64,000 nucleotides of DNA, taken from positions 17,843-81,842 of the forward strand of contig JAUWXV010000001.1 in NCBI GenBank assembly GCA_030616165.1, in the 5' to 3' direction. Within the stretch, counting starts at the first letter, position 1. The number at the start of each line of letters is the position of its first letter. The DNA comes from a bacterium (lineage in GTDB: Bacteria; SM23-31; JAUVVT01). Positions 1 through 64,000 of this stretch are shown one piece after another. The notes beneath the pieces were generated by a model that saw only the letters and a list, made by a program, of their open reading frames with translations, was not told the DNA's origin and did not search any database. The translations under genes were made by a program, and so were the position numbers.

Positions 1-121
1 CGAAAATTTTTTGGAAATTTTTTAAAAAAGTTGCTAATTTGAAAATCTGTCAATGGTTTGTGAAATAAAATAGTTACAGAATATATTAAATATTAATTTC
101 AAATTAAAATATCGATAAAAA

Positions 122-1096
122 ATGAGAGCAATAATACCTGCGGCTGGAGTCGGGTCAAGAATGAGACCTCATACTTATACCACAACAAAAATTCTTATAA
201 AGGTGGGTGAAAAGACAATTATTGATTACATATTCGAAAAACTTATAACTAACGGCATCGATGAAATCGCTATGATACTCAGTCCTGACGGCGATAGGGT
301 AAAATCATATATAAAAAACAGATATTCCGTAAAAACAAAGTTTTTTTTCCAATCCGAACTTAAAGGTATCGCCCACGCAGTGAGTATGGCATCAAATGAA
401 CTCAACAATGAACCAGTTTTGATAATTCTTGGAGATACTATATTTGAAGGTGATTTAAAAAAGTTACTAGAAAGTGAATACAGTAGTTTAGGTGTAAAAG
501 AAATAGAGAATCCAGAAAAATTCGGCGTAGCAGTTGTTGATGATAATGATTTTGTAAAAAGAGTTGAAGAAAAGCCCGATACTTTCGTTAGCAACCTTGC
601 TCTGATTGGAATATATTTTTTCAAAAATGGGGCTAAACTAAAAAATTCTATTAAATATTTGATTAAAAATAATATCACTACCAAAGGTGAATACCAGATT
701 ACAGATGCAATCCAAAATATGATTGAAAATGGTGAAAAAATCACTGCATTCAAAATCGAAGACTGGTATGATTGTGGAAATCCTAAAAACATTCTCTCAA
801 CAAACAGGTATATCCTTACAAAATATCCCAAAAAATCTTTCACAACTAATTCAGCAGTTATTGACCCATGTTATATTTCTCCAAATGCGGAAATCATTAA
901 TTCAGTTATTGGACCTTATGTAACAATCGGAGATGGAACAAAAGTTATTAATTCAATTATTAAAGACTCAATTGTTGGAGAGAATTCTCATATAGAATAT
1001 TTGATTCTTAAAGATTCAATCATAGGAAATAACGCATTCATAAAAAGTAAAGAATCATCACTAAATATAGGCGATACTACTAAAATTACTTTTTGA
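122..1096 (+). CDS. sugar-1-phosphate nucleotidyltransferase with C-terminal left-handed beta-helix (hexapeptide repeat) domain
   Basis: N-terminus MRAIIPAAGVGSRMRP is the canonical NTP-transferase G-x-G-x-R loop. The C-terminal third has I/V-G hexapeptide periodicity (IGPYVTIGDGTKVINSIIKDSIVGENS). Confidence 0.7.
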   Translation: MRAIIPAAGVGSRMRPHTYTTTKILIKVGEKTIIDYIFEKLITNGIDEIAMILSPDGDRVKSYIKNRYSVKTKFFFQSELKGIAHAVSMASNELNNEPVLIILGDTIFEGDLKKLLESEYSSLGVKEIENPEKFGVAVVDDNDFVKRVEEKPDTFVSNLALIGIYFFKNGAKLKNSIKYLIKNNITTKGEYQITDAIQNMIENGEKITAFKIEDWYDCGNPKNILSTNRYILTKYPKKSFTTNSAVIDPCYISPNAEIINSVIGPYVTIGDGTKVINSIIKDSIVGENSHIEYLILKDSIIGNNAFIKSKESSLNIGDTTKITF

Positions 1097-1172
1097 AAAA
1101 GTTTTTAAATACCAGAACATTTAAAAAAGATAATATTAAACAAACACCACCAAACTATTACAGGAGTGAACA

Positions 1173-2309
1173 ATGTCTTCATTTGTCTTTACTTCCGAAT
1201 CAGTAACTGAAGGACATCCAGACAAGATAGCGGATCAAATTTCAGATGGTGTTTTGGATGCTGTTCTAAAAGAGGACAGCTTCGGAAGAGTTGCCTGTGA
1301 AACTTTTGTCACAACAGGATTAGTTATGATTGGGGGAGAAATAACTACAAAAGCACATCTTGATATTTCAAAAATTGCAAGGGATATTATAAAAGATATT
1401 GGCTATACAAACGGAAAGTGGGGATTAGACTACGAAAGCTGTGCAATTATTCAGAGTATAAACCAACAATCTCCCGACATAGCATTAGGCGTTGACAAAG
1501 AGGGCGCAGGAGATCAAGGACTGATGTTTGGATATGCCACAGATGAAACCAGAGAACTTATGCCTCTTCCGATATTATTAGCCCATAAATTAGCAAAAAG
1601 ACTCTCGGTTGTGAGAAAAAATAAAATCATTCCATACCTCCGTCCAGATGGGAAAACCCAGCTCTCTATTCGATACCAGGATGATAAAGCAGTTCGTATA
1701 GAAAATGTCGTGATTGCTGCACAGCATGAACCAGATATTGACCAGGAGCAAATTCAAAAGGATATAAAAGAGAAGGTAATTTTTGAAATCCTTCCAAAAG
1801 ACCTTACAGGTGAAAATGAAGTAATTTGTCATATTAATTCAACGGGAAAATTTGTTATAGGAGGTCCTCAAGGTGATGCAGGTTTGACAGGCAGAAAAAT
1901 TATGGTTGATACTTATGGAGGATATGGCAGACATGGGGGAGGGTGCTTTTCTGGAAAAGATCCCACCAAAGTTGATAGGTCAGGCTCTTATGCTGCAAGA
2001 TGGGCTGCGAAAAACATCGTTGCAAGCGGACTCGCAAAAAAATGTGAACTCCAGATTGCCTATGTTATAGGGGAGAAAGAACCTGTTTCAATTATGGTTA
2101 ATACATACGGAACAGGTCTAATTAGCGATAGAGAAATTACAAATCTGGTTAAAAAAACATTTGATTTTACACCAGGAGGTATCATAGAAAGACTAAAACT
2201 TAGAAGACCCATATACCGGAAAACAGCCGTTTATGGACATTTCGGGAGAGAAGAAGAAGATTTCACCTGGGAGAAGACCGACCGAGTCGAAGACCTTAAA
2301 CACACATAA
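1173..2309 (+). CDS. metK: S-adenosylmethionine synthetase
   Basis: [21 protein letters not shown]-terminal signature and [16 protein letters not shown] motif; 378 aa; SD-like GGAG upstream. Confidence 0.95.
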
Positions 2310-2318
2310 CTCTTATAA

Positions 2319-3623
<1,305 letters not shown>

Positions 3624-3650
3624 TTTCTTTTTTAAATTATTACTAAAAAA

Positions 3651-3680
3651 AAAGAGAACATAAATGTTCTCTTTTTTTCA
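3651..3680 (+). terminator. Rho-independent terminator after ahcY
   Basis: agagaacat..atgttctct hairpin followed by a T7 run. Confidence 0.55.
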
Positions 3681-3724
3681 TTTTAAATTTCAAACTATCT
3701 CTTTCGTAAAAATAAGGAACTATA

Positions 3725-4525
3725 ATGGCAGAGTGTTTGTATATATTCGATAATCTTGAAGAAATATCAAGGAAAATAAAATCATCCGAAAAGATACTAT
3801 TAGGGATGGACCATGATGGGACTCTTGCAGAAATTATAACAACAATGCAGGAAGCAAGAATGACTGAACAAATGAAAAATGTTGTCCATTCTCTATGCAA
3901 AAATCCTAAAATACATATTGCAATTGTGAGCGGAAGGAAAATTAGTAATCTAAAAGATGTTGTAAAAATAGAAATTAAAAATATCTTTTACGTTGGGAAT
4001 CATGGTTTCGAGATTGAAGGATATGGAAAAGATTACACTTTTGAAGACAAAAGTATTTTAAAAAAAATAAAAAAAATTGCTCAAGATATAGAAAAACCAT
4101 TTAAGGATATTGATGGTTTTGATATAGAAAAAAAGGGATGTACAACCAGTTTTCATTTTAGAAAAGTAAAACCAGGAGACCAGGATTTTGTCAGAAATGA
4201 GATTTTAAGGGCACTTAAAAAATATAAAGATATCAGAATAGTCGAAGGCAAAAAACTATTCAATATCCGCCCTGATGTAAATATTAATAAAGGGATTGCT
4301 GTTAACATTATTGGTAATCATTTTTATAAAAATGATTGGAGAAAACACATTACCGTAATATATATCGGCGATGATAATTCCGATGAAGATGCATTCAAAA
4401 TCCTTGAAGATAAAGACATTGGAATAGTAGTTAATAAAAGCCCGCCAGAAGATACAAATGCAAAATATTACTTAAAAAGTGTAAAAGAGGTGGAAGATTT
4501 TCTTAAGTTGGTGAATGAAATTTAA
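3725..4525 (+). CDS. otsB: HAD-family trehalose-6-phosphate phosphatase-like hydrolase
   Basis: LLGMDHDGTL (DxDGT motif I) and IYIGDDNSDEDAF (motif IV) are typical of the T6PP subfamily. Confidence 0.6.
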   Translation: MAECLYIFDNLEEISRKIKSSEKILLGMDHDGTLAEIITTMQEARMTEQMKNVVHSLCKNPKIHIAIVSGRKISNLKDVVKIEIKNIFYVGNHGFEIEGYGKDYTFEDKSILKKIKKIAQDIEKPFKDIDGFDIEKKGCTTSFHFRKVKPGDQDFVRNEILRALKKYKDIRIVEGKKLFNIRPDVNINKGIAVNIIGNHFYKNDWRKHITVIYIGDDNSDEDAFKILEDKDIGIVVNKSPPEDTNAKYYLKSVKEVEDFLKLVNEI

Positions 4526-4531
4526 TGTTTT

Positions 4532-5476
4532 TTATTTTTGCTCTGGAGTTGTAATAAATTTATGTTCTAATTTAATAAATGCTTTTCCTTTATGATTTTC
4601 TATAATTTTAACTGCATCTGTACCTATGAATGTATGAGTAGTCGCGTGGAAAATAGATAGATATAAATCTTGGATTTTGGGATTGGATTCCAAATTTTCT
4701 ATTTTTAATTTCATTTCTTTTGCCTGTTCTCTAGATATATGGCGAGAATGACTTTTTAAATCAGACCGAGATAATTCTTCTGAAATTTCATTTGCCTTTT
4801 TTGATGCGTCTTTTTCACCCTTAAACATATAATTTTCTAACCAATTTTTTAATAAGTCTTTAGACAAATTTATTGCATTTTTACATTCCATTAATAATGA
4901 AGGACCATATTGAGGAAGAATTGGTATCCAAACCCCTAACATATCAGGATTTTTGCATTCTTCTACTGCAAAATTAAATTGATCTAATATAGCATTAGCT
5001 GGTACTAATATATTTCCAAATTGAGTAGGAATAACCATTTGTGGGTCTATAGGTCCAATAAATGAATGTTTGCCCATTATAATGATATCTGAACCACAGG
5101 CAAGCATTGTTGCAGCTGACATTGCTAAATTAGGTATAATAACTCGAATATGAGTATATTTTGTTCGTAAATAACTCAATATAGCTTCAGCAGACTCTGC
5201 GCTTCCTCCAGGACTGTGAATTATCAAATCTAAATTCGAGCCCTTTAAACCATGCATTACTTCCATTAATCCCTGAATATCTTCATCATTAATACTGATA
5301 AATTCAGGGTTGTCAACTTTACCTTGAGTAAATTTTGAAGCATAAAGAATTGTATCTCGTTTAGTCTCTCTGTAAACATTACTTAAGTATTTGCGTCTTA
5401 ATCTATCATATGGAGCTGGATCTTTATCATCTATTAATTTTTTAATTTCATTAAGAATTTCACTCCATGTTGGCAT
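4532..5476 (-). CDS. ClpP-fold serine protease of the S49/SDH (serine dehydrogenase proteinase) family
   Basis: IHSPGGSAESAEAI motif around the catalytic Ser, similar to the SppA/SDH families. Confidence 0.5.
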   Translation of the reverse strand: MPTWSEILNEIKKLIDDKDPAPYDRLRRKYLSNVYRETKRDTILYASKFTQGKVDNPEFISINDEDIQGLMEVMHGLKGSNLDLIIHSPGGSAESAEAILSYLRTKYTHIRVIIPNLAMSAATMLACGSDIIIMGKHSFIGPIDPQMVIPTQFGNILVPANAILDQFNFAVEECKNPDMLGVWIPILPQYGPSLLMECKNAINLSKDLLKNWLENYMFKGEKDASKKANEISEELSRSDLKSHSRHISREQAKEMKLKIENLESNPKIQDLYLSIFHATTHTFIGTDAVKIIENHKGKAFIKLEHKFITTPEQK

Positions 5477-5837
5477 CTATAATAAAATTCCTTATATTTA
5501 ATGAATAATATTTCAAATACCAAAAATCAGTTTTTATATGAAAATAATCTATTATTATGTTGAAGAAGAGTTTTGAATTCTAGATCTATTTTTATAATAT
5601 TGGTACATAATTTTAAAATAAGAATTATATTTAAAATTAATTTTAGAATATTTATTATAAATATCCATATAATCAGCAACACCCGGGTTTTTCATTGCCT
5701 CATCTAACATTCTTTCTTCTTCATTTTCTATTTTAGATTTAGTTATTTTATTTTTCATTTTAGACCTTTAATTAATTTTAATAATTTAAATTCAATAATT
5801 TAATATATTATAATATCGACAAAAATCAAAGAGTTTT

Positions 5838-6692
5838 TTAAAATTTTATAAAATAAGATTGAAAACTATGATTCAATTTCTTCATAAAAATCACCATGGT
5901 GCTGTACATAACATAACATTCAATTGCAAATACTGGAAATCCTAAATATCCAACAACCGGCATTTCAAAAATCTTAACATCGCCCCAATAAGGTACAGTG
6001 TAAATCCACTTTGTATACGCCCAGAAATTCCAGAACTCCCATAGTATCCCGCATATAATCCCTGCGGTGAAGTGTGTGAGAAATTTCTGACTGCTTCCAC
6101 TCTTTAACTCCCTTATAAAAGAACCTCCATTTAATAAATAATTGATAGGTTCAAGGAAAAATATAAAACCAGTCCAGACAATTGGTGCGTAATATTCAGA
6201 AGGATTTACAAATGGTAAAATAAGAAATATGAAACCAATAAAAATAATTACAATTAACCATAATCTTTTAGGTTCAAATTCACGGAAAGAACAATTCTTA
6301 AAAATACCAAAACTCTCAAGCAGGTCTCTTGTCTCAAATATGGCAGGATAAATAGTGGAAAATGACCAGCAGTAGCCAATATACCTTATAGGCAGATTTT
6401 CAGGAAGATTTACATAATGCCAGTTTTTAATAAAAAGATTGTATCCTTCAAATATAAGCCAGAATCCAACAGATAGAAAAAGCAGAATTACAAATTCTTT
6501 AAAATGATGTGATATAAAAGATTCCCCCTTATTTCTATATATTATACTGTCGATAAAAAGTATATATCCCGACCAAACCAATGGAGTAAACCAGACTCCA
6601 ATGATTTGATTATCAAAAAATAAAGCAATCTCGGCAAATATTATAATAAATAAACCAGCAAAACCGTAAATGTAAACAATCCTTTTTTTCAT
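5838..6692 (-). CDS. polytopic integral membrane protein (function unknown)
   Basis: Multiple hydrophobic helices and an aromatic-rich sequence. Lies 6 bp downstream of the kinase gene on the same strand. Confidence 0.45.
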   Translation of the reverse strand: MKKRIVYIYGFAGLFIIIFAEIALFFDNQIIGVWFTPLVWSGYILFIDSIIYRNKGESFISHHFKEFVILLFLSVGFWLIFEGYNLFIKNWHYVNLPENLPIRYIGYCWSFSTIYPAIFETRDLLESFGIFKNCSFREFEPKRLWLIVIIFIGFIFLILPFVNPSEYYAPIVWTGFIFFLEPINYLLNGGSFIRELKSGSSQKFLTHFTAGIICGILWEFWNFWAYTKWIYTVPYWGDVKIFEMPVVGYLGFPVFAIECYVMYSTMVIFMKKLNHSFQSYFIKF

Positions 6693-6697
6693 TTATC

Positions 6698-8059
6698 CTA
6701 TTTGATGTTTTTTTCCGCAGCCAGAATCAAGTTCTTAACAATCTTATTAGAGGGATCTTTTTCAAGCACGCTCTTCCATTCTCTAACCGCTTCACTGTAT
6801 ATATCAGCCTGAAAATACATTTTACCAAGGTTAATTTTATATTCTAAGTTATCTGGGTTAAGCCTGACCGCAATCTCCCAGGAAATTATGGATTTATCAA
6901 GCATTCCCAATTCAGAGTATATCCTACCAAGATAAGGATATGCCCTTGGATTATCCGGTTTGAGTTTTACTGCCTTTTCTAAAAATATTCTCGCCTGATT
7001 ATACTCTCCGTAACCTAAATTAAAAAGTTCCACACCCTTCTGTAGCAGTTCTTCCTGATTCTCACTCCTTTTGAAAAACTCTATACTTCTAAACCTCTGA
7101 TAAATACTTAAAAATTCATCCTTTTTCAAATATCCGATAGTAATGATAAAAACAAATAATAAAAAGGCAAAAGTAACTTTTAATGAAGTTCGAGATTTCT
7201 TAACTCTTTTTATTTTGAATTTTGAGATTTTGGATTTTTGGTAAAGTTTTTTCAAATCATTTTTTAACTGATTAATATCTTTATAGCGGGATGAAGGAAC
7301 GATTTCCGTCGATCTTTTTATAATATGAGTAAAATTCTCAGACCAGGGGCAATCTAAATATTTTTCAGGGAGTTCGGTTATCTGACCACCTGGTGGGGGC
7401 ACAATCTTGGTAATCGTTGTATAAATTGTTTTTCCAAGCGAGTATATATCGACCTGAGAGGTGATTGGTTTAGATTTGCTTATCTGTTCGGGGGCGGCGT
7501 ATGCAGGAGCTCCAACAACTGAAGAAATCATATCTTCATCAGAATAAAACTTTGCTATGCCGAAATCGACAATCTTAACAATCTTCCCCTCATACACAAG
7601 AATATTATCGGGTTTAATATCCCTGTGAATTATCTTATTTTTATGAAGAAATGCAAGCCCCTCACATACCTGAAGGCTGAAGTTTATATGCTGGTTGAAT
7701 GTATATTCTTTACTCAGAATATTACCATGAGGAATAAACTCAGTAATAAGATAAAAACTGGGCATACCATCTACGTCAACAATAGTTCCAAAATCCTCAA
7801 TCTTTATAATATACCTGTGATTAAGTTCCATCAATATTTTTATCTCAGCCTGAAAATCGTTTATAACCCTATCGAACTTTCTAATAATACTGGGTTTCAG
7901 AACCTTTACTGCAAATTTCTTTCTGGTCTTTGCCTTAACTGCAAGATATACCTCAGCAAAAGTATTTCTTATATCTCTACTCAGCGGTGTGCTTTTCAGT
8001 ATCATGTATTCGTCGTGCTCGCCAAATATAAATCCTGCTGGAAAATTTAACTCAGTCAT
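6698..8059 (-). CDS. Ser/Thr protein kinase (Hanks-type) with a transmembrane segment and C-terminal TPR repeats
   Basis: HRDIKPDNILV catalytic loop, DFGIAK, APE motif. TM helix FAFLLFVFIITIGYL, followed by TPR-like repeats (ARIFLEKAVKLKPDNPRAYPYLGRIYSELG...). Confidence 0.9.
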   Translation of the reverse strand: MTELNFPAGFIFGEHDEYMILKSTPLSRDIRNTFAEVYLAVKAKTRKKFAVKVLKPSIIRKFDRVINDFQAEIKILMELNHRYIIKIEDFGTIVDVDGMPSFYLITEFIPHGNILSKEYTFNQHINFSLQVCEGLAFLHKNKIIHRDIKPDNILVYEGKIVKIVDFGIAKFYSDEDMISSVVGAPAYAAPEQISKSKPITSQVDIYSLGKTIYTTITKIVPPPGGQITELPEKYLDCPWSENFTHIIKRSTEIVPSSRYKDINQLKNDLKKLYQKSKISKFKIKRVKKSRTSLKVTFAFLLFVFIITIGYLKKDEFLSIYQRFRSIEFFKRSENQEELLQKGVELFNLGYGEYNQARIFLEKAVKLKPDNPRAYPYLGRIYSELGMLDKSIISWEIAVRLNPDNLEYKINLGKMYFQADIYSEAVREWKSVLEKDPSNKIVKNLILAAEKNIK

Positions 8060-8081
8060 AAATATATTTTTTTAAAATCTT

Positions 8082-8801
8082 TTATTTATTATCAATTAGT
8101 TCAGGTTTGGGTGACTTTGAGATTACTTCAAATTCCCCGATAAAAAGGTATTCTCCCGTTTTTTCCTTATACTCTTCATGAATTACATTTTTCAATCCCA
8201 CAGATTTTTCCATTACTGTTAATCTCCTGAAATCTTTAATAAGATTAATATTTTTAAGGATTGTTTCTGATTCAAAACTAATTCCTGCCTGAATAGATGC
8301 ATTTTCTATAGCATTCCTGATTGCTTCATCTCTGTCTGCCATTCTGCCGTTTTTCCTTTCATCAGAATACCCCTTTGCAATAACAATTTTCACATTGTCA
8401 GTGGGCTCTTTGGTTAGAGAATGAATCTTCTTCTGATCTGTTGTGATGAGTTCCGAATCTCCTATAAAGGGGGTAAAATTTACGGTGCAGCCCTCGGGTG
8501 GGAACTTCAAACCTTTATGAAGGCATATCCCTTTTATTGTTTTTTCTACCGTCTGATTTGGTGGTATAATAACAAACCCAGCCCCTGATGTAATAATTAT
8601 ACTCTGATAATAAGAGGCATCAACCTTTGCTATCTCAAGAATTCTTCCTTTTTCGAGATTTAACTTTTTCCAGTTATTTGAGTTATTCTTAAATGTTATA
8701 GTCAGAGTAAAATCGGTTGCATGGATACCTTTTAAAGGGGAAAAAGACAATATAATAATTAAAATAAATATTTTTTTAAAAAACATATATGTTCCCTTCA
8801 T
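8082..8801 (-). CDS. secreted hypothetical protein
   Basis: N-terminal signal peptide (FFKKIFILIIILSFSPLKG). ATGA overlap with the upstream HEAT-repeat gene. Confidence 0.45.
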   Translation of the reverse strand: MKGTYMFFKKIFILIIILSFSPLKGIHATDFTLTITFKNNSNNWKKLNLEKGRILEIAKVDASYYQSIIITSGAGFVIIPPNQTVEKTIKGICLHKGLKFPPEGCTVNFTPFIGDSELITTDQKKIHSLTKEPTDNVKIVIAKGYSDERKNGRMADRDEAIRNAIENASIQAGISFESETILKNINLIKDFRRLTVMEKSVGLKNVIHEEYKEKTGEYLFIGEFEVISKSPKPELIDNK

Positions 8802-9757
8802 TTTAACACGACTTTATCGACGATGACATTTATTTCAACATCATCATCAATTTTATTAATAGCCTGATTTGCAGCCGAACTTTCTTTGAGACTGAATTTA
8901 ATCCTCATTGCAGAAAGGTTCGGAAAAATCAGTTTTTCCCCATCGGTCTCTAACTCCATTAAATCAACCCTGCGTTCCATATCAAGGGATATAAAATTAT
9001 GCTTTCTCCAGAATGCGAGTATTGTATTCATACCCGCTTTTTTGAATTCGGGAGCGGAATATACCCTGTAAGCAACTTCTCCGTAAGTATCTCCAAAAAA
9101 CGTAGGCAGACTAATAGTAGTAGGATATCTACTTTGAGCCCCATCTGGCAGAAGGTAATCCTTCTTAAAATCCTGAATACGCTTGATACGTTCCTTTATT
9201 AATTGATTAATCTTTTTAACTCCAGTAGAATATCCAGGAACAGTCTTAACTTTAAAAACAGGAGTTCCAAAATATACTATAAGTAATAAAGAAATAATAA
9301 ATAATAAAGAAATACCAATTATGACAAGCAGTGGTGATTTTTTCTGGTAAGGATAGAACTCCTCTTCAAGTAAATCTTCTGTTTTTTCTTTTTCAGGTAA
9401 CTCAATCTCCTTTTTATATACCTTTTCTATAATTTCGTTCTTGATTTTTGACTTCAATTCCTGATATGAAACCTTCTTAAAATTTTCAAAAGCAATAGAA
9501 GCAGCAACCCTCACACCTTTATCTTTATCAAATCCCTTTAACTTGCCTATTTTTTTAAGGGCTTTTTCATTTCCCATAACACCCAGTACCATTACCGCAT
9601 TTAATCTTACTTCGGGATTTTTATTTTTAAGGAGTGACATAACCTCCTTTACAAATTCAATTTCACTGCTTACACAAATTAAAGTTCCTGCCCTCTCCAT
9701 GGATTCTTTGTCTCCAGAGCCAAGTTCGTCCACCAAAAATTTAATTCTCTTATCCAT
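8798..9757 (-). CDS. HEAT-repeat (PBS-lyase-like) protein with a single TM helix
   Basis: NPEVRLNAVMVLGVMGNEKALKKI...DKDKGVRVAASIAF HEAT-like repeats; central hydrophobic helix LLVIIGISLLFIISLLLIVYF. Confidence 0.5.
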   Translation of the reverse strand: MDKRIKFLVDELGSGDKESMERAGTLICVSSEIEFVKEVMSLLKNKNPEVRLNAVMVLGVMGNEKALKKIGKLKGFDKDKGVRVAASIAFENFKKVSYQELKSKIKNEIIEKVYKKEIELPEKEKTEDLLEEEFYPYQKKSPLLVIIGISLLFIISLLLIVYFGTPVFKVKTVPGYSTGVKKINQLIKERIKRIQDFKKDYLLPDGAQSRYPTTISLPTFFGDTYGEVAYRVYSAPEFKKAGMNTILAFWRKHNFISLDMERRVDLMELETDGEKLIFPNLSAMRIKFSLKESSAANQAINKIDDDVEINVIVDKVVLK

Positions 9758-9857
9758 AATAATTTTCTTCCTTTTTAATTTTACTTTCTCTTGAAAAAGA
9801 ACCTGCTTTCTTTGAAAAAAAATAGGCTCCGCTTAAGGCGGATAAGAAACTTTATGC

Positions 9858-11177
9858 TCATTTCCTCAAGTACTCTTGTGATGAATGAGAAATGGTTAAA
9901 TTTTTTTCCATCTCAGAAGCAGCCATAATAAATCCAACCATAAAAGAGAAAGTCAGGTAAGCAAATCCTCCTTTACTTAAGAAGGGGAGTGGAATCCCTG
10001 TCAAAGGTATCAAATTTATCACACCTCCAATGTTAACAAAAGTTTGAATACCGATAATAATACTGAAACCCAAAACACAATACCTGACAAAATTATCACT
10101 GCATTTGAATCCTGTTATTAATCCCGAAATCAACAAAGAAAAATATATCAAAATTAAAGAAAGTGTTCCAATAAATCCTATTTCTTCTGCATGAACATAA
10201 TAAATGAAATCAGTGCTGGATTTCGGTTTTAAATCAGTATAACCCATCCCAAAACCGACTCCAAATAAGCCACCCGAATGAACCGCAAATAGAGAATTTA
10301 ACGGCTGATATATCCTGCTGAACCATTCAGTGGATGGAAATCCATTCCAGAAGTCAGTCCAGATTTCAAATCGTGCAACTACATATTCAGGCAAAAACCT
10401 GTATAAAAATGGAATTATATAAATAATAAAAAATATAAACAAAACACCACTAAAAAAATATACAAACTTTCCAGATACAGCAAAAAACAAAAATAAAATA
10501 AATAAACTAAATATTATAATCTGCCCCAAATCTCCCATCGCTATAAACAATATCTGTGGAATAATCCATAAAAGAAAAATAGGACAAATTATAATCAAAA
10601 TCAAAACAAAAAAATTGTTTTTCTTAATAAAAATTATCGAATATTCACTTAAAAACCCTCCTATTACAAAAACTATCGGAATCTTTGCAAGTTCCCAGGG
10701 CGTTCTCGAAAAAAGAAATTTTTCTCCGATTATATTGGAAATGATTGACCAAATAAATAAACACAAAATAGTTGTACCAAATAAAAGATAATATCTCCTT
10801 TTTAATTTTGCAATCCAATTATTTCTAAAATAAAAAATAATAATCGGTATAAATAAAATACCAAGAATCAGGGATATAATAAAAGTAGAAAATAATCGAG
10901 TGGATGGAGAAGATAGAGCAAATCTGTAATTTAATGAGAGATTTATTCCAGTTAAAAAAGATATCACAATTAATGGTATGTAATTACCTTTAAACTTCAT
11001 AACCTTTAAAACAGCATAGACAATTAAGAATAACAGCATTATTGAAATATTTCTTATAAAGGGCGGAGTGCTCGCGAAGTTCCCAGTCAGAAAGGCTGAA
11101 TAATAAATCTCAAAATGTGCGAGAACAGTCATCATAATCGAGAGTATAATTAAGTATAATTCACATCTGTTTTTCAT
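9858..11177 (-). CDS. SEDS-family peptidoglycan glycosyltransferase (FtsW/RodA/SpoVE)
   Basis: About 10 TM helices. Conserved SEDS block HSGGLFGVGFGMG...DFIYYVHAEEIGFIGT. Confidence 0.75.
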   Translation of the reverse strand: MKNRCELYLIILSIMMTVLAHFEIYYSAFLTGNFASTPPFIRNISIMLLFLIVYAVLKVMKFKGNYIPLIVISFLTGINLSLNYRFALSSPSTRLFSTFIISLILGILFIPIIIFYFRNNWIAKLKRRYYLLFGTTILCLFIWSIISNIIGEKFLFSRTPWELAKIPIVFVIGGFLSEYSIIFIKKNNFFVLILIIICPIFLLWIIPQILFIAMGDLGQIIIFSLFILFLFFAVSGKFVYFFSGVLFIFFIIYIIPFLYRFLPEYVVARFEIWTDFWNGFPSTEWFSRIYQPLNSLFAVHSGGLFGVGFGMGYTDLKPKSSTDFIYYVHAEEIGFIGTLSLILIYFSLLISGLITGFKCSDNFVRYCVLGFSIIIGIQTFVNIGGVINLIPLTGIPLPFLSKGGFAYLTFSFMVGFIMAASEMEKNLTISHSSQEYLRK

Positions 11178-11495
11178 ATTTTTAATTTTAAGTTTTCTTT
11201 GCCACTTTCTTTTTTAAAAGAAAGTAGCATATTTAATAAAAATTAACTAAAGTCTATTAATTTAATCAACAGAACTTTGATAAATTTCTACTGTAGATAA
11301 TTCGAAACATTCTGAAACAAATAAAGGCTGACTGTCATGCTGAATCCTGTGCTGAACTTGATTCAGTATTATTTCAGCATCTTAGCAATTAATAAACAAT
11401 AGATTCCGTCCCTTGTAGGGGCGGTTCGTGAACCGCCCTTACCTGTGCTTTTGTGAATTAATAGAACCAATATATTTACAAAAAATAACAATTTT

Positions 11496-13061
11496 TCAAA
11501 ATTTATCAGAGTTTTGTTTATCAAAATAACCCTGATTTTTAGCTTCGATTAAAATTTTTTTAGCAATTGAAGCAGCATCCTCACCGCCATACCCTCCATT
11601 CTCAACAACCACCGCAAGGGCAATTCGTGCATTATTATATGGAGCAAACGCAGTAAACCAACTGATATTTCCCATTCCCGCCTTTTCAGCGGTTCCAGTC
11701 TTTCCAGCAACCTCAAGACCAGAGATATTTACCCGAAAACCAGTTCCATTTTTCACAACATTTCTCAAAATATCTTGTAGCCTTTTCGCAGTAGATTTTT
11801 TAATTAACCTCCAACCTTTTTTATCTTTTTTATTTTTTTCGATTTTTGGATACACCAGAATCCCGTCATTTGCAATAGCGGCTGTAAAAAGTGCTACCTG
11901 CATTGGTGAAACAAGAACTCTTTGCTGACCGATAGATGCCCAGGCTAAATCAGATTCAGAAATATCTTCATACTCGGAGAAAAAACCCGTATTGATAGAA
12001 AAATCCTTTTTGAATAAATCATTAGTAGAATTCCATTTAAGTTTTTGGTTAAATCCGAATTTTTCTGCATACTTTTTAATAGTCTCTCTCCCAAGTGCAA
12101 CACCAAGTTTGGAAAAATATACATTGCTCGATTTTTCCATTGCACTCTCTAAATCCAAATATCCATGCCCTTTCCATATCTTTCCCTTTTTTTCATAAAT
12201 TCTCTTTTCAATGTCAAATATTCTTCTTTTCGTTCCAGATGGTAGATAGCCCTCTGGTGCACAGTAAAACCTTCTATTAAAATTATTTTCAATTGCAGCA
12301 GCGGCAGTTACAATTTTAAAAACCGATCCGGGGGGATATCTACCCTTCAAAGCCCTGTTAAACATTGGTGCTTCTTCTGAATTATTAATTATGCTCATCC
12401 AGGTCTGCTCATCGGAAATGTCATTCGTCGGAAAACCCGGAGAACTCACGAGACACAGCACTTCCCCGGTTTTTGGAATCAAAACAACAGCAGCCCCGCA
12501 CCTTTCTCCAAAAGAAGAATATGCCTCATGCTGAAGTTTACTATCTATTGTCAGATGGAGATCTTTTCCCTTTTGCTTTTTCATTGAAAAGTAGTTTAAA
12601 AAATTAAATTCTTTACCAACCAAAAAATCGTGATAACACCTTTCTATTCCTGCACCACCCCTCTCAATATCCCAATATCCAACAAGATGTGATGCCGCCT
12701 TACCTAATGGATATATTCTTTTCTTCTGATTATTAATCCTGATGCTTAATGCCAAATTTTCCCCCCCTGTTCTATCTAAAATTTTTCCCATTTCTACTCT
12801 TTCATCCTTGAGCCATTCCCTTCTGTCAAAAAGCCTGATGCTCTGATTCATCCTCTCGTCCTTGCAAAACAACTGCCACTTTGATTGATATATCAGAACG
12901 GATAAAAATAAAAGGAAAAAAAACAATGCGGTCGAAAAAAATATAATTCCTGATTTTACCTCTCTTGTTATATGTCTTGCAGTTGCAATTAAAATATTTA
13001 TACTTGCCACCGTCAATCCAAAAATATAAATGAATTTCAAAAATATGTATAATATCTTCAT
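11496..13061 (-). CDS. class B penicillin-binding protein (PBP2-type transpeptidase)
   Basis: N-terminal TM anchor. SxxK (GSVFK), SxN (KSSNVYF) and KTG(T) (AGKTGTAE) transpeptidase motifs. Confidence 0.85.
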   Translation of the reverse strand: MKILYIFLKFIYIFGLTVASINILIATARHITREVKSGIIFFSTALFFFLLFLSVLIYQSKWQLFCKDERMNQSIRLFDRREWLKDERVEMGKILDRTGGENLALSIRINNQKKRIYPLGKAASHLVGYWDIERGGAGIERCYHDFLVGKEFNFLNYFSMKKQKGKDLHLTIDSKLQHEAYSSFGERCGAAVVLIPKTGEVLCLVSSPGFPTNDISDEQTWMSIINNSEEAPMFNRALKGRYPPGSVFKIVTAAAAIENNFNRRFYCAPEGYLPSGTKRRIFDIEKRIYEKKGKIWKGHGYLDLESAMEKSSNVYFSKLGVALGRETIKKYAEKFGFNQKLKWNSTNDLFKKDFSINTGFFSEYEDISESDLAWASIGQQRVLVSPMQVALFTAAIANDGILVYPKIEKNKKDKKGWRLIKKSTAKRLQDILRNVVKNGTGFRVNISGLEVAGKTGTAEKAGMGNISWFTAFAPYNNARIALAVVVENGGYGGEDAASIAKKILIEAKNQGYFDKQNSDKF

Positions 13062-13143
13062 AAATCTCGCAAATTTTTATTTTCTATTTAAAATTTTTGT
13101 ATTGCAACTTTTTTGTAAAAAAAGTTGCGTAAAAAACTTTAAA

Positions 13144-13845
13144 CTATATTTCCATTAATTCCAGCACTACAGTTCTTTTTCTGCCGAGATATATCTTATC
13201 ACCTGGAATAATATAAACACCATTTTTTACAGGAATTAAGTCATCATTTAAATACGTTCCGTTTTTGCTTTTGCAGTCCGAAATCTTTATATCACCAGAA
13301 GAAGATAAAACCAAGTTTGCATGACATGCAGAAACATACGGATTATCAATGTGAATGTATGCCTCCATTTTTCTACCAATTTCATATTCCCCGGGTCCAT
13401 CAATTATCCACATTTTACCTTCCTCATTAAGAAGTTTTAAATAATAACTTTTTTCTTTAATTATTGTGTCTTCCTCATTTGAAGAAAAGCAGAGTAACTT
13501 AATTTCATAATCTTTCAAGTATGACAAAGGATAAAAATCTATTATAATTTTCTCATTTCTTAACCGACAGCCAAGAAATAAAAAATATTCTTCAATTTCC
13601 TTCTTTAAGCAAAATATCAGTATTTCTTTTTTCTTTTCTATCTTTCTATATGTTTTTTGACTCACACAAATCAAGAACCTATAAGGAACAGATTTAATAT
13701 CTTTTCTGTTGTTAACAAAAAAACTATTTATTTTTTCTACAATATGAAAGTATAATCTATCCTTATGGTCTGATGGAATCAAACACCAGAACGGAAAAGT
13801 CACTAAATTTTTAATTTTTTTATTTAAATTTGTTGTAATTCCCAT
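13144..13845 (-). CDS. FHA-domain protein
   Basis: C-terminal FHA signature EYEIGRKMEAYIHIDNPYVSACHANLV...KSKNGTYLND...IPGDKIYLG. Confidence 0.7.
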   Translation of the reverse strand: MGITTNLNKKIKNLVTFPFWCLIPSDHKDRLYFHIVEKINSFFVNNRKDIKSVPYRFLICVSQKTYRKIEKKKEILIFCLKKEIEEYFLFLGCRLRNEKIIIDFYPLSYLKDYEIKLLCFSSNEEDTIIKEKSYYLKLLNEEGKMWIIDGPGEYEIGRKMEAYIHIDNPYVSACHANLVLSSSGDIKISDCKSKNGTYLNDDLIPVKNGVYIIPGDKIYLGRKRTVVLELMEI

Positions 13846-13877
13846 CCTTACTTAAAAACCAGTTTTTTCAAAATTTA

Positions 13878-13990
13878 ACCACAGAGAACACCCACAGGGC
13901 AGGCAGAGTCCGACTGTGGCGGAAATATCAATGAGTTAAGGGAAATACTATTCTCTCCTCTCTGCCTGCCCTGTGGGTGGTCTCTGTGGT
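13878..13990. repeat. long near-perfect inverted repeat (about 32-bp arms, about 48-nt loop)
   Basis: aaccacagagaacacccacagggcaggcagag ... ctctgcctgccctgtgggtggtctctgtggtt. Located between the two FHA genes. Confidence 0.6.
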
Positions 13991-14028
13991 TTCATATTTT
14001 ATCCTCGTTTTTCATAGAACTTTTGACA

Positions 14029-14916
14029 CTACCTAAAAACCAATAATTTTAATTCGAAAGTATAATCTCCCATTTTAATCTGGTCTTTAATAAAAATTTC
14101 TCTTTTCTTTCCGAGTTCCAGCTTTTCTTCATTCAAATATGTACCATTAATCCCAAGGGGCATGACAAATATCTTGTCATTTTCCATGATTAATTCAATA
14201 TGCCTTCGAGAAATTTTATGGTCGGTGCTTTTAAGACAAATATCACATCTTTCACTTCTCCCAACAGTATAAACTCCATCCTCGAGGTCAATGTATTTTT
14301 CTTCATCATTATAAGAAATTTTCAAGATGTAAATCCTATTCTTGTCTTTATCAAAAGAGGTCTTGTTCTCTTGTATTATCTTTATTGCATCATCTGATAT
14401 CAGCGGCAAAAACTTCCTTTCCGCGTTCAACAAAGGATTATTATCATTTTCCAGGTCAAATTTGTCCTCGATTAATGTCTGCTGTAATGAACTAACTCTC
14501 TCCGAAAATTTATTTTCTCCCGTTTTTAAGATACTTCTGTCCAGTGAACATTCAATATAAAATTCTCCCGGCTTTAAATCGTCATCTGATTGGATTTCTA
14601 CATAAAAATGTTCTATATTACGATTATTCCATTCCTTAGAAAGATTGTATAATTCTTCTTCAAGTTCACTTTTCAGTATGTCTTCGATATCACGGCGCAT
14701 ATTTCTATCAAACTGGCTGAAAAATATCTCGAATCTATTCGGTATAACTACTTTTTTACCAATTTCATCGATGTTTTCTTCTATTGCACATTTTAGTTTT
14801 TGGGAAATCTTTGAAAATGGTATTTTTCTGCTTTTAGAAAATCCACTTTTATCGAAATTGGATAAATTAAGCAAAAAACTTTTGAATGCTTCAAAAAAAT
14901 TATTTAATGTCATCAT
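14029..14916 (-). CDS. FHA-domain protein (N-terminal uncharacterised domain plus C-terminal FHA)
   Basis: YTVGRSERCDICLKSTDHKISRRHIELI...LGINGTYLNEEKL...IKMGDYTFELK. Confidence 0.75.
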   Translation of the reverse strand: MMTLNNFFEAFKSFLLNLSNFDKSGFSKSRKIPFSKISQKLKCAIEENIDEIGKKVVIPNRFEIFFSQFDRNMRRDIEDILKSELEEELYNLSKEWNNRNIEHFYVEIQSDDDLKPGEFYIECSLDRSILKTGENKFSERVSSLQQTLIEDKFDLENDNNPLLNAERKFLPLISDDAIKIIQENKTSFDKDKNRIYILKISYNDEEKYIDLEDGVYTVGRSERCDICLKSTDHKISRRHIELIMENDKIFVMPLGINGTYLNEEKLELGKKREIFIKDQIKMGDYTFELKLLVFR

Positions 14917-14945
14917 AATTTCTCCAGGTTGTTTTTTTATAAATA

Positions 14946-15149
14946 TTATTGATTTTTTCTCATTTTTTCTTCAATTATCCTCTTGATTTCAGCAACATTT
15001 TCATCATTAAAAACCCTCCATCCCCTCCAATCCTTTTTTACTTTAGAAATCTTTCCCTCTTTTTCCCATGTAAATAGAGTCTTTTTGGTAACATCAAACA
15101 TTTTACAGATTTCGTGAGCAGTGTATTTCTTCTTATGTGCTTTTTCCAT
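14946..15149 (-). CDS. small MerR/excisionase-type HTH DNA-binding protein
   Basis: HEICKMFDVTKKTLFTWEKEGKI helix-turn-helix. Start chosen at internal ATG 15149, which is preceded by an AAGGAG RBS. The longer ORF-track N-terminus is AT-rich junk. Confidence 0.5.
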   Translation of the reverse strand: MEKAHKKKYTAHEICKMFDVTKKTLFTWEKEGKISKVKKDWRGWRVFNDENVAEIKRIIEEKMRKNQ

Positions 15150-15565
15150 TGATAAACTCCTTATATATAATAAAAATAATATAATAACTATAATTTCTAT
15201 AATTACTATAGTAAATATAATAATTAATTTTCTGTTTGTCAAGGAAAAAATTAATTTTTTGTAAATTTTTTTAATTTAGTTTAATTTTACATTATGGCAG
15301 GAGATATTCACAGAATTTTTATTGTAATATGTAGGGGCGGTTCTCGAACCGCCCTTATAAAAATTATATTATAATATTGTTTTGCTAATCATGGATTTGC
15401 TCACCAATTTTTTGGATTTTCCTTACCCGATTCCCATTCTAATGGACTATTAATGGGGCATTCGCGAATTAGGTGTAAGGACGAAGCATTTAACTAAATA
15501 GTTTTCAAAAAATTTACAGCATAGACAAAAAAATGCTTCGCCCTTACTGATTTTGGTTTCATTTA

Positions 15566-17005
15566 TTAGATATGGACAACCTTTATCCCTGCGAGCTCGC
15601 AGTATGCTTTGAATGGAATCTCCAGGTCGCTGTAAATAAAGAGCTGGTGGAATCCCTTCGTGTCACGGACATCAGGGACACCGTCCACCTCAATCTCCAT
15701 GGATGTACGGCAGCCACCTGCAGGTGGAGTATCGATATTGCGAAGTACCCGACCTGTGCCGAGAAGTATGGAATCTGGTCTGGTGAACTGCATTATTGTA
15801 ATCTTTTGGCCAACGCGCCAGAGAACCTGTGGTGAGACTCCGAGTTCAGACTCATTATGGTTGCGGAGGATGAAGGGCTCGTGGGACCTGTTAAAACCGT
15901 CGAGTCTGGTGGGGCTGGTGCAATGGGCAGCCATCAGTGTATTATTGACTGTGTTAGGCGCGGGATCTTGCATGAAGCCTGGTCGGTCGAAGAGAAGGCT
16001 CGTGAGACGCTGGGATATGGTGTGGTTCACGCTGGCTTCGCAGGTCCCGACATAGCCTTCGTCGAGGAGCCGTAGCAAGGCTATGCAGGGTGGACACGGG
16101 ATCTGGCGGTCACCAACCAAACCCAGGCAGTCCATTGAGATGCCATGGCAGTTCTCGGCTTCCATGATTCTGCGGGAAACAATGTAATTCTTCGCTGCAT
16201 TTATCCTGTCACCTCTGTTCGGCTCAACGATCCTCTCACTCCTGGATTCGTAGTAGTCGGCGATTGCTCGAATCTCTTCGGTTGTCTCCGTCTTTTTGAA
16301 TTCCTCTGAAAAGCGGTTGCGGGGGATATAGTGAATCGTCGTGCCGATGGTATCGAGCTGCCGGTCATAAGTCTTATTGCCTCGCATGATGCATATGCGG
16401 GTGTGTTTCATCTGCCATATGGTATTGAGCATCCGCATAGCGAAGTTGAGCCAGCTGACATCCTGAGTGGCACCAACCGTGACACCTGTGATATTTCGGG
16501 TTCCCTGGAGGTGTTGGGTAAAGGAAGTTCCCATCTGGCTGAACACAACCATCGGGATTTCTCCATGGTTCTCGGCAATGTGATTAATGTTACCCCAGGC
16601 TGGGTCGTTGAGGCTCATTGAGACAATCACGATGCCGTCTGGCGGAGCCTTCTCGAGGCTCTCGAGGAATGCGCTGATGGTATTGGAATCATGCAGTGGC
16701 GCCTCGATTATCTCAAGGTCAATTCCAAACTTCTTGGCAGCATCTGTCAGCACCTTCGTATACTGAACCTGGTGACCTTTAATGTCGAAGGAGGCTCCCG
16801 GCCAGCCCATCCAGTATTTCTCGACATCTGGACGAACAAATGCTGCCCGAACCAGAGGCTTCCTCGATGTCTTGACTTGCACAGCTGAGTTCGGCGCGTC
16901 GAAATCGACAAATCCTCTATCCAAATTTATCTTTGGCAGTACTGCAGCTGCACTTACACCAGCAGTAAACTTCTTTAAAACTTCTCTCCTTGTTATTTTC
17001 TTCAT
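15566..17005 (-). CDS. Tat-signal secreted protein of unknown function, on a GC-rich island
   Basis: MKKITRREVLKKFTAGVSAAAVL twin-arginine signal. The body is about 50% GC against about 33% in the surroundings. Flanked by palindromic repeats. Confidence 0.5.
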   Translation of the reverse strand: MKKITRREVLKKFTAGVSAAAVLPKINLDRGFVDFDAPNSAVQVKTSRKPLVRAAFVRPDVEKYWMGWPGASFDIKGHQVQYTKVLTDAAKKFGIDLEIIEAPLHDSNTISAFLESLEKAPPDGIVIVSMSLNDPAWGNINHIAENHGEIPMVVFSQMGTSFTQHLQGTRNITGVTVGATQDVSWLNFAMRMLNTIWQMKHTRICIMRGNKTYDRQLDTIGTTIHYIPRNRFSEEFKKTETTEEIRAIADYYESRSERIVEPNRGDRINAAKNYIVSRRIMEAENCHGISMDCLGLVGDRQIPCPPCIALLRLLDEGYVGTCEASVNHTISQRLTSLLFDRPGFMQDPAPNTVNNTLMAAHCTSPTRLDGFNRSHEPFILRNHNESELGVSPQVLWRVGQKITIMQFTRPDSILLGTGRVLRNIDTPPAGGCRTSMEIEVDGVPDVRDTKGFHQLFIYSDLEIPFKAYCELAGIKVVHI

Positions 17006-17148
17006 TTTAATTTTCCTTTCTATACTTTTATGAAATTATATTTTCTAACCTGAATAATTCATAAAATTCTTTATTTTATTAGGCATATTTTTGATATTAT
17101 TAAAATTGCTATAGAATTACCTTAAAACAATGTTGAGTGTCGCTACTA

Positions 17149-17260
17149 TTGTCATCCTTAACCCTGTGCTGAACTTGATTCAGTATTGTTTCAGGATCTA
17201 ATATTAAATCTGAAGATAGATTCCGAAGATCCTGAACATGTTTCAGGATCGGAATGACAG
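17149..17260. repeat. MITE-like element with TGTCAT terminal inverted repeats
   Basis: ttgtcatcc...ggaatgaca ends. The internal 30-bp core cctgtgctgaacttgattcagtatt.tttcag is also present at 11347-11378. Confidence 0.5.
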
Positions 17261-17481
17261 TCGGTGTTTCGGAATGATAAAAACAGGATTTACGAATAAA
17301 TCAGGCTAATTAATAGAAATATTTTTTACAAGGTTATGTTAAAATATAAAAAAAATATTACAATTTTCAAAAATATTTTCTAAAATTAAAAAATATTTTT
17401 CTCTTGACAAAGATTTTAAAAAAGGGTAAATTCCTAACACATTGAAAGTATTTTATTTATGGTTAAACAATTAAAGATAAA

Positions 17482-19044
17482 TTGAAAAAGGTAATTTTTA
17501 CAATTTTTTTATTTATAATAATTATCATCCCTATTAACGGGCAATACGTCAATCTACCAATTGACCATTGGGCATACCTTTTTCTTGATAGACTTGAAAC
17601 AAAAGGTTTTATTGATAATCTCTATTACCGTTCAAAACCTTTTACTAGAAGCGAGTTTTCTGAGATAATAATTCAAATTTCTAAGAAAATAGAAAGTGGT
17701 ATGATTCCACTTTCAGAAACAGATATGGCTCTTTTTGAAAAACTGAAAGGGGAATTCTTTGATGAGTTAAAAAATAAAAATATTGATATAAACTCCAAAG
17801 AAAGAGAACCGCACCTGTTTAGTTGGGGCGAAAAAAAGAGCATGTTGCATTATGACGGATATTTAATAGAAGATGCAAAGTATCTTCCTCAAAATGAAAA
17901 TTCCAATTATTCTTCAAGATTTACATTGGGTTCAATTATTAGAGGTGTAGTTGAGGATAAGATACACTTTTATCTTGACTTTAGAAACACCCTGATAAAA
18001 GGTGAAAAGGATTTGGAAAAAAATTACGACCCTTCGATGGGACCTCCCATTACTGTTGCTGGAAGAAACATTTACAGTGATCAGGCAACTGCATATTTTG
18101 TTTATAAATTTTCGTGGTGTGAATTCTCTGTGGGAAGGGACAATTTTAACTGGGGACCGGGATATCGGGGAAGTCTGGCACTTTCTAAAAACAGTGAAGT
18201 CATCGACATGTTCAGGATAAAAGTTGAATACAAACGATTTAAATTCATTGGGATGTCAGGTTTTTTGAATTCCGGATTGGGTAAAAAAAACATAGCCGCT
18301 CACAGAATAGAGGTCAGAATATTACCAAATTTAATACTTGGTGGAAATGAAACTGTTATTTATGGCAAAAGGGGACTTGAACTTATATATGTCAATCCCA
18401 TTATGCCGTATCATATAGCAGAACATTATCAGCAGGATAAAGATAATAATACTATGGGATTTGACCTCATCTATCTTCCTTTTAATAATATCAAGTTTTA
18501 CTCTGAACTTTTCATCGATGATTTTAACTCATCAAAAAATCCTTTTAAATACTACGGTAATAAATTTGCATTTCTTACAGGATTACATTGGACTGACCCG
18601 TTAAAAATAAAAGATACAGATTTCAGAGCAGAATACACAAGGATTGAACCTTATGTTTATACCCATACATATCCCATAAACATATACACCAACTACGACC
18701 GAATTATTGGACACTGGCTGGGTCCCAATTCAGATAACCTTTTCACAGAGTTCGCATACCAGTATAACCGGTATTTCAGAATTACAGCATCATTCGAACA
18801 GTTCAGAAGGGGGGAGGGAGATGTTAATACACCACATAAGGACGAAGACGGAGAAGAAAAGCATTTTCTCAATGGAATTGTTGAAAACAAAAAATCTTTC
18901 CGCTTGGGATTTTCTTATGAAATCAAAAGGGATGTCTATATTTCTCTCGATTATAAAATCACCCAGACAAAAAATACTGATAGAATCCTAAATAAAAATA
19001 ATAGAAATAATGAATTATATTTTATTTTCTGGATTAATAGATAA
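17482..19044 (+). CDS. putative outer-membrane beta-barrel protein (possibly Wzi-like)
   Basis: Signal peptide, followed by amphipathic beta-strand patterning throughout. The family assignment is tentative. Confidence 0.4.
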   Translation: MKKVIFTIFLFIIIIIPINGQYVNLPIDHWAYLFLDRLETKGFIDNLYYRSKPFTRSEFSEIIIQISKKIESGMIPLSETDMALFEKLKGEFFDELKNKNIDINSKEREPHLFSWGEKKSMLHYDGYLIEDAKYLPQNENSNYSSRFTLGSIIRGVVEDKIHFYLDFRNTLIKGEKDLEKNYDPSMGPPITVAGRNIYSDQATAYFVYKFSWCEFSVGRDNFNWGPGYRGSLALSKNSEVIDMFRIKVEYKRFKFIGMSGFLNSGLGKKNIAAHRIEVRILPNLILGGNETVIYGKRGLELIYVNPIMPYHIAEHYQQDKDNNTMGFDLIYLPFNNIKFYSELFIDDFNSSKNPFKYYGNKFAFLTGLHWTDPLKIKDTDFRAEYTRIEPYVYTHTYPINIYTNYDRIIGHWLGPNSDNLFTEFAYQYNRYFRITASFEQFRRGEGDVNTPHKDEDGEEKHFLNGIVENKKSFRLGFSYEIKRDVYISLDYKITQTKNTDRILNKNNRNNELYFIFWINR

Positions 19045-19300
19045 ATTATTGTTTTCTTTGAGAAATTATAAGACAGATAGTTTGTCAAGCGAATTTAAAT
19101 AAAGTTTTTGTTTTTGAAAAATGTAATTTTCATTATCAGATTCATCAGTAATATCCAAAACACAATGCCATTCAGTATTGAACGTGATTATAAATTCATC
19201 CTTTATTTTCTTTTTTTAGTGCATAAATTTTTTTTATTATTTTCAATTACAGACCTATTTTAAAATAAACTTTTTAAAAATTTGATTAAGAGGTTTTAAG

Positions 19301-21709
19301 ATGAAAAGAATAGTATTGTTATTCATTAATGTCTTATTTAGTATTCATTTTATAGTATTTCAGGTTTCTTTATTTGCAAGTGATGAATTTGCTACTGCTC
19401 TGCAAACTGACGAGTTGGAGATTCTGCAAGACACGAAACCTTTAACCTGGGAGGGTGACCTGTCGAAAAGAATGATGGACGGCGCCCATCGGTATATTGA
19501 GCGGAAAATCGACGAGTCAGTTACAGTCCGCCAGAAATACTGGAAGCGGGATCTCTCGTCACGAACTGCATATGAAAAATCCATCGAGCCGAACCGCAAG
19601 CGCTTCATGAAATGCATCGGTTTAGTGGGCGAGCGCGTGCCGGTTGTGATGCAGCGTCTTTGTGAAGATGCTAACCCAGAACTGGTTGCCGATACGGATA
19701 AATATAGCGTGTATCAGGTTCGCTGGTCGGTGCTGGATGGAGTGTTTGGCGAGGGGCTTTTGCTCGAGCCGAAGGTCAAGCCTACTGCTTATGTCGTGGC
19801 AGTTCCCGACGCGGGTCAGACTCCCGAACAAATTGTCGGCTTGGCAAGCGGCGTACCGAAAGAAGCACAGTATGCACGCCGCCTTGCCGAAAACGGCTTC
19901 CAGGTCGTGGTGCCGGTGATTATCAGCAGGTCTTCGGATTTTTCCGGGCACCAGGACCAGACACACCGTGAATGGATTTATCGCCAGGCGTTTCATATGG
20001 GCCGGCACATTATCGGCTACGAAATGCAGAAGGTGCTTGCAGTTGTGGACTGGTTCAAGAAAATAGCCGGAGAGGAGGCGAAGATAGGTGTTGTCGGATA
20101 CGGTGAGGGAGGATTGATAGCGTTTTATGCCGCGGCAGTGGACACACGGATAGATGCAGCACTGGTCAGCGGTTATTTCCAATCGCGTCAGGGTGTGTGG
20201 AATGAGCCGATATACCGTAATGTGTGGGCGCTGCTGCATGAGTTTGGAGATGCCGAAATCGCCACTCTGATTGCTCCACGTCCATTAGTAGTTGAATACA
20301 GCAGAGTGCCAGAGGTTGACGACTATGCAGAGAGGTTGCGGAGGAACCCTTATGTCACGAGTGGTTTTACTGTCGACGGGTATAAGGGCCAACTGCGCAC
20401 TCCGTCGTTTGAATCTGTCAGGGAGGAATTCAACCGAATTGACATACTGACGAAGCCGTCTTTTCAGCCGAAGAGCCTAATCAGCGGCAAGAACGGCTCT
20501 ACTGTGGCCCCCGGCTCGGTACAAGCGATGCGGGAATTTGCCCAATTGTTTGGAGTCCGATCGTCTATGACGCTGTCAATCGACCTGCCCATTGATCGCC
20601 GCAAGTCGCTCGATTCTGCCGAATTGCAACACCGGCAGCTCAAAGAGCTTGAATACCATGTGCAGCGGCTGATTCGCGATGCAGATTATGTCCGTGACCA
20701 ATTCTTCATGTACAAGGTGATGCCCGAATTTGCAAAAAAGAGGTGGAGCACCGCACAGCGACACGAGACATATCCATCGCAGAAGTTCATAGAAGGAACA
20801 AAGGAGTACCGTCAATACTTCTGGGAGGAAGTGATAGGTAAGTTCGATGAGCCAATGCTTCCGATGAATCCGCGAGCAAGGAAAATTTATGACGAACCGA
20901 AATGGGCAGGCTACGAAGTGGTGCTGGACGTGTTTCCGGATGTGTTTGCCTGGGGCATCCTGCTGGTTCCGAAAGACCTGAAAGCCGGTGAGAAGCGACC
21001 ATTGGTGGTATACCAGCACGGACGCAATGGTCTGCCCAGGAACTCCATCAAGGGAGGGCGGGAAGTTGCAGCGAAACTGGCTGACCGAGGATTTATCACC
21101 TTTTCACCGCACAACCTTTACCGTGGTGAGGATCGGTATCGCTTTCTTGACCGCAAGGCTAATGGAGTTAAGGCATCATTGTTTTCTTTCATCCTCGCTC
21201 AACACGAGCAGATTCTAAACTGGCTTGAAAAACTGCCGTTTGTGGATAGTAAGCGAGTAGGATTCTACGGGATTAGCTATGGGGGTGAGACGGCGGTGCG
21301 TGTGCCGCCGTTGCTTGAGCGATATTGTCTGTCAATCTGCTCAGCCGACTTTAACGACTGGGCGCGCAAGGTTGCCAGCACTCACCCTCAAGGCAGATAC
21401 AGTTTTATGTACACTATTGAATGGGAGATGCCGTACTTTGACATGGGCAGTACGTTCAACTATGCAGAGTTGGCATACCTGATGGTGCCGCGTCCGTTCA
21501 TGGTCGAGCGTGGCCACCACGACACTGTTGCACCTGATGAGTGGGTTGCTTATGAGTATGCAAAAGTGCGCTGGCTGTATGCACAACTGGGGCTTGCTGA
21601 TAAAACAGAAATAGAATACTTTAACGGCGGACACGCCATTAACTTCAGCGGTACATTCAAGTTTCTGCACAAACACCTGAACTGGCCGGAGCCTGCGGGG
21701 CAAGAATAA
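19301..21709 (+). CDS. secreted alpha/beta-hydrolase family protein (tandem hydrolase folds; esterase/peptidase-like)
   Basis: Signal peptide. GxSxG nucleophile elbows (VVGYGEGG and GISYGGE). GC-rich body. Confidence 0.5.
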   Translation: MKRIVLLFINVLFSIHFIVFQVSLFASDEFATALQTDELEILQDTKPLTWEGDLSKRMMDGAHRYIERKIDESVTVRQKYWKRDLSSRTAYEKSIEPNRKRFMKCIGLVGERVPVVMQRLCEDANPELVADTDKYSVYQVRWSVLDGVFGEGLLLEPKVKPTAYVVAVPDAGQTPEQIVGLASGVPKEAQYARRLAENGFQVVVPVIISRSSDFSGHQDQTHREWIYRQAFHMGRHIIGYEMQKVLAVVDWFKKIAGEEAKIGVVGYGEGGLIAFYAAAVDTRIDAALVSGYFQSRQGVWNEPIYRNVWALLHEFGDAEIATLIAPRPLVVEYSRVPEVDDYAERLRRNPYVTSGFTVDGYKGQLRTPSFESVREEFNRIDILTKPSFQPKSLISGKNGSTVAPGSVQAMREFAQLFGVRSSMTLSIDLPIDRRKSLDSAELQHRQLKELEYHVQRLIRDADYVRDQFFMYKVMPEFAKKRWSTAQRHETYPSQKFIEGTKEYRQYFWEEVIGKFDEPMLPMNPRARKIYDEPKWAGYEVVLDVFPDVFAWGILLVPKDLKAGEKRPLVVYQHGRNGLPRNSIKGGREVAAKLADRGFITFSPHNLYRGEDRYRFLDRKANGVKASLFSFILAQHEQILNWLEKLPFVDSKRVGFYGISYGGETAVRVPPLLERYCLSICSADFNDWARKVASTHPQGRYSFMYTIEWEMPYFDMGSTFNYAELAYLMVPRPFMVERGHHDTVAPDEWVAYEYAKVRWLYAQLGLADKTEIEYFNGGHAINFSGTFKFLHKHLNWPEPAGQE

Positions 21710-21776
21710 GAGGAAAAGGTATTTTTGATAAAATAATTTCACATTATCTCAATAGAACTACAATATTCTCTACATA

Positions 21777-23504
21777 TTAAAGCACGGGATGTTTTAAATG
21801 AAAATCGGTTGAATCCTGATAAACCTTTGCCAGAGCAAGCATTTCTGCCTCGCCGTAAAGTCTTCCAGTGAATGTGATGCTTGTAGGAGTGCCTTTTTTT
21901 GTAAATCCATTGGGCATAACTACAGCAGGATGTCCGGTCAGATTGGTTAAAAGAAGGTTGTTATTACCGCGAGTAGGTACCACGTAAACGTCAATATCAG
22001 ACATCAATTCAGCCATAGCCTTCATAATTATAGTGCGAAATCGATTGGCTTGAATATATTCAACAGCGGGAACCATTCGGGCAAGTCGGAAAGTATTTGG
22101 CCAGGCACCTCTATTTTGTCGAACAAGAAGGTCATCTTTGTTACTTCTCGTAAGTTCATCAAAGGCAGCAGCCGCTTCAACTCTTAAGATGAAGTTTATT
22201 GCATTGATAGGATAATCAGGTAACTCGATAGGTATGAGGTTGATACCAAGGGAACGCAGCTTTTCAAGAGTGGCTTTATCGTTTGCTTTCCATTCTTTGT
22301 CTTTTCGCTCATTCTCGAATGCGCTTTTTATATATCCTACACGCAAATTTTTTATACCTGAATTACTATCCCAGTTGAACGGGATGTCCACAACGGTTCC
22401 ATCTTTTCCATCTGGACCATAAATGGTGTTTAAAACCAGAGCGCAGTCTTCCACACTCCTGCACATAGGTCCGATTTTATCCATACTCCAACTCAAAGCC
22501 ATAGCACCATACCGACTTATCCGCCCGAATGTAGTGCGCAGTCCTGTAACACCACATCTGGTTGACGGGGAAATAATAGAACCCAAAGTTTCTGTTCCAA
22601 TGGAAAATCCAACTAAGCCTCCTGCTGTGGCTGCTCCCGGACCGGCTGAAGAACCGCTTGAACCCTGTTCGGGATTCCAGGGATTTTTCGTTTCGCCTCC
22701 AAACCATACATTTCCCATAGCGAGCGCACCGCTGGTTAATTTTGCAACTAACACCGCACCTGCCTCTTCAAGACGCTTGACGACTGTCGCATTATCATCG
22801 ATTACCTGGTCTTTGTAAGGCATTGCTCCCCATGTGGTTTTATATCCTTTCGTGGAAAAAAGGTCCTTAACTCCCCAGGGAATCCCGTGCAGTGCCCCTC
22901 GATACCGGCCTTTGGCAATTTCATCACCTGCTTTTTTCGCCTGCTCTATGGCTAATTCTTCTGTCAGAGTAACTATGCACTGGAGTTTGGGACCGTACTT
23001 TTTCAATCTCGACAGATACATTCTTGTAAGTTCTCCAGAACTTACCTTTCCTGATTTGATGAACCGAGATAAATGCGTTACTGGCAAAAAAGCCAGTTCT
23101 TCAAGATTTGAAGGAATTTGAGATATCTGTACATTGCTTATTTTAATAGGTTTAGATTTTTTCTCAAAAGACATTCCGGGCAAGATTGGATTAAACTGAA
23201 GAGCAGGAGCCACGCTGTTTCCTAATGGAATCTTTCGAAGTTCTTCATATTTTTTAAGGTAATCATTTAATCCATCAACCATTAATTCCCGCTCTTCGTC
23301 GGTAAATTCTAAACCGGCTAACCCTTCAGCCTCTTTAAGCATATTTTTGGTAATCTTCTCATCTTTCTTACCCTGACATCTTACAAAGAGTATGCCCGGA
23401 AGGAGAGTAGAAGACAATCCAATGCCGGTAAAATAAGACAGAAAGAGGCGGCGGGTTAAATCTCTGTCTTTAGATGAATTTTTTGATTGTAAAAGATTCG
23501 GCAT
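21777..23504 (-). CDS. amidase-signature-family amidase with Tat-like signal
   Basis: GSSGSSAGPGAATAGG...GTETLGSIISPS amidase signature; N-terminal TRRLFLSYFTGIGLS. Confidence 0.8.
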   Translation of the reverse strand: MPNLLQSKNSSKDRDLTRRLFLSYFTGIGLSSTLLPGILFVRCQGKKDEKITKNMLKEAEGLAGLEFTDEERELMVDGLNDYLKKYEELRKIPLGNSVAPALQFNPILPGMSFEKKSKPIKISNVQISQIPSNLEELAFLPVTHLSRFIKSGKVSSGELTRMYLSRLKKYGPKLQCIVTLTEELAIEQAKKAGDEIAKGRYRGALHGIPWGVKDLFSTKGYKTTWGAMPYKDQVIDDNATVVKRLEEAGAVLVAKLTSGALAMGNVWFGGETKNPWNPEQGSSGSSAGPGAATAGGLVGFSIGTETLGSIISPSTRCGVTGLRTTFGRISRYGAMALSWSMDKIGPMCRSVEDCALVLNTIYGPDGKDGTVVDIPFNWDSNSGIKNLRVGYIKSAFENERKDKEWKANDKATLEKLRSLGINLIPIELPDYPINAINFILRVEAAAAFDELTRSNKDDLLVRQNRGAWPNTFRLARMVPAVEYIQANRFRTIIMKAMAELMSDIDVYVVPTRGNNNLLLTNLTGHPAVVMPNGFTKKGTPTSITFTGRLYGEAEMLALAKVYQDSTDFHLKHPVL

Positions 23505-23583
23505 ATTGTTATCCTTTCTTATTATGATTTTATTAAAAGTCTGATTAAGAATAATAAATAATGTATTTAAATTGACATAAAGT

Positions 23584-23640
23584 TAATTTGTCATTGCGAG
23601 TGAAGTCTCCCGAGTACTCGGGGGATGAAGCGTGGCAATC
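23584..23640. repeat. partial copy of a TTTGTCAT-ended hairpin element
   Basis: Shares aatttgtcattgcgag and the tctcccgagtactcggggga palindrome with the element at 23778-23914. Confidence 0.45.
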
Positions 23641-23777
23641 TCAACAATTGAATATATTAGTGATTTAAATAAAAGATTTTAATTTTCAGAGTTTGCCAAA
23701 TTTATTTAATATAAAATATTAGTCAGTATTTTTCAATATAATTTATCTGACCTATTTATAAAATTTTAGAGTAGGAT

Positions 23778-23914
23778 AATTTGTCATTTCGACCGGAGTC
23801 TCCTGAGTACTCAGGGGACAAAGTGTCCTCCGAAGGCGGATCCGCCTTTGGCGGAGAGAAATCTCAAAAGACGAGATGTCTCGTCCCGACGGTTCGGGTT
23901 AAACATGACAAATT
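23778..23914. mobile_element. 137-bp MITE-like element with perfect 10-bp TIRs (AATTTGTCAT/ATGACAAATT) built from nested hairpins
   Basis: TIRs read directly from the sequence. Internal palindromes ctcctgagtactcagggga and ccgaaggcggatccgcctttggcgg. Confidence 0.55.
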
Positions 23915-24076
23915 GAGATATGCACAATTACTTGTATTTATACGAGTTCATGCAAGGCGAGGTGTTCTTCAAATCGCCACTTTCAAATTTTCAAGAAGTT
24001 TTAACTATTTTTTAAAAAACTGGAGGATATAATATTATGAGTTTGAATCGGCGAAATTCTTCTCATCCCATATCTC

Positions 24077-25489
24077 TTAATTTCCAAATCGGGGATTTAC
24101 AACATTGCTGTAAATAGACCCGAATGTGTATCTCAATCCTATTGAAAAATAGTAACTATATTGAGTGGCAAGTTGTTTCTGACGCAGCAGAATTTCCTCT
24201 TCCGTTGCACCCTTCTTGGGTAATGACAATTGGTCGTGAATCCTCGATGCGCTTCCTAATAAACTCAGGGAGAATCCTTCAAAGAGACGCAGGGATAAAT
24301 TACTAAATAATACTAATCTGTTTTTGCTGAAATCGTGAGAATAGTGTGAACCCGCTAATGTGGTACTCACAGAGCCCCATCTTTCCTTAACCTCATACGT
24401 AGCGGAAAGACTTTCACTAACTAAGTTCTCTCTGAGTTTTTCATAAATAGTTTCTTCGTCGTAGCGAATGTTAGTATTACCCACTCTGTAAAGAAAACGA
24501 AATTCTCTTCGTGTGGATTGAGCGTATGGAAATACATTGTATTCAATGGCAGGTGCAACATTGAAAGAAAATTTAGTATTAGTATAGATTGATGATAGTG
24601 CATCCCCATATACTCCAATCGACCAGTGTCCACCAAGACTTTTAACGAGTAACCCACGAAATGAGTGAGACCTTATAAAACTGGAGATTGTATTATCACC
24701 TATTTTGTAATTGGTTTCATTATAATTTGTACTAAAAGAAAGGCTTGTTTTCCAGTCGGGTGCTACTCTATCTGCAGAAACAGACCCATAAATCGACATA
24801 CTTTTTATGGATTCCTCTCCATTAAAAAAACCCCTGATACTGCTATTAAATACCCAGTAGTCCCATTTGTCCACCACAGCACCCGGGTCTGTCCTCTTCC
24901 TGTAATTAATAGAAATATATTCGGCAAGAGGAGTTTTAGATACATAAGGCATTAAGCCCATTTTAAGAATCCTCACAATCCCGCTCCTGCGGATTTCTTG
25001 TGTGTCTGTTTGTCTTGATACGTACTTTAGCGTATCATTCTGATTAACAAAGTTTTGCTGCCCGGTAAGAGTCAGTGTGTATTCTAATCCTCCGGCACCA
25101 GTCCTCTGAGTTGTCAGCATTATATAGACCTGTGCTTGTTTCCTGTCCCGCACGTAATTCACGAAAGGGATTTCCCTTTTAATGTGATCCTGATAGGAAG
25201 ACAATCTGTCGAGGAAGATTCTTACGGCACTCTCCTGCAGTTCTGTACTGTCACTTTCGACCTCTTGTGAATAAGATTGGGGAATTGAAATAAAACAAAT
25301 CAAAAATAGTATGGTGCTGAGATAAAGAAAAGTCAATGACAGGGCAGTTCTAAAGCGAGAAATGACTGCAGTCATTGAGGGGAATACCATCACAAAACGC
25401 TGTTTGTAGTTTTTATTCATACAACTAAGTGAGCGCTTTGAATTACCGAACAATACAAAACAAGAAAAAATGCGAATAAATTGATTCAT
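24077..25489 (-). CDS. predicted outer-membrane beta-barrel protein, paralog A
   Basis: Signal-anchor followed by alternating hydrophobic beta-strand pattern. About 75% identical to the downstream paralog. Confidence 0.5.
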   Translation of the reverse strand: MNQFIRIFSCFVLFGNSKRSLSCMNKNYKQRFVMVFPSMTAVISRFRTALSLTFLYLSTILFLICFISIPQSYSQEVESDSTELQESAVRIFLDRLSSYQDHIKREIPFVNYVRDRKQAQVYIMLTTQRTGAGGLEYTLTLTGQQNFVNQNDTLKYVSRQTDTQEIRRSGIVRILKMGLMPYVSKTPLAEYISINYRKRTDPGAVVDKWDYWVFNSSIRGFFNGEESIKSMSIYGSVSADRVAPDWKTSLSFSTNYNETNYKIGDNTISSFIRSHSFRGLLVKSLGGHWSIGVYGDALSSIYTNTKFSFNVAPAIEYNVFPYAQSTRREFRFLYRVGNTNIRYDEETIYEKLRENLVSESLSATYEVKERWGSVSTTLAGSHYSHDFSKNRLVLFSNLSLRLFEGFSLSLLGSASRIHDQLSLPKKGATEEEILLRQKQLATQYSYYFSIGLRYTFGSIYSNVVNPRFGN

Positions 25490-26019
25490 AGTGAATTACT
25501 CCCTGAGTTTATATTTAAAAGGTATTTCGACTAACTTGTTATTTAAGATGACACGGCAAAAAGTAAAAATTAAGGAGTTTAATGATGGGTTCAATAAATA
25601 AATTCTATTGTAAATTAAGAACTTATACACCAGACTGTCATTCCCGCGAAAGCGGGAATCCACCTTTTGCCGCTTCGTCATTTGAAGAATATGGATTATG
25701 ATAGTATATGTTCAATTTTTCAGTCCTATAAATATATGACTATCTAAATTTGTTAATAGTTTTACTAAATTTAATATGCGGAGTTCCTTATTAATACAAT
25801 GTTAGGACGGATTACGCTGGTGTTAATCTCTGTAGTTCTGTAATTTTTATAAAAAGGATTATAAGAAAAAAGACAATTATTCCCCCATCTAATCATTTTC
25901 CAATTTTTATTTCTTTTATATATTTAAATATAATAAAATCAAATAAATTAGTCAAGGTATTCTTTAAGTTTTATGTAAAAATTTATCACATTGAATATTA
26001 ATCAAAGAATAAAAAAGCC

Positions 26020-26060
26020 CATTGCATTAACAATCTGTAATGGGCAAAAATATTTGTTAT
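26020..26060 (-). terminator. putative terminator downstream of paralog B
   Basis: gcccatt...aatgggc hairpin with a T-run on the minus strand. Confidence 0.4.
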
Positions 26061-26145
26061 TATTTTATCAACTATTGGTGGAAGGGCCCTTTTTATTCGT
26101 ATTATAAATGCAGTCTGAACAACTTCTAATCCATGTCACTTAATC

Positions 26146-27603
26146 TCAACGAAATCCACCTCCTCCTCCACCCCCACCACCTCTACCTCGAGGACTTCCA
26201 AATCGAGGATTTACAACGTTGCTGTAAATAGACCCAAATGTGTATCTAAATCCCACTGAAACCATGTAGTCATATTGAGTGGCAAGTTGCCTCTGACGCA
26301 GCAAGATTTCCTCATCCGTTGCCTCCTCCATAGGTAATGATAATTGGTCATGAATCCAGGATACGTTTGCGAATATAGTTATGGAAAGTCCTTCAAAAAG
26401 GCGAAGGGATAAATTACTGCGTAATTCTAAACGCTTTTTCCTGAAATCGTGAAAGTAGTGTGAACCTTCCAATGTGGATGTCACAGAGCCCCATCTTTCC
26501 TTAACCTCATACGTAGCAGAAAGACTTTCATTAAATAAGTTCTCTCTGAGTTTTTCATAAACGGTTTCTTCGTCATAGCGAATGTTAGTATCGCCTATTC
26601 TGTAAAGAAAACGAAATTCCCTTCTCGTAGATTCAGCATAGGGGAACACATTGTATTCAATTGCAGGTGCCACACTGAAAGATAATTTAGTGTTAGCATA
26701 GATTGATGATAGTGCAGACCCATATCCTCCAATCGACCAATGTTCACCAAGACTTTTGACAATCAACCCCTGAAATCTCTGAGACCTTCTATAACTGAGA
26801 ATAGTACCGTCTTCTGTTACGTAACGGCCTTCATCATAGTCTGTGTCTATACCAAAGTTTATTTTCCAGTAAGGGGTTACACGGTCAATAGAAAAAGAGG
26901 CATCAATTGAATAGCTTTTTCTCTTCTCTTCTCCATTAGTGCGACCGCTGATATTGGTATTGAAAACCCAATAGTCCCACTTATCCACCACAGCAGTTGG
27001 CTCTGCCCTCAGCCTGTAATTAACAGAAATATAATCACCAAGCGGAGTTTTAGACACATAGCGTACCAAGCCCATCTTAAGAATCCGTACAAGCCCGCTC
27101 CGAATGATTTCCTGGGTATCTGCTTGTTTTGATACATACTTCAATGTATCGTTCATGCCGACAAAATTTTGCTGTCCGATGAGTGTTATTGTGTATTCCA
27201 TTCCTCCAGCGCCGGTCCTCTGCTGTGTTAGCATCACATAAACCTGCGCTTGTTTCCTGTCCCGAACATAATTCACGAAAGTAATCTCCCTTTTGACATG
27301 ATCTTGATAAAGACGCGATACGTCAAGGAAAATTTTTACGGCACTCTCTCGCAATGCTGTGGTATCACTTTTTGCTTCCTGAGAATAAGAGTGAGGAACC
27401 GAAATAAAACAAATCAAAAATAGTATGGCACCTAAATAAAGAAGGGTCAATGACAGGACAGTTTTAAAGCGAGAAATTGGTGCCGTCATTGAGGAAAATA
27501 CCATCAGAAAACGGTGTTTATAGTTTTTATTCATACAACTAAGTGAACGCTTTGGACCTCCGAACAATAAAAAACAAGATAAAATGCCAACAAATCGTTT
27601 CAT
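26146..27603 (-). CDS. predicted outer-membrane beta-barrel protein, paralog B, with C-terminal poly-Gly tail
   Basis: Same architecture as 24077-25489. Extra C-terminal SPRGRGGGGGGGGGFR encoded by a GGN repeat. Confidence 0.5.
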   Translation of the reverse strand: MKRFVGILSCFLLFGGPKRSLSCMNKNYKHRFLMVFSSMTAPISRFKTVLSLTLLYLGAILFLICFISVPHSYSQEAKSDTTALRESAVKIFLDVSRLYQDHVKREITFVNYVRDRKQAQVYVMLTQQRTGAGGMEYTITLIGQQNFVGMNDTLKYVSKQADTQEIIRSGLVRILKMGLVRYVSKTPLGDYISVNYRLRAEPTAVVDKWDYWVFNTNISGRTNGEEKRKSYSIDASFSIDRVTPYWKINFGIDTDYDEGRYVTEDGTILSYRRSQRFQGLIVKSLGEHWSIGGYGSALSSIYANTKLSFSVAPAIEYNVFPYAESTRREFRFLYRIGDTNIRYDEETVYEKLRENLFNESLSATYEVKERWGSVTSTLEGSHYFHDFRKKRLELRSNLSLRLFEGLSITIFANVSWIHDQLSLPMEEATDEEILLRQRQLATQYDYMVSVGFRYTFGSIYSNVVNPRFGSPRGRGGGGGGGGGFR

Positions 27604-28064
27604 TGTAGATCTCTCCTTAAGTTCAGGTTAAAGTGGATACTTATATAACTCGTTTATATTCAAGGTATTTCGGATTTCTATTACTGTAAATTTATTGTTT
27701 TCCTTATTATTTCATTATCTACTTGAGTTTTTAATCTTGCTTTATATACATTTTTTATCCAAAATAATTCAAAAAAGAATTTTATTTATTAAAAAATTTT
27801 GTTTTATATTAACTTAAGAATTAAAAAAAACAAAATCGGAGACTGGTGAAAAAGTTTTATGAAATAAGTTGAATCTGATTTTTAAAACGGAGAAATAACA
27901 TCAAATCATGTTCCACCATCTAATCATTTTCCAATTTTTATTACTTTTATATGCATAAATATAATAAATTCAAGGACATTAGTCAAGTTATTCTGAAAGT
28001 TTTATAAAATTTTTTTTTTTTAAAAATCTGGCATTTTTAATTTTGTAACCTGATAAAATTTTAA

Positions 28065-28111
28065 TAAAAAAGCCCATTAATAAAAATTATTAATGGGCTT
28101 GGGTGTTTTTT
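28065..28111. terminator. bidirectional Rho-independent terminator
   Basis: aagcccattaat..attaatgggctt 12-bp stem flanked by A-run and T-run. Confidence 0.55.
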
Positions 28112-28176
28112 ATTTCTGCAGAGTATGAATTATATTCCCCAACTATATATATTTACATAATTTTTATTTAAAAATA

Positions 28177-28602
28177 TCACTTATTAGATTCAGCGGTAGA
28201 AGTTTGACAACTTGGACAACTGCTTCCTGACTCAGCAGTCTTTGAATCCTGTAATTTCAAATCAGTGAAATTAACTTTTTTGGATACCGGGCAGATATAA
28301 CCGCTTACTTCTACATTTTTCCCCACATAATTCTCAAGAGTTGAAACTTTCTTTGCTTCTTCGTTAAAAAGATGGATTTTCCCATCTGATGTCTTAAGAG
28401 CATATTTATGATTACATGATTCACCTTCACTCTTCTCAGGATGGGTGGAAGCACAGTCGCCGCTGCATTCTTTTCCTTCTTCGTTAATAAGAACTACTGC
28501 TCCTTTTAACGACTTTGAGGAATCATCGGCTGCAATTGAAGTTGAGACAAAAAATAAAAATAACGCAAGAAACAATGACACTATCAAATTTTTTGAATTC
28601 AT
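28177..28602 (-). CDS. small secreted Cys-containing protein
   Basis: Signal peptide MNSKNLIVSLFLALFLFFVSTSIAA. Eight Cys including a CPSC pair. Confidence 0.4.
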   Translation of the reverse strand: MNSKNLIVSLFLALFLFFVSTSIAADDSSKSLKGAVVLINEEGKECSGDCASTHPEKSEGESCNHKYALKTSDGKIHLFNEEAKKVSTLENYVGKNVEVSGYICPVSKKVNFTDLKLQDSKTAESGSSCPSCQTSTAESNK

Positions 28603-28772
28603 AGCACACTCCTTAACTGTTAAAATGATTATTAAGTGCATTTCATATTTTTTGTATTAGAAAAACTGCGAGAAGTTTTAAATATCTAACATAAAATATT
28701 TTTTTAAAGTTCCCTCATCTAAAAAATTTATTAAAAAAAATTCGAAAAAGGGTATTCAGTCAGCGAAGGAAT

Positions 28773-29051
28773 TTATTTCTTATCTTTCCAGTTCCACCAT
28801 TTTAGAAGTTTCGGGTTGTGTTTTTTGTTGGATGCATAATAGACAGCACAGCGGAATACATAAAGCATACATCTGTCTATATGTGTGCCCTTTTGATGTG
28901 AAAGTTTGAAGTAAAGTTCTTCAGGGTTCCGGTTTTTAAAATCTTGAACTTAACGGAAACCCAGGTTCCACAAACCTTTGGCGATTTTTTTACCGACACC
29001 GGAAATCTGCTGTAAATCTTTCAATACGGATTGTTTTTTAGATTTTGTCAT
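28773..29051 (-). pseudogene. Cdd1/pathogenicity-locus-type helix-hairpin-helix small protein gene interrupted by an in-frame TAA
   Basis: Minus-strand translation MTKSKKQSVLKDLQQISGVGKKIAKGLWNLGFR*VQDFKNRNPEELYFKLSHQKGTHIDRCMLYVFRCAVYYASNKKHNPKLLKWWNWKDKK. HhH motif LQQISGVGKKIA. One frame throughout, with a stop at 28950-28952. Confidence 0.45.
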
Positions 29052-29062
29052 ATAATCCTGTA

Positions 29063-30046
29063 CTATATAAATTTCCAGTCGTTAAAGATAATTTCTTCTA
29101 TACTGGCAACTTCCCGTCCAGTTTCGCCGTTAACGGCAGGATTGTAGTCGTCAAGCACAGCCTGAGTAAAATCCTCAATTAAGGGCTGGTGAAAGTTTGC
29201 TTCAGGCGGGTGCTCTTCGGTGCGGTCTCCGGTTTGTGTCCTTACGGTCATATAACCTGCGTTAAGGACCGGAACATGAATTGAACCCTTATCGCCGAAT
29301 ATATCCATCGTGTCCTGAGGTTCGTATGCCGCATGAGTTATGTTCAAGATAGCGTTTGGTCCGGAGTTAAAAGAGAAAAATGCAGTAGATGTGTCTTCCA
29401 CTTCCCTATCAAAAAGAACTCTACTGATAAAGCCCTTTGTATATTTCACCGGACCAAATATGTTAAGCAGTACCTCTATACGATGGCATCCGAAATCAAA
29501 CATCGGACCTCCGCCTGCCTGTTCTTTCCTTAGGAACCAGTATTGGCTGTCGGTGGGTAGCGGATTGAAATACTCGAATGCATTTATCTGGGAGAAGACA
29601 ACTTGACCTATTTCACCGGAAGCGATGATTTCTTTTATGCGGTCGATGACAGGATAAAAATTACGGTAATATGCAATTCCAAGTTTAACGTTGTTGGCAC
29701 GGCAGGCAGATATCATCCTGTCGCACTCGGCAACTGTCAATGCCATTGGCTTCTCGCACAGCACTTGTTTGCCTGATTCTGCGGCGGCGATAGTCTGCGG
29801 GCAGTGAAGATTCACCGGCGTTGCTACATATACTGCGTCAATTTCATCATCGGTAACCAGTTCCTGCCAGGTTTTGTGCCATTTTCGGGCACCGAATTCA
29901 GAAGCAAAGGATTCAGCCAGTTCGTAATTTGCCCTGTTTATTGCAAAAAACTCGCAGTTGGGCAAATCTCTTAAAGCAGGCGCAACACGTTTTCTCGAGA
30001 TGTCCCCGCAGCCAATAAGTCCCCATTTTAGTTTTTTCATTGTCAA
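29063..30046 (-). CDS. Gfo/Idh/MocA-family NAD(P)-dependent oxidoreductase
   Basis: LKWGLIGCGDISRKRVAPAL Rossmann N-terminus; GC-rich. Confidence 0.85.
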   Translation of the reverse strand: MTMKKLKWGLIGCGDISRKRVAPALRDLPNCEFFAINRANYELAESFASEFGARKWHKTWQELVTDDEIDAVYVATPVNLHCPQTIAAAESGKQVLCEKPMALTVAECDRMISACRANNVKLGIAYYRNFYPVIDRIKEIIASGEIGQVVFSQINAFEYFNPLPTDSQYWFLRKEQAGGGPMFDFGCHRIEVLLNIFGPVKYTKGFISRVLFDREVEDTSTAFFSFNSGPNAILNITHAAYEPQDTMDIFGDKGSIHVPVLNAGYMTVRTQTGDRTEEHPPEANFHQPLIEDFTQAVLDDYNPAVNGETGREVASIEEIIFNDWKFI

Positions 30047-30147
30047 AGAAACTCCCCGAAAATATTAATAGATTTACTTGTACAAACAGAATAAATTAAA
30101 TATATTAATGGATAATATTAATGTCAATGTTTTAATTGGAAGAAAAG

Positions 30148-30177
30148 TAGGGGCGAAGCATTTTTTTGTCTATGCTC
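30148..30177. repeat. GTAGGGGCG-type palindromic repeat (copy of 15519-15548 in reverse orientation)
   Basis: gtaggggcgaagcatttttttgtctatgct matches the reverse complement of 15519-15548. Confidence 0.55.
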
Positions 30178-30405
30178 TGAATTTTTCGAAAACTCTTTAA
30201 TTGAATGCTTTGCCCACACTACTTTTTTTTAAACTCAAGCATTTTCTTAATTTATGATGCTTTTTTAAATACTCTTTAAAAAAATACTTGACAGGGAATT
30301 TTTGTTTTTGTATATTTCCTACTAATTTGATAGGAATAGTTGGAATAATATTTTGAATCAAGTATAAGTTTAAATTAAATATTCGGATAGAAGGGGTGAT
30401 GGCTA

Positions 30406-30849
30406 ATGATGAAACTTTCTACAAAAGGACGATATGGCGCGAGGTTAATGTTGGACCTTGCCATACACTATGATGATGGATTTGTTTTGTTAAAGGATAT
30501 TGCTAAAAGGCAGGATATATCTGAAGGATATATGGAGCATCTTCTTCCTCATCTCAAGGCGGCAGGACTGATAAATTCATTGCGAGGTGCACGAGGTGGT
30601 TATAAACTGGCTAAAGCCCCTTCTGAAATATCTCTTAAAGAAGTAGTTCAATCTCTGGAAGGACCATTAACTCCAGCAGAATGTGTTGTTGCTCCTTCTG
30701 TTTGTAAGAGAGTTAGTTTTTGTGTTACACGGGATATATGGAAAGAAGTAGGAGAAAAAATCTCTCAGACTTTAGAATCAGTAACTCTGAAAGATATGGT
30801 TGAGATGCAAAAGAATAAAGGAAAGGCATCTCTCACATATAACATTTAA
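30406..30849 (+). CDS. Rrf2-family (IscR/CymR-like) transcriptional regulator with three-Cys cluster ligands
   Basis: [18 protein letters not shown] winged-helix N-terminus; C-x6-C-x5-C ([14 protein letters not shown]). Confidence 0.85.
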
Positions 30850-30874
30850 CAATTTAAGAAAGGAGGATAATATA

Positions 30875-31711
30875 ATGAAAAGATTTATTAATGTTTCAGA
30901 AAAGCAGATTACAAGAGCGATTGTGAATGAATTTTGTAAGGATTTTCTTGATAATATCTACACAGAAGTTATCATTGTGGGTGCGGGGCCCAGTGGGCTT
31001 ATAGCTGGGAGAGAATTGGCAAAGGAAGGATTCAAAGTGCTAATTATAGAGGCTAACAACTATCTAGGTGGTGGCTTCTGGCTTGGTGGTTATTTGATGA
31101 ATGGACTTACGGTAAGAGAACCTGCGAATGAAGTGCTTGATGAATTAGCGATTCCTAATGAAAAAGTGGAAAAAGGCTTATATTTTGCAAATGGGCCCCA
31201 TGCTTGTTCAAAACTCATAGCTGCAACATGTGATGAGGGAGCAAAGATTTTGAATATGACTAAATTCGATGATGTTGTGCTCCGGGAAAATAATCGCGTA
31301 AGTGGGGTGGTAATTAATTGGACTCCAGTATCAAGTTTACCGAGGCAGATTACATGTGTGGACCCCGTTGCTCTTGAATCCAGAATTGTTATTGATGCTA
31401 CGGGACATGATGCGTGTGTAGCTAACTCCTTAGCACAGAGAAATCTACTTAAGATTAAAGGATTTGGGGGTATGTGGGTAGAAAAATCTGAGGATTTGGT
31501 GGTAGAAAAGACCGGTGAGGTTCACCCTGGCTTAATCGCTACGGGAATGGCTGTAGCAACTATCTTTGGAATCCCAAGAATGGGACCGACCTTTGGAGGA
31601 ATGCTGCTTTCAGGAAAGAAAGCTGCCGAGGAAGCAAAGAAACTGCTAACCAAGGAGAAAGTGGATTTAGAATCTTTAACTATTGAAATAAAAGAAGAAA
31701 TTGCAGTTTAA
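30875..31711 (+). CDS. Thi4-family thiazole synthase-like flavoprotein
   Basis: [28 protein letters not shown]...GGGFWLGG dinucleotide-binding motif typical of Thi4. Start at ATG 30875 with an AAGGAGG RBS. Confidence 0.65.
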
Positions 31712-31771
31712 AAGAGTTTTACTTTTTAATTTTTTAGCTATTTTAAATTTAACCAATATAGGAGTAAAAAA

Positions 31772-32704
31772 ATGGCAAAGATAGCGGATGATATAACAAA
31801 ATTAATAGGGAATACCCCATTAGTCAGGCTAAACAGAATAGGAACTGGGTTAGAAGCGACTCTAATAGCTAAACTTGAAAGTTTTAATCCTTTATCGAGT
31901 GTGAAGGATAGGATTGGAGTTTCTATGATTGAAGAAGCAGAAAAGGAAGGATTTATTAAAAAGGATACAGTAATCATAGAACCTACCAGCGGCAACACCG
32001 GGATATCACTGGCTTTTGTCTGTGCAGCAAAGGATTATCGTTTAATATTAACGATGCCGGATACTTTTTCAATTGAACGCAGACAACTATTATCAGTATT
32101 TGGAGCAGAGGTTGTCTTAACCCCTGGTCAGGAAGGGATGCCGGGAGCGGTGAGAAAGGCAGAAGAACTTTTAGAGAATACTCCTAATTCTTTTATGCCG
32201 CAGCAATTTAAAAATCCTGCAAATCCAAAGATACATAGGGAAACCACTGCGGAAGAAATATGGCAGGATACGGATGGCAAGGTAGATATTTTGGTGAGTG
32301 GTGTAGGTACGGGTGGCACAATCACAGGAGTTGCTGAAGTAATAAAAGAAAGGAAACCTGAGTTTAAGGCAATTGCTGTTGAACCTATAGATTCGCCTGT
32401 TCTTTCGGGAGGGCAACCTGGTTCACATAAGATTCAGGGAATTGGAGCAGGATTTATACCCGATGTTTTGAGAATGGAACTGGTTGATGAAGTAATAAAA
32501 GTTACTAATGATGACGCCGGAGAGTTTGCAAGGAGATTGGCAAAAGAGGAGGGAATACTCGCAGGTATATCCTCTGGTGCTGCTGTACGTGCGGCAGTTG
32601 AGGTGGCAAAAAGAAAAGAAAACAAAGATAAACTTATTGTAGTCGTTTTACCGGATACTGGTGAGCGATATCTAACTACCTGGCTCTTCCAGGAGCTTTA
32701 TTAG
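31772..32704 (+). CDS. cysK: cysteine synthase A (O-acetylserine sulfhydrylase)
   Basis: [25 protein letters not shown] (PLP lysine region), [10 protein letters not shown]. Confidence 0.9.
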
Positions 32705-32741
32705 GGAGCAACGGCTATATAAAAGGACAAAATGAATTTTA

Positions 32742-32963
32742 ATGGAGGATGACATAACAGGAGAACCAGAAATAAATGTTGATGAACTAAGAAAAAGTGG
32801 CGTAGTAAAACTAAAAGATAAAGATATGTTTTTCCTATGGATTAAAACAACGTGTTCTAATCTAAACTCAAAGTGGTTGAGGAAACTCGCTGATAATGTA
32901 AAAGAAGAACTTGGCGAAGTTTATTTATCATTAGACCGCTGTGATGTGAATAGGAAAAGATAG
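32742..32963 (+). CDS. small hypothetical protein
   Basis: 73-aa ORF between cysK and the sulfite reductase gene; no recognisable motif. Confidence 0.3.
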   Translation: MEDDITGEPEINVDELRKSGVVKLKDKDMFFLWIKTTCSNLNSKWLRKLADNVKEELGEVYLSLDRCDVNRKR

Positions 32964-33027
32964 TAAGTATGCTGAACAAACATTCATAATGAAATCAATA
33001 AAGTTAATTGAATAATCAGGAGGAGAA

Positions 33028-33984
33028 TTGGACGTAGAACAGAAACGAGAAGCTCGCCGTTTGAAGTTGGATTTTGAGGCACTCAAAAGCGGGGGATTTA
33101 TCAAACAAACCCAGGAGAACCTCTTTACGGTGAGGTTGCGATGCCCAGGTGGGAAATTGACATCACGACAATTGCGGAAGGCTGCCGAGCTTGCTGAGAA
33201 GTATGGGAAAGGAGAGATTCATAATTCGGTTCGACAGTCAATAGAAATCCCTTATGTTCACTATCAGTACTTCGATGATATTACGGACGAACTGAAGGAA
33301 ATTGGTTGGTTGGTCGCATCTTGTGGCCCTCGCATAAGGGTGCCAACTGCATGTGCTGGATGCACATGGAACCCTAATGGTCTTATGGATTCACAGTTAA
33401 TGTGTCAGATGGTAGATAAACGATATTTTGGAAGAACCACAGGTCACCATAAATTTAAAATTTCCTTTTCTGGGTGTCCAATAGATTGTGCCCGAACCAG
33501 GGGGATGGACTTGGGCTTTCAAGGAATTGCTGAGCCAGAATTAGTAGAGGAATTATGTAACGGATGTGGACTCTGTATTTCAAGCTGTAGTGAAAATGCA
33601 CTTACCTTAGTGAATGACCTCCCTGTAAGGGATTGCAGTAAGTGTATCTATTGTGGTGATTGTATCAAAGTCTGTCCGATAGATGCTATAGTGGTGGGGA
33701 GGAAGGGATGGCTCGTTCGTGTGGGTGGTAAGCATGGTAAACACCCTATCTATGCCTATGAGGTAGCTAAGTTCGTTTCTGATGAGAAATGTTTCCTACT
33801 TATTGAGAAAACCATGGAATGGTACCAGGTCAATGGTGAAGGTAGAGAAAGAATCGGAACAGCAATTGTTCGGTTAGGTCTCTCCAAATACCTTGATGAA
33901 GTTGTAAAACCATTGAGTCTGGAGATTATCGATAAGTCTGAAGAGAGAAGAAAGTTCTGGACTGAAGGGAACCTGTATGTCTGA
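33028..33984 (+). CDS. small sulfite reductase (NIR_SIR ferredoxin-like and sirohaem domains plus inserted 2x[4Fe-4S] ferredoxin; AsrC/Dsr-like)
   Basis: TTG start 7 nt after AGGAGGAG. Sirohaem/FeS Cys pattern (TACAGC...SGCPIDCA). Two CxxCxxCxxxCP ferredoxin motifs (CNGCGLCISSC, CIYCGDCIKVCP). Confidence 0.7.
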   Translation: MDVEQKREARRLKLDFEALKSGGFIKQTQENLFTVRLRCPGGKLTSRQLRKAAELAEKYGKGEIHNSVRQSIEIPYVHYQYFDDITDELKEIGWLVASCGPRIRVPTACAGCTWNPNGLMDSQLMCQMVDKRYFGRTTGHHKFKISFSGCPIDCARTRGMDLGFQGIAEPELVEELCNGCGLCISSCSENALTLVNDLPVRDCSKCIYCGDCIKVCPIDAIVVGRKGWLVRVGGKHGKHPIYAYEVAKFVSDEKCFLLIEKTMEWYQVNGEGRERIGTAIVRLGLSKYLDEVVKPLSLEIIDKSEERRKFWTEGNLYV

Positions 33985-34051
33985 TGAAGTTGCATATTGA
34001 GCGAAATATAGCTAATGATTATTATTAGAAAATATAAAAGGATTGTTAAAA

Positions 34052-34777
34052 ATGGAAAATAAAATTGAGCATGCCAAAAGATTGATTGAAGAGGCAATAA
34101 AAAACTATCCAAGGGTGGGGGTAGCATGCTCTTTTGGGAAAGACAGTATAGTAACGGTTCATCTGGCAAGAGAGGTAGACCCAAATATAGAGGTTTTCTC
34201 AATAATGACCCAGTACAAACCAAAAGAAACTTTTGAGTACCTCAGGTTAATGAATAAAAAGATGAATCTTAGAATCACTGTTTATATGGTAGCTGATAGC
34301 GTTCCGGAGGCTCTTAAGGATGGTTCTCTAAAAGTAAGACTGTTACCAACTGATGAATTTCACCAAAGAACATCTGAAATAAAGACTCAAACCGGCAAAA
34401 AAATTTATGAAATAAATCCGGATGAATGCTGCCGACTACTTAAAGTAGAGCCGGCCAAAGTAGCTGTGAGCAATCTTGACGCTTGGATATGTGGCTTAAG
34501 AAACACTGAAGGCAGAATAAGAGAAAATTATCAGGAAGTAGAAAATAAGGGTGGGCTTATCAAGATAAACCCAATTCTAACATTTACCGAAGCCGAGATA
34601 TGGAGATATATAGCCACCAGAGGTATTGAACCACATACCTGGTATAGGAAAGGTTATCGGTCTCTCGGCTGTGCGCCTTGCTCGCGAGCAGGAGGAGAAC
34701 TTGAGCGAGACGGTAGATGGAAAGATACAAGCAAATGTGGAGGGGAGTGCGGCATACACACTCAAATATTAAAATGA
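34052..34777 (+). CDS. cysH: phosphoadenosine-phosphosulfate (APS/PAPS) reductase
   Basis: PP-loop SFGKDS and C-terminal ...CGGECGIH (the CysH ECG[LI]H hallmark). Confidence 0.8.
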   Translation: MENKIEHAKRLIEEAIKNYPRVGVACSFGKDSIVTVHLAREVDPNIEVFSIMTQYKPKETFEYLRLMNKKMNLRITVYMVADSVPEALKDGSLKVRLLPTDEFHQRTSEIKTQTGKKIYEINPDECCRLLKVEPAKVAVSNLDAWICGLRNTEGRIRENYQEVENKGGLIKINPILTFTEAEIWRYIATRGIEPHTWYRKGYRSLGCAPCSRAGGELERDGRWKDTSKCGGECGIHTQILK

Positions 34778-35994
34778 TAAATCAAGAAAAATATTCAGAA
34801 AACAGAAGACAGGGTAAAGAATTAGACCATCAATTAAGGGTCTATTCTGATATAACACAACTAATAGCCAGTCCACAGAATCCGACACCATTAGTTAGAT
34901 TAAATAGAATCAACCCTGATAAGGATTTTCAAATTTATATTAAACTGGAAAGATATAATCCATTTGGTTCAGTTAAAGATAGGATTGTTTATGAAATGCT
35001 AAAGGCATTGGAAGTAAGGGATAGAACAGTGGTTGAGCCATCATCGGGAAATACGGGGATTGCGTTAGCTTGTGTTGCCAATGCATTGGGAATACCGGTT
35101 GAGATTGCTGTTCCAGAGAGAATTCCTGATGAAAAAAAGGTAATGCTAAAATTTTTAGGGGCTAAGGTAACAGAAGCTGATGACGCACTGTGCCCTTTAT
35201 TTCCTACTGAAGGAGCCAGGGGTTTAGTAAACGCCTTGATAAAAAGCCCGGCTACTAAAAATAGCTATGTTAGCCCCAATCAATACGAGAATGAATTGAA
35301 TGTTCAAGCCCATTACCAAACCACGGGACCAGAAATATGGAAGCAAACACAAGGTAAAATCGATTATTTCTTTGCTGGATTTGGCACCTGTGGCACAATA
35401 ACTGGTGTCGGTAGATATCTCAAAGAGCAAAATCCAAAAATAAAGATTATTGGCGTAGAACCTTCTTCCCCCAACCATAAATTGCCCGGGATGAAGAGAA
35501 TAACCGGGTTAGATGAGGAGTTTATACCGAAAATTCTAGACCGCTCATTAATCGATGATATCGTATCAGTAACCGATGAAGAAGGTTATAGAACTGCTAT
35601 AAAATTAGCCAGAAAAGATGGAATTCCTGTTGGTCCTACCACGGGGGCTATACTTTGTATTGCCTTAAATTATGCCAAACTAAATAGAGGTTTAGCTGTT
35701 GTTATATCACCTGATGACGCATTCAAATACGCAAGTTACTACAAGGTTATCTTGGAAACAGGATTCAGAGAAATTAAGGAAAAAGAGTATGATTTGTGTG
35801 GTTTAGTTTGCCCTCTATCAAAGATAAAAGCGATAGAATTATTAGATAATCTTGGTGAAGGAGAAACTGCAAGAGTAATACTAGGAGATAGCGAATCTCT
35901 CAAAAGCGTGGTGCAAGAATTAAAAACCAGAGGAATAAAACCAGGTTTTGAACAAGAGAGCGAAAGTAGATTTATATTGACTATTACTATATGA
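34774..35994 (+). CDS. cysteine synthase (CysM/CysK-fold PLP enzyme) fused to a C-terminal TusA-like sulfur-carrier domain
   Basis: SSGNTGIALACV and GFGTCGTITG PLP-fold motifs. C-terminal about 75 aa with CGLVCPLSKIKAIELL resembles the TusA CPxP motif. ATGA overlap with cysH stop. Confidence 0.7.
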   Translation: MINQEKYSENRRQGKELDHQLRVYSDITQLIASPQNPTPLVRLNRINPDKDFQIYIKLERYNPFGSVKDRIVYEMLKALEVRDRTVVEPSSGNTGIALACVANALGIPVEIAVPERIPDEKKVMLKFLGAKVTEADDALCPLFPTEGARGLVNALIKSPATKNSYVSPNQYENELNVQAHYQTTGPEIWKQTQGKIDYFFAGFGTCGTITGVGRYLKEQNPKIKIIGVEPSSPNHKLPGMKRITGLDEEFIPKILDRSLIDDIVSVTDEEGYRTAIKLARKDGIPVGPTTGAILCIALNYAKLNRGLAVVISPDDAFKYASYYKVILETGFREIKEKEYDLCGLVCPLSKIKAIELLDNLGEGETARVILGDSESLKSVVQELKTRGIKPGFEQESESRFILTITI

Positions 35995-36050
35995 TAAGAT
36001 TATATTAACAGAGCAAACAGAACTAAAAATAAATTTAAAAGTGGATTTGA

Positions 36051-36278
36051 ATGGAAAGCCACAAAAGAAGCATCATAAAAGCTATTACTTGGCGGGTTAT
36101 TGCTTCTCTAATTATATTCGTAATTGCTTATTTATTTACAAAAGAAGTAGTATTATCAGTGGGTATAGGCATTTCCGATACAATTGTAAAAATTGTTACT
36201 TATTACTTTCATGAAAGGATGTGGAATAAAATAGATTTTGGAAGAGAGAAAAGAGATGAAGAAGATTATTCGATATAA
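36051..36278 (+). CDS. small two-helix membrane protein (DUF2061-like)
   Basis: KAITWRVIASLIIFVIAYLFT...ISDTIVKIVTYYFHERMWN. Confidence 0.4.
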   Translation: MESHKRSIIKAITWRVIASLIIFVIAYLFTKEVVLSVGIGISDTIVKIVTYYFHERMWNKIDFGREKRDEEDYSI

Positions 36279-36332
36279 GGATTAAATCGAAATTGGTAGA
36301 GACTATTCGAATAATAAATACAGGAGAATAAA

Positions 36333-37001
36333 ATGAGAAGTCTTATGTTTAAGACATTGAAGGAAGATATTCAAACAGTTTTCAGTAAAGACCCGGCTGC
36401 CAAAAGCGTGATAGAGGTTATCTTTTGCTATCCTGGACTCCATGCCATTTGGATGAATAAAATTGCACATTTCTTCTGGATGCATAAGTTTCTCTTTATT
36501 GGAAGGTATATTTCCCATGTTAATCGCTGGCTGACGGGGATTGAGATTCACCCGGGAGCAAAGATTGGGAGAAGATTTTTTATTGACCATGGAATGGGAG
36601 TAGTAATAGGAGAAACTGCCGAGATTGGTGATGATGTTTTGCTTTATCAGGGCGTGGTTTTAGGTGGCAGAAGTTTCGAAAAGAAGAAACGGCATCCTAC
36701 TCTCGGAGATAATGTTGTTGTTGGAGCAGGGGCTGTTATTTTAGGTCCAGTAAATATCGGGGAAGGTGCAAAAATAGGGGCAGGGAGTGTGATACTTCAG
36801 GATGTTCCTTCGGGTGCAACAGCAGTTGGTGTTCCAGGGAAGATTAAAATGGGATTATCAGCTAAATTGATGGAGGATTTGGAACATGGGAAAATACCAG
36901 ACCCTATTTTCAGTACTATTCAGTTTATGATAGAGGAACAGGAAAAACTTGCAAAAAGGGTAAAAGTGTTAGAGTCTCAAGGCAGCAACTTTTCGAATTA
37001 G
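36333..37001 (+). CDS. cysE: serine O-acetyltransferase
   Basis: N-terminal SATase helical domain plus hexapeptide region [44 protein letters not shown]. Confidence 0.9.
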
Positions 37002-37074
37002 AAAAGAATTTGCAAAGAAAAAAAAAGGATAAAGAGAAGAAAAACTCTTAATAAAATAAAGTATCTGTATTATT

Positions 37075-37179
37075 GAGATTGCCACGCTTCATCCCCCCGC
37101 TGAAAGCAGGGGGACTTCGCTCAACACGATAAATTAACTGCAAAGAGAGGAGCGACGCCTGCGCAGGCGTGGCAATCTC
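37075..37179. mobile_element. about 105-bp MITE-like element with perfect 13-bp TIRs GAGATTGCCACGC/GCGTGGCAATCTC
   Basis: TIRs read directly. The right end GGGGGATGAAGCGTGGCAATCTC is shared with the 23584-23640 element. Confidence 0.55.
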
Positions 37180-37248
37180 ATACAAATTTGCAAATGTTTT
37201 GTAATTTAAAAAAATAACAAGGATTTTATCTTTTTAACAGACTAAATA

Positions 37249-38430
37249 ATGAAAGATAAATTGAAATCGTCAACCAGGTGTGTTCACTATGGTGAGAATA
37301 GAAAAGAACCGTATTATTCTGTTATCACACCAATTGTCAATTCGGCTCCATATAGATTTAGTTCCAGCAAAGAATTATTGGATTTTGTTACAGGTAAATC
37401 ATCAAGAACCCAGCCAGAATATGGGCGAATGGGAAATCCCACGGTTACATCCGTTCAGGAAAAACTTGCAAGGTTAGAGGGTGGGAAAAATGCACTGCTT
37501 TTTGCAAGTGGAATGTGTGCAATTACGACAGCATTATTTGTACTTTTGAAAAAGGGTGATCATATTGTCATAACCAATGATTCATACCGTCGGACAAGAG
37601 ACTTTGTTTTAAATTTTCTTCCAAAGTTCGGGATTAAATCAACAATAACAAAATCGACTTCATCTGATATTAAGAAAGCATTAAGGAAAACAACAAAAAT
37701 AATCTTTTCAGAATCCCCGACAAATCCTTACCTTCATGTTTTAGATTTGAAAGCAATTGCTGATATTGGAAAGCAGAATAATATTATAACTATTATAGAC
37801 AGCACTCTTGCCACTCCTGTAAACCAGAAGCCATTACAATATGGGATTGACCTTGTCATACACTCGGCTACAAAGTATTTGGGAGGGCATAACGACCTGA
37901 TTGCAGGCGTTTTAATTGGTTCAGATAAACTGGTTCAGCCGATTGCTGAATTATTAATGACCATAGGAGGTATTTGTGACCCCAATACGTCGTATTTAAT
38001 CGAAAGAGGTTTAAAAACGCTCGATTTGCGAGTAAAAAGACATAATGAAAATGGGCAAAAAGTAGCACAATTTCTTGAGAAGCATCCAAAAGTTTTAAAG
38101 GTTTTTTATCCGGGTTTAAAAAGCCATCCAGACCATAAGATTGCAAAACGTCAAATGAAAGGATTTGGAGGATTACTTTCTTTTTTACTCCAAACCGATT
38201 TTAAGGGAGCAATGAAATTTATTGATAGCTTAACAATTCCCCAGATTGCTCCAAGTTTTGGTGGACCCGAATCGCTTATTGAACAACCTGCGCTGATGTC
38301 TTTTATGGATATCAAAAAAAAGGAAAGGGAGAGAATAGGAGTTTTTGATAATTTAGTACGATTATCTCTCGGTCTTGAGGACAGTGAAGATATCATCGAA
38401 GACCTGAAGAGAGGTCTGGAAAAACTATAG
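37249..38430 (+). CDS. Cys/Met-metabolism PLP enzyme (cystathionine gamma-synthase/beta-lyase/O-acetylhomoserine sulfhydrylase family)
   Basis: IHSATKYLGGHNDLIAGVL (PLP-lysine motif), NPT N-terminal motif. Confidence 0.85.
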   Translation: MKDKLKSSTRCVHYGENRKEPYYSVITPIVNSAPYRFSSSKELLDFVTGKSSRTQPEYGRMGNPTVTSVQEKLARLEGGKNALLFASGMCAITTALFVLLKKGDHIVITNDSYRRTRDFVLNFLPKFGIKSTITKSTSSDIKKALRKTTKIIFSESPTNPYLHVLDLKAIADIGKQNNIITIIDSTLATPVNQKPLQYGIDLVIHSATKYLGGHNDLIAGVLIGSDKLVQPIAELLMTIGGICDPNTSYLIERGLKTLDLRVKRHNENGQKVAQFLEKHPKVLKVFYPGLKSHPDHKIAKRQMKGFGGLLSFLLQTDFKGAMKFIDSLTIPQIAPSFGGPESLIEQPALMSFMDIKKKERERIGVFDNLVRLSLGLEDSEDIIEDLKRGLEKL

Positions 38431-38653
38431 ATTTGCTTTTACTCTGCTGTTATTCGTTCTCACCTATATATACTATTAAGAAAAGCATATATCAATAATG
38501 CAGGATTTTTTAATAAATAATATTGTCATTAACCAAGTATAGATTATATAACAGTAGAAAAACAAGACATAGATTTATTTAAGATATTTTTCTCCTTTTC
38601 AATAAGGAATCATTTGAACTAATTTTAAATTAGACTAATAGGCGCGCATCGAA

Positions 38654-41254
38654 ATGGACTTATTTTTACAAGATGGGGCGAGGGTAGGAATTATAGGTGG
38701 GGGTCCCTCTGGGAGTTTTACGGCTATTCATTTATTGAGCATTGCAGCTTCGCTTAACAAAAAAATTAAGGTATTCATCTTTGATAAAAAAGATTTTACA
38801 TCTGGTTTAGGGTGTAATTTTTGTGCAGGCATTCTTTCTAATACACTAATTAAAGAGTTAGTCCAATATAATATTATTATCCCGCCAGAGATAATCCAAA
38901 GAGAGATTAAAGGATACTATTACGAGACGAGAGAGGGGACAGCATATTTCCCAAAGCCATCTACTTCATCAATTTTCAGTGTGTTCCGAGCAAATGGACC
39001 TTGCAGCTCAAAAGAATTATATAACGTTAGTTTTGACTATTTTCTTCTACAAGAAGCGATTAAAAGGGGAGCAAACAAAATAGACACCAATATCAATGAA
39101 GTCATTTTTCCTTCCACTCCACAGGATCGAGTATCACTTTACTCACAGGAGCAAAATACATATTATGAATTTGAACTGGTATTCGGTGCATTTGGAATAA
39201 ATACTCCTTTTATTAAAGAATTAGAAAAATCAGGAATCGGATACAAAGCCCCAAAATACCTGCATTCTGGTCAGGCTGAGATCCCCTACGATATATCTTT
39301 GAATAAAAAGTTTCATGACAATGTCACTGTTTTTCTTATTCCTCTCAGGAATTTATACTTCTTTTCCTTTACACCAAAAGCAGAGTATTTAACGGTTACC
39401 GCTATTGGTCCTCATGTTACAAAAGCAATGCTGGAGGAAATATTTACCATTCCGCAGGTTATGAAATATTTTCCAGACAAATGGCAGTTCCCATTGGAGT
39501 ATTGTCACTGTCATCCAAGAATATCTGTTACTATTGCGGAAAATTTCTTCTATCACCGTTTTGTGGTTGTCGGAGATGCTTGTTGGTCAAGGTATCTCAA
39601 GGATGGTATTGCATCTGCATTTTATACCTCAAAATTCGGAGTTGAATGTGCTTTCAAATATGGGATTTCACGTAATGCGTTCCGGGACAGATACTTTAGG
39701 GAAATTACTCGGATGGATAAAGATAATACTGTAGGAAAAATTTTATTTAAAATCCATAATAGATTGAAAAGGTCGCAGACTGTGCGGGGCTCTCTTTTTT
39801 CGATGACCAGAGATTACTATCATAAAACAATTCAGGAAAATGTACGATATATCCTATGGGGTTTATTTACAGGTGATTACTCTTATAAGAAGATAATGAG
39901 AAAATCTTTTAGGATTTCATTTATCGTGCCCTTTATTATAAATATTATTAATGCATACCTGAAGATTATCTTTAATAATCTGTCAAAAATTAATAAAAAA
40001 ACAAAATTAAGACCAATAAAAAATCAGAGCAGTAATGTAACAGTGTCAAATTTAGTAAACGGAGATACAATTATTGTTATTGGTGGGGGACCAGCAGGCA
40101 CTTCTTGTGCAATACATGCAAAAAAACTTGCTGTAAATAATAATATAGACTTGTCAGTCATATTAATCGAACCTAAAACTTTTAGCATACATTACAATCA
40201 GTGTGTTGGTGTTCTTTCCCCTAGGATAAAACAATTGATGGGAGATATAGGTATAGACTTCCCGGAACATTTAATTCAAACAAAAATTCCAGGGTATTAT
40301 TTGAATGCAAATGGTGAAGAAATATATCTTCCTTCTGATAAACATAACGATATTGGACTTGCTTTAAGGCGGAATGAGTTTGATGCTTTTATGATAGAGC
40401 AGGCTTTGCGGAACGGAGTACAAGTTGTCCGGGGAGAAGTTGTGACATTCGATTATTCAAAAAATGACAAAAAGAATAAATTCATTGTTTATTGCAATTC
40501 CGGCACTTATAAGTGCAATTTTATTGTAGGTGCTTTTGGTGTCGGGAATGGGATTGCCCTTGATTTTTTTAAAACTTTCCGGTACCGACCTCCACATATT
40601 CTTCAATCAATTGTTTCCAAAATTCATCCTCTGGATAATTTATATATTGATGAAATTTTTGGAAATAATATCCATACTTATCTCCCTAAATATAAAGCAA
40701 TTGAATTTGGAGCAATAACTCCAAAGGGCAACCATTTAACAGTCAATATCGCCGGTGAAAAAATCAGTTTTAAAGATATGGAATATTTTCTAATGATAGA
40801 TGAAGTAAAAAAATGGATTCCCCCCCATAAAGAACGAACTTACTTTAAAGGTCAATTCCCAACAAGTCCTGCACATCGATTCTATGGAGATAATTACTTG
40901 ATCATAGGTGATGCGGCTGGTTTAGTTCGGCCATTTAAAGGAAAAGGTGTAAATTCAGCAATTCTCTCAGGTAAAATTGCTGCTGAAACTATCGTGAATT
41001 ATGGCACAACGGCTCTTGCAATAAAACGAAACTTTGTACAACATCCACAGATACAAAAAATATTAATCGATTATAAATATGGAAAAATTATAAGAAAATT
41101 AACTATTCAGGCTTCACATCATAATCTTTTAAAATATATAATTAATTATGCAAAAAGAAATAAAACGTTCGAAACCGCTCTATATAATGCTGTCTCTGCT
41201 AACAGACTTTATAAGGATATTATTTTATGTACTTTAAGAAACTTAGTGAGTTAA
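38654..41254 (+). CDS. internally duplicated FAD-dependent oxidoreductase (two geranylgeranyl-reductase-like halves)
   Basis: Two GxGxxG dinucleotide motifs (VGIIGGGPSGSFTA at residue 10; IIVIGGGPAGTSCA at about residue 470), separated by a hydrophobic linker. Confidence 0.6.
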   Translation: MDLFLQDGARVGIIGGGPSGSFTAIHLLSIAASLNKKIKVFIFDKKDFTSGLGCNFCAGILSNTLIKELVQYNIIIPPEIIQREIKGYYYETREGTAYFPKPSTSSIFSVFRANGPCSSKELYNVSFDYFLLQEAIKRGANKIDTNINEVIFPSTPQDRVSLYSQEQNTYYEFELVFGAFGINTPFIKELEKSGIGYKAPKYLHSGQAEIPYDISLNKKFHDNVTVFLIPLRNLYFFSFTPKAEYLTVTAIGPHVTKAMLEEIFTIPQVMKYFPDKWQFPLEYCHCHPRISVTIAENFFYHRFVVVGDACWSRYLKDGIASAFYTSKFGVECAFKYGISRNAFRDRYFREITRMDKDNTVGKILFKIHNRLKRSQTVRGSLFSMTRDYYHKTIQENVRYILWGLFTGDYSYKKIMRKSFRISFIVPFIINIINAYLKIIFNNLSKINKKTKLRPIKNQSSNVTVSNLVNGDTIIVIGGGPAGTSCAIHAKKLAVNNNIDLSVILIEPKTFSIHYNQCVGVLSPRIKQLMGDIGIDFPEHLIQTKIPGYYLNANGEEIYLPSDKHNDIGLALRRNEFDAFMIEQALRNGVQVVRGEVVTFDYSKNDKKNKFIVYCNSGTYKCNFIVGAFGVGNGIALDFFKTFRYRPPHILQSIVSKIHPLDNLYIDEIFGNNIHTYLPKYKAIEFGAITPKGNHLTVNIAGEKISFKDMEYFLMIDEVKKWIPPHKERTYFKGQFPTSPAHRFYGDNYLIIGDAAGLVRPFKGKGVNSAILSGKIAAETIVNYGTTALAIKRNFVQHPQIQKILIDYKYGKIIRKLTIQASHHNLLKYIINYAKRNKTFETALYNAVSANRLYKDIILCTLRNLVS

Positions 41255-41320
41255 ATTTATCTACTAATAAAAAATCAGCATATGAATATAAAATTAAACT
41301 AATTTAAGGAAAATTTTATT

Positions 41321-42829
41321 ATGACAAGGAAATTGCCACCCTTATTGTTAAATCCTATTAGTTTAATAGGGATTCTTATTGCTTTGACCAGTTTCATTGC
41401 CATTATAATTCTCTTTTTTGCTCATATTTTTTTAGCACCTGATAATCCATATATTGGAATAGTCACTTACCTGATTTTCCCAATCTTTTTAATAATAGGA
41501 TTACTTATAATTCCCTTCGGTATGTTTATTGAGAGACGGCAACAATTAAAAAGAAAAGGAATAAAAGAACGGCGTCTTCCAATTATCGATTTTAACCAGC
41601 AAGATCAGAGAAACGCTTTTATACTCTTTTTGATAGTTTTAATTATTTTTATGATATTGAGTGCTGTTGGAAGTTACAGAGCTTATGTTTTCACCGATTC
41701 AGTAGTTTTTTGTGGGAAAATCTGCCATTCTATAATGCATCCTGAATATATTACTTACATGGAGAGCCCTCATGCCCGGGTGTCATGTGCTGAGTGTCAT
41801 GTTGGAACAGGAGCCAACTGGTATGCCAAATCAAAGCTTTCCGGTGCATATCAGGTTTATGCTACAATAGCACAAAAATATCCTAAGCCTATTCCAACAC
41901 CTATCAAAAATTTACGACCAGCTCAGGAAACCTGTGAGCAGTGTCACTGGCCAGGGCAATTTTTTGGTGGGAAACAGAAAATATTTACTTATTATTTAAG
42001 TGATGAAGAAAACACCAAGTATGAAATTAATATGTTAATGAAGGTTGGTGGCGGAAATCCAAAATCCAGTAGAACTTCGGGTATTCACTGGCATATGAAT
42101 ATTCAGAATAAGATAGAATTTATATCAACGGATAATAAAAACAAAATTATTCCTTGGATTCGTTCTACTAACCTATTAACTGGGGAAGTAAAAACATTTA
42201 CTGATGAAGAGAACCCACTATCAGAAGAATTATTGTCAAAGAGTAAGCCTCATGTAATGGATTGTATGGATTGTCATAACCGACCAACTCATATCTTTAA
42301 GTCTCCAAGTCTTTCCGTTAATGAAAAAATTCTATTAAATCGAATTAATAAATCATTACCTGAGGTTAAATATATATCTGTTGAACTTCTTTCAGATGAT
42401 TATGAAACAACTGATATTGCAGTGAACACAATTGCCGAAGAGATTTGGAAATTTTACAGAGAAAATTATCCCAAGGTTTTTGAAAAGGAAAGGGATAGTA
42501 TAAAACAATCAATCAGAGAATTGCAGGAGATTTATCAGAGGAATATTTTTCCAGAAATGGGTGTAAAGTGGTCAGTTTATCCTGACCACATTGGACATCT
42601 TGATTTCCCGGGTTGTTATAGATGTCATGATAATAAACATATTACGGAATACGGAGACCGACTGGCGAATGATTGTAATCAATGTCACACAATTTTGTCG
42701 CAGGAGTTTGGAGGCGAAAAAGAAGAGACTCTCGACCCAAAAGGAATAAAATTTAAACATCCAGTTGATATTGGAGATGACTGGAAATTAGTAGGATGCC
42801 ATGAATGTCATACAGGATTAAATCCTTAA
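41321..42829 (+). CDS. inner-membrane heptahaem c-type cytochrome, ImcH-like (NapC/NirT-related quinol dehydrogenase)
   Basis: Three N-terminal TM helices. Seven haem motifs (CGKICH, CAECH, CEQCH, CMDCH, CYRCH, CNQCH, CHECH). Confidence 0.7.
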   Translation: MTRKLPPLLLNPISLIGILIALTSFIAIIILFFAHIFLAPDNPYIGIVTYLIFPIFLIIGLLIIPFGMFIERRQQLKRKGIKERRLPIIDFNQQDQRNAFILFLIVLIIFMILSAVGSYRAYVFTDSVVFCGKICHSIMHPEYITYMESPHARVSCAECHVGTGANWYAKSKLSGAYQVYATIAQKYPKPIPTPIKNLRPAQETCEQCHWPGQFFGGKQKIFTYYLSDEENTKYEINMLMKVGGGNPKSSRTSGIHWHMNIQNKIEFISTDNKNKIIPWIRSTNLLTGEVKTFTDEENPLSEELLSKSKPHVMDCMDCHNRPTHIFKSPSLSVNEKILLNRINKSLPEVKYISVELLSDDYETTDIAVNTIAEEIWKFYRENYPKVFEKERDSIKQSIRELQEIYQRNIFPEMGVKWSVYPDHIGHLDFPGCYRCHDNKHITEYGDRLANDCNQCHTILSQEFGGEKEETLDPKGIKFKHPVDIGDDWKLVGCHECHTGLNP

Positions 42830-42910
42830 AGCAAGTTTTAATAAAAATATAATTTACAATTTTTTATAAATATTATATATCGGACTCGATGTTTATCTGT
42901 CAATTAGATT

Positions 42911-44137
42911 TTATTGAGAAGATTCCTTTGCAATAGAAGACAGAGGTGTTGTTGCAGCTTCAGGCCATGGCGGAAGGATTTTTATGATTATATACAATAC
43001 GAATAGTGGAAGAAATAATAATGCAATGGATATCAAAAGACCTTCGATTCCTAAAAGTTCCATCTTATAATGGGTTAGTCCTCGAAGGCTTTTCGAGAAT
43101 AATTGACCACCTATCACGACGTTCCACCTTGTGCTGAATATCCCAATTTGAACTAAAATTGCCGCTCCAAAATAGATTAACCTACGTAACTCATCGGGGA
43201 GCCGGAATAGTTTTACAGATGCTAATGAACCCAAAGGCAGTAAAGTTCCCAGGAGTATTTGAATTACAACAAGACTTATAAACAATTTTTGTGATATCAA
43301 CTGGCCTAAAATGTGGATGGATTCAACAGACTCATACATCCGGTGGATAAAATCCAGGGTCTCGAGAGAAATATCAAGTATCATCGCATACAGCAGAAAT
43401 GACGCCAGTTTGTCCATGCATGCCATATCGATTGGTTTCCAACGAAAAAGGGTTGTTACACCATATATCAGGATCATCAACGCGATTCCTGAAACAATAG
43501 CCGAAAACAGAAATACAATAGGCATCAACACGCTGCTCCACCAGGGATTTGCCTTCACGGAGCCAAAAATAAAACCTACATATCCATGCAGTAAAAATGC
43601 TGACGGGATACCGATTATGGTAATAAACTTTCCTGCTTTACGGTCAAATCGTATTGCCTTTTCGGACAGGTCCAGTGAGCCTAATGAAAGAAGATAGTAC
43701 ATATACTTTCGCCATCCTTTTTTACTCCGAGCCCAATAAACGATGTCCTTCCTATAATCAAACCATATTTCGAGCATTAACACTATCATCAAGTACCAGG
43801 CGTAAACAAATCCGAACATTGCCATTGCTGACTTTAATTGAGGAGTGAGAAAAATTTCAATTGACCGTTCGGGGTAACTAAGGTGTGCAAGGAGCGGAAG
43901 TGGGGCTATGATCAGAAATGCCAGCGCAGTCAACATAGACAGGCGGTATGTAGGTTGAACTTCTTTTACTTCAAAAACACGCTCCAGTGAAGCAAGGATG
44001 AATGCCCCTGCGACAAGCCCTGTGATATATGGATATACGACTATCAAAATCCCCCAATGGAGTTCCACCTCGTTTGGATAAATATACCCAACCACTTGTT
44101 TTAAGATTGGCTGTAGTTGTTCGATTAAATTTTCCAT
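42911..44137 (-). CDS. NrfD/PsrC-type polytopic quinone-interacting membrane subunit
   Basis: About 10 TM helices with NrfD-like organisation; 2 bp downstream of the FeS subunit gene. Confidence 0.75.
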   Translation of the reverse strand: MENLIEQLQPILKQVVGYIYPNEVELHWGILIVVYPYITGLVAGAFILASLERVFEVKEVQPTYRLSMLTALAFLIIAPLPLLAHLSYPERSIEIFLTPQLKSAMAMFGFVYAWYLMIVLMLEIWFDYRKDIVYWARSKKGWRKYMYYLLSLGSLDLSEKAIRFDRKAGKFITIIGIPSAFLLHGYVGFIFGSVKANPWWSSVLMPIVFLFSAIVSGIALMILIYGVTTLFRWKPIDMACMDKLASFLLYAMILDISLETLDFIHRMYESVESIHILGQLISQKLFISLVVIQILLGTLLPLGSLASVKLFRLPDELRRLIYFGAAILVQIGIFSTRWNVVIGGQLFSKSLRGLTHYKMELLGIEGLLISIALLFLPLFVLYIIIKILPPWPEAATTPLSSIAKESSQ

Positions 44138-44139
44138 AA

Positions 44140-44898
44140 TTATCTCACTTCCCCATCCAAGTTAGCGTAATAAATTTTTGGTTCCGTATTAAGATGAGGT
44201 TTCAGAACCTGGACTTTGTTGAAACGCATGAATCGGGCTAATAGGCTGCTGCGCAAACCGATCTCGCCAAATATCCTCGCTTCGGTTGGACAAACTTCAA
44301 CACAAGCGGGCTTTAGACCCCGGGATAAACGATGATAGCAGAATGTACATTTTTCCGCCGTACTGGTCACAGGGTTAAGAAACCTTGCTCCGTACGGACA
44401 TGCCTGAATACAATAACGACACCCGAGGCAGTAATCTTTATCGATCAATATCACTCCATCCTTAGTGATAAATGTAGCACCTACCGGACATACCTGCACG
44501 CATGGTGGATTAGCACACTGGTTGCACAATTTTGGCACAAAGAAGGTCCGCATGATCTCATTTTCGGCAACCATTTCAGGAAAACCCTCACTTCCCCCAT
44601 TTGGGCTATCAACCTGTGCTGTCCCATCAATAAGAATTATGTACCGCTCAACCCAAGTCCGGAAAAAGAATGGTTCACGAGGTACATCATTTTCCCGCTT
44701 ACATGCATCTACACACTGTCCACAACCGATGCACTTGTCGACCTGAATTCCCATCCCGTATTGATGTATTGGTTCATTATCATTTGATGAATCAGAATCT
44801 TCTGAAGCAGGAGACCCGAATAATAACAGTACGGTTCCTACAAGTGTGCTTTCCCGTAGAAACTCTCGGCGATTCATCAATTCACGTTTCTTTTTCAT
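44140..44898 (-). CDS. Tat-exported 4x[4Fe-4S] ferredoxin subunit (NrfC/PsrB/DsrO-like)
   Basis: MKKKRELMNRREFLRESTLVG Tat signal. Four CxxCxxCxxxCP clusters. Start set at ATG 44898 (ATGA overlap with the upstream cytochrome stop). Confidence 0.85.
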   Translation of the reverse strand: MKKKRELMNRREFLRESTLVGTVLLLFGSPASEDSDSSNDNEPIHQYGMGIQVDKCIGCGQCVDACKRENDVPREPFFFRTWVERYIILIDGTAQVDSPNGGSEGFPEMVAENEIMRTFFVPKLCNQCANPPCVQVCPVGATFITKDGVILIDKDYCLGCRYCIQACPYGARFLNPVTSTAEKCTFCYHRLSRGLKPACVEVCPTEARIFGEIGLRSSLLARFMRFNKVQVLKPHLNTEPKIYYANLDGEVR

Positions 44899-45764
44899 CA
44901 GCGCACCTCCGGATAATGTGGATAATGACATTGCCAGCACGCATGATCAGGCTCATGTGACTGAAGGTCCACCCGCGGTATTTCCCCGGCACTTTCTGCA
45001 TTTTCTCCATGACAACCACCGCAAAATGTTCTCTTCCGTGGTTTACTGGGACGAAATGACCGGGGATCTTTTTTATGTGCTTCAGGAGCAGAGTGACACT
45101 GGGTACACTCCAGGGCAGCATGGTGTGAGACAGCTTTTGTCCGCGCAATTTCCCCGTGACATGCTCCACATTCCTCAGGGGGTTGCGGAGGTTTGGGATC
45201 ATGGGGTTCGTGACAAGACATACAGGGTTCTAAAGGATTATGTGTGACTATATTAATTTGGGGGAATCCCGTTGGCTTGGACGCATTATATATATGACAG
45301 AGGGGACATAAACCCCGCTGACGTGGAGCCGAAGGAGTATTTTCGCTGGGATCCTCAACATGGTTTGCACCTGGCCCATGGCATACTTCGCAGGCAACAT
45401 TCTGATGATAAGATGTTTGTTTTAACGCTACATATTCATCGTGACACTCTGAACACGCTTCCTGCCCAGCATAATGGATTGGAAGAGCTAATATAGAATC
45501 TATGGCAGCTGCTCGGTAGTGTCCCTCTTTTACAAAGGTGGGCGGCATTAAGTAATTCCGGACGGTAATGAGCATTATCACTAAAATAATAAAAATAATA
45601 AGTAAGCGTTTTATTTGGTCTGGAAAAGGAATTGATTTCCAGCCCGGCATTCTTAATTCTGGACGAAATCGAAAATTTAACATGTTTTTTGTCTGAATCA
45701 GCTTTTTAATATCAATTAAGTAATGAAAAACGAGATAATGAAAAATTTCATGGAATTTTAACAA
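44898..45764 (-). CDS. membrane-anchored octahaem c-type cytochrome
   Basis: TM helix LLIIFIILVIMLITV. Eight CxxCH motifs (CSECH, CEVCH, CPLCH, CMSCH, CGACH, CTQCH, CGGCH, CWQCH). The true start is probably an internal Met. Confidence 0.8.
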   Translation of the reverse strand: MLKFHEIFHYLVFHYLIDIKKLIQTKNMLNFRFRPELRMPGWKSIPFPDQIKRLLIIFIILVIMLITVRNYLMPPTFVKEGHYRAAAIDSILALPIHYAGQEACSECHDEYVALKQTSYHQNVACEVCHGPGANHVEDPSENTPSAPRQRGLCPLCHIYNASKPTGFPQINIVTHNPLEPCMSCHEPHDPKPPQPPEECGACHGEIARTKAVSHHAALECTQCHSAPEAHKKDPRSFRPSKPRKRTFCGGCHGENAESAGEIPRVDLQSHEPDHACWQCHYPHYPEVR

Positions 45765-46047
45765 ATTCAGTAAAATGAGAAAATCTATACGAATTTGGAA
45801 CTTATATCACTTGACTATTGTTAATCATTTGAAATTGTAATTTTCAATAAAAGATTTATATTTTGAAAAAAATATGGAGAAATTTTGAAAATTGTTAAAA
45901 AATTTGACATACAACCCCAAATGAAAATATGTATTATCAATCCCTTTTTATAATTGTATAAATTATATAAATAATATAAAATATTTTAAATTAAATATCA
46001 ATAATTTTTTTATTAATATTTTTTATAATTTATATATTTTATTTATC
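45765..46047. promoter_or_regulatory. AT-rich divergent intergenic region between two respiratory operons
   Basis: About 280 bp at under 20% GC, with multiple TATAAT-like and TTGACA/TTGACT hexamers in both directions. Confidence 0.35.
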
Positions 46048-46110
46048 TTGACTTTTTTAAAAAAAAATTATATTATTAAGAAAAATTTCATACTTAATAA
46101 CCAAACGATA

Positions 46111-46551
46111 ATGGAAGAGAGAAACACATCAAGAAAGAGTTTTATTAATTACCTGTTAGGCGGTGGTTTTACTCTTGTCGCAGCTTCTTTCTTATATCCA
46201 ATAGTGAGGTTCGTGCTCCCTCCAAAATCGACCGAAGCAGAACCTATGGCAGTATCTGCTGGCAAGGTTGGCGAGATGCATTTAAATTCTGGGAAGATAT
46301 TTAAATTTGGAAGAAAACCTGGTCTGCTTATTTATACAGAACAGGGTGAATATCAGGCATTTATGGCAACCTGTACACATCTTGACTGCATTGTGCAATT
46401 CCGAAATGATTCTGAAAGCATCTGGTGTGCTTGCCATAATGGATATTATGACCTTAATGGAAATAATATATCTGGTCCGCCCCCAAGACCCTTAGAAAGA
46501 CTGAATGTTTTTATAAAAGATGATGATATAATGGTTTCAAAAATTACTTAA
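46111..46551 (+). CDS. Rieske [2Fe-2S] iron-sulfur protein
   Basis: CTHLDC...CACHNG Rieske boxes and N-terminal TM/Tat-like anchor. Start at ATG 46111. Confidence 0.85.
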
Positions 46552-46552
46552 A

Positions 46553-47626
46553 ATGAAGACCTACACAACCAATCTCATTAATTGGCTTGATAAAAGATAC
46601 AACATAAAAGAAATAATAGGATTTATTACAGAAAAGAAGGTCCCTATTTACAAACACACTATCTGGTATTATATGGGAGGGATAACCCTTCTTTTTTTTA
46701 TCATTCAGGTTTTAACTGGCATACTTCTTCTTCTCTATTACCGACCTACTCCTGAGGAGGCATTTGAAAGTGTTCAATTTATTATGACACAGGTTCACTA
46801 CGGATGGCTTATCCGCTCTATTCACAGTTGGTCAGCAAATCTTATGATTCTTTTTGCATTTATACATATGTTCAGTGTATTACTCCTGAAATCTTACAGA
46901 CCTCCACGTGAACTAACATGGGTAACCGGTGTGCTGTTAATGTATATATCTCTTGCTTTTGGCTTCACGGGTTATCTCCTTCCGTGGAATGAATTGTCCT
47001 TTTTTGCCACAAAAGTTGGTACTGACATAGCGGGAGTTATTCCTTTTATTGGAAAATTCATTATTAGATTCCTGAGAGGTGGAGAAGACGTTACAGGAGC
47101 GACCTTGACGAGACTCTTTGGATTTCATGTTGCTGTCCTTCCAGGAGTAATCATTGTGATTTTGGTTATACATTTATTGATGGTTCAACGACAGGGAATG
47201 AGCAAACCGATAGGCTTAAAAGAAGTGAAGAAGGGGATGCTATTTTTCCCGGACTTTTTTTTAAGAGACCTTTTAGGATGGCTATTTGCAGTTGGGATTC
47301 TTGCAGCTCTGGCTGCTATCTTTCCCTGGGAACTGGGGCAGAAGGCAGACCCATTTTCATCTGCTCCAGAAGGCATCGCGCCTGAATGGTATTTTTTATT
47401 TATGTTTCAAACATTAAAATTCTTCCCCGCAAGAATATTAATTTTAGACGGCGAAGTGATTGCAGTCTTTATTTTCGCAGCACTCGGAATATTCTGGATT
47501 CTAATCCCATTTCTTGATACTAAAGCCAGAAGGGAACAAAAAAGCCCGATATTTACAACTATAGGTATTTTTGCAATTCTATACGTGGGGATAATTACTA
47601 TACTTTCTTATTTTGTATTTAAGTAA
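46553..47626 (+). CDS. cytochrome b (fused b6/subunit IV-type) of a Rieske/cyt b complex
   Basis: [38 protein letters not shown] (haem-ligating His helices), PEW motif region. Confidence 0.9.
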
Positions 47627-48933
47627 TGTATTCGCATAATCTTATGAAAAATATTATTAGACATTTCAACATTATTTACATACTATTTTTATTTATTTTT
47701 CTCTTCCCCGCTATATATTTATTTCCACAAGAAAGGCACAATAATTGTATCGAATGCCACAGTAAATTCGAAGAAGAAGAGACATCGCCAACCATTGAAT
47801 TTAAAAATGATATCCATAATACAAGTGGTATGTTATGTTCTGACTGTCATGGTGGAGACCCGGAAATAAATGCAGGTGGAAATCAAGAACTTGCTATGAA
47901 TCCTAAAAAAGGATATAAACCACCTCCGGGTCATAACGAAATCCCCGAATTCTGTGCAAGATGCCATTCTGATTTTGAATATATGAAAAAATTTAATCCC
48001 AATATAAGAGTAGACCAATATGAAAATTATTTAACAAGTCAACACGGGAAATTACTGGCAAAGGGAGATGATAAAGTAGCTAATTGTGTTAGTTGTCATA
48101 AAACCCACGGGATTCGAAAAAAAACAAACCCTGCCTCAGCCGTTTTTGCAAACAAAATTCCGGAAACTTGTAGTAAATGCCACTCAGACCCGGAATATAT
48201 GAAGGAATATAAAATCCTGACTAACCAGTTGGAAATGTATAAAAAAAGTGTTCACGGGGAATTTTTATTGGAAAAAGGGGACTTAAATGCTCCTGCTTGC
48301 AATGACTGCCACGGAAATCACGGTGCCGCTCCCCCGGGTGTCGAATCTGTACACAATGTCTGCGGAGTATGTCACTCAGGAAATAATCAGTTGTTCTTAA
48401 AAAGTTCTCATAAAAAATACTTTGATGAATTTGGCTTTCCAGAATGTGCATCATGTCATGAACATCATTTAATAAAAAAACTTACAGAAGAATCTCTCGG
48501 GGTTGGAGACCAATCTGTTTGCGGAATTTGTCATACACAAGAAGATGAAGGAGGTATAATCGCTGTTGAAATGAAAAATATTATCGAAAATTTTTCTGCA
48601 CTGCGGGATACTTGCCAAATATTGTCCGAAGAGGTAGAAAGGAAGGGTATGCCCGTTAATGAAATAAAATACCAGATGAACAATGTTGACTCTGAACTGT
48701 TAAAAGCAAGAAATATAGTGCATAGTTTTTCTCTGGAAAATATAAAACAAATAACTGAAGAAGGAACAAAACTTGCCATCTCTGTAAAAAAAATGGCAAA
48801 TGATGAATTAAAAGAATATCAAATTAGGAGAATAGGACTGGCTGTCTCGCTTTTCTTTATTTTTTTAGCGGGAACCGCCCTCTATTTGAAAATCAAGAAG
48901 ATAGACAAAAAAAATATAATAAATTCTTTTTAA
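47626..48933 (+). CDS. nonahaem c-type cytochrome with N- and C-terminal membrane anchors (cytochrome c subunit of the Rieske/cyt b complex)
   Basis: Nine CxxCH motifs. C-terminal TM IGLAVSLFFIFLAGTALYL. 1-bp overlap with the cyt b stop. Confidence 0.8.
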   Translation: MYSHNLMKNIIRHFNIIYILFLFIFLFPAIYLFPQERHNNCIECHSKFEEEETSPTIEFKNDIHNTSGMLCSDCHGGDPEINAGGNQELAMNPKKGYKPPPGHNEIPEFCARCHSDFEYMKKFNPNIRVDQYENYLTSQHGKLLAKGDDKVANCVSCHKTHGIRKKTNPASAVFANKIPETCSKCHSDPEYMKEYKILTNQLEMYKKSVHGEFLLEKGDLNAPACNDCHGNHGAAPPGVESVHNVCGVCHSGNNQLFLKSSHKKYFDEFGFPECASCHEHHLIKKLTEESLGVGDQSVCGICHTQEDEGGIIAVEMKNIIENFSALRDTCQILSEEVERKGMPVNEIKYQMNNVDSELLKARNIVHSFSLENIKQITEEGTKLAISVKKMANDELKEYQIRRIGLAVSLFFIFLAGTALYLKIKKIDKKNIINSF

Positions 48934-49298
48934 CTATAAATTGATGGTATAACAAATTTAAAAATAAAATCTTAAAATTTTGTGCACTTAATCAGAGATG
49001 CAATATATAAGTTTCAGAAAAAATATTTGACAATTAAAAATATTTTGTTATATTATCATAATATATAATTAATATAATTATTATAATCAATATATTTTAT
49101 ATCTTTTCAATACCTAAATCGAATAATTTTAATTATTTATATAAATATTTCTTTCTGGTATAAATATGATAAAAATGCTGAAATAATATGCGTAAATACC
49201 TAATTCTCTGTTCTTCTATTACCTATTTTTTTAATCCAAATTCTCATATAAAATAATTTTTATAAATATGAGAATAGAATTTTTATTAGGAGGATTCA

Positions 49299-52076
49299 AT
49301 GAAATCAAGACTTTTAGCTTTAATTGCGATAAGTATTCTCAGTATGTTTATAATCAAAATATTAATTGCCCAAAGTTCTGAACCAACTGCAAAGATTAAA
49401 CTCGATTTTGTTACCTCGCATAAGATTGACGTTGATACGGCTTTGACATCCACAGGGAAAGCCTCAGGGCTGAATAATGTAGGTGTCGGTGAAACTGTTT
49501 ATCCGGTGGGTGTTGCTACCGGTACGAATATTACTTATCAGTGGTCTATTGATGGACCGACAGGTTCTTCAGCAACTTTAAGCAGTACTATCGAAGACAG
49601 TATACACTTTCAGCCGGACGTAGAAGGGATTTATATATTAACTCTCACGGTTACTGCTGATGAAGGAACAGCAACTTCCTCAATCAAGGTTCAGGCGGCG
49701 AAATATATAGGTGTTGGAAAAATTGATGGTCTTAAGTCTGAATTTCCTCAGTGTGGCATAGGATGCCATTATACTATTTATGACAAATGGATTCAAACAG
49801 GACATGCTACAGCATTCAGCAGGAAACTGGATGAAGAAGGCGGACATTTCGGTTCAAATTGTATAGATTGTCATTCAATAGGTTATAATACACTTACTAA
49901 TGCGGTTAATAATGGATTTGATGATATAGCAAGTAGCCTTGGATGGACCTTCCCTGATACCTTAAAATCGGGAAATTGGCAGAATATGATAAACAATTAT
50001 CCCTCACTTGCCCAGAGAGCAAATATACAATGTGAAAATTGCCATGGTCCAGGCAGCGGTCATAATTTTAAAGATGGTCCAATTGAAGAATCCGGTATCG
50101 GTAAGACCTATGAGCCTGGTATTTGTGCATATTGTCATGATGCTCCTACTCACCATGTGTATTTTCCTGAGTGGGAAAAAAGCGGTCATAATACAGTAGA
50201 TGATCACATGAATAGTTCATCATGTGCCAAATGCCATACAGGGAAGGGTTTTGTAATCCAAAATATAAGAGGTGAGGCATCTGAAGCACCTTATGTTGAG
50301 GGTGCGGCTGTTACTTGTGCAGCCTGTCATGACCCTCACGATGCTACAAATGAACATCAATTACGGAAAGTTTCGAATGTTACACTTAATGATGAAACAA
50401 CAGTGGTTTCTGAAGGAGGATTGGGAAAACTTTGTATGAACTGCCATCTTTCAAGAAGAGATGCAGAAGAATATGTAACTAAATATCATAGTCATTTTGG
50501 CCCTCATCACTCGAATCAAACAGATATGTTAGTTGGTGCAAATGCTATAGAGTTCGGGCTCTCCATGCCGGAGACTGGACATATCAAAGCAGTTGAAGAT
50601 GCTTGTGTCACATGTCACATGGCAGAACAGCCAAAAGAAAATAAAGATGAAGGTATATCCAAGGTTGGTTCGCATACTTTCAGTATGGTTAGCACCGTTG
50701 GAACTGATACAACTTACAATGTTGAGATATGTCAGGGCTGTCACGGCAGTGAAATTGAAAAATTTGAAGATGTAAAAGCATCTTCGGATTATGATGGTGA
50801 TGGCACGATAGAAGGAGCTGTAGCGGAAGTTGAAGGTTTAATGCATCAATTGGGAATGCTTCTTCCACCATTAGATGAGCCTGGAGTTTCTGTAGCTAAA
50901 GATTATACTCCTGTACAGCTTAAGGCTGCGTATAACTATGAATTCGTTGATGATGATGCAAGCCATGGAGTTCACAATACATCTTATACAGTTGCAATTT
51001 TGAAGGCTGCAATTCAGGCAATTTCTACTGGAGATATTGGAGCGGGCAGTATTATAGCAATTGATGATGTTCCTAACGACCAGGGGAAACAGGTACGAAT
51101 ACGTTGGAATCGTTTTTCGGGAGATGGAAAATTAGACAATCCTATTGGGAAGTACGGAATATGGCGGCGTATCGATGATATGAGTTTGGCAAAGAATGCT
51201 AATACTGTTTCATCTTATGAGGATATGTTCAATAGTCTGGAAAAAATTTCTGAAGGAAGTCAATTCGTGGTCACTGAAAGCGGAGAACTCTGGGATTTTG
51301 AAAAAGAAGTCTCTGCAGTCGGGGAAGACAAGTACAGCACAATTACTGCTACGCTTTTTGATTCTACAATTACAGATGGCATGCACTGGTCTGTTTTTTA
51401 CATTTCTGGTCATTCACTCGAAGGTGGATTAGTTGTGAAATCTGCTGTGGACAGTGGTTATTCAGTTGATAATTTGGCACCTGCAGTACCTGTTCTAAAG
51501 ATAGCATCAAAAACAGCCGGTATGGTTACTGTAGAATGGGATGCTCCTGTGGATGAGGACTTCAAATACTTCAATGTATATCGGGGAACAGAGCAGGGGT
51601 TTGACCCTGCGACTGTTGAGCCAATTTTGAGAAGGGTAGATGCTGAATTCACCGAAAATCTTTCTGCTGTTGGTGAAAAATATTATTACAGGATTAGTGC
51701 TGTGGATTTCAGTGGGAACGAATCAGGATTTTCACTGGAAATTTCTGAGGATAACGTAATAACCAGTCTTGAACTTGGTAATATCAGTAGTATCCCAGGA
51801 AAGTTCGCTCTGGAACAGAATTATCCGAACCCATTTAACCCGATAACACATATACGTTATCAACTGCCAAAAAGTACTAATGTCACTCTACATATATATG
51901 GTATCACCGGTAATCTGATTCGTACTCTTGTCAGCGAATACCAGCACCAAGGTTTTATAGAGGTTGAATGGAATGGAAAGGATGATTTTGGTAGCTCGGT
52001 AGCATCTGGAATTTATATTTATAGAATTACAGCAGGGAAGTTCTCGGATAGCAGAAAAATGATTCTCATAAAATAA
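49299..52076 (+). CDS. secreted nonahaem c-type cytochrome with beta-sandwich region and T9SS C-terminal sorting domain
   Basis: Signal peptide. Nine haem motifs (CGIGCH, CIDCH, CENCH, CAYCH, CAKCH, CAACH, CMNCH, CVTCH, CQGCH). C-terminus LEQNYPNPFNPITHIRYQLPKSTNVTLHIYGITGNLIRTLV...GIYIYRITAGKFSDSRKMILIK matches the Por/T9SS CTD consensus. AGGAGG RBS. Confidence 0.8.
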   Translation: MKSRLLALIAISILSMFIIKILIAQSSEPTAKIKLDFVTSHKIDVDTALTSTGKASGLNNVGVGETVYPVGVATGTNITYQWSIDGPTGSSATLSSTIEDSIHFQPDVEGIYILTLTVTADEGTATSSIKVQAAKYIGVGKIDGLKSEFPQCGIGCHYTIYDKWIQTGHATAFSRKLDEEGGHFGSNCIDCHSIGYNTLTNAVNNGFDDIASSLGWTFPDTLKSGNWQNMINNYPSLAQRANIQCENCHGPGSGHNFKDGPIEESGIGKTYEPGICAYCHDAPTHHVYFPEWEKSGHNTVDDHMNSSSCAKCHTGKGFVIQNIRGEASEAPYVEGAAVTCAACHDPHDATNEHQLRKVSNVTLNDETTVVSEGGLGKLCMNCHLSRRDAEEYVTKYHSHFGPHHSNQTDMLVGANAIEFGLSMPETGHIKAVEDACVTCHMAEQPKENKDEGISKVGSHTFSMVSTVGTDTTYNVEICQGCHGSEIEKFEDVKASSDYDGDGTIEGAVAEVEGLMHQLGMLLPPLDEPGVSVAKDYTPVQLKAAYNYEFVDDDASHGVHNTSYTVAILKAAIQAISTGDIGAGSIIAIDDVPNDQGKQVRIRWNRFSGDGKLDNPIGKYGIWRRIDDMSLAKNANTVSSYEDMFNSLEKISEGSQFVVTESGELWDFEKEVSAVGEDKYSTITATLFDSTITDGMHWSVFYISGHSLEGGLVVKSAVDSGYSVDNLAPAVPVLKIASKTAGMVTVEWDAPVDEDFKYFNVYRGTEQGFDPATVEPILRRVDAEFTENLSAVGEKYYYRISAVDFSGNESGFSLEISEDNVITSLELGNISSIPGKFALEQNYPNPFNPITHIRYQLPKSTNVTLHIYGITGNLIRTLVSEYQHQGFIEVEWNGKDDFGSSVASGIYIYRITAGKFSDSRKMILIK

Positions 52077-52127
52077 AAAGATCTTGAAAATTTTGCCATA
52101 ACATAATGAATAACAACAGTTTGTTAA

Positions 52128-52164
52128 AAAGAAAACAGTTCTTTGTGAGCTGTTTTCTTTTATT
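52128..52164 (+). terminator. Rho-independent terminator
   Basis: gaaaacag/ctgttttc 8-bp stem followed by TTTTATT. Confidence 0.5.
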
Positions 52165-52184
52165 AAGAAAGTAAAAATATCATA

Positions 52185-53288
52185 ATGAGTACGAATAAAT
52201 TACGAAAGTTATTACTGTGTATCTCATTAATAGGATTAGGAGCATTCTCATGCAGTGAGTTAGATATTAATAATCCTTTAACATATATAAATGATAAAAT
52301 ATCTTATGAAAAAGATATAAAACCTATTTTTGCGAATAGATGTATAGATTGTCATAGTGGAAGTTCGCCTGCAGGAAATTATAACCTTTCTTCCATATTA
52401 ACGATTATGGGGAACGGTACAGACTTGAAACCGAATGTAATTATCGGAAGTCCATATAGTCTTCTTCTGATGAAGATTATTATAGGGGACGATAACCACC
52501 GTGAGTGGATAGGCTCTGAAGAAAACACTCAAAAATTGTATAAATGGATAGTTGAGGATAGTTTGAGCATCAGTGAGCCGATTGTGCATCTTGCTGGACC
52601 TATGGATGTGGATTCACCAAATTTTCATGGACAGGATATTAGAAATAAAGCGTGGTCTATGGAATCATGTAAGCTCTGTCATGGAACTGACTATAATGGG
52701 GGTTCCTCAGAGGGTTCCTGTAACAAATGTCACGATCCAAACCCGGAGGAATGCACTACTTGTCATGGTTTTGGTATGCTTGATAATCATTTGGGAGCAC
52801 CACCTCCTGATCTGAGTAACAACATCGAGACTTCTTTTAGAGGAGTTGGCGCTCACACAATACACATGACAGAGGGCGATAATTCCGATGGTATTGAATG
52901 TGAATCCTGTCACATTGTTCCCCAAAATTTGTACGATGATGGTCATATTTTTTCTGAAGAGCCTGCAGAAGTTGTTTTTAGTTATCTTGCACATAATTTA
53001 GGAGCAGAACCAATCTGGGACACTGAAACCCTGACCTGTAAAGATGTTTACTGTCATGGAAATTTCCCTTCAGGAAACAAGGAGAATGCTCCAAAATGGA
53101 CTGGCTTTGATCCGAATCCACCGAGTTGTTCTCCTGCCTGCCACCAGTTTCCTCCTGTTGGTAAAACACGAACCGGTTTTAAACACTCTCCCAGTGTTTC
53201 TCAATGCTGGTACTGCCATTCCAATCTTGATAATAAATATAATTTTATTGATAAGTCAACTCATATTAATGGAATTATTGAAAGATGA
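52185..53288 (+). CDS. octahaem c-type cytochrome, probable lipoprotein (OmaB-like periplasmic component)
   Basis: Signal peptide ending GAFSC. Eight haem motifs including CxxxCH/CxxxxCH variants (CIDCH, CKLCH, CNKCH, CTTCH, CESCH, CKDVYCH, CSPACH, CWYCH). Confidence 0.7.
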   Translation: MSTNKLRKLLLCISLIGLGAFSCSELDINNPLTYINDKISYEKDIKPIFANRCIDCHSGSSPAGNYNLSSILTIMGNGTDLKPNVIIGSPYSLLLMKIIIGDDNHREWIGSEENTQKLYKWIVEDSLSISEPIVHLAGPMDVDSPNFHGQDIRNKAWSMESCKLCHGTDYNGGSSEGSCNKCHDPNPEECTTCHGFGMLDNHLGAPPPDLSNNIETSFRGVGAHTIHMTEGDNSDGIECESCHIVPQNLYDDGHIFSEEPAEVVFSYLAHNLGAEPIWDTETLTCKDVYCHGNFPSGNKENAPKWTGFDPNPPSCSPACHQFPPVGKTRTGFKHSPSVSQCWYCHSNLDNKYNFIDKSTHINGIIER

Positions 53289-54580
53289 ATAAACTCATAA
53301 GTGTTAAAATTATTTTGTTATATTTAATCTTTACAATTCTGCCATTATATGAGAATTATGGTCAGGTTATTACGGGAAGAGTGTCATCGTATATGTACAG
53401 CTGGCAAATTCAGGACCAACAGTCAGGTTCCTCTGAACATATTCGTTTGTATCAAACCCTTGTTATGAATGTTAAAAATGTTGGGAGCCCAAAAGTCTCT
53501 TTGCATACCAATATACGCTATACGAAGGACTTCATTAATGATAGCGATTACAATCACAATTGGAAATTTCAATATTTTTATGGACAGGTAAAAAAGGTTC
53601 TTCAAGTAGCAGATATTAAATTTGGTCGGCATTATGTATATTCTGGCGTTGGCAATGGTTCAATTGACGGGATTTCTACAAAGATAAAAGTAAAAGAAAT
53701 TGCTGATTTTGAATTTTATGGCGGAATGCCTGTTTCATGGTATCATGAAATAAAGGTCCAGAAATGGAACGAGAGTAGAATGTATGGATTACGAATACAG
53801 CCGAGAATGTTCTTGAATACATTGGTGAGTATAAGTTATGTTCAAAAAAAGATGAATCCCCTCCCTTATAAGATTCCTGGGAAGTTTACTTTCAAAAAAT
53901 GGGATATAACTTCTGATGCAGTGGAATTTGTTGGATTGGATTTCTATACTCAATGGTCTGAAAAAACGAGCGCGTATGGCCGCCTCGATTGGGATATGAC
54001 GTATGATGACATTTATCGGATAAATTTTTATTATAACAGGTCGCTCTTCAATAAATTTTCTCTCAGTGCTGAATACTACTATAGAAAACCGCGGATTTAT
54101 AATAATTCGATTTTTAGTGTGTTTGCTCAGCACGATAACCGAGAATACTGGTTTCGAATTTATTATAATATTAAAGAAAATCTGTCTGTATCCGGCGGAA
54201 CATCAATTGTTATTTATTCGGGAGATAAGGGATATCGACATAATGTAAGTATATATTCAAATCGTTTTAGTATTGGCTATAATCATACAAGCGGTTACAG
54301 CGGTAGATTGGATGGATTAACAGGAAGCGTTAATTATCCGATAAGAAATAATATATGGCTGAAGGGCGGTACAAATATTTCACGATACAAGCTGTTTGAA
54401 CATCTTGAAGACTTTGAAAATGTGTTAAGTACGTTTGCAGGAATTTCAATAATGCCCAAAAAAACTTGTACGCTGGATATCGAAGGGCAGGGATTACATA
54501 ATTATAATCACAGCAGTGATTTTCGGATACTTTTGAGAGCTAACTGCTGGTTTTCATTTGGTAAAATACGGAAAAATTAA
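53285..54580 (+). CDS. outer-membrane beta-barrel (porin-like) protein embedded between cytochrome genes
   Basis: Signal peptide. Dyad-repeat beta-strand pattern, aromatic girdle residues, no Cys/haem motifs. 4-bp overlap with the upstream cytochrome gene. Confidence 0.55.
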   Translation: MNKLISVKIILLYLIFTILPLYENYGQVITGRVSSYMYSWQIQDQQSGSSEHIRLYQTLVMNVKNVGSPKVSLHTNIRYTKDFINDSDYNHNWKFQYFYGQVKKVLQVADIKFGRHYVYSGVGNGSIDGISTKIKVKEIADFEFYGGMPVSWYHEIKVQKWNESRMYGLRIQPRMFLNTLVSISYVQKKMNPLPYKIPGKFTFKKWDITSDAVEFVGLDFYTQWSEKTSAYGRLDWDMTYDDIYRINFYYNRSLFNKFSLSAEYYYRKPRIYNNSIFSVFAQHDNREYWFRIYYNIKENLSVSGGTSIVIYSGDKGYRHNVSIYSNRFSIGYNHTSGYSGRLDGLTGSVNYPIRNNIWLKGGTNISRYKLFEHLEDFENVLSTFAGISIMPKKTCTLDIEGQGLHNYNHSSDFRILLRANCWFSFGKIRKN

Positions 54581-54592
54581 GGTGTTTATTAC

Positions 54593-55771
54593 ATGACACA
54601 TGTGAAAATAATCAAAACTGTTAAATGGGTTTTTTTCTTTTTTATTGTTTATTATGGAAGTTATTACTCTATAATTGCTGCTCAAAAAAATTCTATTATT
54701 TTTTCTCATAAACTGCATATCGAAGATATAGGAGCAGAATGTGTTGATTGTCATTCAACCATCCCGGAAAGTCAGGAAATGGATGATAAAAATCTACCAA
54801 AACATGAAGAATGCTTTATGTGTCATGATGATGATATAGCATCTCAAAAATGCGGTACTTGTCATTCTGATCCGGATAATCCCGAACCGTTGGAAAATCC
54901 AATTCGTGAATTTTATTTCAACCATGTATTTCATATCAAGGAACAAAATATGGAATGCGATAATTGTCATCAGGGATTGGAAAAAGTTGACTATGCACAG
55001 AAAGAAAATCTCCCGAGTATGGAACAATGTTATCAATGTCATGATGGTGTGACAGCATCGCAAAGATGTGAAGATTGTCATACACCTACAGCTCGCCTGA
55101 TTCCAATGACTCACACCCCTGACTGGAAATTAATTCATAAGCATTCATCAAATTTAATAGAATCAGAATGCATGACATGCCACCAAGAGAATTATTGTGA
55201 AGATTGTCATACGGGAACACGATTGCTGGAAATTGGAAATGAAGATAAAGACTATGTTAATCCCAACATTCCTTCGAGTGAAGGGAAAAAGAATATGGTT
55301 CTTCAAAGGGTGCATGAACTTAATTATCGTTACACACATGGAATTGATGCTAACGATAAAAAACTGAATTGTTCTTTTTGCCATCAAGAAACACAATTTT
55401 GCGTTAGATGTCATCAAGAAGAAGAAAAGATAAATATTTTAAAACCTTCCTGGCATTCAGGACCGGAATGGGGTGCTATTGTTGAAGCAGTGGGTTCAGG
55501 GGGAGGAAGGCATGCTCGGCTTGCCAGGAGAGACATTGAAAGATGTGCAGCCTGCCATGATTCACAGGGAGAAGACCCTGTTTGTCTTATGTGTCATAGA
55601 GATTTTCTTCCAGGAAGAGGAAATGATTTAAGAACACATTTTATAGGAATGTTTTCTGGGGCAGGAGAGGGAGCATGGCATGTTGATGAAGGTTCTATAT
55701 GTTTTAATTGCCATGTAAATTCTATGACACCCGGTGTGGGATTTTGCGGATACTGTCATAGCATCAAATGA
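54593..55771 (+). CDS. 14-haem c-type cytochrome (OmcB-like outer component)
   Basis: N-terminal signal/anchor; 14 CxxCH motifs in 392 aa. Confidence 0.8.
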   Translation: MTHVKIIKTVKWVFFFFIVYYGSYYSIIAAQKNSIIFSHKLHIEDIGAECVDCHSTIPESQEMDDKNLPKHEECFMCHDDDIASQKCGTCHSDPDNPEPLENPIREFYFNHVFHIKEQNMECDNCHQGLEKVDYAQKENLPSMEQCYQCHDGVTASQRCEDCHTPTARLIPMTHTPDWKLIHKHSSNLIESECMTCHQENYCEDCHTGTRLLEIGNEDKDYVNPNIPSSEGKKNMVLQRVHELNYRYTHGIDANDKKLNCSFCHQETQFCVRCHQEEEKINILKPSWHSGPEWGAIVEAVGSGGGRHARLARRDIERCAACHDSQGEDPVCLMCHRDFLPGRGNDLRTHFIGMFSGAGEGAWHVDEGSICFNCHVNSMTPGVGFCGYCHSIK

Positions 55772-55897
55772 TGACACACATTAGATAATGAAGATAATAT
55801 TATAGATTTTATAGGATTTATCATAAACGGCTCATTTGTAATTTATTTAAAAGGATTGTTTAATTGGGATAAATATAAAAAGTAAAGGAATAACATT

Positions 55898-57559
55898 ATG
55901 AAATTAAGCACCTCTAAATCAAAAAAGAAAGCAGATGCAGAAGATAGTCAAATTGAAATTTTTGGTAAAATGCTTACAGCAATAGAATATATTGAAAGAT
56001 GCCACGAATTTGCAAGTCTTATTCCTGAGGTAAGGAGTAATTTGGTTTATGCAAAACTAAATCCGCAGTCGCCTGAAGACGTTGCAGGGATTGATGGACG
56101 TATAACTGTAGTTAATGATAAGCCATATCCTGCAGGAAGACCTAAATTTGGTGCATCGAGCCATATGGCACGGCTTATAATCGAAATAAGAAAAATAGAT
56201 CCAAAAATTCGTGCAGGTATTAATTTTGTATGTAATCCTGAACTGGAAAAGTGGTTGGAGAATTACTGCAGAGAAAAAGGATGGATATTCAGTAAGATTG
56301 ACCGCTCAAAAGAGCCGGAAAAGGTTACAAAGAGAGAGGGAGCATCGATGCCCTGGAAGATAAACGAAGCTGTAAAATCTGCCGGCAATAAAGTACCGAA
56401 GATTTTTTATGAGACGGGAGCTGTAGGAAAAGAAGAAGTTGCGGTACTTATAGGAGAAGACCCGGTCGAGGTTGCAAAGGAAGTTTGTGAGATTGCAAGG
56501 TTATATATCCAGAGTCAACACCCAAAACCTAAAGTAGGTAAGGTGGATCTTGATACTTTTGAATCATTTATCCAACCCCGCCTTGGTAAAAAAGATAAGA
56601 CTGTTATTGTTCCGCCATTTACCGGGATTGATGCTGGTGTTATTGCTGTAGATGATAAAAAGGTACTAATCATTGCAGAAGACCCGATATTTTCTATACC
56701 AAAACAACCGTTAGAAATGTTCGGCTGGTATGCTGTTCACATTGGAGCAAGTGATGTTGCCGTGATGGGTGTCAAGCCGAGATATATGACATATACCCTT
56801 TTAATGCCGCCTGAAACACCCGAAAAACATTTCCGGAGTATTATCGAATCTATTCATAGAACAGCATCTGAACTCGAAATAGCAATAGTCGGAGGACATA
56901 CAGGATATTATCCCGGATTCGCGGCACCCACGATTGGAGGCATAACTGTATTTTCATTCGCCGATAAGCAGAGTTACGTCACTCCGGGTGGCGCAAAACC
57001 GGGTGACGATGTTATCCTTACAAAAGGTCCTGCGATAGAGACTGCGGGGATATTAGCGGTTCTACGTGAAAAAGAACTTCTTGAAAAATATCCTTCAACA
57101 CTTGTTGAAAAGGCAAAATCTCTTTGTAAACAAATGACCGTGGTAGAAGATGCCTTGACTGCAATGGAAGCAGGTGGTGTTACTGCAATGCATGATGCGA
57201 CTGAAGGGGGTGTTATGGGAGGACTCTTTGAAGTTGCGAATGCCAGTGGTGTCGGTATGGAAATTAATGAAAATTCTTTCATCTATCCTGAAGAGGTTAA
57301 AGTAGTCTGCGAAACATTCAACATTGACACGGTGAAAGCAATTGCTGAAGGTTCTCTGATTATCACTGCAAAATCAACTAATTCAAATCAGATAATACGC
57401 AAGTTGAAAGAAAGAGGTATTAATGCGTCTGTTATAGGTAAAGTTACCGGCAATCCTGATAAAAGGACGATAAAAAGACTTAACGGTAAAACTATTCCAT
57501 TAGCCATTCCTGAACAGGACCCATTCTGGCAAATTTTCTTTGAAAGCCTGGAGAGTTAA
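55898..57559 (+). CDS. PurM-like (AIR-synthase-related; ThiL/HypE/SelD superfamily) protein with an N-terminal uncharacterised domain
   Basis: C-terminal half contains FTGIDAGVIAVDDKKVLIIAEDP and GGHTGYYPG, MHDATEGG PurM-fold motifs. Confidence 0.5.
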   Translation: MKLSTSKSKKKADAEDSQIEIFGKMLTAIEYIERCHEFASLIPEVRSNLVYAKLNPQSPEDVAGIDGRITVVNDKPYPAGRPKFGASSHMARLIIEIRKIDPKIRAGINFVCNPELEKWLENYCREKGWIFSKIDRSKEPEKVTKREGASMPWKINEAVKSAGNKVPKIFYETGAVGKEEVAVLIGEDPVEVAKEVCEIARLYIQSQHPKPKVGKVDLDTFESFIQPRLGKKDKTVIVPPFTGIDAGVIAVDDKKVLIIAEDPIFSIPKQPLEMFGWYAVHIGASDVAVMGVKPRYMTYTLLMPPETPEKHFRSIIESIHRTASELEIAIVGGHTGYYPGFAAPTIGGITVFSFADKQSYVTPGGAKPGDDVILTKGPAIETAGILAVLREKELLEKYPSTLVEKAKSLCKQMTVVEDALTAMEAGGVTAMHDATEGGVMGGLFEVANASGVGMEINENSFIYPEEVKVVCETFNIDTVKAIAEGSLIITAKSTNSNQIIRKLKERGINASVIGKVTGNPDKRTIKRLNGKTIPLAIPEQDPFWQIFFESLES

Positions 57560-58084
57560 AGAAGTTGGCAGGCAGGCAAACAAGACTATTAAATTATAAT
57601 TGGTTTTATCTCATTGAAGCGGAAAAATAAATTTTGGGTCTTTCTGATTTTTTGTGATAATTAACTAATTTCATTTAAGAATTTTTTATTTATATAAAAT
57701 TCTAATACAATTTTCAAGATTTAAATTACCCTGATAATTTCCAATCCCCGCTTTAATATATAAAATTAACAATATTTGTCAAACAAAATCGAATTGAACA
57801 ATTAAGAGAGCAAATACAAGAATGTAAAAAACTACACCCTAATCCCAATCAATTTTTGCTGTTTGAAGGACAATAATTTTTTTTCCGGAGAAAATAATAC
57901 TTGACCTTCATTTTTAAAAAATTATATTATATGTTAAATTGTTGATGAATAACTTTATCAAATTATAACTATAGGTTCTTTTCATATTTACCTGAAGCAG
58001 TATTTTCATCGACTAAGTTCGAATAACTCGCGGAGTTTTTCTTCTCTGAAATTGTTTAATATTATTAAATATGGAGGTTTACAA

Positions 58085-59512
58085 ATGCATTTTTATTTTA
58101 AAGGAATTTGTGTTGAGTATATTTTTCTAATGGGATTCGCCTTTATTTTTTTCTTCGCTGGCTGTGAGCGCGGTGATGTGAGTGATACATCTCGGAGCAT
58201 AGAGGGGAAACAAGCCCTGCACCGCTTCATGGTTATGGACCCGGGACATTTCCATGCAGCCCTGGTATTTAATCGTCCGGGTTATGAAGGGGTCTCGTCC
58301 GATGTAGGGATTTATGCTCCTATTGGTGATGATTTTGTTGACCACATGAGCAGGGTAGTTCCTTTCAATACTCGGAAGGAGAATCCTGCCTCCTGGAACT
58401 ACCATATACGCCTTGGTCCTGACTATCAGGAACGCATGTTTGAGGAAAGATTCGGAGATGTGGTTGTTCTTTCTGGGCAAAATCAACTGAAGATCGATAG
58501 AATTTTGGCTTGCGTGCGCGCAGGTTTCAACGTGTTTTCAGACAAGCCCCTGGTCATCGATCCTGAGAAATTTAATACTTTGGAGTCAGCATTAAGTGAA
58601 GCCGAGAAGGCTGGGCTTATAGTCTTGGATTTTATGACTGAGCGATACGAAATCACATCTATTTTACAAAGGTTGATTGTAGCCGAGGAGTCCATTTTCG
58701 GAAAGATAACCAGCGGGACACCTGAAGACCCTGCTGTTATTAAGGAAAGTGTACACCATTTTTACAAACTCGTTGCAGGTCGTCCCAATAAAAGGCCATG
58801 GTGGTATTTTGATACCTCTGTTCAAGGAGAGGGTCTTGTAGATGTTACCACTCATTTGGTAGACCTGGCTTTCTGGATACTATATCCGGAGCGTCCTATC
58901 GACTACAAAAAGGATACGAAAGTGCTTTCCGCAAACCACTGGCCCACGCTCATTGATCCTCAACAGTTTGAAAAGGTAACCGGGTTTAGTGAATTCCCTC
59001 CGCAGTTCGAATTGAATAAACAGGGGAAATTTCCTTGTTACAGCAATGGAGAAATTGTCTTTCTTGTGGACGATGTCAATGTCAAGGTTAGTGTAGTGTG
59101 GAACTTCCAGGCACCAGAAGGTGGGGGAGACACTCACTACTCTATTATTAAAGGTACAAGGGCTAATGTTATTATACTTCAGGGAAAAGAACAGGGTTAC
59201 AAGCCCGAACTTTATTTGGAACCCGCATCAGGTACTGACTTTCAGGCATTGGGAACAGCGCTTACTTCATTTATCAACAATCTTGCCAGCGGTGAATATC
59301 CTGGACTTACAGTCTCAAAAGAAGGAAAATACTGGAAAATTGAAATTCCAGATCGATACCGTGTAGGACACGAGGCTCACTTCGGACAGGTGACCGATGC
59401 ATTCCTGGAGTATCTCGGAGGCAAACCCTTACCTCGATGGGAACAACCTAACATGCTTGCCAAATACTATGTTACTACTCGTGCACTTGAGATATGTAAG
59501 CAGGGAAATTAA
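58085..59512 (+). CDS. lipoprotein, putative NAD-binding oxidoreductase-like protein
   Basis: Start at ATG 58085 with a GGAGG RBS. Lipobox FFFAGC. LHRFMVMDPGHFHAALV motif. Confidence 0.4.
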   Translation: MHFYFKGICVEYIFLMGFAFIFFFAGCERGDVSDTSRSIEGKQALHRFMVMDPGHFHAALVFNRPGYEGVSSDVGIYAPIGDDFVDHMSRVVPFNTRKENPASWNYHIRLGPDYQERMFEERFGDVVVLSGQNQLKIDRILACVRAGFNVFSDKPLVIDPEKFNTLESALSEAEKAGLIVLDFMTERYEITSILQRLIVAEESIFGKITSGTPEDPAVIKESVHHFYKLVAGRPNKRPWWYFDTSVQGEGLVDVTTHLVDLAFWILYPERPIDYKKDTKVLSANHWPTLIDPQQFEKVTGFSEFPPQFELNKQGKFPCYSNGEIVFLVDDVNVKVSVVWNFQAPEGGGDTHYSIIKGTRANVIILQGKEQGYKPELYLEPASGTDFQALGTALTSFINNLASGEYPGLTVSKEGKYWKIEIPDRYRVGHEAHFGQVTDAFLEYLGGKPLPRWEQPNMLAKYYVTTRALEICKQGN

Positions 59513-59761
59513 AATCAACATACTGTTCCTTATTAACTGTCAGGTTATTAAATATGATAAAAGCCCTTTATGACCAACTTGTCGTAAAGGGCTTATTGCT
59601 TTCCGTTTCAATTTATAAAGTATTTCCCATATACTCCGAACAGTGCAATTTTTTAAAATTAATTTCTTTACACTATAATTGTATCTTTAAAGTGTGTTGA
59701 TGACAACACCAGCTCAAAGGGCAAGCACACAACATACTTTTCTTGGTTAGTGCGAAAGTGA

Positions 59762-60703
59762 TTATTTTTCAGTTTTGGCTGACCTTGGGAAAAAGACCCA
59801 CACATTCGGATGCATGGTATAAAGCCTGTATTGTGTTCCGTCATGTACCAGGATACCGCTGGACTTATCACCTCCACTAACAATAGGGTTTTTCGGATAT
59901 TTTTTCCAGTGAATCAGGTCATTAGAAACTGCAACATTAGTAGTCCAGTCGCTCCATGGCTGGTTAGAACAAGCATGGTAATTGCAGTAATACCTGCCTT
60001 TGTATTTTATAATCTGGTTCATCGCAACAGCTTCTTTGTCGTATTGTTCTGGTCCCCTAACAATTACGGGGTCGTTCTGAACGTTGGTCCAGATTTTAAG
60101 GTCTGTAGAGGTAGCCAACCAGATGCCACGGTCACTGCGTTCGTAAAAAAGGAACCATTTTTCATCTTCAATCCAGATTGTAGGGGTGCCGTAAGGGCCC
60201 GGGCTTAGTGATTCGCCGTTTGTGTAGCGGATATCAAGACTTCCATGGTCTTTCCAATGGATTCGGTCTTTGGAGGTCATCATATGGGCAATATCGTTTA
60301 GCCCTTCGGCAAACATGTAATAAGTATCGCCATGCTTGATAACGCACATATCCTCGACCCAGGATTCAGTAAATATGGGATTGTCGGGATAGCGGGTCCA
60401 GTTGAAACCATCTTGTGATGTCCCGTATCCCAGATACAATGTCCTTGATAGTTTTCTGTTATAACCTGTATACCAAATATGATATATGTCACCTTCCCGA
60501 AGAATGTATCCCCGCTCGCGGATGTTTCTATCCCATGTATCCGTACCAGTCCCTGCAAAGACCGGATTATTCTCATACGGAACAAAGTCCACCATTTCGG
60601 GAGGAAATTCTTCTAAGATAGTTTTGTCCACTTCCCTGCCGGGTGCCTCTTTTTTACTGCATCCCACTGCTGTGGCTAATAACGATATCATCAGAATATA
60701 CAA
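59762..60703 (-). CDS. lipoprotein, five-bladed beta-propeller glycoside hydrolase-like (GH43/GH32/GH130 clan)
   Basis: Lipobox LLATAVGC. Repeated W/Y-rich blade motifs (DIYHIWYTGY, DTYYMFAEG, EKWFLFYER). Confidence 0.45.
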   Translation of the reverse strand: MYILMISLLATAVGCSKKEAPGREVDKTILEEFPPEMVDFVPYENNPVFAGTGTDTWDRNIRERGYILREGDIYHIWYTGYNRKLSRTLYLGYGTSQDGFNWTRYPDNPIFTESWVEDMCVIKHGDTYYMFAEGLNDIAHMMTSKDRIHWKDHGSLDIRYTNGESLSPGPYGTPTIWIEDEKWFLFYERSDRGIWLATSTDLKIWTNVQNDPVIVRGPEQYDKEAVAMNQIIKYKGRYYCNYHACSNQPWSDWTTNVAVSNDLIHWKKYPKNPIVSGGDKSSGILVHDGTQYRLYTMHPNVWVFFPRSAKTEK

Positions 60704-60787
60704 TGCCTTTTACATTCATAATTCTCCCATATTTATTGTAGATAATTAAACTGTATTTTTCATATGGATATTTTAATGAATTTTCAT

Positions 60788-60958
60788 TTCAACCAAATGT
60801 GGGGGCGAACCCGTGTGTTCGCCCTCTTTATTTTCTTCCTTGCCCTTCGGGTCTGCGTCCTTGCCATTTGAATCTGCGGTTTATTATAATTGTTTTAATT
60901 TTTTTCTTTAGCCAAATGTAGGGGCGAACCCGTGTGTTCGCCCTCTTTGTTTTCCAAC
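60788..60958. repeat. two direct copies of a GTAGGGGCGAACCCGTGTGTTCGCCCTC hairpin repeat
   Basis: 60797-60830 and 60915-60947 are nearly identical. A related copy lies at 61575-61602. Confidence 0.6.
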
Positions 60959-60973
60959 AACTAACATCTGCAT

Positions 60974-61441
60974 TTAAGCCAATATGTTCGGAGTGACCAT
61001 CCAGCGGATTGACCAACTGCCCGATTTCTCCGTTCCGAGACAGACAATACTGCCCATCTGAAATTCAACCACCTCCTTATCTGCATCTTGACATAGCAGA
61101 AGTGCGGCCAATTTACTTAGGTGGGGGAGATGACCCACTAATATAATGTCTTCGGTTCGATTAGCCAGGCGTTCCGCCCAGATAGATGGCTCGTCCAGAG
61201 GTTTTAGGCCTTCGGTTTCGCCGATTTCAATTGAAGAACTCAACTGCTCAGCCAGTACTTCGACTGTCTGTTTTGCCCTCGTCTTTCCACTATGAAAGAT
61301 ATCTTTCACACTGATATCGCCTTTTTGGGCAATAAAATCTGCCACTTTTTTAATATCTGACCATCCCTTTTCAGAGAGAGGCCTTTCCGGGTCTTCTTGT
61401 TCCGTTTTTGCCTGAGCATGCTGTACCAAATATACATTCAT
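60974..61441 (-). CDS. sixA: phosphohistidine phosphatase SixA-like (histidine phosphatase family)
   Basis: VYLVQHAQA (RHG-type motif variant) and ...ILVGHLPHLS. Confidence 0.7.
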   Translation of the reverse strand: MNVYLVQHAQAKTEQEDPERPLSEKGWSDIKKVADFIAQKGDISVKDIFHSGKTRAKQTVEVLAEQLSSSIEIGETEGLKPLDEPSIWAERLANRTEDIILVGHLPHLSKLAALLLCQDADKEVVEFQMGSIVCLGTEKSGSWSIRWMVTPNILA

Positions 61442-62001
61442 ATATAGTACCTCACTTAATATATTCCTTTAATGCAACCAGCCTGTCAATTTTCATATCC
61501 TCCACCTTATAAACCACAAACATCCCACCTTCACCAAGTGTAGGGTTTTGCCAATCATATAGATAAACCTGTTTTTAAATTACCGTAGGGGCGAATGGCA
61601 TTCGCCCTATTTATTATATTATTTTTTTTTGCCGACTTGTCCGCCGTCTTTTTGGAGGATCATTTTTCCAACCCCGCTTTTTTCAGCAGCGCCTTAAACC
61701 TCGGTTCATCAGGAATACGCCAGCTATCAATTGGAAAGACTCTAAACCAAGGGATAAACCTTTTCCAACTCTCGTTCCCAAACTCTGTTTGGGAACGAGA
61801 GTGGCTGAGAAACTCCGTTTCTCAAAAACTTCGATTAAACTAATATCTCATCTATTTTTATATAACTCTAAAATAAAGAAAGTATTTTAATCTTTACCCG
61901 CATTATTTTGGATTAGTCCTTAAATTATTAAATGAGCAATTAAAAAATTCATCATTCGTAAATCGTAAATCGTAAAGTTAATATGGAACAATAATACTAT
62001 T

Positions 62002-62274
62002 TTATTCTTTCCCCCAGAATTCATCGGCTTCTTTTTCCATCTTTTCAAGTCTGTCATAGTAATCTGGAAACTCATTTAAATGTGCCAGGGCAATTTTACC
62101 AGTCATTATTGAATCATCATTTGTAACGTTAGTAACTTCATCATGTGTGCCATGTTCTAACTCCACATTTATACCTATCATAAACTGATTCACATCAAAT
62201 TTATCCCATTTAATCCCCAATTTTTCGCCGATTTCTTTTGCTTCTTCTTCAGTAATATTTTTTTTAATTTCCAT
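62002..62274 (-). CDS. small hypothetical protein
   Basis: 90-aa acidic ORF; no recognisable domain. Confidence 0.35.
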   Translation of the reverse strand: MEIKKNITEEEAKEIGEKLGIKWDKFDVNQFMIGINVELEHGTHDEVTNVTNDDSIMTGKIALAHLNEFPDYYDRLEKMEKEADEFWGKE

Positions 62275-62872
62275 TTTTATAACTCCTGAATCTAATAATT
62301 AAATAAGTCTTAATTATGGTTGAAACTCCTTTTTATTATGACCTTGGTCATCTCATGTCAAAATATATTATTTCATAAAGTTCCTATCAATAAATCAATT
62401 TTTATTTAAAGGTATAAATAAATACTCCGATAATCAACTAAAAAATAAAATTAATTATAAATCATATCTCTCATATTAACAATAAAAAAGCCCTGGGGAA
62501 TTCCCTTCTGGTCTTTATGTACATTAGATTGGATTCGAAATATAAACTTGTGTTTAACAATCTATAAATTTGTTAAAAAAATACAGACAGGGGGTCATTT
62601 AATTTTCTCTTTGATTAAATTTTACTTGCTTTTATATAGATTATTTATTACCTATTTTATATATAAACTTCTTTACTTACAATAGTATCCGTTTTATATC
62701 CCCAGAAGATACTGTTTGCTTTTTTGCAATTGACCAGTGCCATGTTAAATAACATATATTCTTTTTTGTAATTTTTATAAAAAAAGTTGACCGGAGTTAA
62801 GCACTTTTTTAATGAGAAAATAAAAAAGTTACTTAATTTTTATATTTGTATAATTTTCAAAAATATGTTAAC

Positions 62873-62971
62873 GGACAGAACATTGCCTGCACACTGTGTT
62901 CTATCCCCACATAATAATCATTTGTGATTAAATATATTGTAGGGACAGGACATTGTCCTGTCCTTCTGTTC
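62873..62971. repeat. pair of GTAGGG-type hairpins upstream of the sulfatase gene
   Basis: ggacagaacattgcctgcacactgtgttctatcccc and gtagggacaggacattgtcctgtcc. Confidence 0.5.
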
Positions 62972-63126
62972 TTATTATTTCTCTATTTCAAGAAATGTCA
63001 GGAAAATATATATCGTTTATTATTTAACAAGGCACAGGTTAGGACCGAAAAAAGAAACTCAAGAACAAATGTAAGCAAAAGGGTGGGAAAGCCCGAATAG
63101 GATTGAATGAACGAAAGGAGTAATTT

Positions 63127-64000
63127 ATGAATCGACGCAATTTTATAAAAACCGTTGGCTTGGGTACAGCATCGCTGGCAATACCCGGATACATGAGCGT
63201 CCCTCAACTGTTTGCAGGGGAAACACTCGAGAATAACCCCAACATCGTCTTTATCCTCGCGGACGACCTTGGCTGGAAGGACGTGGGTTATCATGGCAGT
63301 GATATCAAGACGCCCAACATCGATAGGCTCGCATCTGAGGGAACGAGGCTTGAACAGTTCTATGTTCAACCAGTCTGCTCGCCGACTCGTTCGAGCCTGA
63401 TGACAGGAAGATATCCAATACGTTACGGATTGCAAGTAGGCGTAGTCCGACCATGGGCAAAACATGGGCTGCCTTTAGAAGAACGAACACTGGCGCAGGC
63501 ACTCAGGGAAGTGGGCTACGTCACGGCTGTCCACGGCAAATGGCACCTCGGTCACCTGAGCTCTGAATACCTGCCTACTTCCAGGGGTTTTGTTCATCAG
63601 TATGGTCACTACAACGGTGCGCTCGATTACTTTACCCATATTCGCGATGGTGGGTTGGACTGGAACCGGGATGATAAACCGCTGCGTGAAGATGGCTACA
63701 CGACCAACCTGATTGGCAGCGAGTCCGTGCGCCTCATCGAACAGCACGACGTCTCCAGACCACTGTTCCTGTACGTATCTTTCAACGCTCCGCACTCACC
63801 GTTTCAGGCACCGCAGCCGTACCTGGACATGTACGCACACATCAAAGTCAAAAATCGGCGCGCATATGCCGCTATGGTTACGTGCATGGACGATGCAATC
63901 GGGCGGATCATCGCGGCACTGGACAAACGCAGCATGAGGCGCAGCACCCTTATCATTTTCTGCTCAGACAACGGCGGTGCGGAAAGGGTAGCAAACAACA
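63127..64000 (+). CDS. arylsulfatase (formylglycine-dependent), 5' portion; continues beyond the window
   Basis: Tat signal MNRRNFIKTVGLGTASLAIPG. IVFILADDLGWKDVGYHG. CSPTRSSLMTGR formylglycine motif. GC-rich. Absent from the ORF track because no stop falls inside the window. Confidence 0.85.
   Translation, partial: MNRRNFIKTVGLGTASLAIPGYMSVPQLFAGETLENNPNIVFILADDLGWKDVGYHGSDIKTPNIDRLASEGTRLEQFYVQPVCSPTRSSLMTGRYPIRYGLQVGVVRPWAKHGLPLEERTLAQALREVGYVTAVHGKWHLGHLSSEYLPTSRGFVHQYGHYNGALDYFTHIRDGGLDWNRDDKPLREDGYTTNLIGSESVRLIEQHDVSRPLFLYVSFNAPHSPFQAPQPYLDMYAHIKVKNRRAYAAMVTCMDDAIGRIIAALDKRSMRRSTLIIFCSDNGGAERVANN

Follow-up and report, generated by a model that had tools for sequence, protein, structure and literature searches.

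We favour, with moderate confidence, the explanation that three adjacent genes in the 64-kb stretch of bacterial DNA analysed here (hereafter the window) encode a menaquinol:multihaem-cytochrome c oxidoreductase that feeds extracellular electron transfer (EET) and has, in the position of cytochrome c1/f, a nonahaem cytochrome anchored in the membrane. As part of this explanation, the enzyme would be a Rieske/cytochrome b ('complex III-type') complex of the b6-like 'green' lineage.

Organization of the three-gene unit

The genes for a Rieske protein, a cytochrome b and a nonahaem cytochrome were found in tandem and tightly packed at 46048–48933 in the ORF list, all on the forward strand. The sequence-only reading had described them as genes of a Rieske/cytochrome b complex with a nine-haem membrane-anchored c-type cytochrome, which was confirmed by the ORFs, Pfam matches, motif count and hydropathy. 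Direct reading also bore out the 435-aa length of the cytochrome, its C-terminal transmembrane (TM) anchor and its 1-bp overlap with the cytochrome b stop codon.

46048..46076, + strand: promoter-like site TTGACT-17-TATTAT upstream of the Rieske gene (consensus match; the promoter type of the host may differ)
46111..46551, + strand: Rieske [2Fe-2S] subunit, 146 aa from ATG 46111 (Pfam Rieske and TM_PetC)
46553..47626, + strand: cytochrome b, 357 aa (Pfam Cytochrome_B and Cytochrom_B_C)
47626..48933, + strand: nonahaem c-type cytochrome, 435 aa, putative third subunit (nine CXXCH motifs; homologues; AF2 model with pLDDT 89.9)

The Rieske ORF was listed as 46048..46551 (+), which would give 167 aa if TTG 46048 were used. 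The gene probably starts at ATG 46111, since homologues align from residue 1–8 of that version and since TTG 46048, the start chosen by the ORF finder, lies inside the promoter-like site; TTG 46048 was thus rejected. A single base separates the Rieske stop codon (TAA) from the cytochrome b start codon (ATG). The stop codon of cytochrome b and the start codon of the cytochrome c gene have one base in common (TAATG), and the two genes are translationally coupled via this overlap. We infer that all three genes are co-transcribed. An operon end at the cytochrome, as claimed in the earlier reading, was not marked by a terminator-like site, none being found after 48933; the next gene begins 365 bases further on, preceded by a promoter-like site of its own (49027–49056) that matches the sigma-70-type consensus used in the scan, which is invalid for promoters of other types. 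An Rfam scan of the whole window detected no RNA families.

Rieske and cytochrome b subunits

The Rieske protein has a single N-terminal TM anchor and both [2Fe-2S] cluster boxes (CxHxxC ... CxCH), here CTHLDC and CACHNGYY. It matched Pfam Rieske (E 3e-9) as well as the PetC TM anchor, and its top NCBIfam matches were b6f PetC models, under their cut-off. The boxes are conserved as CTHLxC and C[AP]CHNGx[YF] in 64 family members. The second box lacks Ser, which predicts a low-to-middle potential for the cluster (PMC4122944 and general knowledge).

Cytochrome b is unsplit: a b6-like part with four helices is fused to a subunit-IV-like part with three, and hydropathy predicts seven TM helices in all. 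The Pfam Cytochrome_B match was strong (E 3e-56), and the closest solved relatives in the PDB were cytochrome b6 (E 7e-63) and subunit IV. The haem ligands are His91/His105 and His192/His207 (13/14-residue spacing), and the Qo motif PEWY is located at residues 277–280; the protein thus carries the two His pairs on helices B/D and the Qo motif in the C-terminal part that define the bc superfamily. PEWY was found in 65 of 71 family members. The haem-ci site CxGG is replaced by YYMGG, and none of the 71 family members has Cys at this site.

Several features of cytochromes b6f and bc1 recur in the unit, namely the Rieske boxes, the four b-haem His, the Qo motif and a c-type subunit anchored through a single C-terminal TM helix; the seven TM helices and the 14-residue spacing on helix D are shared with b6f. 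It differs in having neither cytochrome f nor c1, no haem-ci Cys and nine haems instead of one. A strict assignment to b6f is contradicted by the single 357-aa ORF, which is split in b6f, and by the missing haem-ci Cys and cytochrome f. Assignment to bc1 is contradicted by the seven predicted TM helices (the eighth helix of bc1 is absent), the 14 residues between the helix D His, where bc1 has 13/13 spacing, and the nine-haem c-type subunit in place of monohaem c1.

The cytochrome b shared 58–62% identity with those of metagenome-assembled genomes (MAGs) labelled NC10 and Chloracidobacterium, which also carry the three-gene unit. Identity to these labelled MAGs, used in place of a reference tree, suggests placement in the Chlorobi/NC10/Acidobacteria clade. 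Like the window, this clade has PEWY, a long unsplit cytochrome b and the low-to-middle-potential type of Rieske protein; a multihaem partner is not described in the paper that treats it (Kao & Hunte 2014; PMC4122944). Green sulfur bacteria, unlike the window, have no multihaem subunit and use cytochrome c-556 (PMC10172866).

The nonahaem cytochrome

The 435-aa protein contains exactly nine CXXCH motifs (at residues 41, 71, 110, 154, 182, 225, 246, 274 and 299), and no CXXCK or CX3-4CH motif was found by motif count. All nine motifs are invariant in 55 homologues, so their number is not due to chance. Pfam returned generic multihaem families only, and no NCBIfam model was matched. The same 55 homologues share eight further invariant His, and at position 91 there are 53 Met and two Lys. 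From the alignment, the eight His and Met91 can supply nine distal haem ligands. As the invariant distal His number eight for nine haems, one haem may be open and catalytic. The following parts were distinguished.

47671..47727, + strand: N-terminal hydrophobic segment, residues 16–34, Sec signal peptide or signal anchor (hydropathy)
47731..48540, + strand: periplasmic haem domain, residues about 36–305, with the nine CXXCH motifs
48547..48831, + strand: stalk/bundle of three long helices, residues 308–339, 345–367 and 370 onward (AF2 secondary structure)
48832..48888, + strand: C-terminal TM anchor, residues 403–421 (hydropathy; conserved in the family)

At the N-terminal segment, homologues show cleavage-like sites of the form A-x-A|Q in the alignment. 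The haem domain includes two internal di-haem repeats (CxxCHSDxxYM ... SxHG ... CxxCHxxHG). His366 is invariant among homologues, as is the pair Arg401-Arg402 immediately before the membrane. The anchor is followed by a Lys-rich tail, predicted to be cytoplasmic by the positive-inside pattern; an N-terminal signal and a C-terminal TM helix with such a tail is the topology of cytochromes c1 and f. The AF2 model predicts a haem domain joined to a bundle of three helices, the third of which (370–434) runs on to form the membrane anchor. A solved structure of this family was not found.

A large family linked to Rieske and cytochrome b genes

Homologue searches returned >4,000 homologues of the nonahaem protein, which by sequence is a member of a large unnamed family (>5,000 clusters at 90% identity; 1,128 clusters at 50% identity with E<=1e-30). 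Carriers among 80 related genomes included KSB1, Acidobacteriota, Gemmatimonadota, Zixibacteria, NC10, Aminicenantes and Ignavibacteria, and MAGs of KSB1 were the closest matches of the window in both sequence and synteny. A homologue search aimed at named isolates yielded MAGs only. In about 75 of 80 related loci, from >10 phyla, the nonahaem gene adjoins the Rieske and cytochrome b genes; across the 80 loci examined, this means essentially every one with enough flanking sequence. Two gene orders occur, with the multihaem gene (M) after or before the Rieske (R) and cytochrome b (B) genes (R-B-M or M-R-B). Variants with 11 haems likewise adjoin Rieske and cytochrome b genes. Pairwise distances of the cytochrome correlated closely with those of cytochrome b (r=0.92).

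Literature searches on nonahaem or nine-haem cytochromes with Rieske proteins, on Melioribacter and on petAB with multihaem genes gave no description of this subunit, although the family may have been described before. The 2017 successor to Dibrova et al. 2013 makes no mention of multihaem partners of bc complexes.

Gene neighbourhood

Judged from the encoded proteins, the three-gene unit sits inside a gene island for the passage of electrons to or from the cell exterior.

41321..42829, + strand: ImcH-like inner-membrane cytochrome, 502 aa (Cytochrom_NNT and NrfH matches; motifs and hydropathy)
42911..45764, − strand: octahaem cytochrome (288 aa), NrfC/DsrO-like 4Fe-4S protein (266 aa) and NrfD-like membrane subunit (408 aa)
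49299..52076, + strand: multihaem cytochrome, 925 aa, with eight CXXCH and one CX4CH (PKD and FlgD-Ig domains)
52185..55771, + strand: porin-cytochrome trio, i.e., a 367-aa cytochrome, a 431-aa outer-membrane beta-barrel and a 392-aa 14-haem cytochrome

The ImcH-like protein has three TM helices (15–33, 45–63, 99–117), a NapC/NirT/NrfH-like region and a first haem motif of the CX3CH type (CGKICH) followed by six CXXCH. This architecture is identical to that published for Geobacter ImcH and, by description, assigns it to the ImcH family (PMC4251993). The trio on the reverse strand, whose NrfC/DsrO-like protein is Tat-type, is by its sequence a second quinone-interacting module. The 925-aa cytochrome bears a type IX secretion (T9SS) C-terminal sorting domain and is likely a cell-surface cytochrome. 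In the porin-cytochrome trio, the 367-aa cytochrome has a CxxxxCH/CxxCH domain and a lipoprotein-like signal. The AF2 model of the 431-aa protein (pLDDT 85) was all-beta with about 24 strands and resembled usher pores, AlgE and Occ porins in Foldseek (E down to 2.5e-11), and confirmed a beta-barrel at the level of the model.

Further cytochromes with four or more haems were encoded in 64 of the 80 loci, making up 167 of 817 flanking ORFs. The porin-cytochrome trio was also present in the loci L084 and L006, and in L084 it directly follows the Rieske/b/cytochrome genes and overlaps the stop codon of the cytochrome gene. The cultured Rosettibacter firmus (L086) has the trio paired instead with a CbcL-like b/c fusion (multihaem and Ni_hydr_CYTB), which suggests that the Rieske/b/nonahaem module and the CbcL-like fusion are interchangeable inner-membrane quinol oxidases.

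In Blastocatellia loci, a 10-haem cytochrome and a 745-aa beta-barrel, putative from sequence only, are encoded upstream. The partners in the Blastocatellia, Gemmatimonadota and NC10 loci look like class I c-type cytochromes. These three are among the many host phyla that are not known metal respirers. Together, the two observations suggest that the extracellular role may be specific to the present lineage.

Two further assignments were rejected. The 553-aa ORF at 55898, considered as a DUF2339-like membrane protein (such a protein follows the module in seven loci), is a ThiN/AIR-synthase-type protein, and the upstream genes at 30–38 kb, considered as members of the island, are sulfur-assimilation and cysteine genes.

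Comparison with known multihaem systems

Cbc-type systems of Geobacter (CbcL, CbcBA) consist of a b subunit of the HydC/FdnI type, or a related one, joined to a multihaem cytochrome c, and have no Rieske protein. The true Rieske protein and the b6/subunit-IV-type cytochrome b assigned by Pfam place the three-gene unit outside this type. The Cbc systems had been proposed as the Geobacter analogue; the ExtO/ExtP cluster fits better (PMC2825233, PMC5877670). This cluster, ExtKLMNOPQS (GSU2930-2937), encodes the Rieske protein ExtO, the cytochrome b ExtP, the membrane protein ExtQ, the 10-haem ExtN and the 12-haem ExtM. Like the window, it combines a Rieske/cytochrome b core with large multihaem cytochromes and a porin-like protein of the outer membrane (ExtI). 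Unlike the window, it has a short (23 kDa) b in ExtP with a separate ExtQ, and it is tied to selenite/tellurite reduction and a rhodanese. The cytochrome b of the window scored 219 bits against the NCBIfam ExtP model, under the cut-off of 290.

In anammox bacteria, Rieske/b complexes have cytochrome f replaced by TM-anchored hexa- or octahaem cytochromes. The Kuenenia stuttgartiensis clusters Kuste4569-4574 and Kustd1480-1485 resemble the window in combining a b6-like cytochrome b and subunit IV with a Rieske protein; one multihaem subunit has long helices around the complex, and one complex has an HAO-like octahaem protein (PMC12954380). The anammox complexes differ in their split b6/subunit IV, haem cN and NAD(P) oxidoreductase subunit, in place of which the window has an unsplit cytochrome b, no haem-ci Cys and no NAD(P) oxidoreductase subunit; the multihaem subunits were likened by description. 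Multihaem-c bc complexes had been taken as characteristic of Geobacter and anammox bacteria, which does not hold for the present module, a widespread family of its own in >10 phyla.

OcwA of Thermincola potens (PDB 6I5B), a surface cytochrome acting in EET, also has nine CXXCH motifs, and its globular haem domain precedes a C-terminal bundle of three helices (PMC6703420). In the AF2 model, the nonahaem protein has this body plan of the NrfA/c554/octahaem superfamily.

Proposed electron route and alternatives

According to the explanation we favour, quinol would be oxidized at the Qo site (PEWY). The Rieske [2Fe-2S] cluster would take up one electron, which the mobile Rieske head would then deliver to the haem chain of the nonahaem subunit, held on a helical stalk above the C-terminal anchor. 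The second would cross the membrane via haems bL and bH to the Qi site; with such a Q cycle, the quinol-oxidation step would conserve energy. The nine-haem wire would reduce periplasmic multihaem cytochromes and, in this organism, electrons would move on to two components encoded downstream, the porin-cytochrome conduit and the surface cytochrome exported by the T9SS, the final route being EET to a fairly high-potential acceptor. We infer the nonahaem protein to be a stable subunit reduced by the Rieske cluster; the Q cycle, the direction and the final acceptor are part of the same proposal. The wiring of the quinone pool to the multihaem network, suggested in the sequence-only reading, is supported by the translational coupling, the conserved adjacency, the correlated distances, the membrane anchor and the frequent multihaem neighbours. 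Bis-His haems are usually more negative than a low-to-middle-potential Rieske cluster, which could make the initial transfer an uphill one if no haem is tuned (e.g., His/Met).

It is unlikely, although a serious option, that the same complex works with reversed net flow, from a donor outside the cell (Fe(II), a cathode or a partner cell) via the conduit and the nonahaem wire to the Rieske protein and the quinone pool, with the uphill push paid by the proton-motive force or the complex being simply reversible. Nothing in the sequence fixes the direction, and many carriers are aerobic soil lineages. In Zixibacteria RBG-1, PetAB lies inside an Mtr cluster, for which its authors favoured Fe(II) oxidation (PMC3903129), and the RBG-1 locus in our set (L014) bears the three-gene module with an ImcH-like gene. 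However, the window also has an ImcH-like gene, and Geobacter needs ImcH to reduce high-potential acceptors (PMC4251993). Among the window genes examined, neither a Cyc2 type nor any other marker dedicated to Fe(II) oxidation was seen, which is absence of evidence only.

We consider it improbable that the nonahaem protein acts as an enzyme and not as a wire, i.e., an anchored NrfA/HAO/octahaem member with one open haem acting on a small molecule (nitrite, hydroxylamine, NO or a sulfur oxyanion), with the Rieske/b core as its dedicated quinol-side partner. This idea is modelled on the proposal for the anammox complex with the HAO-like subunit. It draws on the count of eight invariant distal His for nine haems, with Met91 (Lys in two of 55) as the ninth candidate, and on profile matches to NrfB, OcwA, NrfA and HAO in the PDB (E 1e-3 to 1e-2; OcwA second-best, E 1e-3). 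In OcwA, which shares the body plan, two haems are open and nitrite is reduced slowly (PMC6703420), and a few relatives of the nonahaem protein were named 'nitrite reductase c552' by NCBI's pipeline. Against it, the protein has no CXXCK, and neither NrfA (PF02335) nor an HAO-specific family was among its Pfam matches; profile matches to NrfA chains had E 4e-3 or worse, and similarity to NrfA is at the fold level only. HAO-type octahaem cytochromes are marked by a five-coordinate catalytic haem among their eight (P460 with a Tyr cross-link in oxidising members). Foldseek of the model against the PDB gave nothing at E<1, and single-sequence phmmer against the PDB nothing significant. Each di-haem repeat supplies its own two distal His according to the alignment, and the adjacent genes encode cytochromes and porins instead of enzymes of the nitrogen or sulfur cycle. 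The protein thus appears to resemble the NrfA/HAO/OcwA superfamily distantly but without its catalytic signatures.

According to the last alternative, the nonahaem protein is co-expressed but does not belong to the complex: as a carrier tethered to the membrane and diffusing on its own, it would collect electrons from several quinol oxidases of the island (ImcH-like, NrfCD-type, Rieske/b), beside a two-subunit Rieske/b core as in green sulfur bacteria. Their complex lacks a bound c1/f and sends electrons straight on towards the reaction centre, the haem partner examined being cytochrome c-556 (PMC10172866), and their cytochrome b clusters with NC10 and Acidobacteria sequences (PMC4122944); three quinone modules in one island also fit. 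We deem it very improbable, given that the link to Rieske/b is near obligatory whereas 16 of 80 loci have an ImcH-like homologue at most 6 kb from the module and 6–7 of 80 have the octahaem/NrfC/NrfD-type trio near it, that the cytochrome and cytochrome b genes are translationally coupled and co-diverge more tightly than Rieske and cytochrome b (r=0.85), and that the Arg-Arg pair and stalk residues at the membrane interface are invariant.

Implications

More tentatively, and with clearly less confidence than in the oxidoreductase itself, we propose that a Rieske/b6-type core with an NrfA-superfamily nonahaem subunit is a widespread, unrecognised class of inner-membrane quinol oxidase for extracellular and periplasmic multihaem networks. 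Beside CymA, ImcH and CbcL, it would be the sole Q-cycle, energy-conserving class, and its users would include KSB1, Zixibacteria, Ignavibacteria, Acidobacteriota, Gemmatimonadota and others. Neither Rieske nor bc1 is mentioned anywhere in a genomic survey of EET quinol oxidases published in 2018 (PMC6295460). The second haem of the cytochrome may have Met/Lys or open coordination, and it could be the high-potential entry from the Rieske cluster or a catalytic site; if catalytic, the complex would be a non-anammox counterpart of the anammox complexes of Rieske/b with an HAO-like protein.

Beyond Shewanella and Geobacter, EET is mostly deduced from outer-membrane cytochromes, and the step by which electrons leave the quinone pool is usually unknown. 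If our proposal is true, the three-gene unit would be a marker of this inner-membrane step in many uncultured sediment and soil phyla. It would also provide an example from nature in which a Rieske cluster delivers electrons to a haem wire, not a single high-potential haem, and would connect the NrfA/HAO cytochrome superfamily with the lineage of complex III found in green sulfur bacteria, NC10 and Acidobacteria. Proton pumping by the Q cycle would then alter estimates of how much energy metal respiration yields or of what Fe(II) oxidation costs.

Organization of the three-gene unit

A Rieske/cytochrome b complex with a membrane-anchored nine-haem cytochrome in place of c1/f had been proposed in the sequence-only reading, and this gene set was borne out by the ORFs, gene junctions, Pfam matches and motif count. 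The three genes, each in the ORF list, are as follows.

46048..46551, + strand: Rieske gene (Pfam Rieske [2Fe-2S] domain and PetC-type membrane anchor)
46553..47626, + strand: cytochrome b gene (Pfam b/b6 N-terminal domain, E 3e-56, and b/subunit IV C-terminal domain)
47626..48933, + strand: nonahaem cytochrome gene (generic multihaem Pfam models only: c7, c3, doubled CXXCH)

Read directly from the DNA, a 1-base gap separates the Rieske stop codon (TAA) from the ATG of cytochrome b, whose own stop codon has one base in common with the ATG of the cytochrome gene (TAATG). A motif count on the nonahaem protein gave exactly nine CXXCH, with CXXCK and CX3-4CH both absent. Its hydrophobic segments were located at residues 16-34 (N-terminal) and 403-421 (C-terminal), the latter followed by a Lys-rich tail. 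The most likely Rieske start is the ATG at 46111 (predicted product 146 aa), since homologues align from the first residues of that version; the TTG at 46048 is doubtful because it lies inside a promoter-like site (TTGACT-17-TATTAT). An operon end after the nonahaem gene is only plausible, because no terminator-like site was found 3' of 48933 and the next gene, 365 bases away, has its own strong promoter-like site.

A locus scan with one genome per species yielded at least 587 loci, 80 of which were retrieved and analysed by tblastn with the window Rieske protein and cytochrome b and by ORF clustering. Wherever the flanks were long enough, the Rieske and cytochrome b genes lay directly beside the cytochrome gene; the rare exceptions were loci cut by contig ends and two more in which the Rieske gene alone was detected. 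The order was Rieske-b-cytochrome in KSB1, Aminicenantes, Blastocatellia/Pyrinomonadaceae, Zixibacteria, Ignavibacteria and Omnitrophota, and cytochrome-Rieske-b in Gemmatimonadota, NC10, Rokubacteria, Binatia and some 'delta' lineages. Variants with 11 haems were found in the same operon type as the nonahaem forms. Across 53 complete trios, pairwise distances correlated between cytochrome b and the cytochrome (r=0.92; shared species history contributes, making this support rather than proof) and between the Rieske protein and cytochrome b (r=0.85). Gene linkage, co-divergence and the c1/f-like topology argue for the nonahaem cytochrome as a predicted third subunit of the complex.

The Rieske/cytochrome b core

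Among solved structures, cytochrome b was closest to chloroplast and cyanobacterial cytochrome b6 over residues 6-220 (E 7e-63) and to subunit IV over residues about 240-347, with lower scores for full-length bc1 cytochromes b. The haem ligands His91/His105 and His192/His207 have b6-type spacing (13 and 14 residues between), and seven rather than eight transmembrane segments were predicted. PEWY forms the Qo motif, as it does in 65 of 71 family members. At the position of the haem ci Cys of b6f, the window protein reads YYMGG (family YYxGG), and none of the 71 members has a Cys there. In the Rieske protein the two cluster boxes read CTHLDC and CACHNGYY; the consensus in the family, C[AP]CHNGx[YF], lacks the Ser of the high-potential CPCHGS type. 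We take this box type to predict a low-to-middle potential, which would suit menaquinol.

Kao and Hunte described a 'Chlorobi/NC10/Acidobacteria' clade of cytochrome b with PEWY and low-to-middle-potential Rieske proteins (PMC4122944). The window cytochrome b was 58-62% identical to those of trio-bearing MAGs labelled NC10 and Chloracidobacterium and therefore probably falls in or beside this clade, a placement made from identity to labelled MAGs and not from a reference tree. Judged by sequence, the core is a member of the Rieske/cytochrome b superfamily, of the 'green' type. It differs from b6f proper in having an unsplit cytochrome b, no haem ci and no cytochrome f, and from bc1 proper in having a seven-helix cytochrome b and no c1.

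The nonahaem cytochrome family

The window copy is unexceptional within its family, which is common but uncharacterised. This copy had 4,078 homologues among 5.8 billion proteins searched (mostly E about 1e-120), with 'cytochrome c3 family protein' as their best annotation. A search seeded with an 11-haem relative gave 5,382 matches at E<=1e-30. When a profile was run exhaustively against 1.84 billion cluster representatives, 1,128 clusters scored E<=1e-30 and 3,422 scored E<=1e-10. NCBIfam had no model for the family.

All nine CXXCH motifs were invariant in the family alignments, as were eight further His residues (64, 140, 161, 210, 232, 262, 281 and 366) and an Arg-Arg pair before the C-terminal helix. 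Met91 was conserved (53 Met, 2 Lys), likewise Met120 and Met192. Proteins of 430 aa have nine haems and those of 490 aa have eleven, owing to an inserted di-haem repeat (CxxCH-SD-xx-YM ... SxHG ... CxxCH-xx-HG); tandem-doubled forms of about 760 aa also exist. The variants with one extra di-haem repeat were mostly from Ignavibacteria; next to the module there were also proteins of about 925 aa with 19 haems, which clustered with the family (11-haem, tandem-doubled and 19-haem variants: homologues P0049, P0125 and P0169; loci L008, L014, L028 and L072).

The AlphaFold2 model (55-sequence alignment; mean pLDDT 89.9, pTM 0.78) has a haem-rich domain at about residues 36-305 and then long helices at 308-339, 345-367 and 370-434, the last of which continues into the membrane anchor. 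In Foldseek the model had no solved relative (best E 1.1), and the family profile gave marginal matches among PDB sequences to NrfB (9e-4), OcwA (1e-3), NrfA (4e-3) and HAO (1e-2). OcwA, a nonahaem surface cytochrome of Thermincola, belongs to the NrfA/c554/octahaem superfamily and combines a globular haem domain with a C-terminal three-helix bundle (PMC6703420). Since the modelled window protein has the same body plan, we conclude that it is a putative distant, membrane-anchored offshoot of this superfamily. Eight invariant distal His residues plus Met91 would give nine six-coordinate haems. Another possibility is that the haem to which Met91 belongs, probably haem 2 judged by position, is open like haem 2 of OcwA.

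The surrounding island

The module lies within an island of cytochrome, quinone-module and porin genes (41321-55771).

41321..42829, + strand: ImcH-like cytochrome, 502 aa (three TM helices, NapC/NirT/NrfH-like region, CX3CH then six CXXCH)
42911..45764, - strand: octahaem cytochrome, Tat-signal NrfC/DsrO-like iron-sulfur protein and NrfD-like subunit (Pfam/NCBIfam)
49299..52076, + strand: multihaem cytochrome, 925 aa (PKD, FlgD-Ig and type IX secretion C-terminal sorting domains)
52185..55771, + strand: porin-cytochrome trio (367-aa CxxxxCH/CxxCH cytochrome, 431-aa barrel, 392-aa 14-haem cytochrome)

The ImcH-like protein matches the architecture published for Geobacter ImcH exactly, down to the unusual first haem motif CX3CH (PMC4251993), and homologues occurred no more than 6 kb from the module in 16 of the 80 loci. 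The minus-strand trio, the third quinone-interacting module of the island, recurred in 6-7 of the 80. Its iron-sulfur protein gene has an annotated GTG start that gives a 43-base overlap with the cytochrome gene and probably lies too far 5'. For a terminal reductase, delivery to the cell surface by T9SS, as predicted for the 925-aa cytochrome, would be unusual. In the porin-cytochrome trio, the 367-aa protein is lipoprotein-like with a Geobacter-type CxxxxCH/CxxCH domain. The 431-aa protein had no Pfam match; its model (37 homologues) was all-beta with about 24 strands (pLDDT 85) and matched usher pores, AlgE and Occ porins in Foldseek (E down to 2.5e-11), which identifies it as a predicted outer-membrane barrel.

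The sulfur-assimilation genes at 30-38 kb and the genes for thiamine and oxidoreductases beyond 55.9 kb were rejected as unrelated to the island. The former, at 30406..38430 (+), form a sulfur-assimilation/cysteine cluster behind an Rrf2 regulator, with Thi4-like protein, two PALP enzymes (one fused to TusA), small sulfite/nitrite reductase, PAPS reductase, hexapeptide transferase and Cys/Met PLP enzyme. Directly 5' of the ImcH-like gene, 38654..41254 (+) encodes an 866-aa protein with two geranylgeranyl-reductase-family FAD domains and a weak MenJ-like match, which may modify the menaquinone side chain. The segment 20001..22000, in or near an 802-aa ORF (19301..21709), had a G+C of 0.495 (window average about 0.36), and no rRNA or other Rfam family was found in it.

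Related loci

At least one further cytochrome with four or more haems was present in 64 of the 80 loci, making up 167 of 817 flanking ORFs. The barrel/14-haem/CxxxxCH trio was found in the KSB1 locus L006, whose synteny is closest to the window, and at L084, where it follows the Rieske-b-cytochrome genes with stop and start overlapping. In the cultured Rosettibacter firmus (L086; JAYKGJ010000003.1, 6919..13485), the trio is paired with a CbcL-like fusion of an 814-aa multihaem cytochrome and a Ni_hydr_CYTB-type (b561-type) domain in place of a Rieske/b unit. This pairing suggests that one kind of conduit can be fed at the inner membrane either by the Rieske/b/nonahaem unit or by CbcL-like proteins, and Rosettibacter firmus, being cultured, is usable for experiments on that conduit. 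A full haem-biosynthesis operon follows these genes at L086.

Just 5' of the module, Blastocatellia have a 10-haem cytochrome and a 745-aa protein that is a putative barrel by sequence only, whereas the neighbours in Gemmatimonadota and NC10 are tetra-domain class I cytochromes c; the partners thus vary with lineage. A larger conserved cluster in Blastocatellia/Pyrinomonadaceae (L010, L015, L023, L029, L033, L038, L041, L046-L048) continues 3' of the Rieske-b-nonahaem genes with anchorless 8-/9-haem paralogues, tetrahaem and monohaem proteins and a 650-aa nonahaem protein. It would be an unexpected apparent electron-export system in soil Acidobacteriota.

Proposed function and alternatives

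The best-supported reading is a menaquinol:multihaem-cytochrome oxidoreductase with a Q cycle, in which everything beyond the motif evidence is inferred. Quinol would be oxidised at the PEWY site. One electron would pass through the Rieske cluster and the nonahaem wire to periplasmic cytochromes and on through the barrel-cytochrome conduit to the T9SS surface cytochrome, and the second through bL and bH to the Qi site. The main concern is thermodynamic: the Rieske cluster, at roughly +100 to +200 mV, has to pass its electron to a haem whose potential is similar or higher, a problem that a His/Met haem (Met91) would resolve. Geobacter uses potential-specific oxidases (ImcH, CbcL and CbcBA; PMC4251993, bioRxiv 10.1101/2021.04.15.440034). 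The three quinone-interacting modules of the island recall these, which suggests by analogy that the Rieske-based module may serve the highest-potential acceptors.

The complex might instead run in reverse, oxidising Fe(II) or a cathode; the authors of the Zixibacteria RBG-1 genome, the source of locus L014, preferred this direction for its PetAB and Mtr cluster (PMC3903129). By analogy, the nonahaem subunit might also be catalytic and NrfA/HAO-like, as the anammox complex carries an HAO-like protein (PMC12954380); the window protein failed as an NrfA, having neither CXXCK nor a PF02335 match, and compared with the octahaem HAO family it has nine haems. Lastly, the nonahaem cytochrome might be a co-expressed yet unbound carrier.

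The sequence-only reading of a Rieske/cytochrome b core with a multihaem partner is sound in its main point, and complexes of this kind are already known: from anammox bacteria (PMC12954380), from Geobacter (ExtO/ExtP with ExtN/ExtM; PMC2825233, PMC5877670), from Zixibacteria RBG-1 (PMC3903129) and, in general evolutionary terms, as a concept (Dibrova 2013, cited by PMC5317091). A genomic survey of the quinol oxidases of extracellular electron transfer (CymA, CbcL, ImcH) makes no mention of Rieske or bc1 (PMC6295460). Three points were not found described elsewhere, an earlier catalogue entry being possible: one nonahaem/undecahaem subunit family kept with the Rieske/b core across more than 10 phyla; a predicted NrfA/OcwA-type body plan in which the third bundle helix would have been made the membrane anchor; and recurrence beside ImcH-like genes and porin-cytochrome conduits. 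The nonahaem family would repay structural and physiological study.

Follow-up and report, generated by a model that had tools for sequence, protein, structure and literature searches.

How cytochromes are placed at the cell surface in diderm bacteria outside Proteobacteria and Desulfobacterota is largely unknown, and the gene at 49299..52076 (+) belongs to a family that offers a concrete answer. A first-pass annotation had described its product as a nonahaem cytochrome ending in a sorting domain of the type IX secretion system (T9SS), and had predicted its export across the outer membrane and its anchoring at the surface. We asked whether the protein, its relatives and the genes around it, in the whole stretch of 64,000 nucleotides analyzed (hereafter the window), are consistent with such a route, and what the protein would do outside the cell.

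Organization of the gene and its product

The open reading frame runs from ATG to stop and encodes 925 residues. It is preceded by an AT-rich gap of 365 bp with the best promoter match of the region, in which 11 of 12 positions agree with the consensus; the assignment is based on this agreement alone, and promoters of the FCB group may deviate from it. The control signals and the domains are as follows.

49027..49054, + strand: sigma-70-like promoter match (TTGACA, 16-nt spacer, TATATT, TG extension)
49288..49293, + strand: AGGAGG Shine-Dalgarno sequence, 5 nt 5' of the ATG, read from the sequence
49299..49370, + strand: Sec-type signal peptide, about residues 1-24, MKSRLLALIAISILSMFIIKILIA/QS, from sequence and hydrophobicity by inspection
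49389..49700, + strand: PKD/Ig-like beta-sandwich, residues 31-134
49731..51038, + strand: nonahaem cytochrome c module of the OcwA/OmhA type, residues 145-580
51051..51464, + strand: beta-sandwich with a helical insert, residues 585-722, first part of the stalk, from AF2 secondary structure
51477..51752, + strand: fibronectin type III-like domain, residues 727-818, second part of the stalk
51753..51812, + strand: flexible linker, residues 819-838 (pLDDT below 50 at residues 819-830 in the AF2 model)
51813..52073, + strand: T9SS type A C-terminal domain (CTD), residues 839-925 (EQNYPNPFNP...KMILIK)

The signal peptide has a basic n-region (K2, R4) followed by a hydrophobic run to residue 24, and the AF2 model makes it helical at residues 2-25. 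No lipobox cysteine was seen on inspection of its sequence. In the PKD/Ig-like domain, PF22352 and PF00801 matched residues 72-132 slightly under their Pfam gathering scores, and a profile comparison with the PDB returned the PKD domain of KIAA0319L. This domain was modeled by AF2 with pLDDT values of 89-95 at residues 61-130 and of 71-82 before residue 61.

Residues 585-925 form a cassette in which a conserved stalk of about 240 residues, made of the beta-sandwich and the fibronectin type III-like (Fn3) domain, precedes the CTD. The beta-sandwich at residues 585-722 has a mean column identity of 0.56, equal to the conservation elsewhere in the protein, and it is also present on non-haem CTD proteins in L005, L006, L008 and L009. 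Peptidases and adhesin-like proteins of related phyla carry the stalk and CTD cassette as well, and typical secreted proteins have it in identical form, among them an M6 peptidase and a GH26 enzyme of L085. Haem-module relatives outside the FCB group are without it. The architectures in the representative search were taken from its top 150 matches; giant proteins with Fn3/PKD/CTD repeats swell the totals of this search, which do not measure the size of the family. Between stalk and CTD, the linker shows the lowest conservation after the signal peptide (0.49). In characterized T9SS cargo the CTD is cleaved off directly upstream of the domain, and by analogy the cleavage site would fall within residues 819-838.

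The C-terminal sorting domain

The proposal that the last 85 or so residues are a Por-secretion CTD was checked with the profile HMMs for this domain, and both curated models recognized the C terminus. TIGR04183 matched residues 842-922 with 38.2 bits against a cut-off of 23 (E = 1e-9), and PF18962 scored 28.0 bits against a gathering score of 27 (E = 2.7e-6). These matches are well above chance. PF13860 (FlgD_ig) overlaps the same region with 38.4 bits against 27.

Among the aligned relatives, TIGR04183 was matched by 30 of 30. All 30 end in [KR]xxxx[KR] and have the CTD at the extreme C terminus, where it is conserved to the same degree as the haem domain. The type A motifs are kept, namely NYPNPFNP, GxYxY (G904-x-Y906) and the terminal K-x-x-x-x-K (K920/K925). 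Residues N841, P843-P848, T850, G871 and G904 are invariant, and K920 and K925 are conserved in at least 90% of the sequences. In the AF2 model the CTD is a beta-sandwich of six long strands (850-856, 860-868, 873-882, 885-891, 904-912 and 915-923), with block-mean pLDDT values mostly of 79-90, falling to 69 at the extreme C terminus. The CTD of PorU in PDB entry 6za2 matched it both by sequence profile and by Foldseek, and the CTDs of PorZ and of T9SS-dependent peptidases matched it too. The databases already label this family as T9SS cargo.

The suggestion that the CTD points to the FCB superphylum was also borne out. The best named relatives of the MetK protein encoded in the window come from KSB1, Zixibacteria, Calditrichaeota, LCP-89 and Bacteroidetes; no rRNA, tRNA or Rfam marker was found in the window, so that the taxonomy is based on MetK similarity alone. 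Among the matches listed in a scan of a genome collection, this type of CTD occurs mainly in the FCB group and allied phyla; that scan was swamped by the generic NYPNPFNP pattern, and one full-length relative, L001, was among the matches listed.

The haem module

The 18 cysteines of the protein all lie inside nine haem-binding motifs. Eight are CxxCH motifs (residues 188, 245, 276, 309, 340, 379, 436 and 478), and the first, CGIGCH at residue 152, is a CxxxCH motif with a three-residue spacer. Of 30 relatives, 19 have CxxCH at the site of residue 152 and 10 have CxxxCH, and it is therefore a homologous haem site. The nine motifs are invariant across the family. The term nonahaem is apt, with CxxxCH spacing instead of CxxCH at the first of the nine. 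At its C-terminal end the module forms a three-helix bundle (helices 507-521, 538-553 and 558-577). The AF2 model of the haem domain was built without haems and is of moderate confidence (pLDDT 56-91).

In sequence and fold, including the C-terminal helical bundle, the haem core is homologous to OcwA and OmhA, within the NrfA/c554/MccA/OcwA superfamily. OcwA of Thermincola potens (PDB 6I5B) and OmhA of Carboxydothermus ferrireducens (PDB 6QVM) are multihaem Fe(III) reductases of Gram-positive cell surfaces. In OcwA, two conserved histidine pairs, H281/H282 and H380/H381, are non-ligating and lie distal to the two penta-coordinate haems. The first pair aligns with H285/H286, H286 being 93% conserved, and the second may correspond to H403/H404 (H403 invariant), with a two-position offset in the HMM alignment. 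All nine haems were first read as bis-His from nine conserved non-motif histidines; this was dropped because homology with OcwA suggests a distal position without haem ligation for at least H286, and probably for H403/H404.

A PF22113 match raised the MtrC/OmcA decahaem family as a candidate. It was rejected, as the protein has neither ten haems nor an N-terminal lipobox nor the domain arrangement of MtrC.

The gene neighborhood

The cytochrome gene probably heads an operon with genes for a 367-residue cytochrome, a barrel and a 14-haem cytochrome, and three quinone-interacting modules adjoin this row of conduit genes.

41321..42829, + strand: NapC/NirT-like membrane cytochrome, 502 aa (PF03264; 4 predicted TM segments, 6 CxxCH, 1 CxxxCH)
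42911..45764, - strand: NrfD-like membrane protein (42911-44137), NrfC-like 4Fe-4S protein (44140-44940) and 8-haem cytochrome (44898-45764), from NCBIfam and haem and TM counts
46048..48933, + strand: Rieske protein (46048-46551), cytochrome b (46553-47626) and 9-haem cytochrome (47626-48933), from Pfam and haem and TM counts
52185..53288, + strand: multihaem cytochrome, 367 aa (6 CxxCH, 1 CxxxCH, 1 CxxxxCH)
53285..54580, + strand: predicted 22-strand outer-membrane beta-barrel, 431 aa
54593..55771, + strand: periplasmic cytochrome, 392 aa, with 14 haems in c7-type repeats (14 CxxCH, signal peptide)

The 367-residue cytochrome has a lipoprotein-like signal by inspection (LIGLGAFS/C) and is a candidate for the outer-face partner of the barrel. 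Its homologues lie in the same clusters of L001, L081 and L087; in L086 the corresponding position is taken by the gene of an unrelated cytochrome, which shares only haem motifs with it. The 431-residue barrel, which matched no Pfam family, is predicted to be the conduit porin. The 392-residue cytochrome scored 72.7 bits with Pfam Cytochrome_C7, matched c7-like domains and ActA of ACIII in the PDB, and is a candidate for the wire threaded into the barrel. Its orthologues (32-40% identity) adjoin the barrel in L001, L081, L086 and L087.

The 9-haem cytochrome at 47626-48933 has a C-terminal membrane anchor, and with the Rieske protein and cytochrome b it is predicted to form a quinol-oxidizing bc-type complex with a multihaem subunit. 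In L086 this trio is found downstream of the conduit genes. The 8-haem, NrfC-like and NrfD-like proteins would make up a second quinone-interacting module, to which trios in L086 and L087 are similar. The 502-residue NapC/NirT-like cytochrome, with a weak match to NrfH (E = 5e-4), is a candidate quinol dehydrogenase; its orthologues (43-45% identity) directly adjoin the CTD cytochrome in L001, L084 and L085.

The linkage of the CTD cytochrome with the conduit recurs in KSB1 and other MAGs at 39-41% identity. Rosettibacter firmus has the core of barrel and periplasmic cytochrome with no CTD cytochrome nearby, and the CTD protein is therefore accessory to the conduit and not obligate. Taken as a whole, the gene set looks like a complete and so far undescribed route for respiratory electrons to the cell exterior in an uncultured member of the FCB group.

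Proposed route of export and electron transfer

The best reading of these data, and in our view a fairly probable one, is that the protein serves a porin-cytochrome electron conduit as a terminal oxidoreductase, exported by the T9SS and displayed at the surface. After Sec export, its nine haems would be loaded by the periplasmic Ccm system. The CTD would then be recognized, and the protein would cross the outer membrane folded, through a translocon of the SprA/PorV type, and be kept at the surface on its stalk. Electrons from the quinol pool would enter through the NapC-like cytochrome, the Rieske/cytochrome b/9-haem complex or the MHC-NrfCD module, and would pass to the 14-haem periplasmic cytochrome and by way of the barrel to the nonahaem cytochrome. 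The latter would reduce an acceptor that is insoluble or lies outside the cell, e.g., oxides of Fe(III) or Mn(IV), humic substances or a second cell acting as partner. For electron uptake, this wiring could also work in reverse.

The prediction of export across the outer membrane via the T9SS is supported by the CTD matches and the signal sequence. An extracellular role is independently backed by the homology of the haem module with the surface reductases OcwA and OmhA and by the conserved linkage of the gene with those for an outer-membrane barrel and a periplasmic cytochrome. The annotation had called this an unusual fate for a multihaem cytochrome. A surface location is in itself ordinary for such proteins; it is the T9SS route that is unreported, as our literature searches yielded no paper in which type IX secretion is discussed in connection with multihaem cytochromes or with extracellular electron transfer. 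The sole literature co-occurrence of T9SS and "extracellular electron transfer" was in an unrelated vesicle review.

Searches with Pfam and NCBIfam revealed no gene for the T9SS machinery (SprA, PorV, PorU, PorZ, GldK-N) in the 64-kb window, and T9SS export is for this reason inferred; nor did the CTD HMM detect a second CTD protein in a six-frame translation of the window. The T9SS set known outside Bacteroidota may lack parts, Ignavibacteria being reported to possess no more than SprA, PorV and Plug (PMC11705866) and Caldithrix abyssi to be without the gliding machinery of Bacteroidetes (PMC5317091). For that reason anchoring by a PorU sortase to A-LPS is speculative and the weakest step of the route.

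With the same architecture and the same export, electrons might instead flow inward. The donor to the surface cytochrome would then be Fe(II) or a reduced mineral, a cathode or a syntrophic partner, and the electrons would pass through the barrel to the Rieske/cytochrome b complex. That complex, with its multihaem subunit, lies directly upstream and is co-conserved in L086, and porin-cytochrome systems run both ways (Shi et al. 2014, PMC4245776). We nevertheless consider this direction unlikely, as the nearest characterized homologues, OcwA and OmhA, reduce Fe(III) minerals, and no gene for a terminal oxidase, carbon fixation or reverse electron transport was found in the 64-kb window.

Many T9SS cargo proteins are released from cells. 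The cytochrome might likewise be exported and then let go, to serve unanchored as a diffusible extracellular electron shuttle or bound to the matrix. OmhA is weakly cell bound and is present on the mineral product, and sortase components were not detected in Ignavibacteria (PMC11705866). Display at a fixed distance is a better fit for the conserved stalk of about 240 residues between redox module and CTD, and the tight linkage to a membrane-embedded conduit also argues against release, to which we give a low probability, as to inward flow.

The protein might also be chiefly an enzyme, not a wire, similar to NrfA, ONR or MccA. Located at the surface or in the periplasm, it would reduce a soluble compound of nitrogen or of sulfur (nitrite, hydroxylamine, sulfite, tetrathionate or polysulfide). 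This would be in keeping with its superfamily, with the two penta-coordinate, openly coordinated haems of OcwA and its slow reduction of nitrite and hydroxylamine, with the alignment described above of H285/H286 with the HH pair distal to haem 2 of OcwA, and with a sulfur-assimilation cluster 10-18 kb upstream of the gene (NCBIfam). However, the 925 residues contain no CxxCK or CX15CH catalytic motif, the nitrite activity of OcwA is far under that of true NrfA, and neither conserved linkage to a barrel conduit nor a surface stalk is expected in a soluble-anion reductase, which makes an enzymatic role improbable.

Equally improbable is that the CTD is a FlgD-type Ig fold with a structural or adhesive role and no working T9SS signal here, the cytochrome being periplasmic or reaching the surface otherwise, e.g., through a type II system (T2SS): PF13860 does outscore PF18962, which exceeds its threshold by 1 bit, T9SS genes are absent from the window, and T9SS sets are reported as incomplete or absent in Ignavibacteria (PMC11705866) and Caldithrix (PMC5317091), but TIGR04183 is exceeded by 15 bits and matched by all aligned relatives, the domain is always terminal with the K/R-x-x-x-x-K/R ending, it resembles the CTDs of PorU, PorZ and T9SS-dependent peptidases, its cassette recurs unchanged on the M6 peptidase and the GH26 enzyme, and Ignavibacteria do possess the SprA-PorV translocon (PMC11705866).

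The surface-displayed terminal oxidoreductase thus remains our preferred reading. More broadly, the chances seem to us about even that the T9SS, perhaps in a reduced SprA-PorV form, is a dedicated surface route for haem-loaded multihaem cytochromes in KSB1, Calditrichota, Ignavibacteriota, Rhodothermia and allied uncultured lineages, as the type II system is in Shewanella, and that the window holds a complete, undescribed pathway of extracellular electron transfer, leading from the NapC-like cytochrome or the Rieske/cytochrome b complex through a 14-haem wire and a 22-strand barrel of a new family to a stalked OcwA-like nonahaem cytochrome. Ignavibacteria, Calditrichota and KSB1 are frequent inhabitants of iron-rich sediments and hot springs. 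In this family, the redox module of Gram-positive metal reducers is joined to a display cassette of general use in the T9SS, and linked to a barrel conduit of the outer membrane. If the proposed route is confirmed, T9SS cargo extends to cofactor-loaded respiratory proteins, the combination of an OcwA-like module with TIGR04183 provides a simple sequence marker for electroactive FCB-group bacteria in metagenomes, and the surface anchoring of electron-transfer cytochromes evolves by the swapping of lineage-specific sorting modules.

Comparison with known systems

In layout, the locus can be likened to the Pcc system of Geobacter (OmbB-OmaB-OmcB) and to MtrCAB with OmcA of Shewanella: a barrel, a periplasmic multihaem cytochrome, a lipoprotein-like cytochrome as candidate for the outer face and an extra surface cytochrome are encoded beside quinol-oxidizing cytochromes. 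Clusters of the Pcc type are already known from Ignavibacteria. MtrC and OmcA are lipoproteins brought to the surface by the type II system, whereas the outermost cytochrome here has no lipobox, belongs to the OcwA-like fold family and carries a T9SS signal. The barrel, with 22 predicted strands and no Pfam family, may also differ from those of Pcc and Mtr.

With the T9SS type A cargo of Bacteroidota (gingipains, SprB, secreted glycoside hydrolases and peptidases) the protein shares a signal peptide and an Ig-like CTD of about 85 residues. Unlike in those proteins, the passenger is redox active and bears nine haems bound covalently, and the host is not one of the Bacteroidota; outside that phylum the T9SS may be encoded by a smaller set of genes.

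The closest likeness in the redox part is to OcwA and OmhA, with a homologous core and, in OcwA, likewise nine haem sites, the first site of our protein being CxxxCH in distinction to both. Gavrilov et al. grouped OcwA with Gram-negative nonahaem proteins, the architecture of which is not described there. OcwA and OmhA are without the N-terminal PKD/Ig domain, the long stalk and the T9SS CTD, all of which are present in the 925-residue protein. Their hosts are monoderm and have no need of a barrel, whereas this cytochrome comes from a diderm host and is encoded together with a barrel conduit.

Domain organization of the nonahaem cytochrome

The first-pass annotation had placed a nonahaem cytochrome with a canonical T9SS C-terminal sorting domain (CTD) at 49299..52076 of the plus strand, and our analyses bear out the position, the haem count and the domain. 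The ORF encodes 925 aa from an ATG start, with a Shine-Dalgarno sequence, AGGAGG, read on the same strand 5 nt 5′ of it. All 18 cysteines of the protein lie within nine haem-binding motifs, eight CxxCH (residues 188, 245, 276, 309, 340, 379, 436 and 478) and one CGIGCH, of the CxxxCH type (residue 152). The three-residue spacer of the latter is, judging by the alignment, not a defect, since the site is invariant among 30 full-length relatives (CxxCH in 19/30, CxxxCH in 10/30).

The HMM check proposed for the C terminus was run, and the last 87 residues pass both curated type A models, TIGR04183 (38.2 bits, cut-off 23, E = 1e-9, residues 842-922) and PF18962 (28.0 bits, cut-off 27). The FlgD_ig model PF13860 overlaps the CTD (38.4 bits versus 27). 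An AlphaFold2 model computed from the 30-sequence alignment (mean pLDDT 76.9), together with domain scans, gave the following layout.

Residues 1-24, hydrophobic signal sequence without a lipobox
Residues 31-134, PKD/Ig-like beta-sandwich
Residues 145-580, nine-haem module, mostly helical, with three long helices (507-577) at its end
Residues 585-722, beta-sandwich with a helical insert
Residues 727-818, fibronectin type III-like domain
Residues 819-838, linker, low model confidence
Residues 839-925, CTD, beta-sandwich

TIGR04183 matches 30/30 aligned family members, and the terminus reads K/R-x-x-x-x-K/R in all 30. The CTD, with a mean column identity of 0.57 against 0.59 in the haem module and 0.49 in the linker, is by this measure constrained as strongly as the redox module. 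Within the haem module, residues 155-283 (window 49761-50147) match the C-terminal region of NCBIfam NF041198, 'UshA-like (seleno)protein', as do 30/30 family members, all with scores far under the model cut-off.

Modularity and distribution of the family

A word-indexed search returned more than 1,600 relatives, and about 110 of the best 120 have PF18962, PF13860 or PF13585 among their precomputed domains. NCBI already gives the name "T9SS type A sorting domain-containing protein" to several of them, from Calditrichaeota, KSB1, Melioribacteraceae and Rhodothermia. In an exhaustive search of 50%-identity representatives, whose totals are inflated by repeat proteins and not usable as family size, the full architecture through the CTD was found in 24 clusters among the top 150, and the PKD-plus-haem module alone (~600-800 aa) in still more.

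Across the genome collection, MAGs labelled Myxococcaceae, Limnocylindrales and Thermoanaerobaculia encode the haem module (~residues 6-580) with nine CxxCH motifs and other C-terminal extensions in place of a CTD. The reverse is also seen: the stalk and CTD (residues 580-925) form the end of haem-free proteins from Marinimicrobia, KSB1 and other MAGs, namely an M6 peptidase, a beta-helix/PKD protein, a CarboxypepD_reg protein and an FG-GAP protein. Because the two parts occur in separate proteins, the CTD cytochrome is an OcwA-type redox module fused to the generic surface-display cassette of ordinary secreted proteins in these phyla. At another locus (L003, 10001-14186), the nonahaem module is present as two tandem paralogues; the copy scanned (765 aa) has no CTD, and its C-terminal extension holds a bacterial TSP3 repeat.

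The CTD was also thought to point to the FCB superphylum, which holds in a broad sense. The 64-kb window has no rRNA or tRNA genes. Its MetK has its best named relatives (67-69% identity) in KSB1, Zixibacteria, Calditrichaeota, LCP-89 and Bacteroidetes, and closer relatives at 77-99%; a scan of the genome collection found this CTD type mainly in FCB-group and allied phyla.

Conserved linkage with a porin-cytochrome core

The cytochrome is surrounded by other electron-transfer genes.

41321-42829, NapC/NirT-like membrane cytochrome, 502 aa
42911-45764, minus strand, 8-haem cytochrome, NrfC-like 4Fe-4S protein and NrfD-like membrane protein
46048-48933, Rieske protein, cytochrome b and 9-haem cytochrome with a C-terminal membrane anchor
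52185..53288, plus strand, 367-aa cytochrome
53285..54580, plus strand, 431-aa predicted 22-strand barrel
54593..55771, plus strand, 14-haem periplasmic cytochrome

Linkage persists where the CTD cytochrome is only 39-41% identical. In L081 (KSB1), it is followed by the barrel (29% identity, E = 2e-48) and the 14-haem and 367-aa homologues. The L086 cluster runs from the CTD cytochrome through another cytochrome to the barrel (E = 4e-47) and the 14-haem homologue (38% identity, E = 7e-88), and on to Rieske, cytochrome b, the 9-haem cytochrome, a NapC-like protein and Ccm genes; an MHC-NrfC-NrfD trio is on the opposite strand. In L001 every one of these genes lies inside 11 kb. Cultured Rosettibacter firmus has the barrel, 14-haem and 367-aa homologues and no CTD cytochrome nearby; thus, the CTD protein is an add-on to the porin-cytochrome core. 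Porin-cytochrome clusters as such were previously known from Ignavibacteria (PMC4245776, PMC6137239).

The barrel family has ~37 detectable relatives, that of R. firmus included, and lacks annotation in Pfam or elsewhere. These proteins seem to constitute an outer-membrane barrel family not described before and specific to the cytochrome clusters of the FCB group. The 8-haem, NrfC-like and NrfD-like proteins form a quinone-interacting module, with comparable trios close to the cytochrome clusters of L086 and L087; the NrfC-like protein has a twin-arginine-like leader, NRREFLRES. After Rieske and cytochrome b, the anchored 9-haem cytochrome takes the place of cytochrome c1, likewise in L086, whose cytochrome b is divided between two genes. 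The NapC/NirT-like protein is exceptionally large; it has a CxxxCH site and four predicted membrane segments. Among the loci examined, its orthologues (43-45% identity) are the commonest direct neighbour of the CTD cytochrome, and they immediately adjoin it in L084 and L085 (44-45%).

On the L084 contig (Calditrichaeota, 12990-16871), a Fur-family regulator separates the family member from a second nine-haem cytochrome, in which CBM9/EB_dh-like domains are joined to a T9SS CTD; CTD-tagged cytochromes therefore span more than one family.

Elsewhere in the window we noted the following.

6698-14916, minus strand, Actinobacteria-like cell-wall growth and signalling cluster (Ser/Thr kinase with TPR repeats, FtsW/RodA, PBP2-type transpeptidase, two FHA-domain proteins)
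15566-17005, 24077-25489 and 26146-27603, minus strand, three ORFs of 470-485 aa with no Pfam match at E <= 1e-5
30800-38430, sulfur-assimilation and cysteine/methionine cluster (thiazole synthase, two cysteine synthases, sulfite-reductase-like protein, PAPS/APS reductase, serine acetyltransferase, cystathionine gamma-synthase family enzyme)

Proposed mechanism

Our model builds on the computed domain architecture, homology to the surface Fe(III) reductases OcwA and OmhA, the barrel, haem counts and conserved gene linkage. The protein would be exported by Sec and its haems attached in the periplasm; the folded holo-protein would then be translocated in a CTD-dependent manner and displayed on its stalk. 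Electrons would pass from the quinol-oxidising modules to the 14-haem cytochrome, the barrel, the surface nonahaem protein and an extracellular acceptor. We regard this scheme as a whole, with a T9SS-exported nonahaem end of a conduit and outward electron flow, as fairly probable. That the same hardware carries electrons inward seems unlikely.

The 64-kb window contains no T9SS machinery genes and no second CTD protein, and two published reports call for restraint. In Melioribacter and Ignavibacterium, SprA, PorV and Plug were reported, with no further T9SS protein (PMC11705866), and the Bacteroidetes gliding machinery was not found in the Caldithrix abyssi genome (PMC5317091). From these reports it is reasonable to infer that the CTD cytochrome crosses the outer membrane via a SprA-type translocon, but not that a sortase attaches it to lipopolysaccharide. 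Release of the cytochrome in place of anchoring has a small chance of being correct. A chiefly enzymatic role, with nitrogen or sulfur compounds as substrates, is quite improbable for a protein so linked to barrel and 14-haem genes, and it is very doubtful that a CTD recognised in 30/30 relatives is no functional T9SS signal here.

Comparison with known systems

T9SS CTDs, OcwA-type cytochromes and porin-cytochrome conduits are each already known, and automated annotation already marks family members as T9SS cargo. Their combination has not been described before: a full-text literature search found no paper that discusses T9SS or type IX secretion in connection with multihaem cytochromes or with extracellular electron transfer, and the genome papers on KSB1 and Caldithrix are likewise silent on the combination. 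The combination is widespread and internally consistent, its secretion step being one that we infer. If true, it would enlarge both the cargo repertoire of the T9SS and the known ways to wire a diderm cell surface.

Follow-up and report, generated by a model that had tools for sequence, protein, structure and literature searches.

A putative porin-cytochrome conduit encoded by three adjacent genes in an FCB-group bacterium

Three adjacent genes in the 64-kb stretch of DNA analysed here (the window) are likely to encode a trans-outer-membrane electron conduit of the porin-cytochrome (Pcc) type; we place the probability at roughly 0.78. The trio is a member, in an FCB-group bacterium with KSB1 as its closest named relatives, of a kind of system that has already been catalogued. 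Gram-negative bacteria rely on porin-cytochrome conduits to respire minerals, electrodes or partner cells; beyond Shewanella and Geobacter, the evidence for such conduits consists almost entirely of gene patterns. A sequence-only reading of this DNA had proposed a Pcc-like module, and the proposal is supported by the size of the barrel and by its constant linkage to cytochromes.

Organisation of the three-gene module

The module comprises the following genes (lengths from the ORF list):

52185..53288, + strand: octahaem lipoprotein cytochrome gene, 367 aa
53285..54580, + strand: haem-free 22-strand outer-membrane beta-barrel gene, 431 aa, with signal peptide
54593..55771, + strand: 14-haem c-type cytochrome gene, 392 aa, 28 aa per haem

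These reading frames and lengths are exactly those of the sequence-only reading. Its haem counts (8, 0 and 14) are also borne out, where 'octahaem' means six canonical and two atypical sites. Its description of the genes as overlapping holds for one junction: the lipoprotein and barrel genes share a 4-bp ATGA overlap, whereas a 12-bp gap separates the barrel gene from the 14-haem gene, which is in the same frame and has a Shine-Dalgarno-like AAGGTG ahead of it, spanning the barrel stop codon.

Only six open reading frames in the 64-kb window contain at least two CxxCH motifs, and all of them lie at 41.3-55.8 kb. Since these frames are confined to this region and the trio recurs in distant genomes, the clustering of cytochrome genes is not due to chance.

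The outer-membrane barrel

The 431-aa protein contains no CxxCH, two Cys and 11 His. It is a barrel of about 22 strands with very short loops, without a plug and without long constriction loops; the sequence-only reading had set a lower limit of about 16 strands. Its longer loops span residues 150-164, 191-210 and 268-284, and a conserved PRIxxNSIFSVF motif is part of the third. As that reading expected, profile and fold searches do not recognise the barrel as a nutrient porin. Foldseek against the PDB returns generic barrels only (Occ and OpdQ porins, ushers and AlgE, at TM 0.3-0.5), and a few members of the family give weak LptD, Porin_4 or OMP_b-brl matches.

Several known classes can be rejected because each fails in a defining feature. 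The 22-strand geometry fits a TonB-dependent transporter, but the protein has only 431 aa and no Plug or TonB_dep_Rec match. A fused porin-cytochrome of the Cyc2 type is excluded by a barrel polypeptide with no CxxCH and so few Cys. Membership of the MtrAB/PioAB/MtoAB group is rejected on strand number (22 versus 26-28) and on profile matches; even with the cutoff relaxed to E<=1, the MtrB/PioB models (PF11854 / TIGR03509) hit none of the 37 sequences of the barrel family. When a decahaem MtrA-family partner was sought, the DmsE/MtrA model scored 16.9 bits against a cutoff of 192.

The barrel family is large, with 999 clusters (50% identity) at E<=1e-3 and 228 at E<=1e-30, and is found in Ignavibacteriota, KSB1, Calditrichia, Zixibacteria, Cloacimonadota and Bacteroidota MAGs. 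The low-scoring representatives checked are only 'hypothetical proteins' of Calditrichia and Cloacimonadota, with no Geobacter members among them. All members are annotated 'hypothetical', and neither Pfam nor NCBIfam has a model for the family; without such a model, the barrel is labelled 'hypothetical' in annotation pipelines and may escape automated surveys of iron cycling.

The 14-haem cytochrome

The 392-aa protein contains 14 CxxCH motifs. All 14 are kept across 120 homologues and are invariant except for the His of the ninth site (at least 90%). A further 12 His are conserved in the same 120 sequences; together with the 14 conserved motifs, they indicate bis-His electron-transfer haems.

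Members of this family have Sec/AxA-type signals, and the signal of the window copy looks cleavable; the protein shows neither a lipobox nor a T9SS tail, nor any other feature of surface export. Profile searches match Cytochrome_C7 (2.2e-20) and nanowire_3heme (1.7e-11). The best solved relative is the periplasmic dodecahaem 'nanowire' GSU1996 of Geobacter (3OV0; profile E 2.5e-31); ActA (8K9E) is matched at 6e-19. The N-terminal half consists of c7-type triheme, ActA-like domains, while no solved structure is related to the C-terminal 220 residues (8 haems). The AF2 model is confident for residues 1-170 only, and in Foldseek it matches ActA alone.

Given its Sec signal and its c7/GSU1996-like build, the 14-haem protein is probably the periplasmic, barrel-inserted partner. 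A caveat is that ActA of alternative complex III, which has a similar N-terminal helix and first domain, keeps this helix uncleaved as an inner-membrane anchor. GSU1996 and ActA share the c7-type triheme modules of its N-terminal half; unlike the role proposed for the 14-haem protein, neither is barrel-associated.

The octahaem lipoprotein

The 367-aa protein contains six canonical CxxCH motifs, a CX4CH site (CKDVYCH) and a CX3CH site (CSPACH). Both atypical sites are credible haem sites, since in an alignment of 14 homologues CX4CH is kept in all 14 and the column of the window CX3CH is a canonical CGxCH in the others. The protein has an N-terminal PSCyt1-like monohaem domain, followed by a seven-site core which is conserved among homologues and contains a TIGR01904 (CxxxxCH/CxxCH) domain (2.9e-9, above cutoff).

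The lipobox Cys (GAFSC, Cys23) is kept in all 15 full-length homologues examined, mostly with S-[D/E] next after it. Acidic residues following the lipid-modified Cys resemble what is reportedly a surface-export signal in Bacteroidota. The conserved lipobox with its acidic residues, and a CX4CH site like those of Pcc outer-membrane cytochromes, make this protein probably the OmcB/MtrC-like surface partner; atypical CX4CH has been reported only in Pcc outer-membrane cytochromes and not in periplasmic ones (PMC4245776).

Conservation across genomes

The locus search used a 13-sequence subset of the 37-sequence barrel alignment; patterns from this subset did not retrieve Ignavibacterium album. A 14-haem homologue lies directly downstream of the barrel in 23/23 loci that have downstream sequence, and this linkage persists down to 24% barrel identity. 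These homologues are 34-72% identical, with full-length copies of 344-443 aa. Every linked homologue contains 14 CxxCH except one in a Zixibacteria locus (13 and one atypical site); the count includes copies split over two ORFs (L002, L005), and L010 and L014 are incomplete. The sequence-only reading had suggested checking for co-occurrence of barrel and cytochromes across FCB genomes. In those examined, the barrel is always linked to multihaem cytochromes.

Translational coupling through the 4-bp lipoprotein/barrel overlap, as had been suggested, is reasonable in the window but does not extend to the family, in which it is mostly the barrel and 14-haem genes that are tightly coupled, often through a 4-bp overlap.

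The third gene is more variable. It lies before the barrel or after the cytochrome, encodes 237-491 aa and differs in haem number. Most loci, in four phyla, have a lipoprotein homologue with the conserved seven-site core, and the window order, with the lipoprotein gene before the barrel, also occurs in L002, L003 and L005. At the large-genome loci L023 and L024 the third gene encodes a lipoprotein with two CX3CH sites and no canonical CxxCH; a multihaem surface partner is therefore not obligatory.

Comparison with known systems

Pcc systems have been defined by a haem-free porin-like protein with 18-22 predicted trans-membrane strands and an adjacent periplasmic multihaem cytochrome of 5-14 haems, an outer-membrane multihaem cytochrome being optional (Shi et al. 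2014, PMC4245776). The window encodes a haem-free barrel within this range of strands, a 14-haem Sec-type neighbour and an octahaem lipoprotein.

The I. album pcc cluster IALB_1840-IALB_1837 was first listed in 2014 (Shi, Fredrickson & Zachara, PMC4245776). IALB_1838 (400 aa, 14 haems) was assigned to the periplasm and IALB_1837, with an atypical motif, to the outer membrane; the porin (IALB_1839) and periplasmic cytochrome are described as no more than distant relatives of every other Pcc group (PMC4245776). In the literature, Ignavibacteria barrels are called 'OmbB-like' or 'Geobacter-like pcc porin', and Melioribacter roseus, a cultured Fe(III) reducer, is reported to have a Geobacter-like pcc. 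The literature searched contained no experimental paper on this subfamily and no mention of the M. roseus locus tags of the cluster, the M. roseus multi-omics paper included.

The window barrel matches Rosettibacter barrel P0037 (E 4.2e-21, 98% coverage), which is 71% identical to M. roseus MROS_1564; through P0037, the window barrel is homologous to MROS_1564-type barrels. Gene for gene, the published description of I. album also fits the Rosettibacter and Melioribacter loci. The window shares with I. album and M. roseus a haem-free barrel of ~420-430 aa, an adjacent ~400-aa cytochrome with 14 CxxCH and a CX4CH lipoprotein. It differs from their order (c554-like, barrel, 14-haem, lipoprotein) in that the lipoprotein gene comes first, ahead of the barrel, rather than last, and in lacking the c554-like cytochrome (3-4 haems, ~180 aa) that Ignavibacteria encode upstream of the barrel. 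In addition, its lipoprotein carries the extra PSCyt1-like monohaem domain (8 versus 7 sites), and barrel identity is only ~25%. On sequence grounds the trio appears to be an I. album-type Pcc with rearranged gene order; the link to IALB_1837-1839 is drawn through architecture and M. roseus.

Among Pcc systems, trans-membrane electron transfer has been proved biochemically only for OmaB/OmbB/OmcB of Geobacter sulfurreducens (Liu et al. 2014). Compared by architecture, this system likewise combines a co-encoded ~20-strand barrel, a periplasmic multihaem cytochrome and a surface multihaem lipoprotein. In Geobacter, octahaem OmaB is soluble and periplasmic, and the partner at the surface is a lipoprotein, OmcB (Shi et al. 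2014, PMC4245776); the periplasmic and surface proteins have 8 and 12 haems there, versus 14 and 8 as placed here. The sequence-only reading had paired the window's octahaem protein with OmaB and its 14-haem protein with OmcB. This mapping is probably inverted, as the octahaem protein is the lipoprotein, the 14-haem protein is c7-type with a Sec signal, and IALB_1837/1838 were assigned likewise. The parallel it drew with the Geobacter gene order does not hold, as the order in the window differs.

Neighbouring genes

Genes upstream of the module include:

46048-46551, + strand: Rieske protein (domain match)
46553-47626, + strand: cytochrome b (Cytochrome_B 3e-56)
47626-48933, + strand: 9-haem cytochrome (9 CxxCH) with C-terminal membrane helix
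49299..52076, + strand: 925-aa extracellular cytochrome with PKD domain, 8 CxxCH and CX3CH, MtrC/MtrF-like domain and C-terminal T9SS sorting domain

The Rieske, cytochrome b and 9-haem genes make up an inner-membrane module. Six multihaem cytochromes and two quinone-interacting modules are found within 15 kb. In L006, L007, L011 and L017 the barrel gene is closely preceded by a homologue of the 9-haem cytochrome, and in L001 one is fused to a cytochrome b. The 925-aa protein matches Por_Secre_tail / TIGR04183 (1e-9) and Mtrc-MtrF_II-IV (4.8e-9), and so shares a domain type with MtrC/MtrF of Shewanella. Its relatives include two paralogues (37% identical) next to the KSB1 barrel locus L002 and a fragment upstream in L003.

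Proposed electron path and alternatives

Shewanella MtrCAB (PDB 6R2Q), in which a cytochrome lies within a barrel sheath beneath a surface lipoprotein cap, serves as a working model. For the window trio we infer complex formation, the placement of each partner inside or outside, and the direction of electron flow. The 431-aa protein would form a plug-less 22-strand outer-membrane barrel that sheathes a cytochrome wire. The 14-haem cytochrome, exported to the periplasm by Sec, would provide this bis-His haem wire, partly threaded in the barrel lumen as MtrA is in MtrB. The octahaem lipoprotein would be flipped to the cell surface, dock at the outer mouth of the barrel and accept electrons. Electrons would most likely enter from the quinol pool via the Rieske/cytochrome b/9-haem complex, acting as quinol oxidase, and pass to insoluble or extracellular acceptors, probably via the adjacent T9SS-exported MtrC-like cytochrome as terminal surface reductase.

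An ordinary solute porin or export channel located among cytochromes by chance is highly improbable. The generic Foldseek hits and the weak family matches noted above would suit it, but the barrel lies directly upstream of the 14-haem gene in every informative locus (23/23, several phyla), often with overlapping start and stop, and a 22-strand barrel without plug or long constriction loops would on its own be a lethal open pore. It is improbable, too, that the same conduit is built with reversed topology, the octahaem lipoprotein being periplasmic like OmaB and the 14-haem protein extracellular like OmcB. In its favour, OmaB too has eight haems, the lipoprotein and barrel genes of the window overlap, and in many bacteria the default orientation of outer-membrane lipoproteins is towards the periplasm; against this, the signal of the 14-haem protein is of the plain Sec kind, the protein has no surface-export feature and is built of periplasmic-type c7/GSU1996/ActA domains, the known surface partners OmcB and MtrC are lipoproteins, and the acidic residues after the lipobox Cys resemble a surface-export signal. 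The restriction of reported CX4CH sites to Pcc outer-membrane cytochromes (PMC4245776) also argues against reversal.

Two other readings concern the lipoprotein and the direction of flow. The barrel and 14-haem protein may by themselves form the full conduit, as in MtoAB/PioAB and the two-gene pcc of Anaeromyxobacter and Kuenenia, with the lipoprotein as an exchangeable accessory (a substrate-specific acceptor, or a docking or sensing protein) and not an obligatory wire segment. The invariance of the barrel/14-haem pair beside a third gene that shifts in position, size and haem number favours this, as do the L023/L024 lipoproteins without any CxxCH and the proposal that extra haems could let large periplasmic cytochromes cross the membrane alone (PMC4245776). 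We consider it unlikely, as the seven-site-core lipoprotein is present in most loci of four phyla, which suggests a conserved electron-transfer role in that large subgroup. Somewhat less probable still is an inward conduit of the MtoAB/PioAB kind, with extracellular Fe(II), a cathode or a syntrophic partner as the electron source. Porin-cytochrome conduits are bidirectional in principle, and a Rieske/cytochrome b complex adjoins the module; in Fe(II) oxidisers, complexes of this type contribute to reverse electron flow. Outward flow fits better, without being decided, with the Fe(III)-reducing cultured carrier M. roseus, with the lack of visible terminal oxidase or carbon-fixation genes in the 64-kb window, and with a neighbouring MtrC-like surface cytochrome, which is typical of reductive pathways.

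Wider significance

In the Ignavibacterium-type Pcc, the invariant core is the 22-strand plug-less barrel with a strictly 14-haem cytochrome, and the lipoprotein is modular; the family is large. It is possible, but only as a tentative proposal, that this sheath and wire define an FCB-superphylum-wide porin-cytochrome family, perhaps evolutionarily independent of OmbB and MtrB, and that a KSB1-like branch hands electrons to a T9SS-exported, T9SS-anchored MtrC-like terminal cytochrome. The T9SS-tailed neighbour suggests that FCB bacteria may have a route of their own for bringing the terminal reductase to the cell surface. A T9SS-exported or T9SS-anchored terminal cytochrome as the extracellular end of an electron-transfer chain was not found in the literature searched.

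Intergenic signals

A consensus promoter scan gives 58 sites versus 45 expected and so says little in this AT-rich DNA. One further feature lies in the 108 bp that separate the lipoprotein gene from the T9SS cytochrome gene upstream:

52127..52161, + strand: strong hairpin with 15-bp stem

The hairpin is terminator- or attenuator-like; it is missed by the consensus scan due to too few G-C pairs in the stem. The 108-bp gap folds with an MFE of -23.7 kcal/mol (z -3.8), and 1/200 shuffles folds as well.

Cytochrome island and gene anatomy

Only six ORFs in the 64-kb window carry at least two CxxCH motifs. All of them lie within 41.3-55.8 kb, which makes this stretch a genuine cytochrome island.

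Features of the cytochrome island
41321-45764, both strands: second quinone-linked redox gene set, further upstream
46048-48933, + strand: Rieske protein, cytochrome b and 9-haem cytochrome with C-terminal membrane helix, upstream of the module
49299-52076, + strand: 925-aa cytochrome with PKD domain, MtrC/MtrF-type domain and C-terminal type IX secretion (T9SS) sorting domain
52127-52161, + strand: A/U-rich 15-bp hairpin between the 925-aa gene and the lipoprotein gene
52185-53288, + strand: octahaem lipoprotein cytochrome, 367 aa
53285-54580, + strand: barrel protein, 431 aa
54593-55771, + strand: 14-haem cytochrome, 392 aa

The last three genes form a real, coherent and functionally interpretable unit. 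Their coordinates and lengths are exactly those of the sequence-only reading, which had described them as a porin-cytochrome (Pcc)-like module of overlapping genes. By motif counting, the 431-aa protein has no haem site (two Cys, 11 His) and the 392-aa protein has 14 CxxCH, as claimed; 'octahaem' stands for six canonical CxxCH sites plus the atypical CKDVYCH (CX4CH) and CSPACH (CX3CH). The lipoprotein and barrel genes do overlap, sharing ATGA, but 12 bp separate the barrel gene from the 14-haem gene, which is in the same frame; AAGGTG covers the barrel stop codon.

The barrel family

No Pfam or NCBIfam model recognises the 431-aa barrel protein. The 37 closest relatives, each 420-460 aa long, give only sporadic weak matches to family models of generic barrels (LptD, OMP_b-brl, Porin_4); the family profile has no match by sequence among solved structures. 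An AlphaFold2 model built with the 37-sequence alignment is confident (pLDDT 85, pTM 0.75). An N-terminal signal helix is followed by 22 long antiparallel strands, which are joined by loops of at most 20 residues each; there is neither a plug domain nor a long constriction loop. The best-conserved motif of the family, R-x-P-R-I-x-x-N-S-I-F-S-V-F (residues 267-280), sits in one of three longer loops. By the sequence-only reading's own standard, a barrel of under about 16 strands, or one recognisable as a nutrient porin, would have spoken against it; the modelled strand number lies well above this and no nutrient-porin identity emerged. Since an empty barrel of such size would be an open hole, its anatomy points to the need for a partner occupying the lumen.

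Other identities can be set aside. Membership of the MtrAB/PioAB systems was rejected as the MtrB/PioB models match none of the 37 relatives. A TonB-dependent transporter is rejected by the absence of the plug, and a Cyc2-type fusion by the absence of a haem site from the barrel polypeptide.

An exhaustive profile search returned 999 representative clusters at E<=1e-3, of which 228 are at E<=1e-30. Named clusters come from Calditrichia, Cloacimonadota, KSB1, Ignavibacteria/Melioribacteraceae and Bacteroidota, and are always annotated 'hypothetical protein'. MROS_1564 of Melioribacter roseus belongs to this family.

Linkage of the barrel and the 14-haem cytochrome

Twenty-five related loci were retrieved and their ORFs scored against the window proteins. 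They derive from KSB1, Ignavibacteria/Ignavibacteriota, Bacteroidota and Zixibacteria MAGs, from Rosettibacter firmus and from two large genomes; one is a contig with the exact M. roseus MROS_1564 protein. Co-occurrence of the barrel with cytochromes across genomes, suggested earlier as a check, is complete: the gene directly 3' of the barrel encodes a 14-haem cytochrome homologue (34-72% identity) in 23 of the 23 loci having downstream sequence. This linkage is kept even at barrel identities down to 24%, and the two genes overlap by 4 bp in many loci. The homologues have 14 CxxCH in all but the Zixibacteria locus (13 plus one atypical), counting copies split by assemblies into two ORFs (L002, L005), with L010 and L014 incomplete.

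A lipoprotein cytochrome homologue is found in most loci. In the window and in L002, L003 and L005 its gene precedes that of the barrel; in Ignavibacteria-type loci it follows the 14-haem gene. L023 and L024 (8.4- and 5.7-Mb contigs) carry a variant of the module whose third partner is not multihaem: the gene after the pair (8161-9219 and 8199-9287, respectively) encodes a lipoprotein with PSCyt1-like and Ig-like domains that lacks canonical CxxCH and has just two CX3CH sites; TPR proteins come next. The barrel and the 14-haem cytochrome thus make up an invariant core, to which a modular third partner is added.

The two cytochromes and their probable topology

All 14 CxxCH motifs of the 14-haem protein are conserved across 120 homologues, with invariant Cys and His save the ninth-site His (at least 90%); 12 further His are invariant or nearly so. 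From sequence conservation, this is the pattern that would be expected of bis-His electron-transfer haems rather than of a catalytic site. The N-terminal half belongs to the c7/'nanowire triheme' class of Pfam and NCBIfam. The best solved relative of the family profile is the Geobacter periplasmic dodecahaem cytochrome GSU1996 (3OV0; E 2.5e-31); ActA of alternative complex III ranks next. The AlphaFold2 model is reliable for residues 1-170 only. The N-termini of 18 homologues resemble cleavable Sec signals with AxA-type sites.

The lipobox Cys of the lipoprotein is kept in all 15 full-length homologues examined. It is usually followed by S-[D/E] and then by more acidic residues, a stretch which resembles the Bacteroidota lipoprotein signal for cell-surface export. 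The C-terminal part matches TIGR01904 (CxxxxCH/CxxCH) above cutoff (2.9e-9). A seven-site haem core is common to all aligned homologues, each of which has the CX4CH site; where the window has CX3CH, the alignment shows a canonical CGxCH. Only the window/KSB1 subgroup has an additional PSCyt1-like monohaem domain at the N-terminus.

The octahaem protein had been proposed as a periplasmic, OmaB-like partner. This topology is less likely because of the signal types and domain kinship of both cytochromes: a lipobox with acidic residues on one, a Sec signal and GSU1996-like domains on the other.

Neighbouring redox genes

The Rieske, cytochrome b and 9-haem genes have start and stop codons that abut or overlap, and encode a bc-type complex whose c subunit is multihaem. 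In the Ignavibacteria loci L006, L007, L011 and L017, a homologue of the 9-haem subunit, with 11 haems, is encoded directly 5' of the barrel; the Rosettibacter homologue is fused to a cytochrome b and is CbcL-like. The 41321-45764 set comprises a 502-aa NrfH/NapC-like cytochrome with six haems (+ strand) and an 8-haem cytochrome, a 4Fe-4S protein and an NrfD-type membrane subunit, Qrc/ACIII-like (minus strand). A similar NrfD/FeS/cytochrome trio lies 5' of the Pcc clusters in Rosettibacter and Melioribacter.

The 925-aa cytochrome has nine haem sites (eight CxxCH plus CGIGCH). KSB1 locus L002 is flanked by paralogues (884 and 940 aa) that likewise end in the T9SS tail; related cytochromes in Ignavibacteria loci have no such tail. 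No paper in the literature searched combined T9SS with multihaem cytochromes, and a T9SS-exported terminal cytochrome linked to a Pcc appears undescribed. It may be an FCB-specific route for displaying a terminal reductase. The hairpin ends 23 nt 5' of the start codon of the lipoprotein gene (gap MFE -23.7 kcal/mol, z -3.8), too close for a promoter to fit in between; it may therefore be an attenuator, or may set the stoichiometry between the T9SS cytochrome and the three Pcc proteins.

Comparison with known conduits and proposed mechanism

A Pcc cluster is defined by a porin-like protein with 18-22 predicted strands and a periplasmic cytochrome of 5-14 haems, an outer-membrane cytochrome being optional (Shi et al. 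2014, PMC4245776). In I. album the cluster consists of IALB_1839 (porin), IALB_1838 (periplasmic cytochrome, 400 aa, 14 haems), IALB_1837 (outer-membrane cytochrome, atypical motif) and IALB_1840 (associated periplasmic cytochrome) (Shi et al. 2014, PMC4245776). Gene for gene, this description fits the loci of Rosettibacter and Melioribacter, and later metagenomic papers label pcc clusters in Ignavibacteria and Caldithrix 'OmbB-like' or 'Geobacter-like'. Since the Rosettibacter/Melioribacter barrel is homologous to that of the window, and MROS_1564 is in the family, the window module is a member of the catalogued I. album/M. roseus-type subfamily of predicted conduits. Its distinguishing features are another gene order, an additional haem domain on the lipoprotein and the absence of the small c554-like cytochrome. 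The haem-free 22-strand barrel and its constant 14-haem partner bear out the Pcc-like reading. The Pcc class itself has been described before; of use, and in part new, are the large barrel family without a model in standard libraries, the strikingly invariant 14-haem partner and the T9SS link.

In the best-supported model, either the Rieske/cytochrome b/9-haem complex or the NrfD-type module would oxidise quinol at the inner membrane. The 14-haem cytochrome would take the electrons through the periplasm and, sitting inside the barrel, on across the outer membrane to the octahaem lipoprotein at the cell surface. From there they would reach extracellular acceptors, probably through the T9SS-anchored MtrC-like cytochrome. 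Alongside the observed anatomy, conservation, fold, signals and linkage of the module, we infer complex formation, the identity of the partner inside the barrel and the direction of flow.

Other observations

In Rosettibacter firmus (L001, 13607-20950), a CcsA-type cytochrome c assembly gene directly 3' of the Pcc cluster is followed by a complete haem biosynthesis operon (GluTR, HemC, HemD, HemE, HemN, ferrochelatase), which suggests that haem supply is co-regulated with the conduit. In the window, the genes downstream of the module (ThiN/AIR-synthase-like) are unrelated. Just 5' of the island, an 866-aa ORF (38654-41254, + strand) has two tandem FAD-dependent oxidoreductase-like halves, with geranylgeranyl-reductase/halogenase-type Rossmann matches at residues ~13-51 and ~472-543. 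No Rfam family reaches gathering score anywhere in the 64 kb, so the rise in G+C to 0.495 at 20-22 kb is not rRNA; it probably reflects an 802-aa ORF at 19301-21709.
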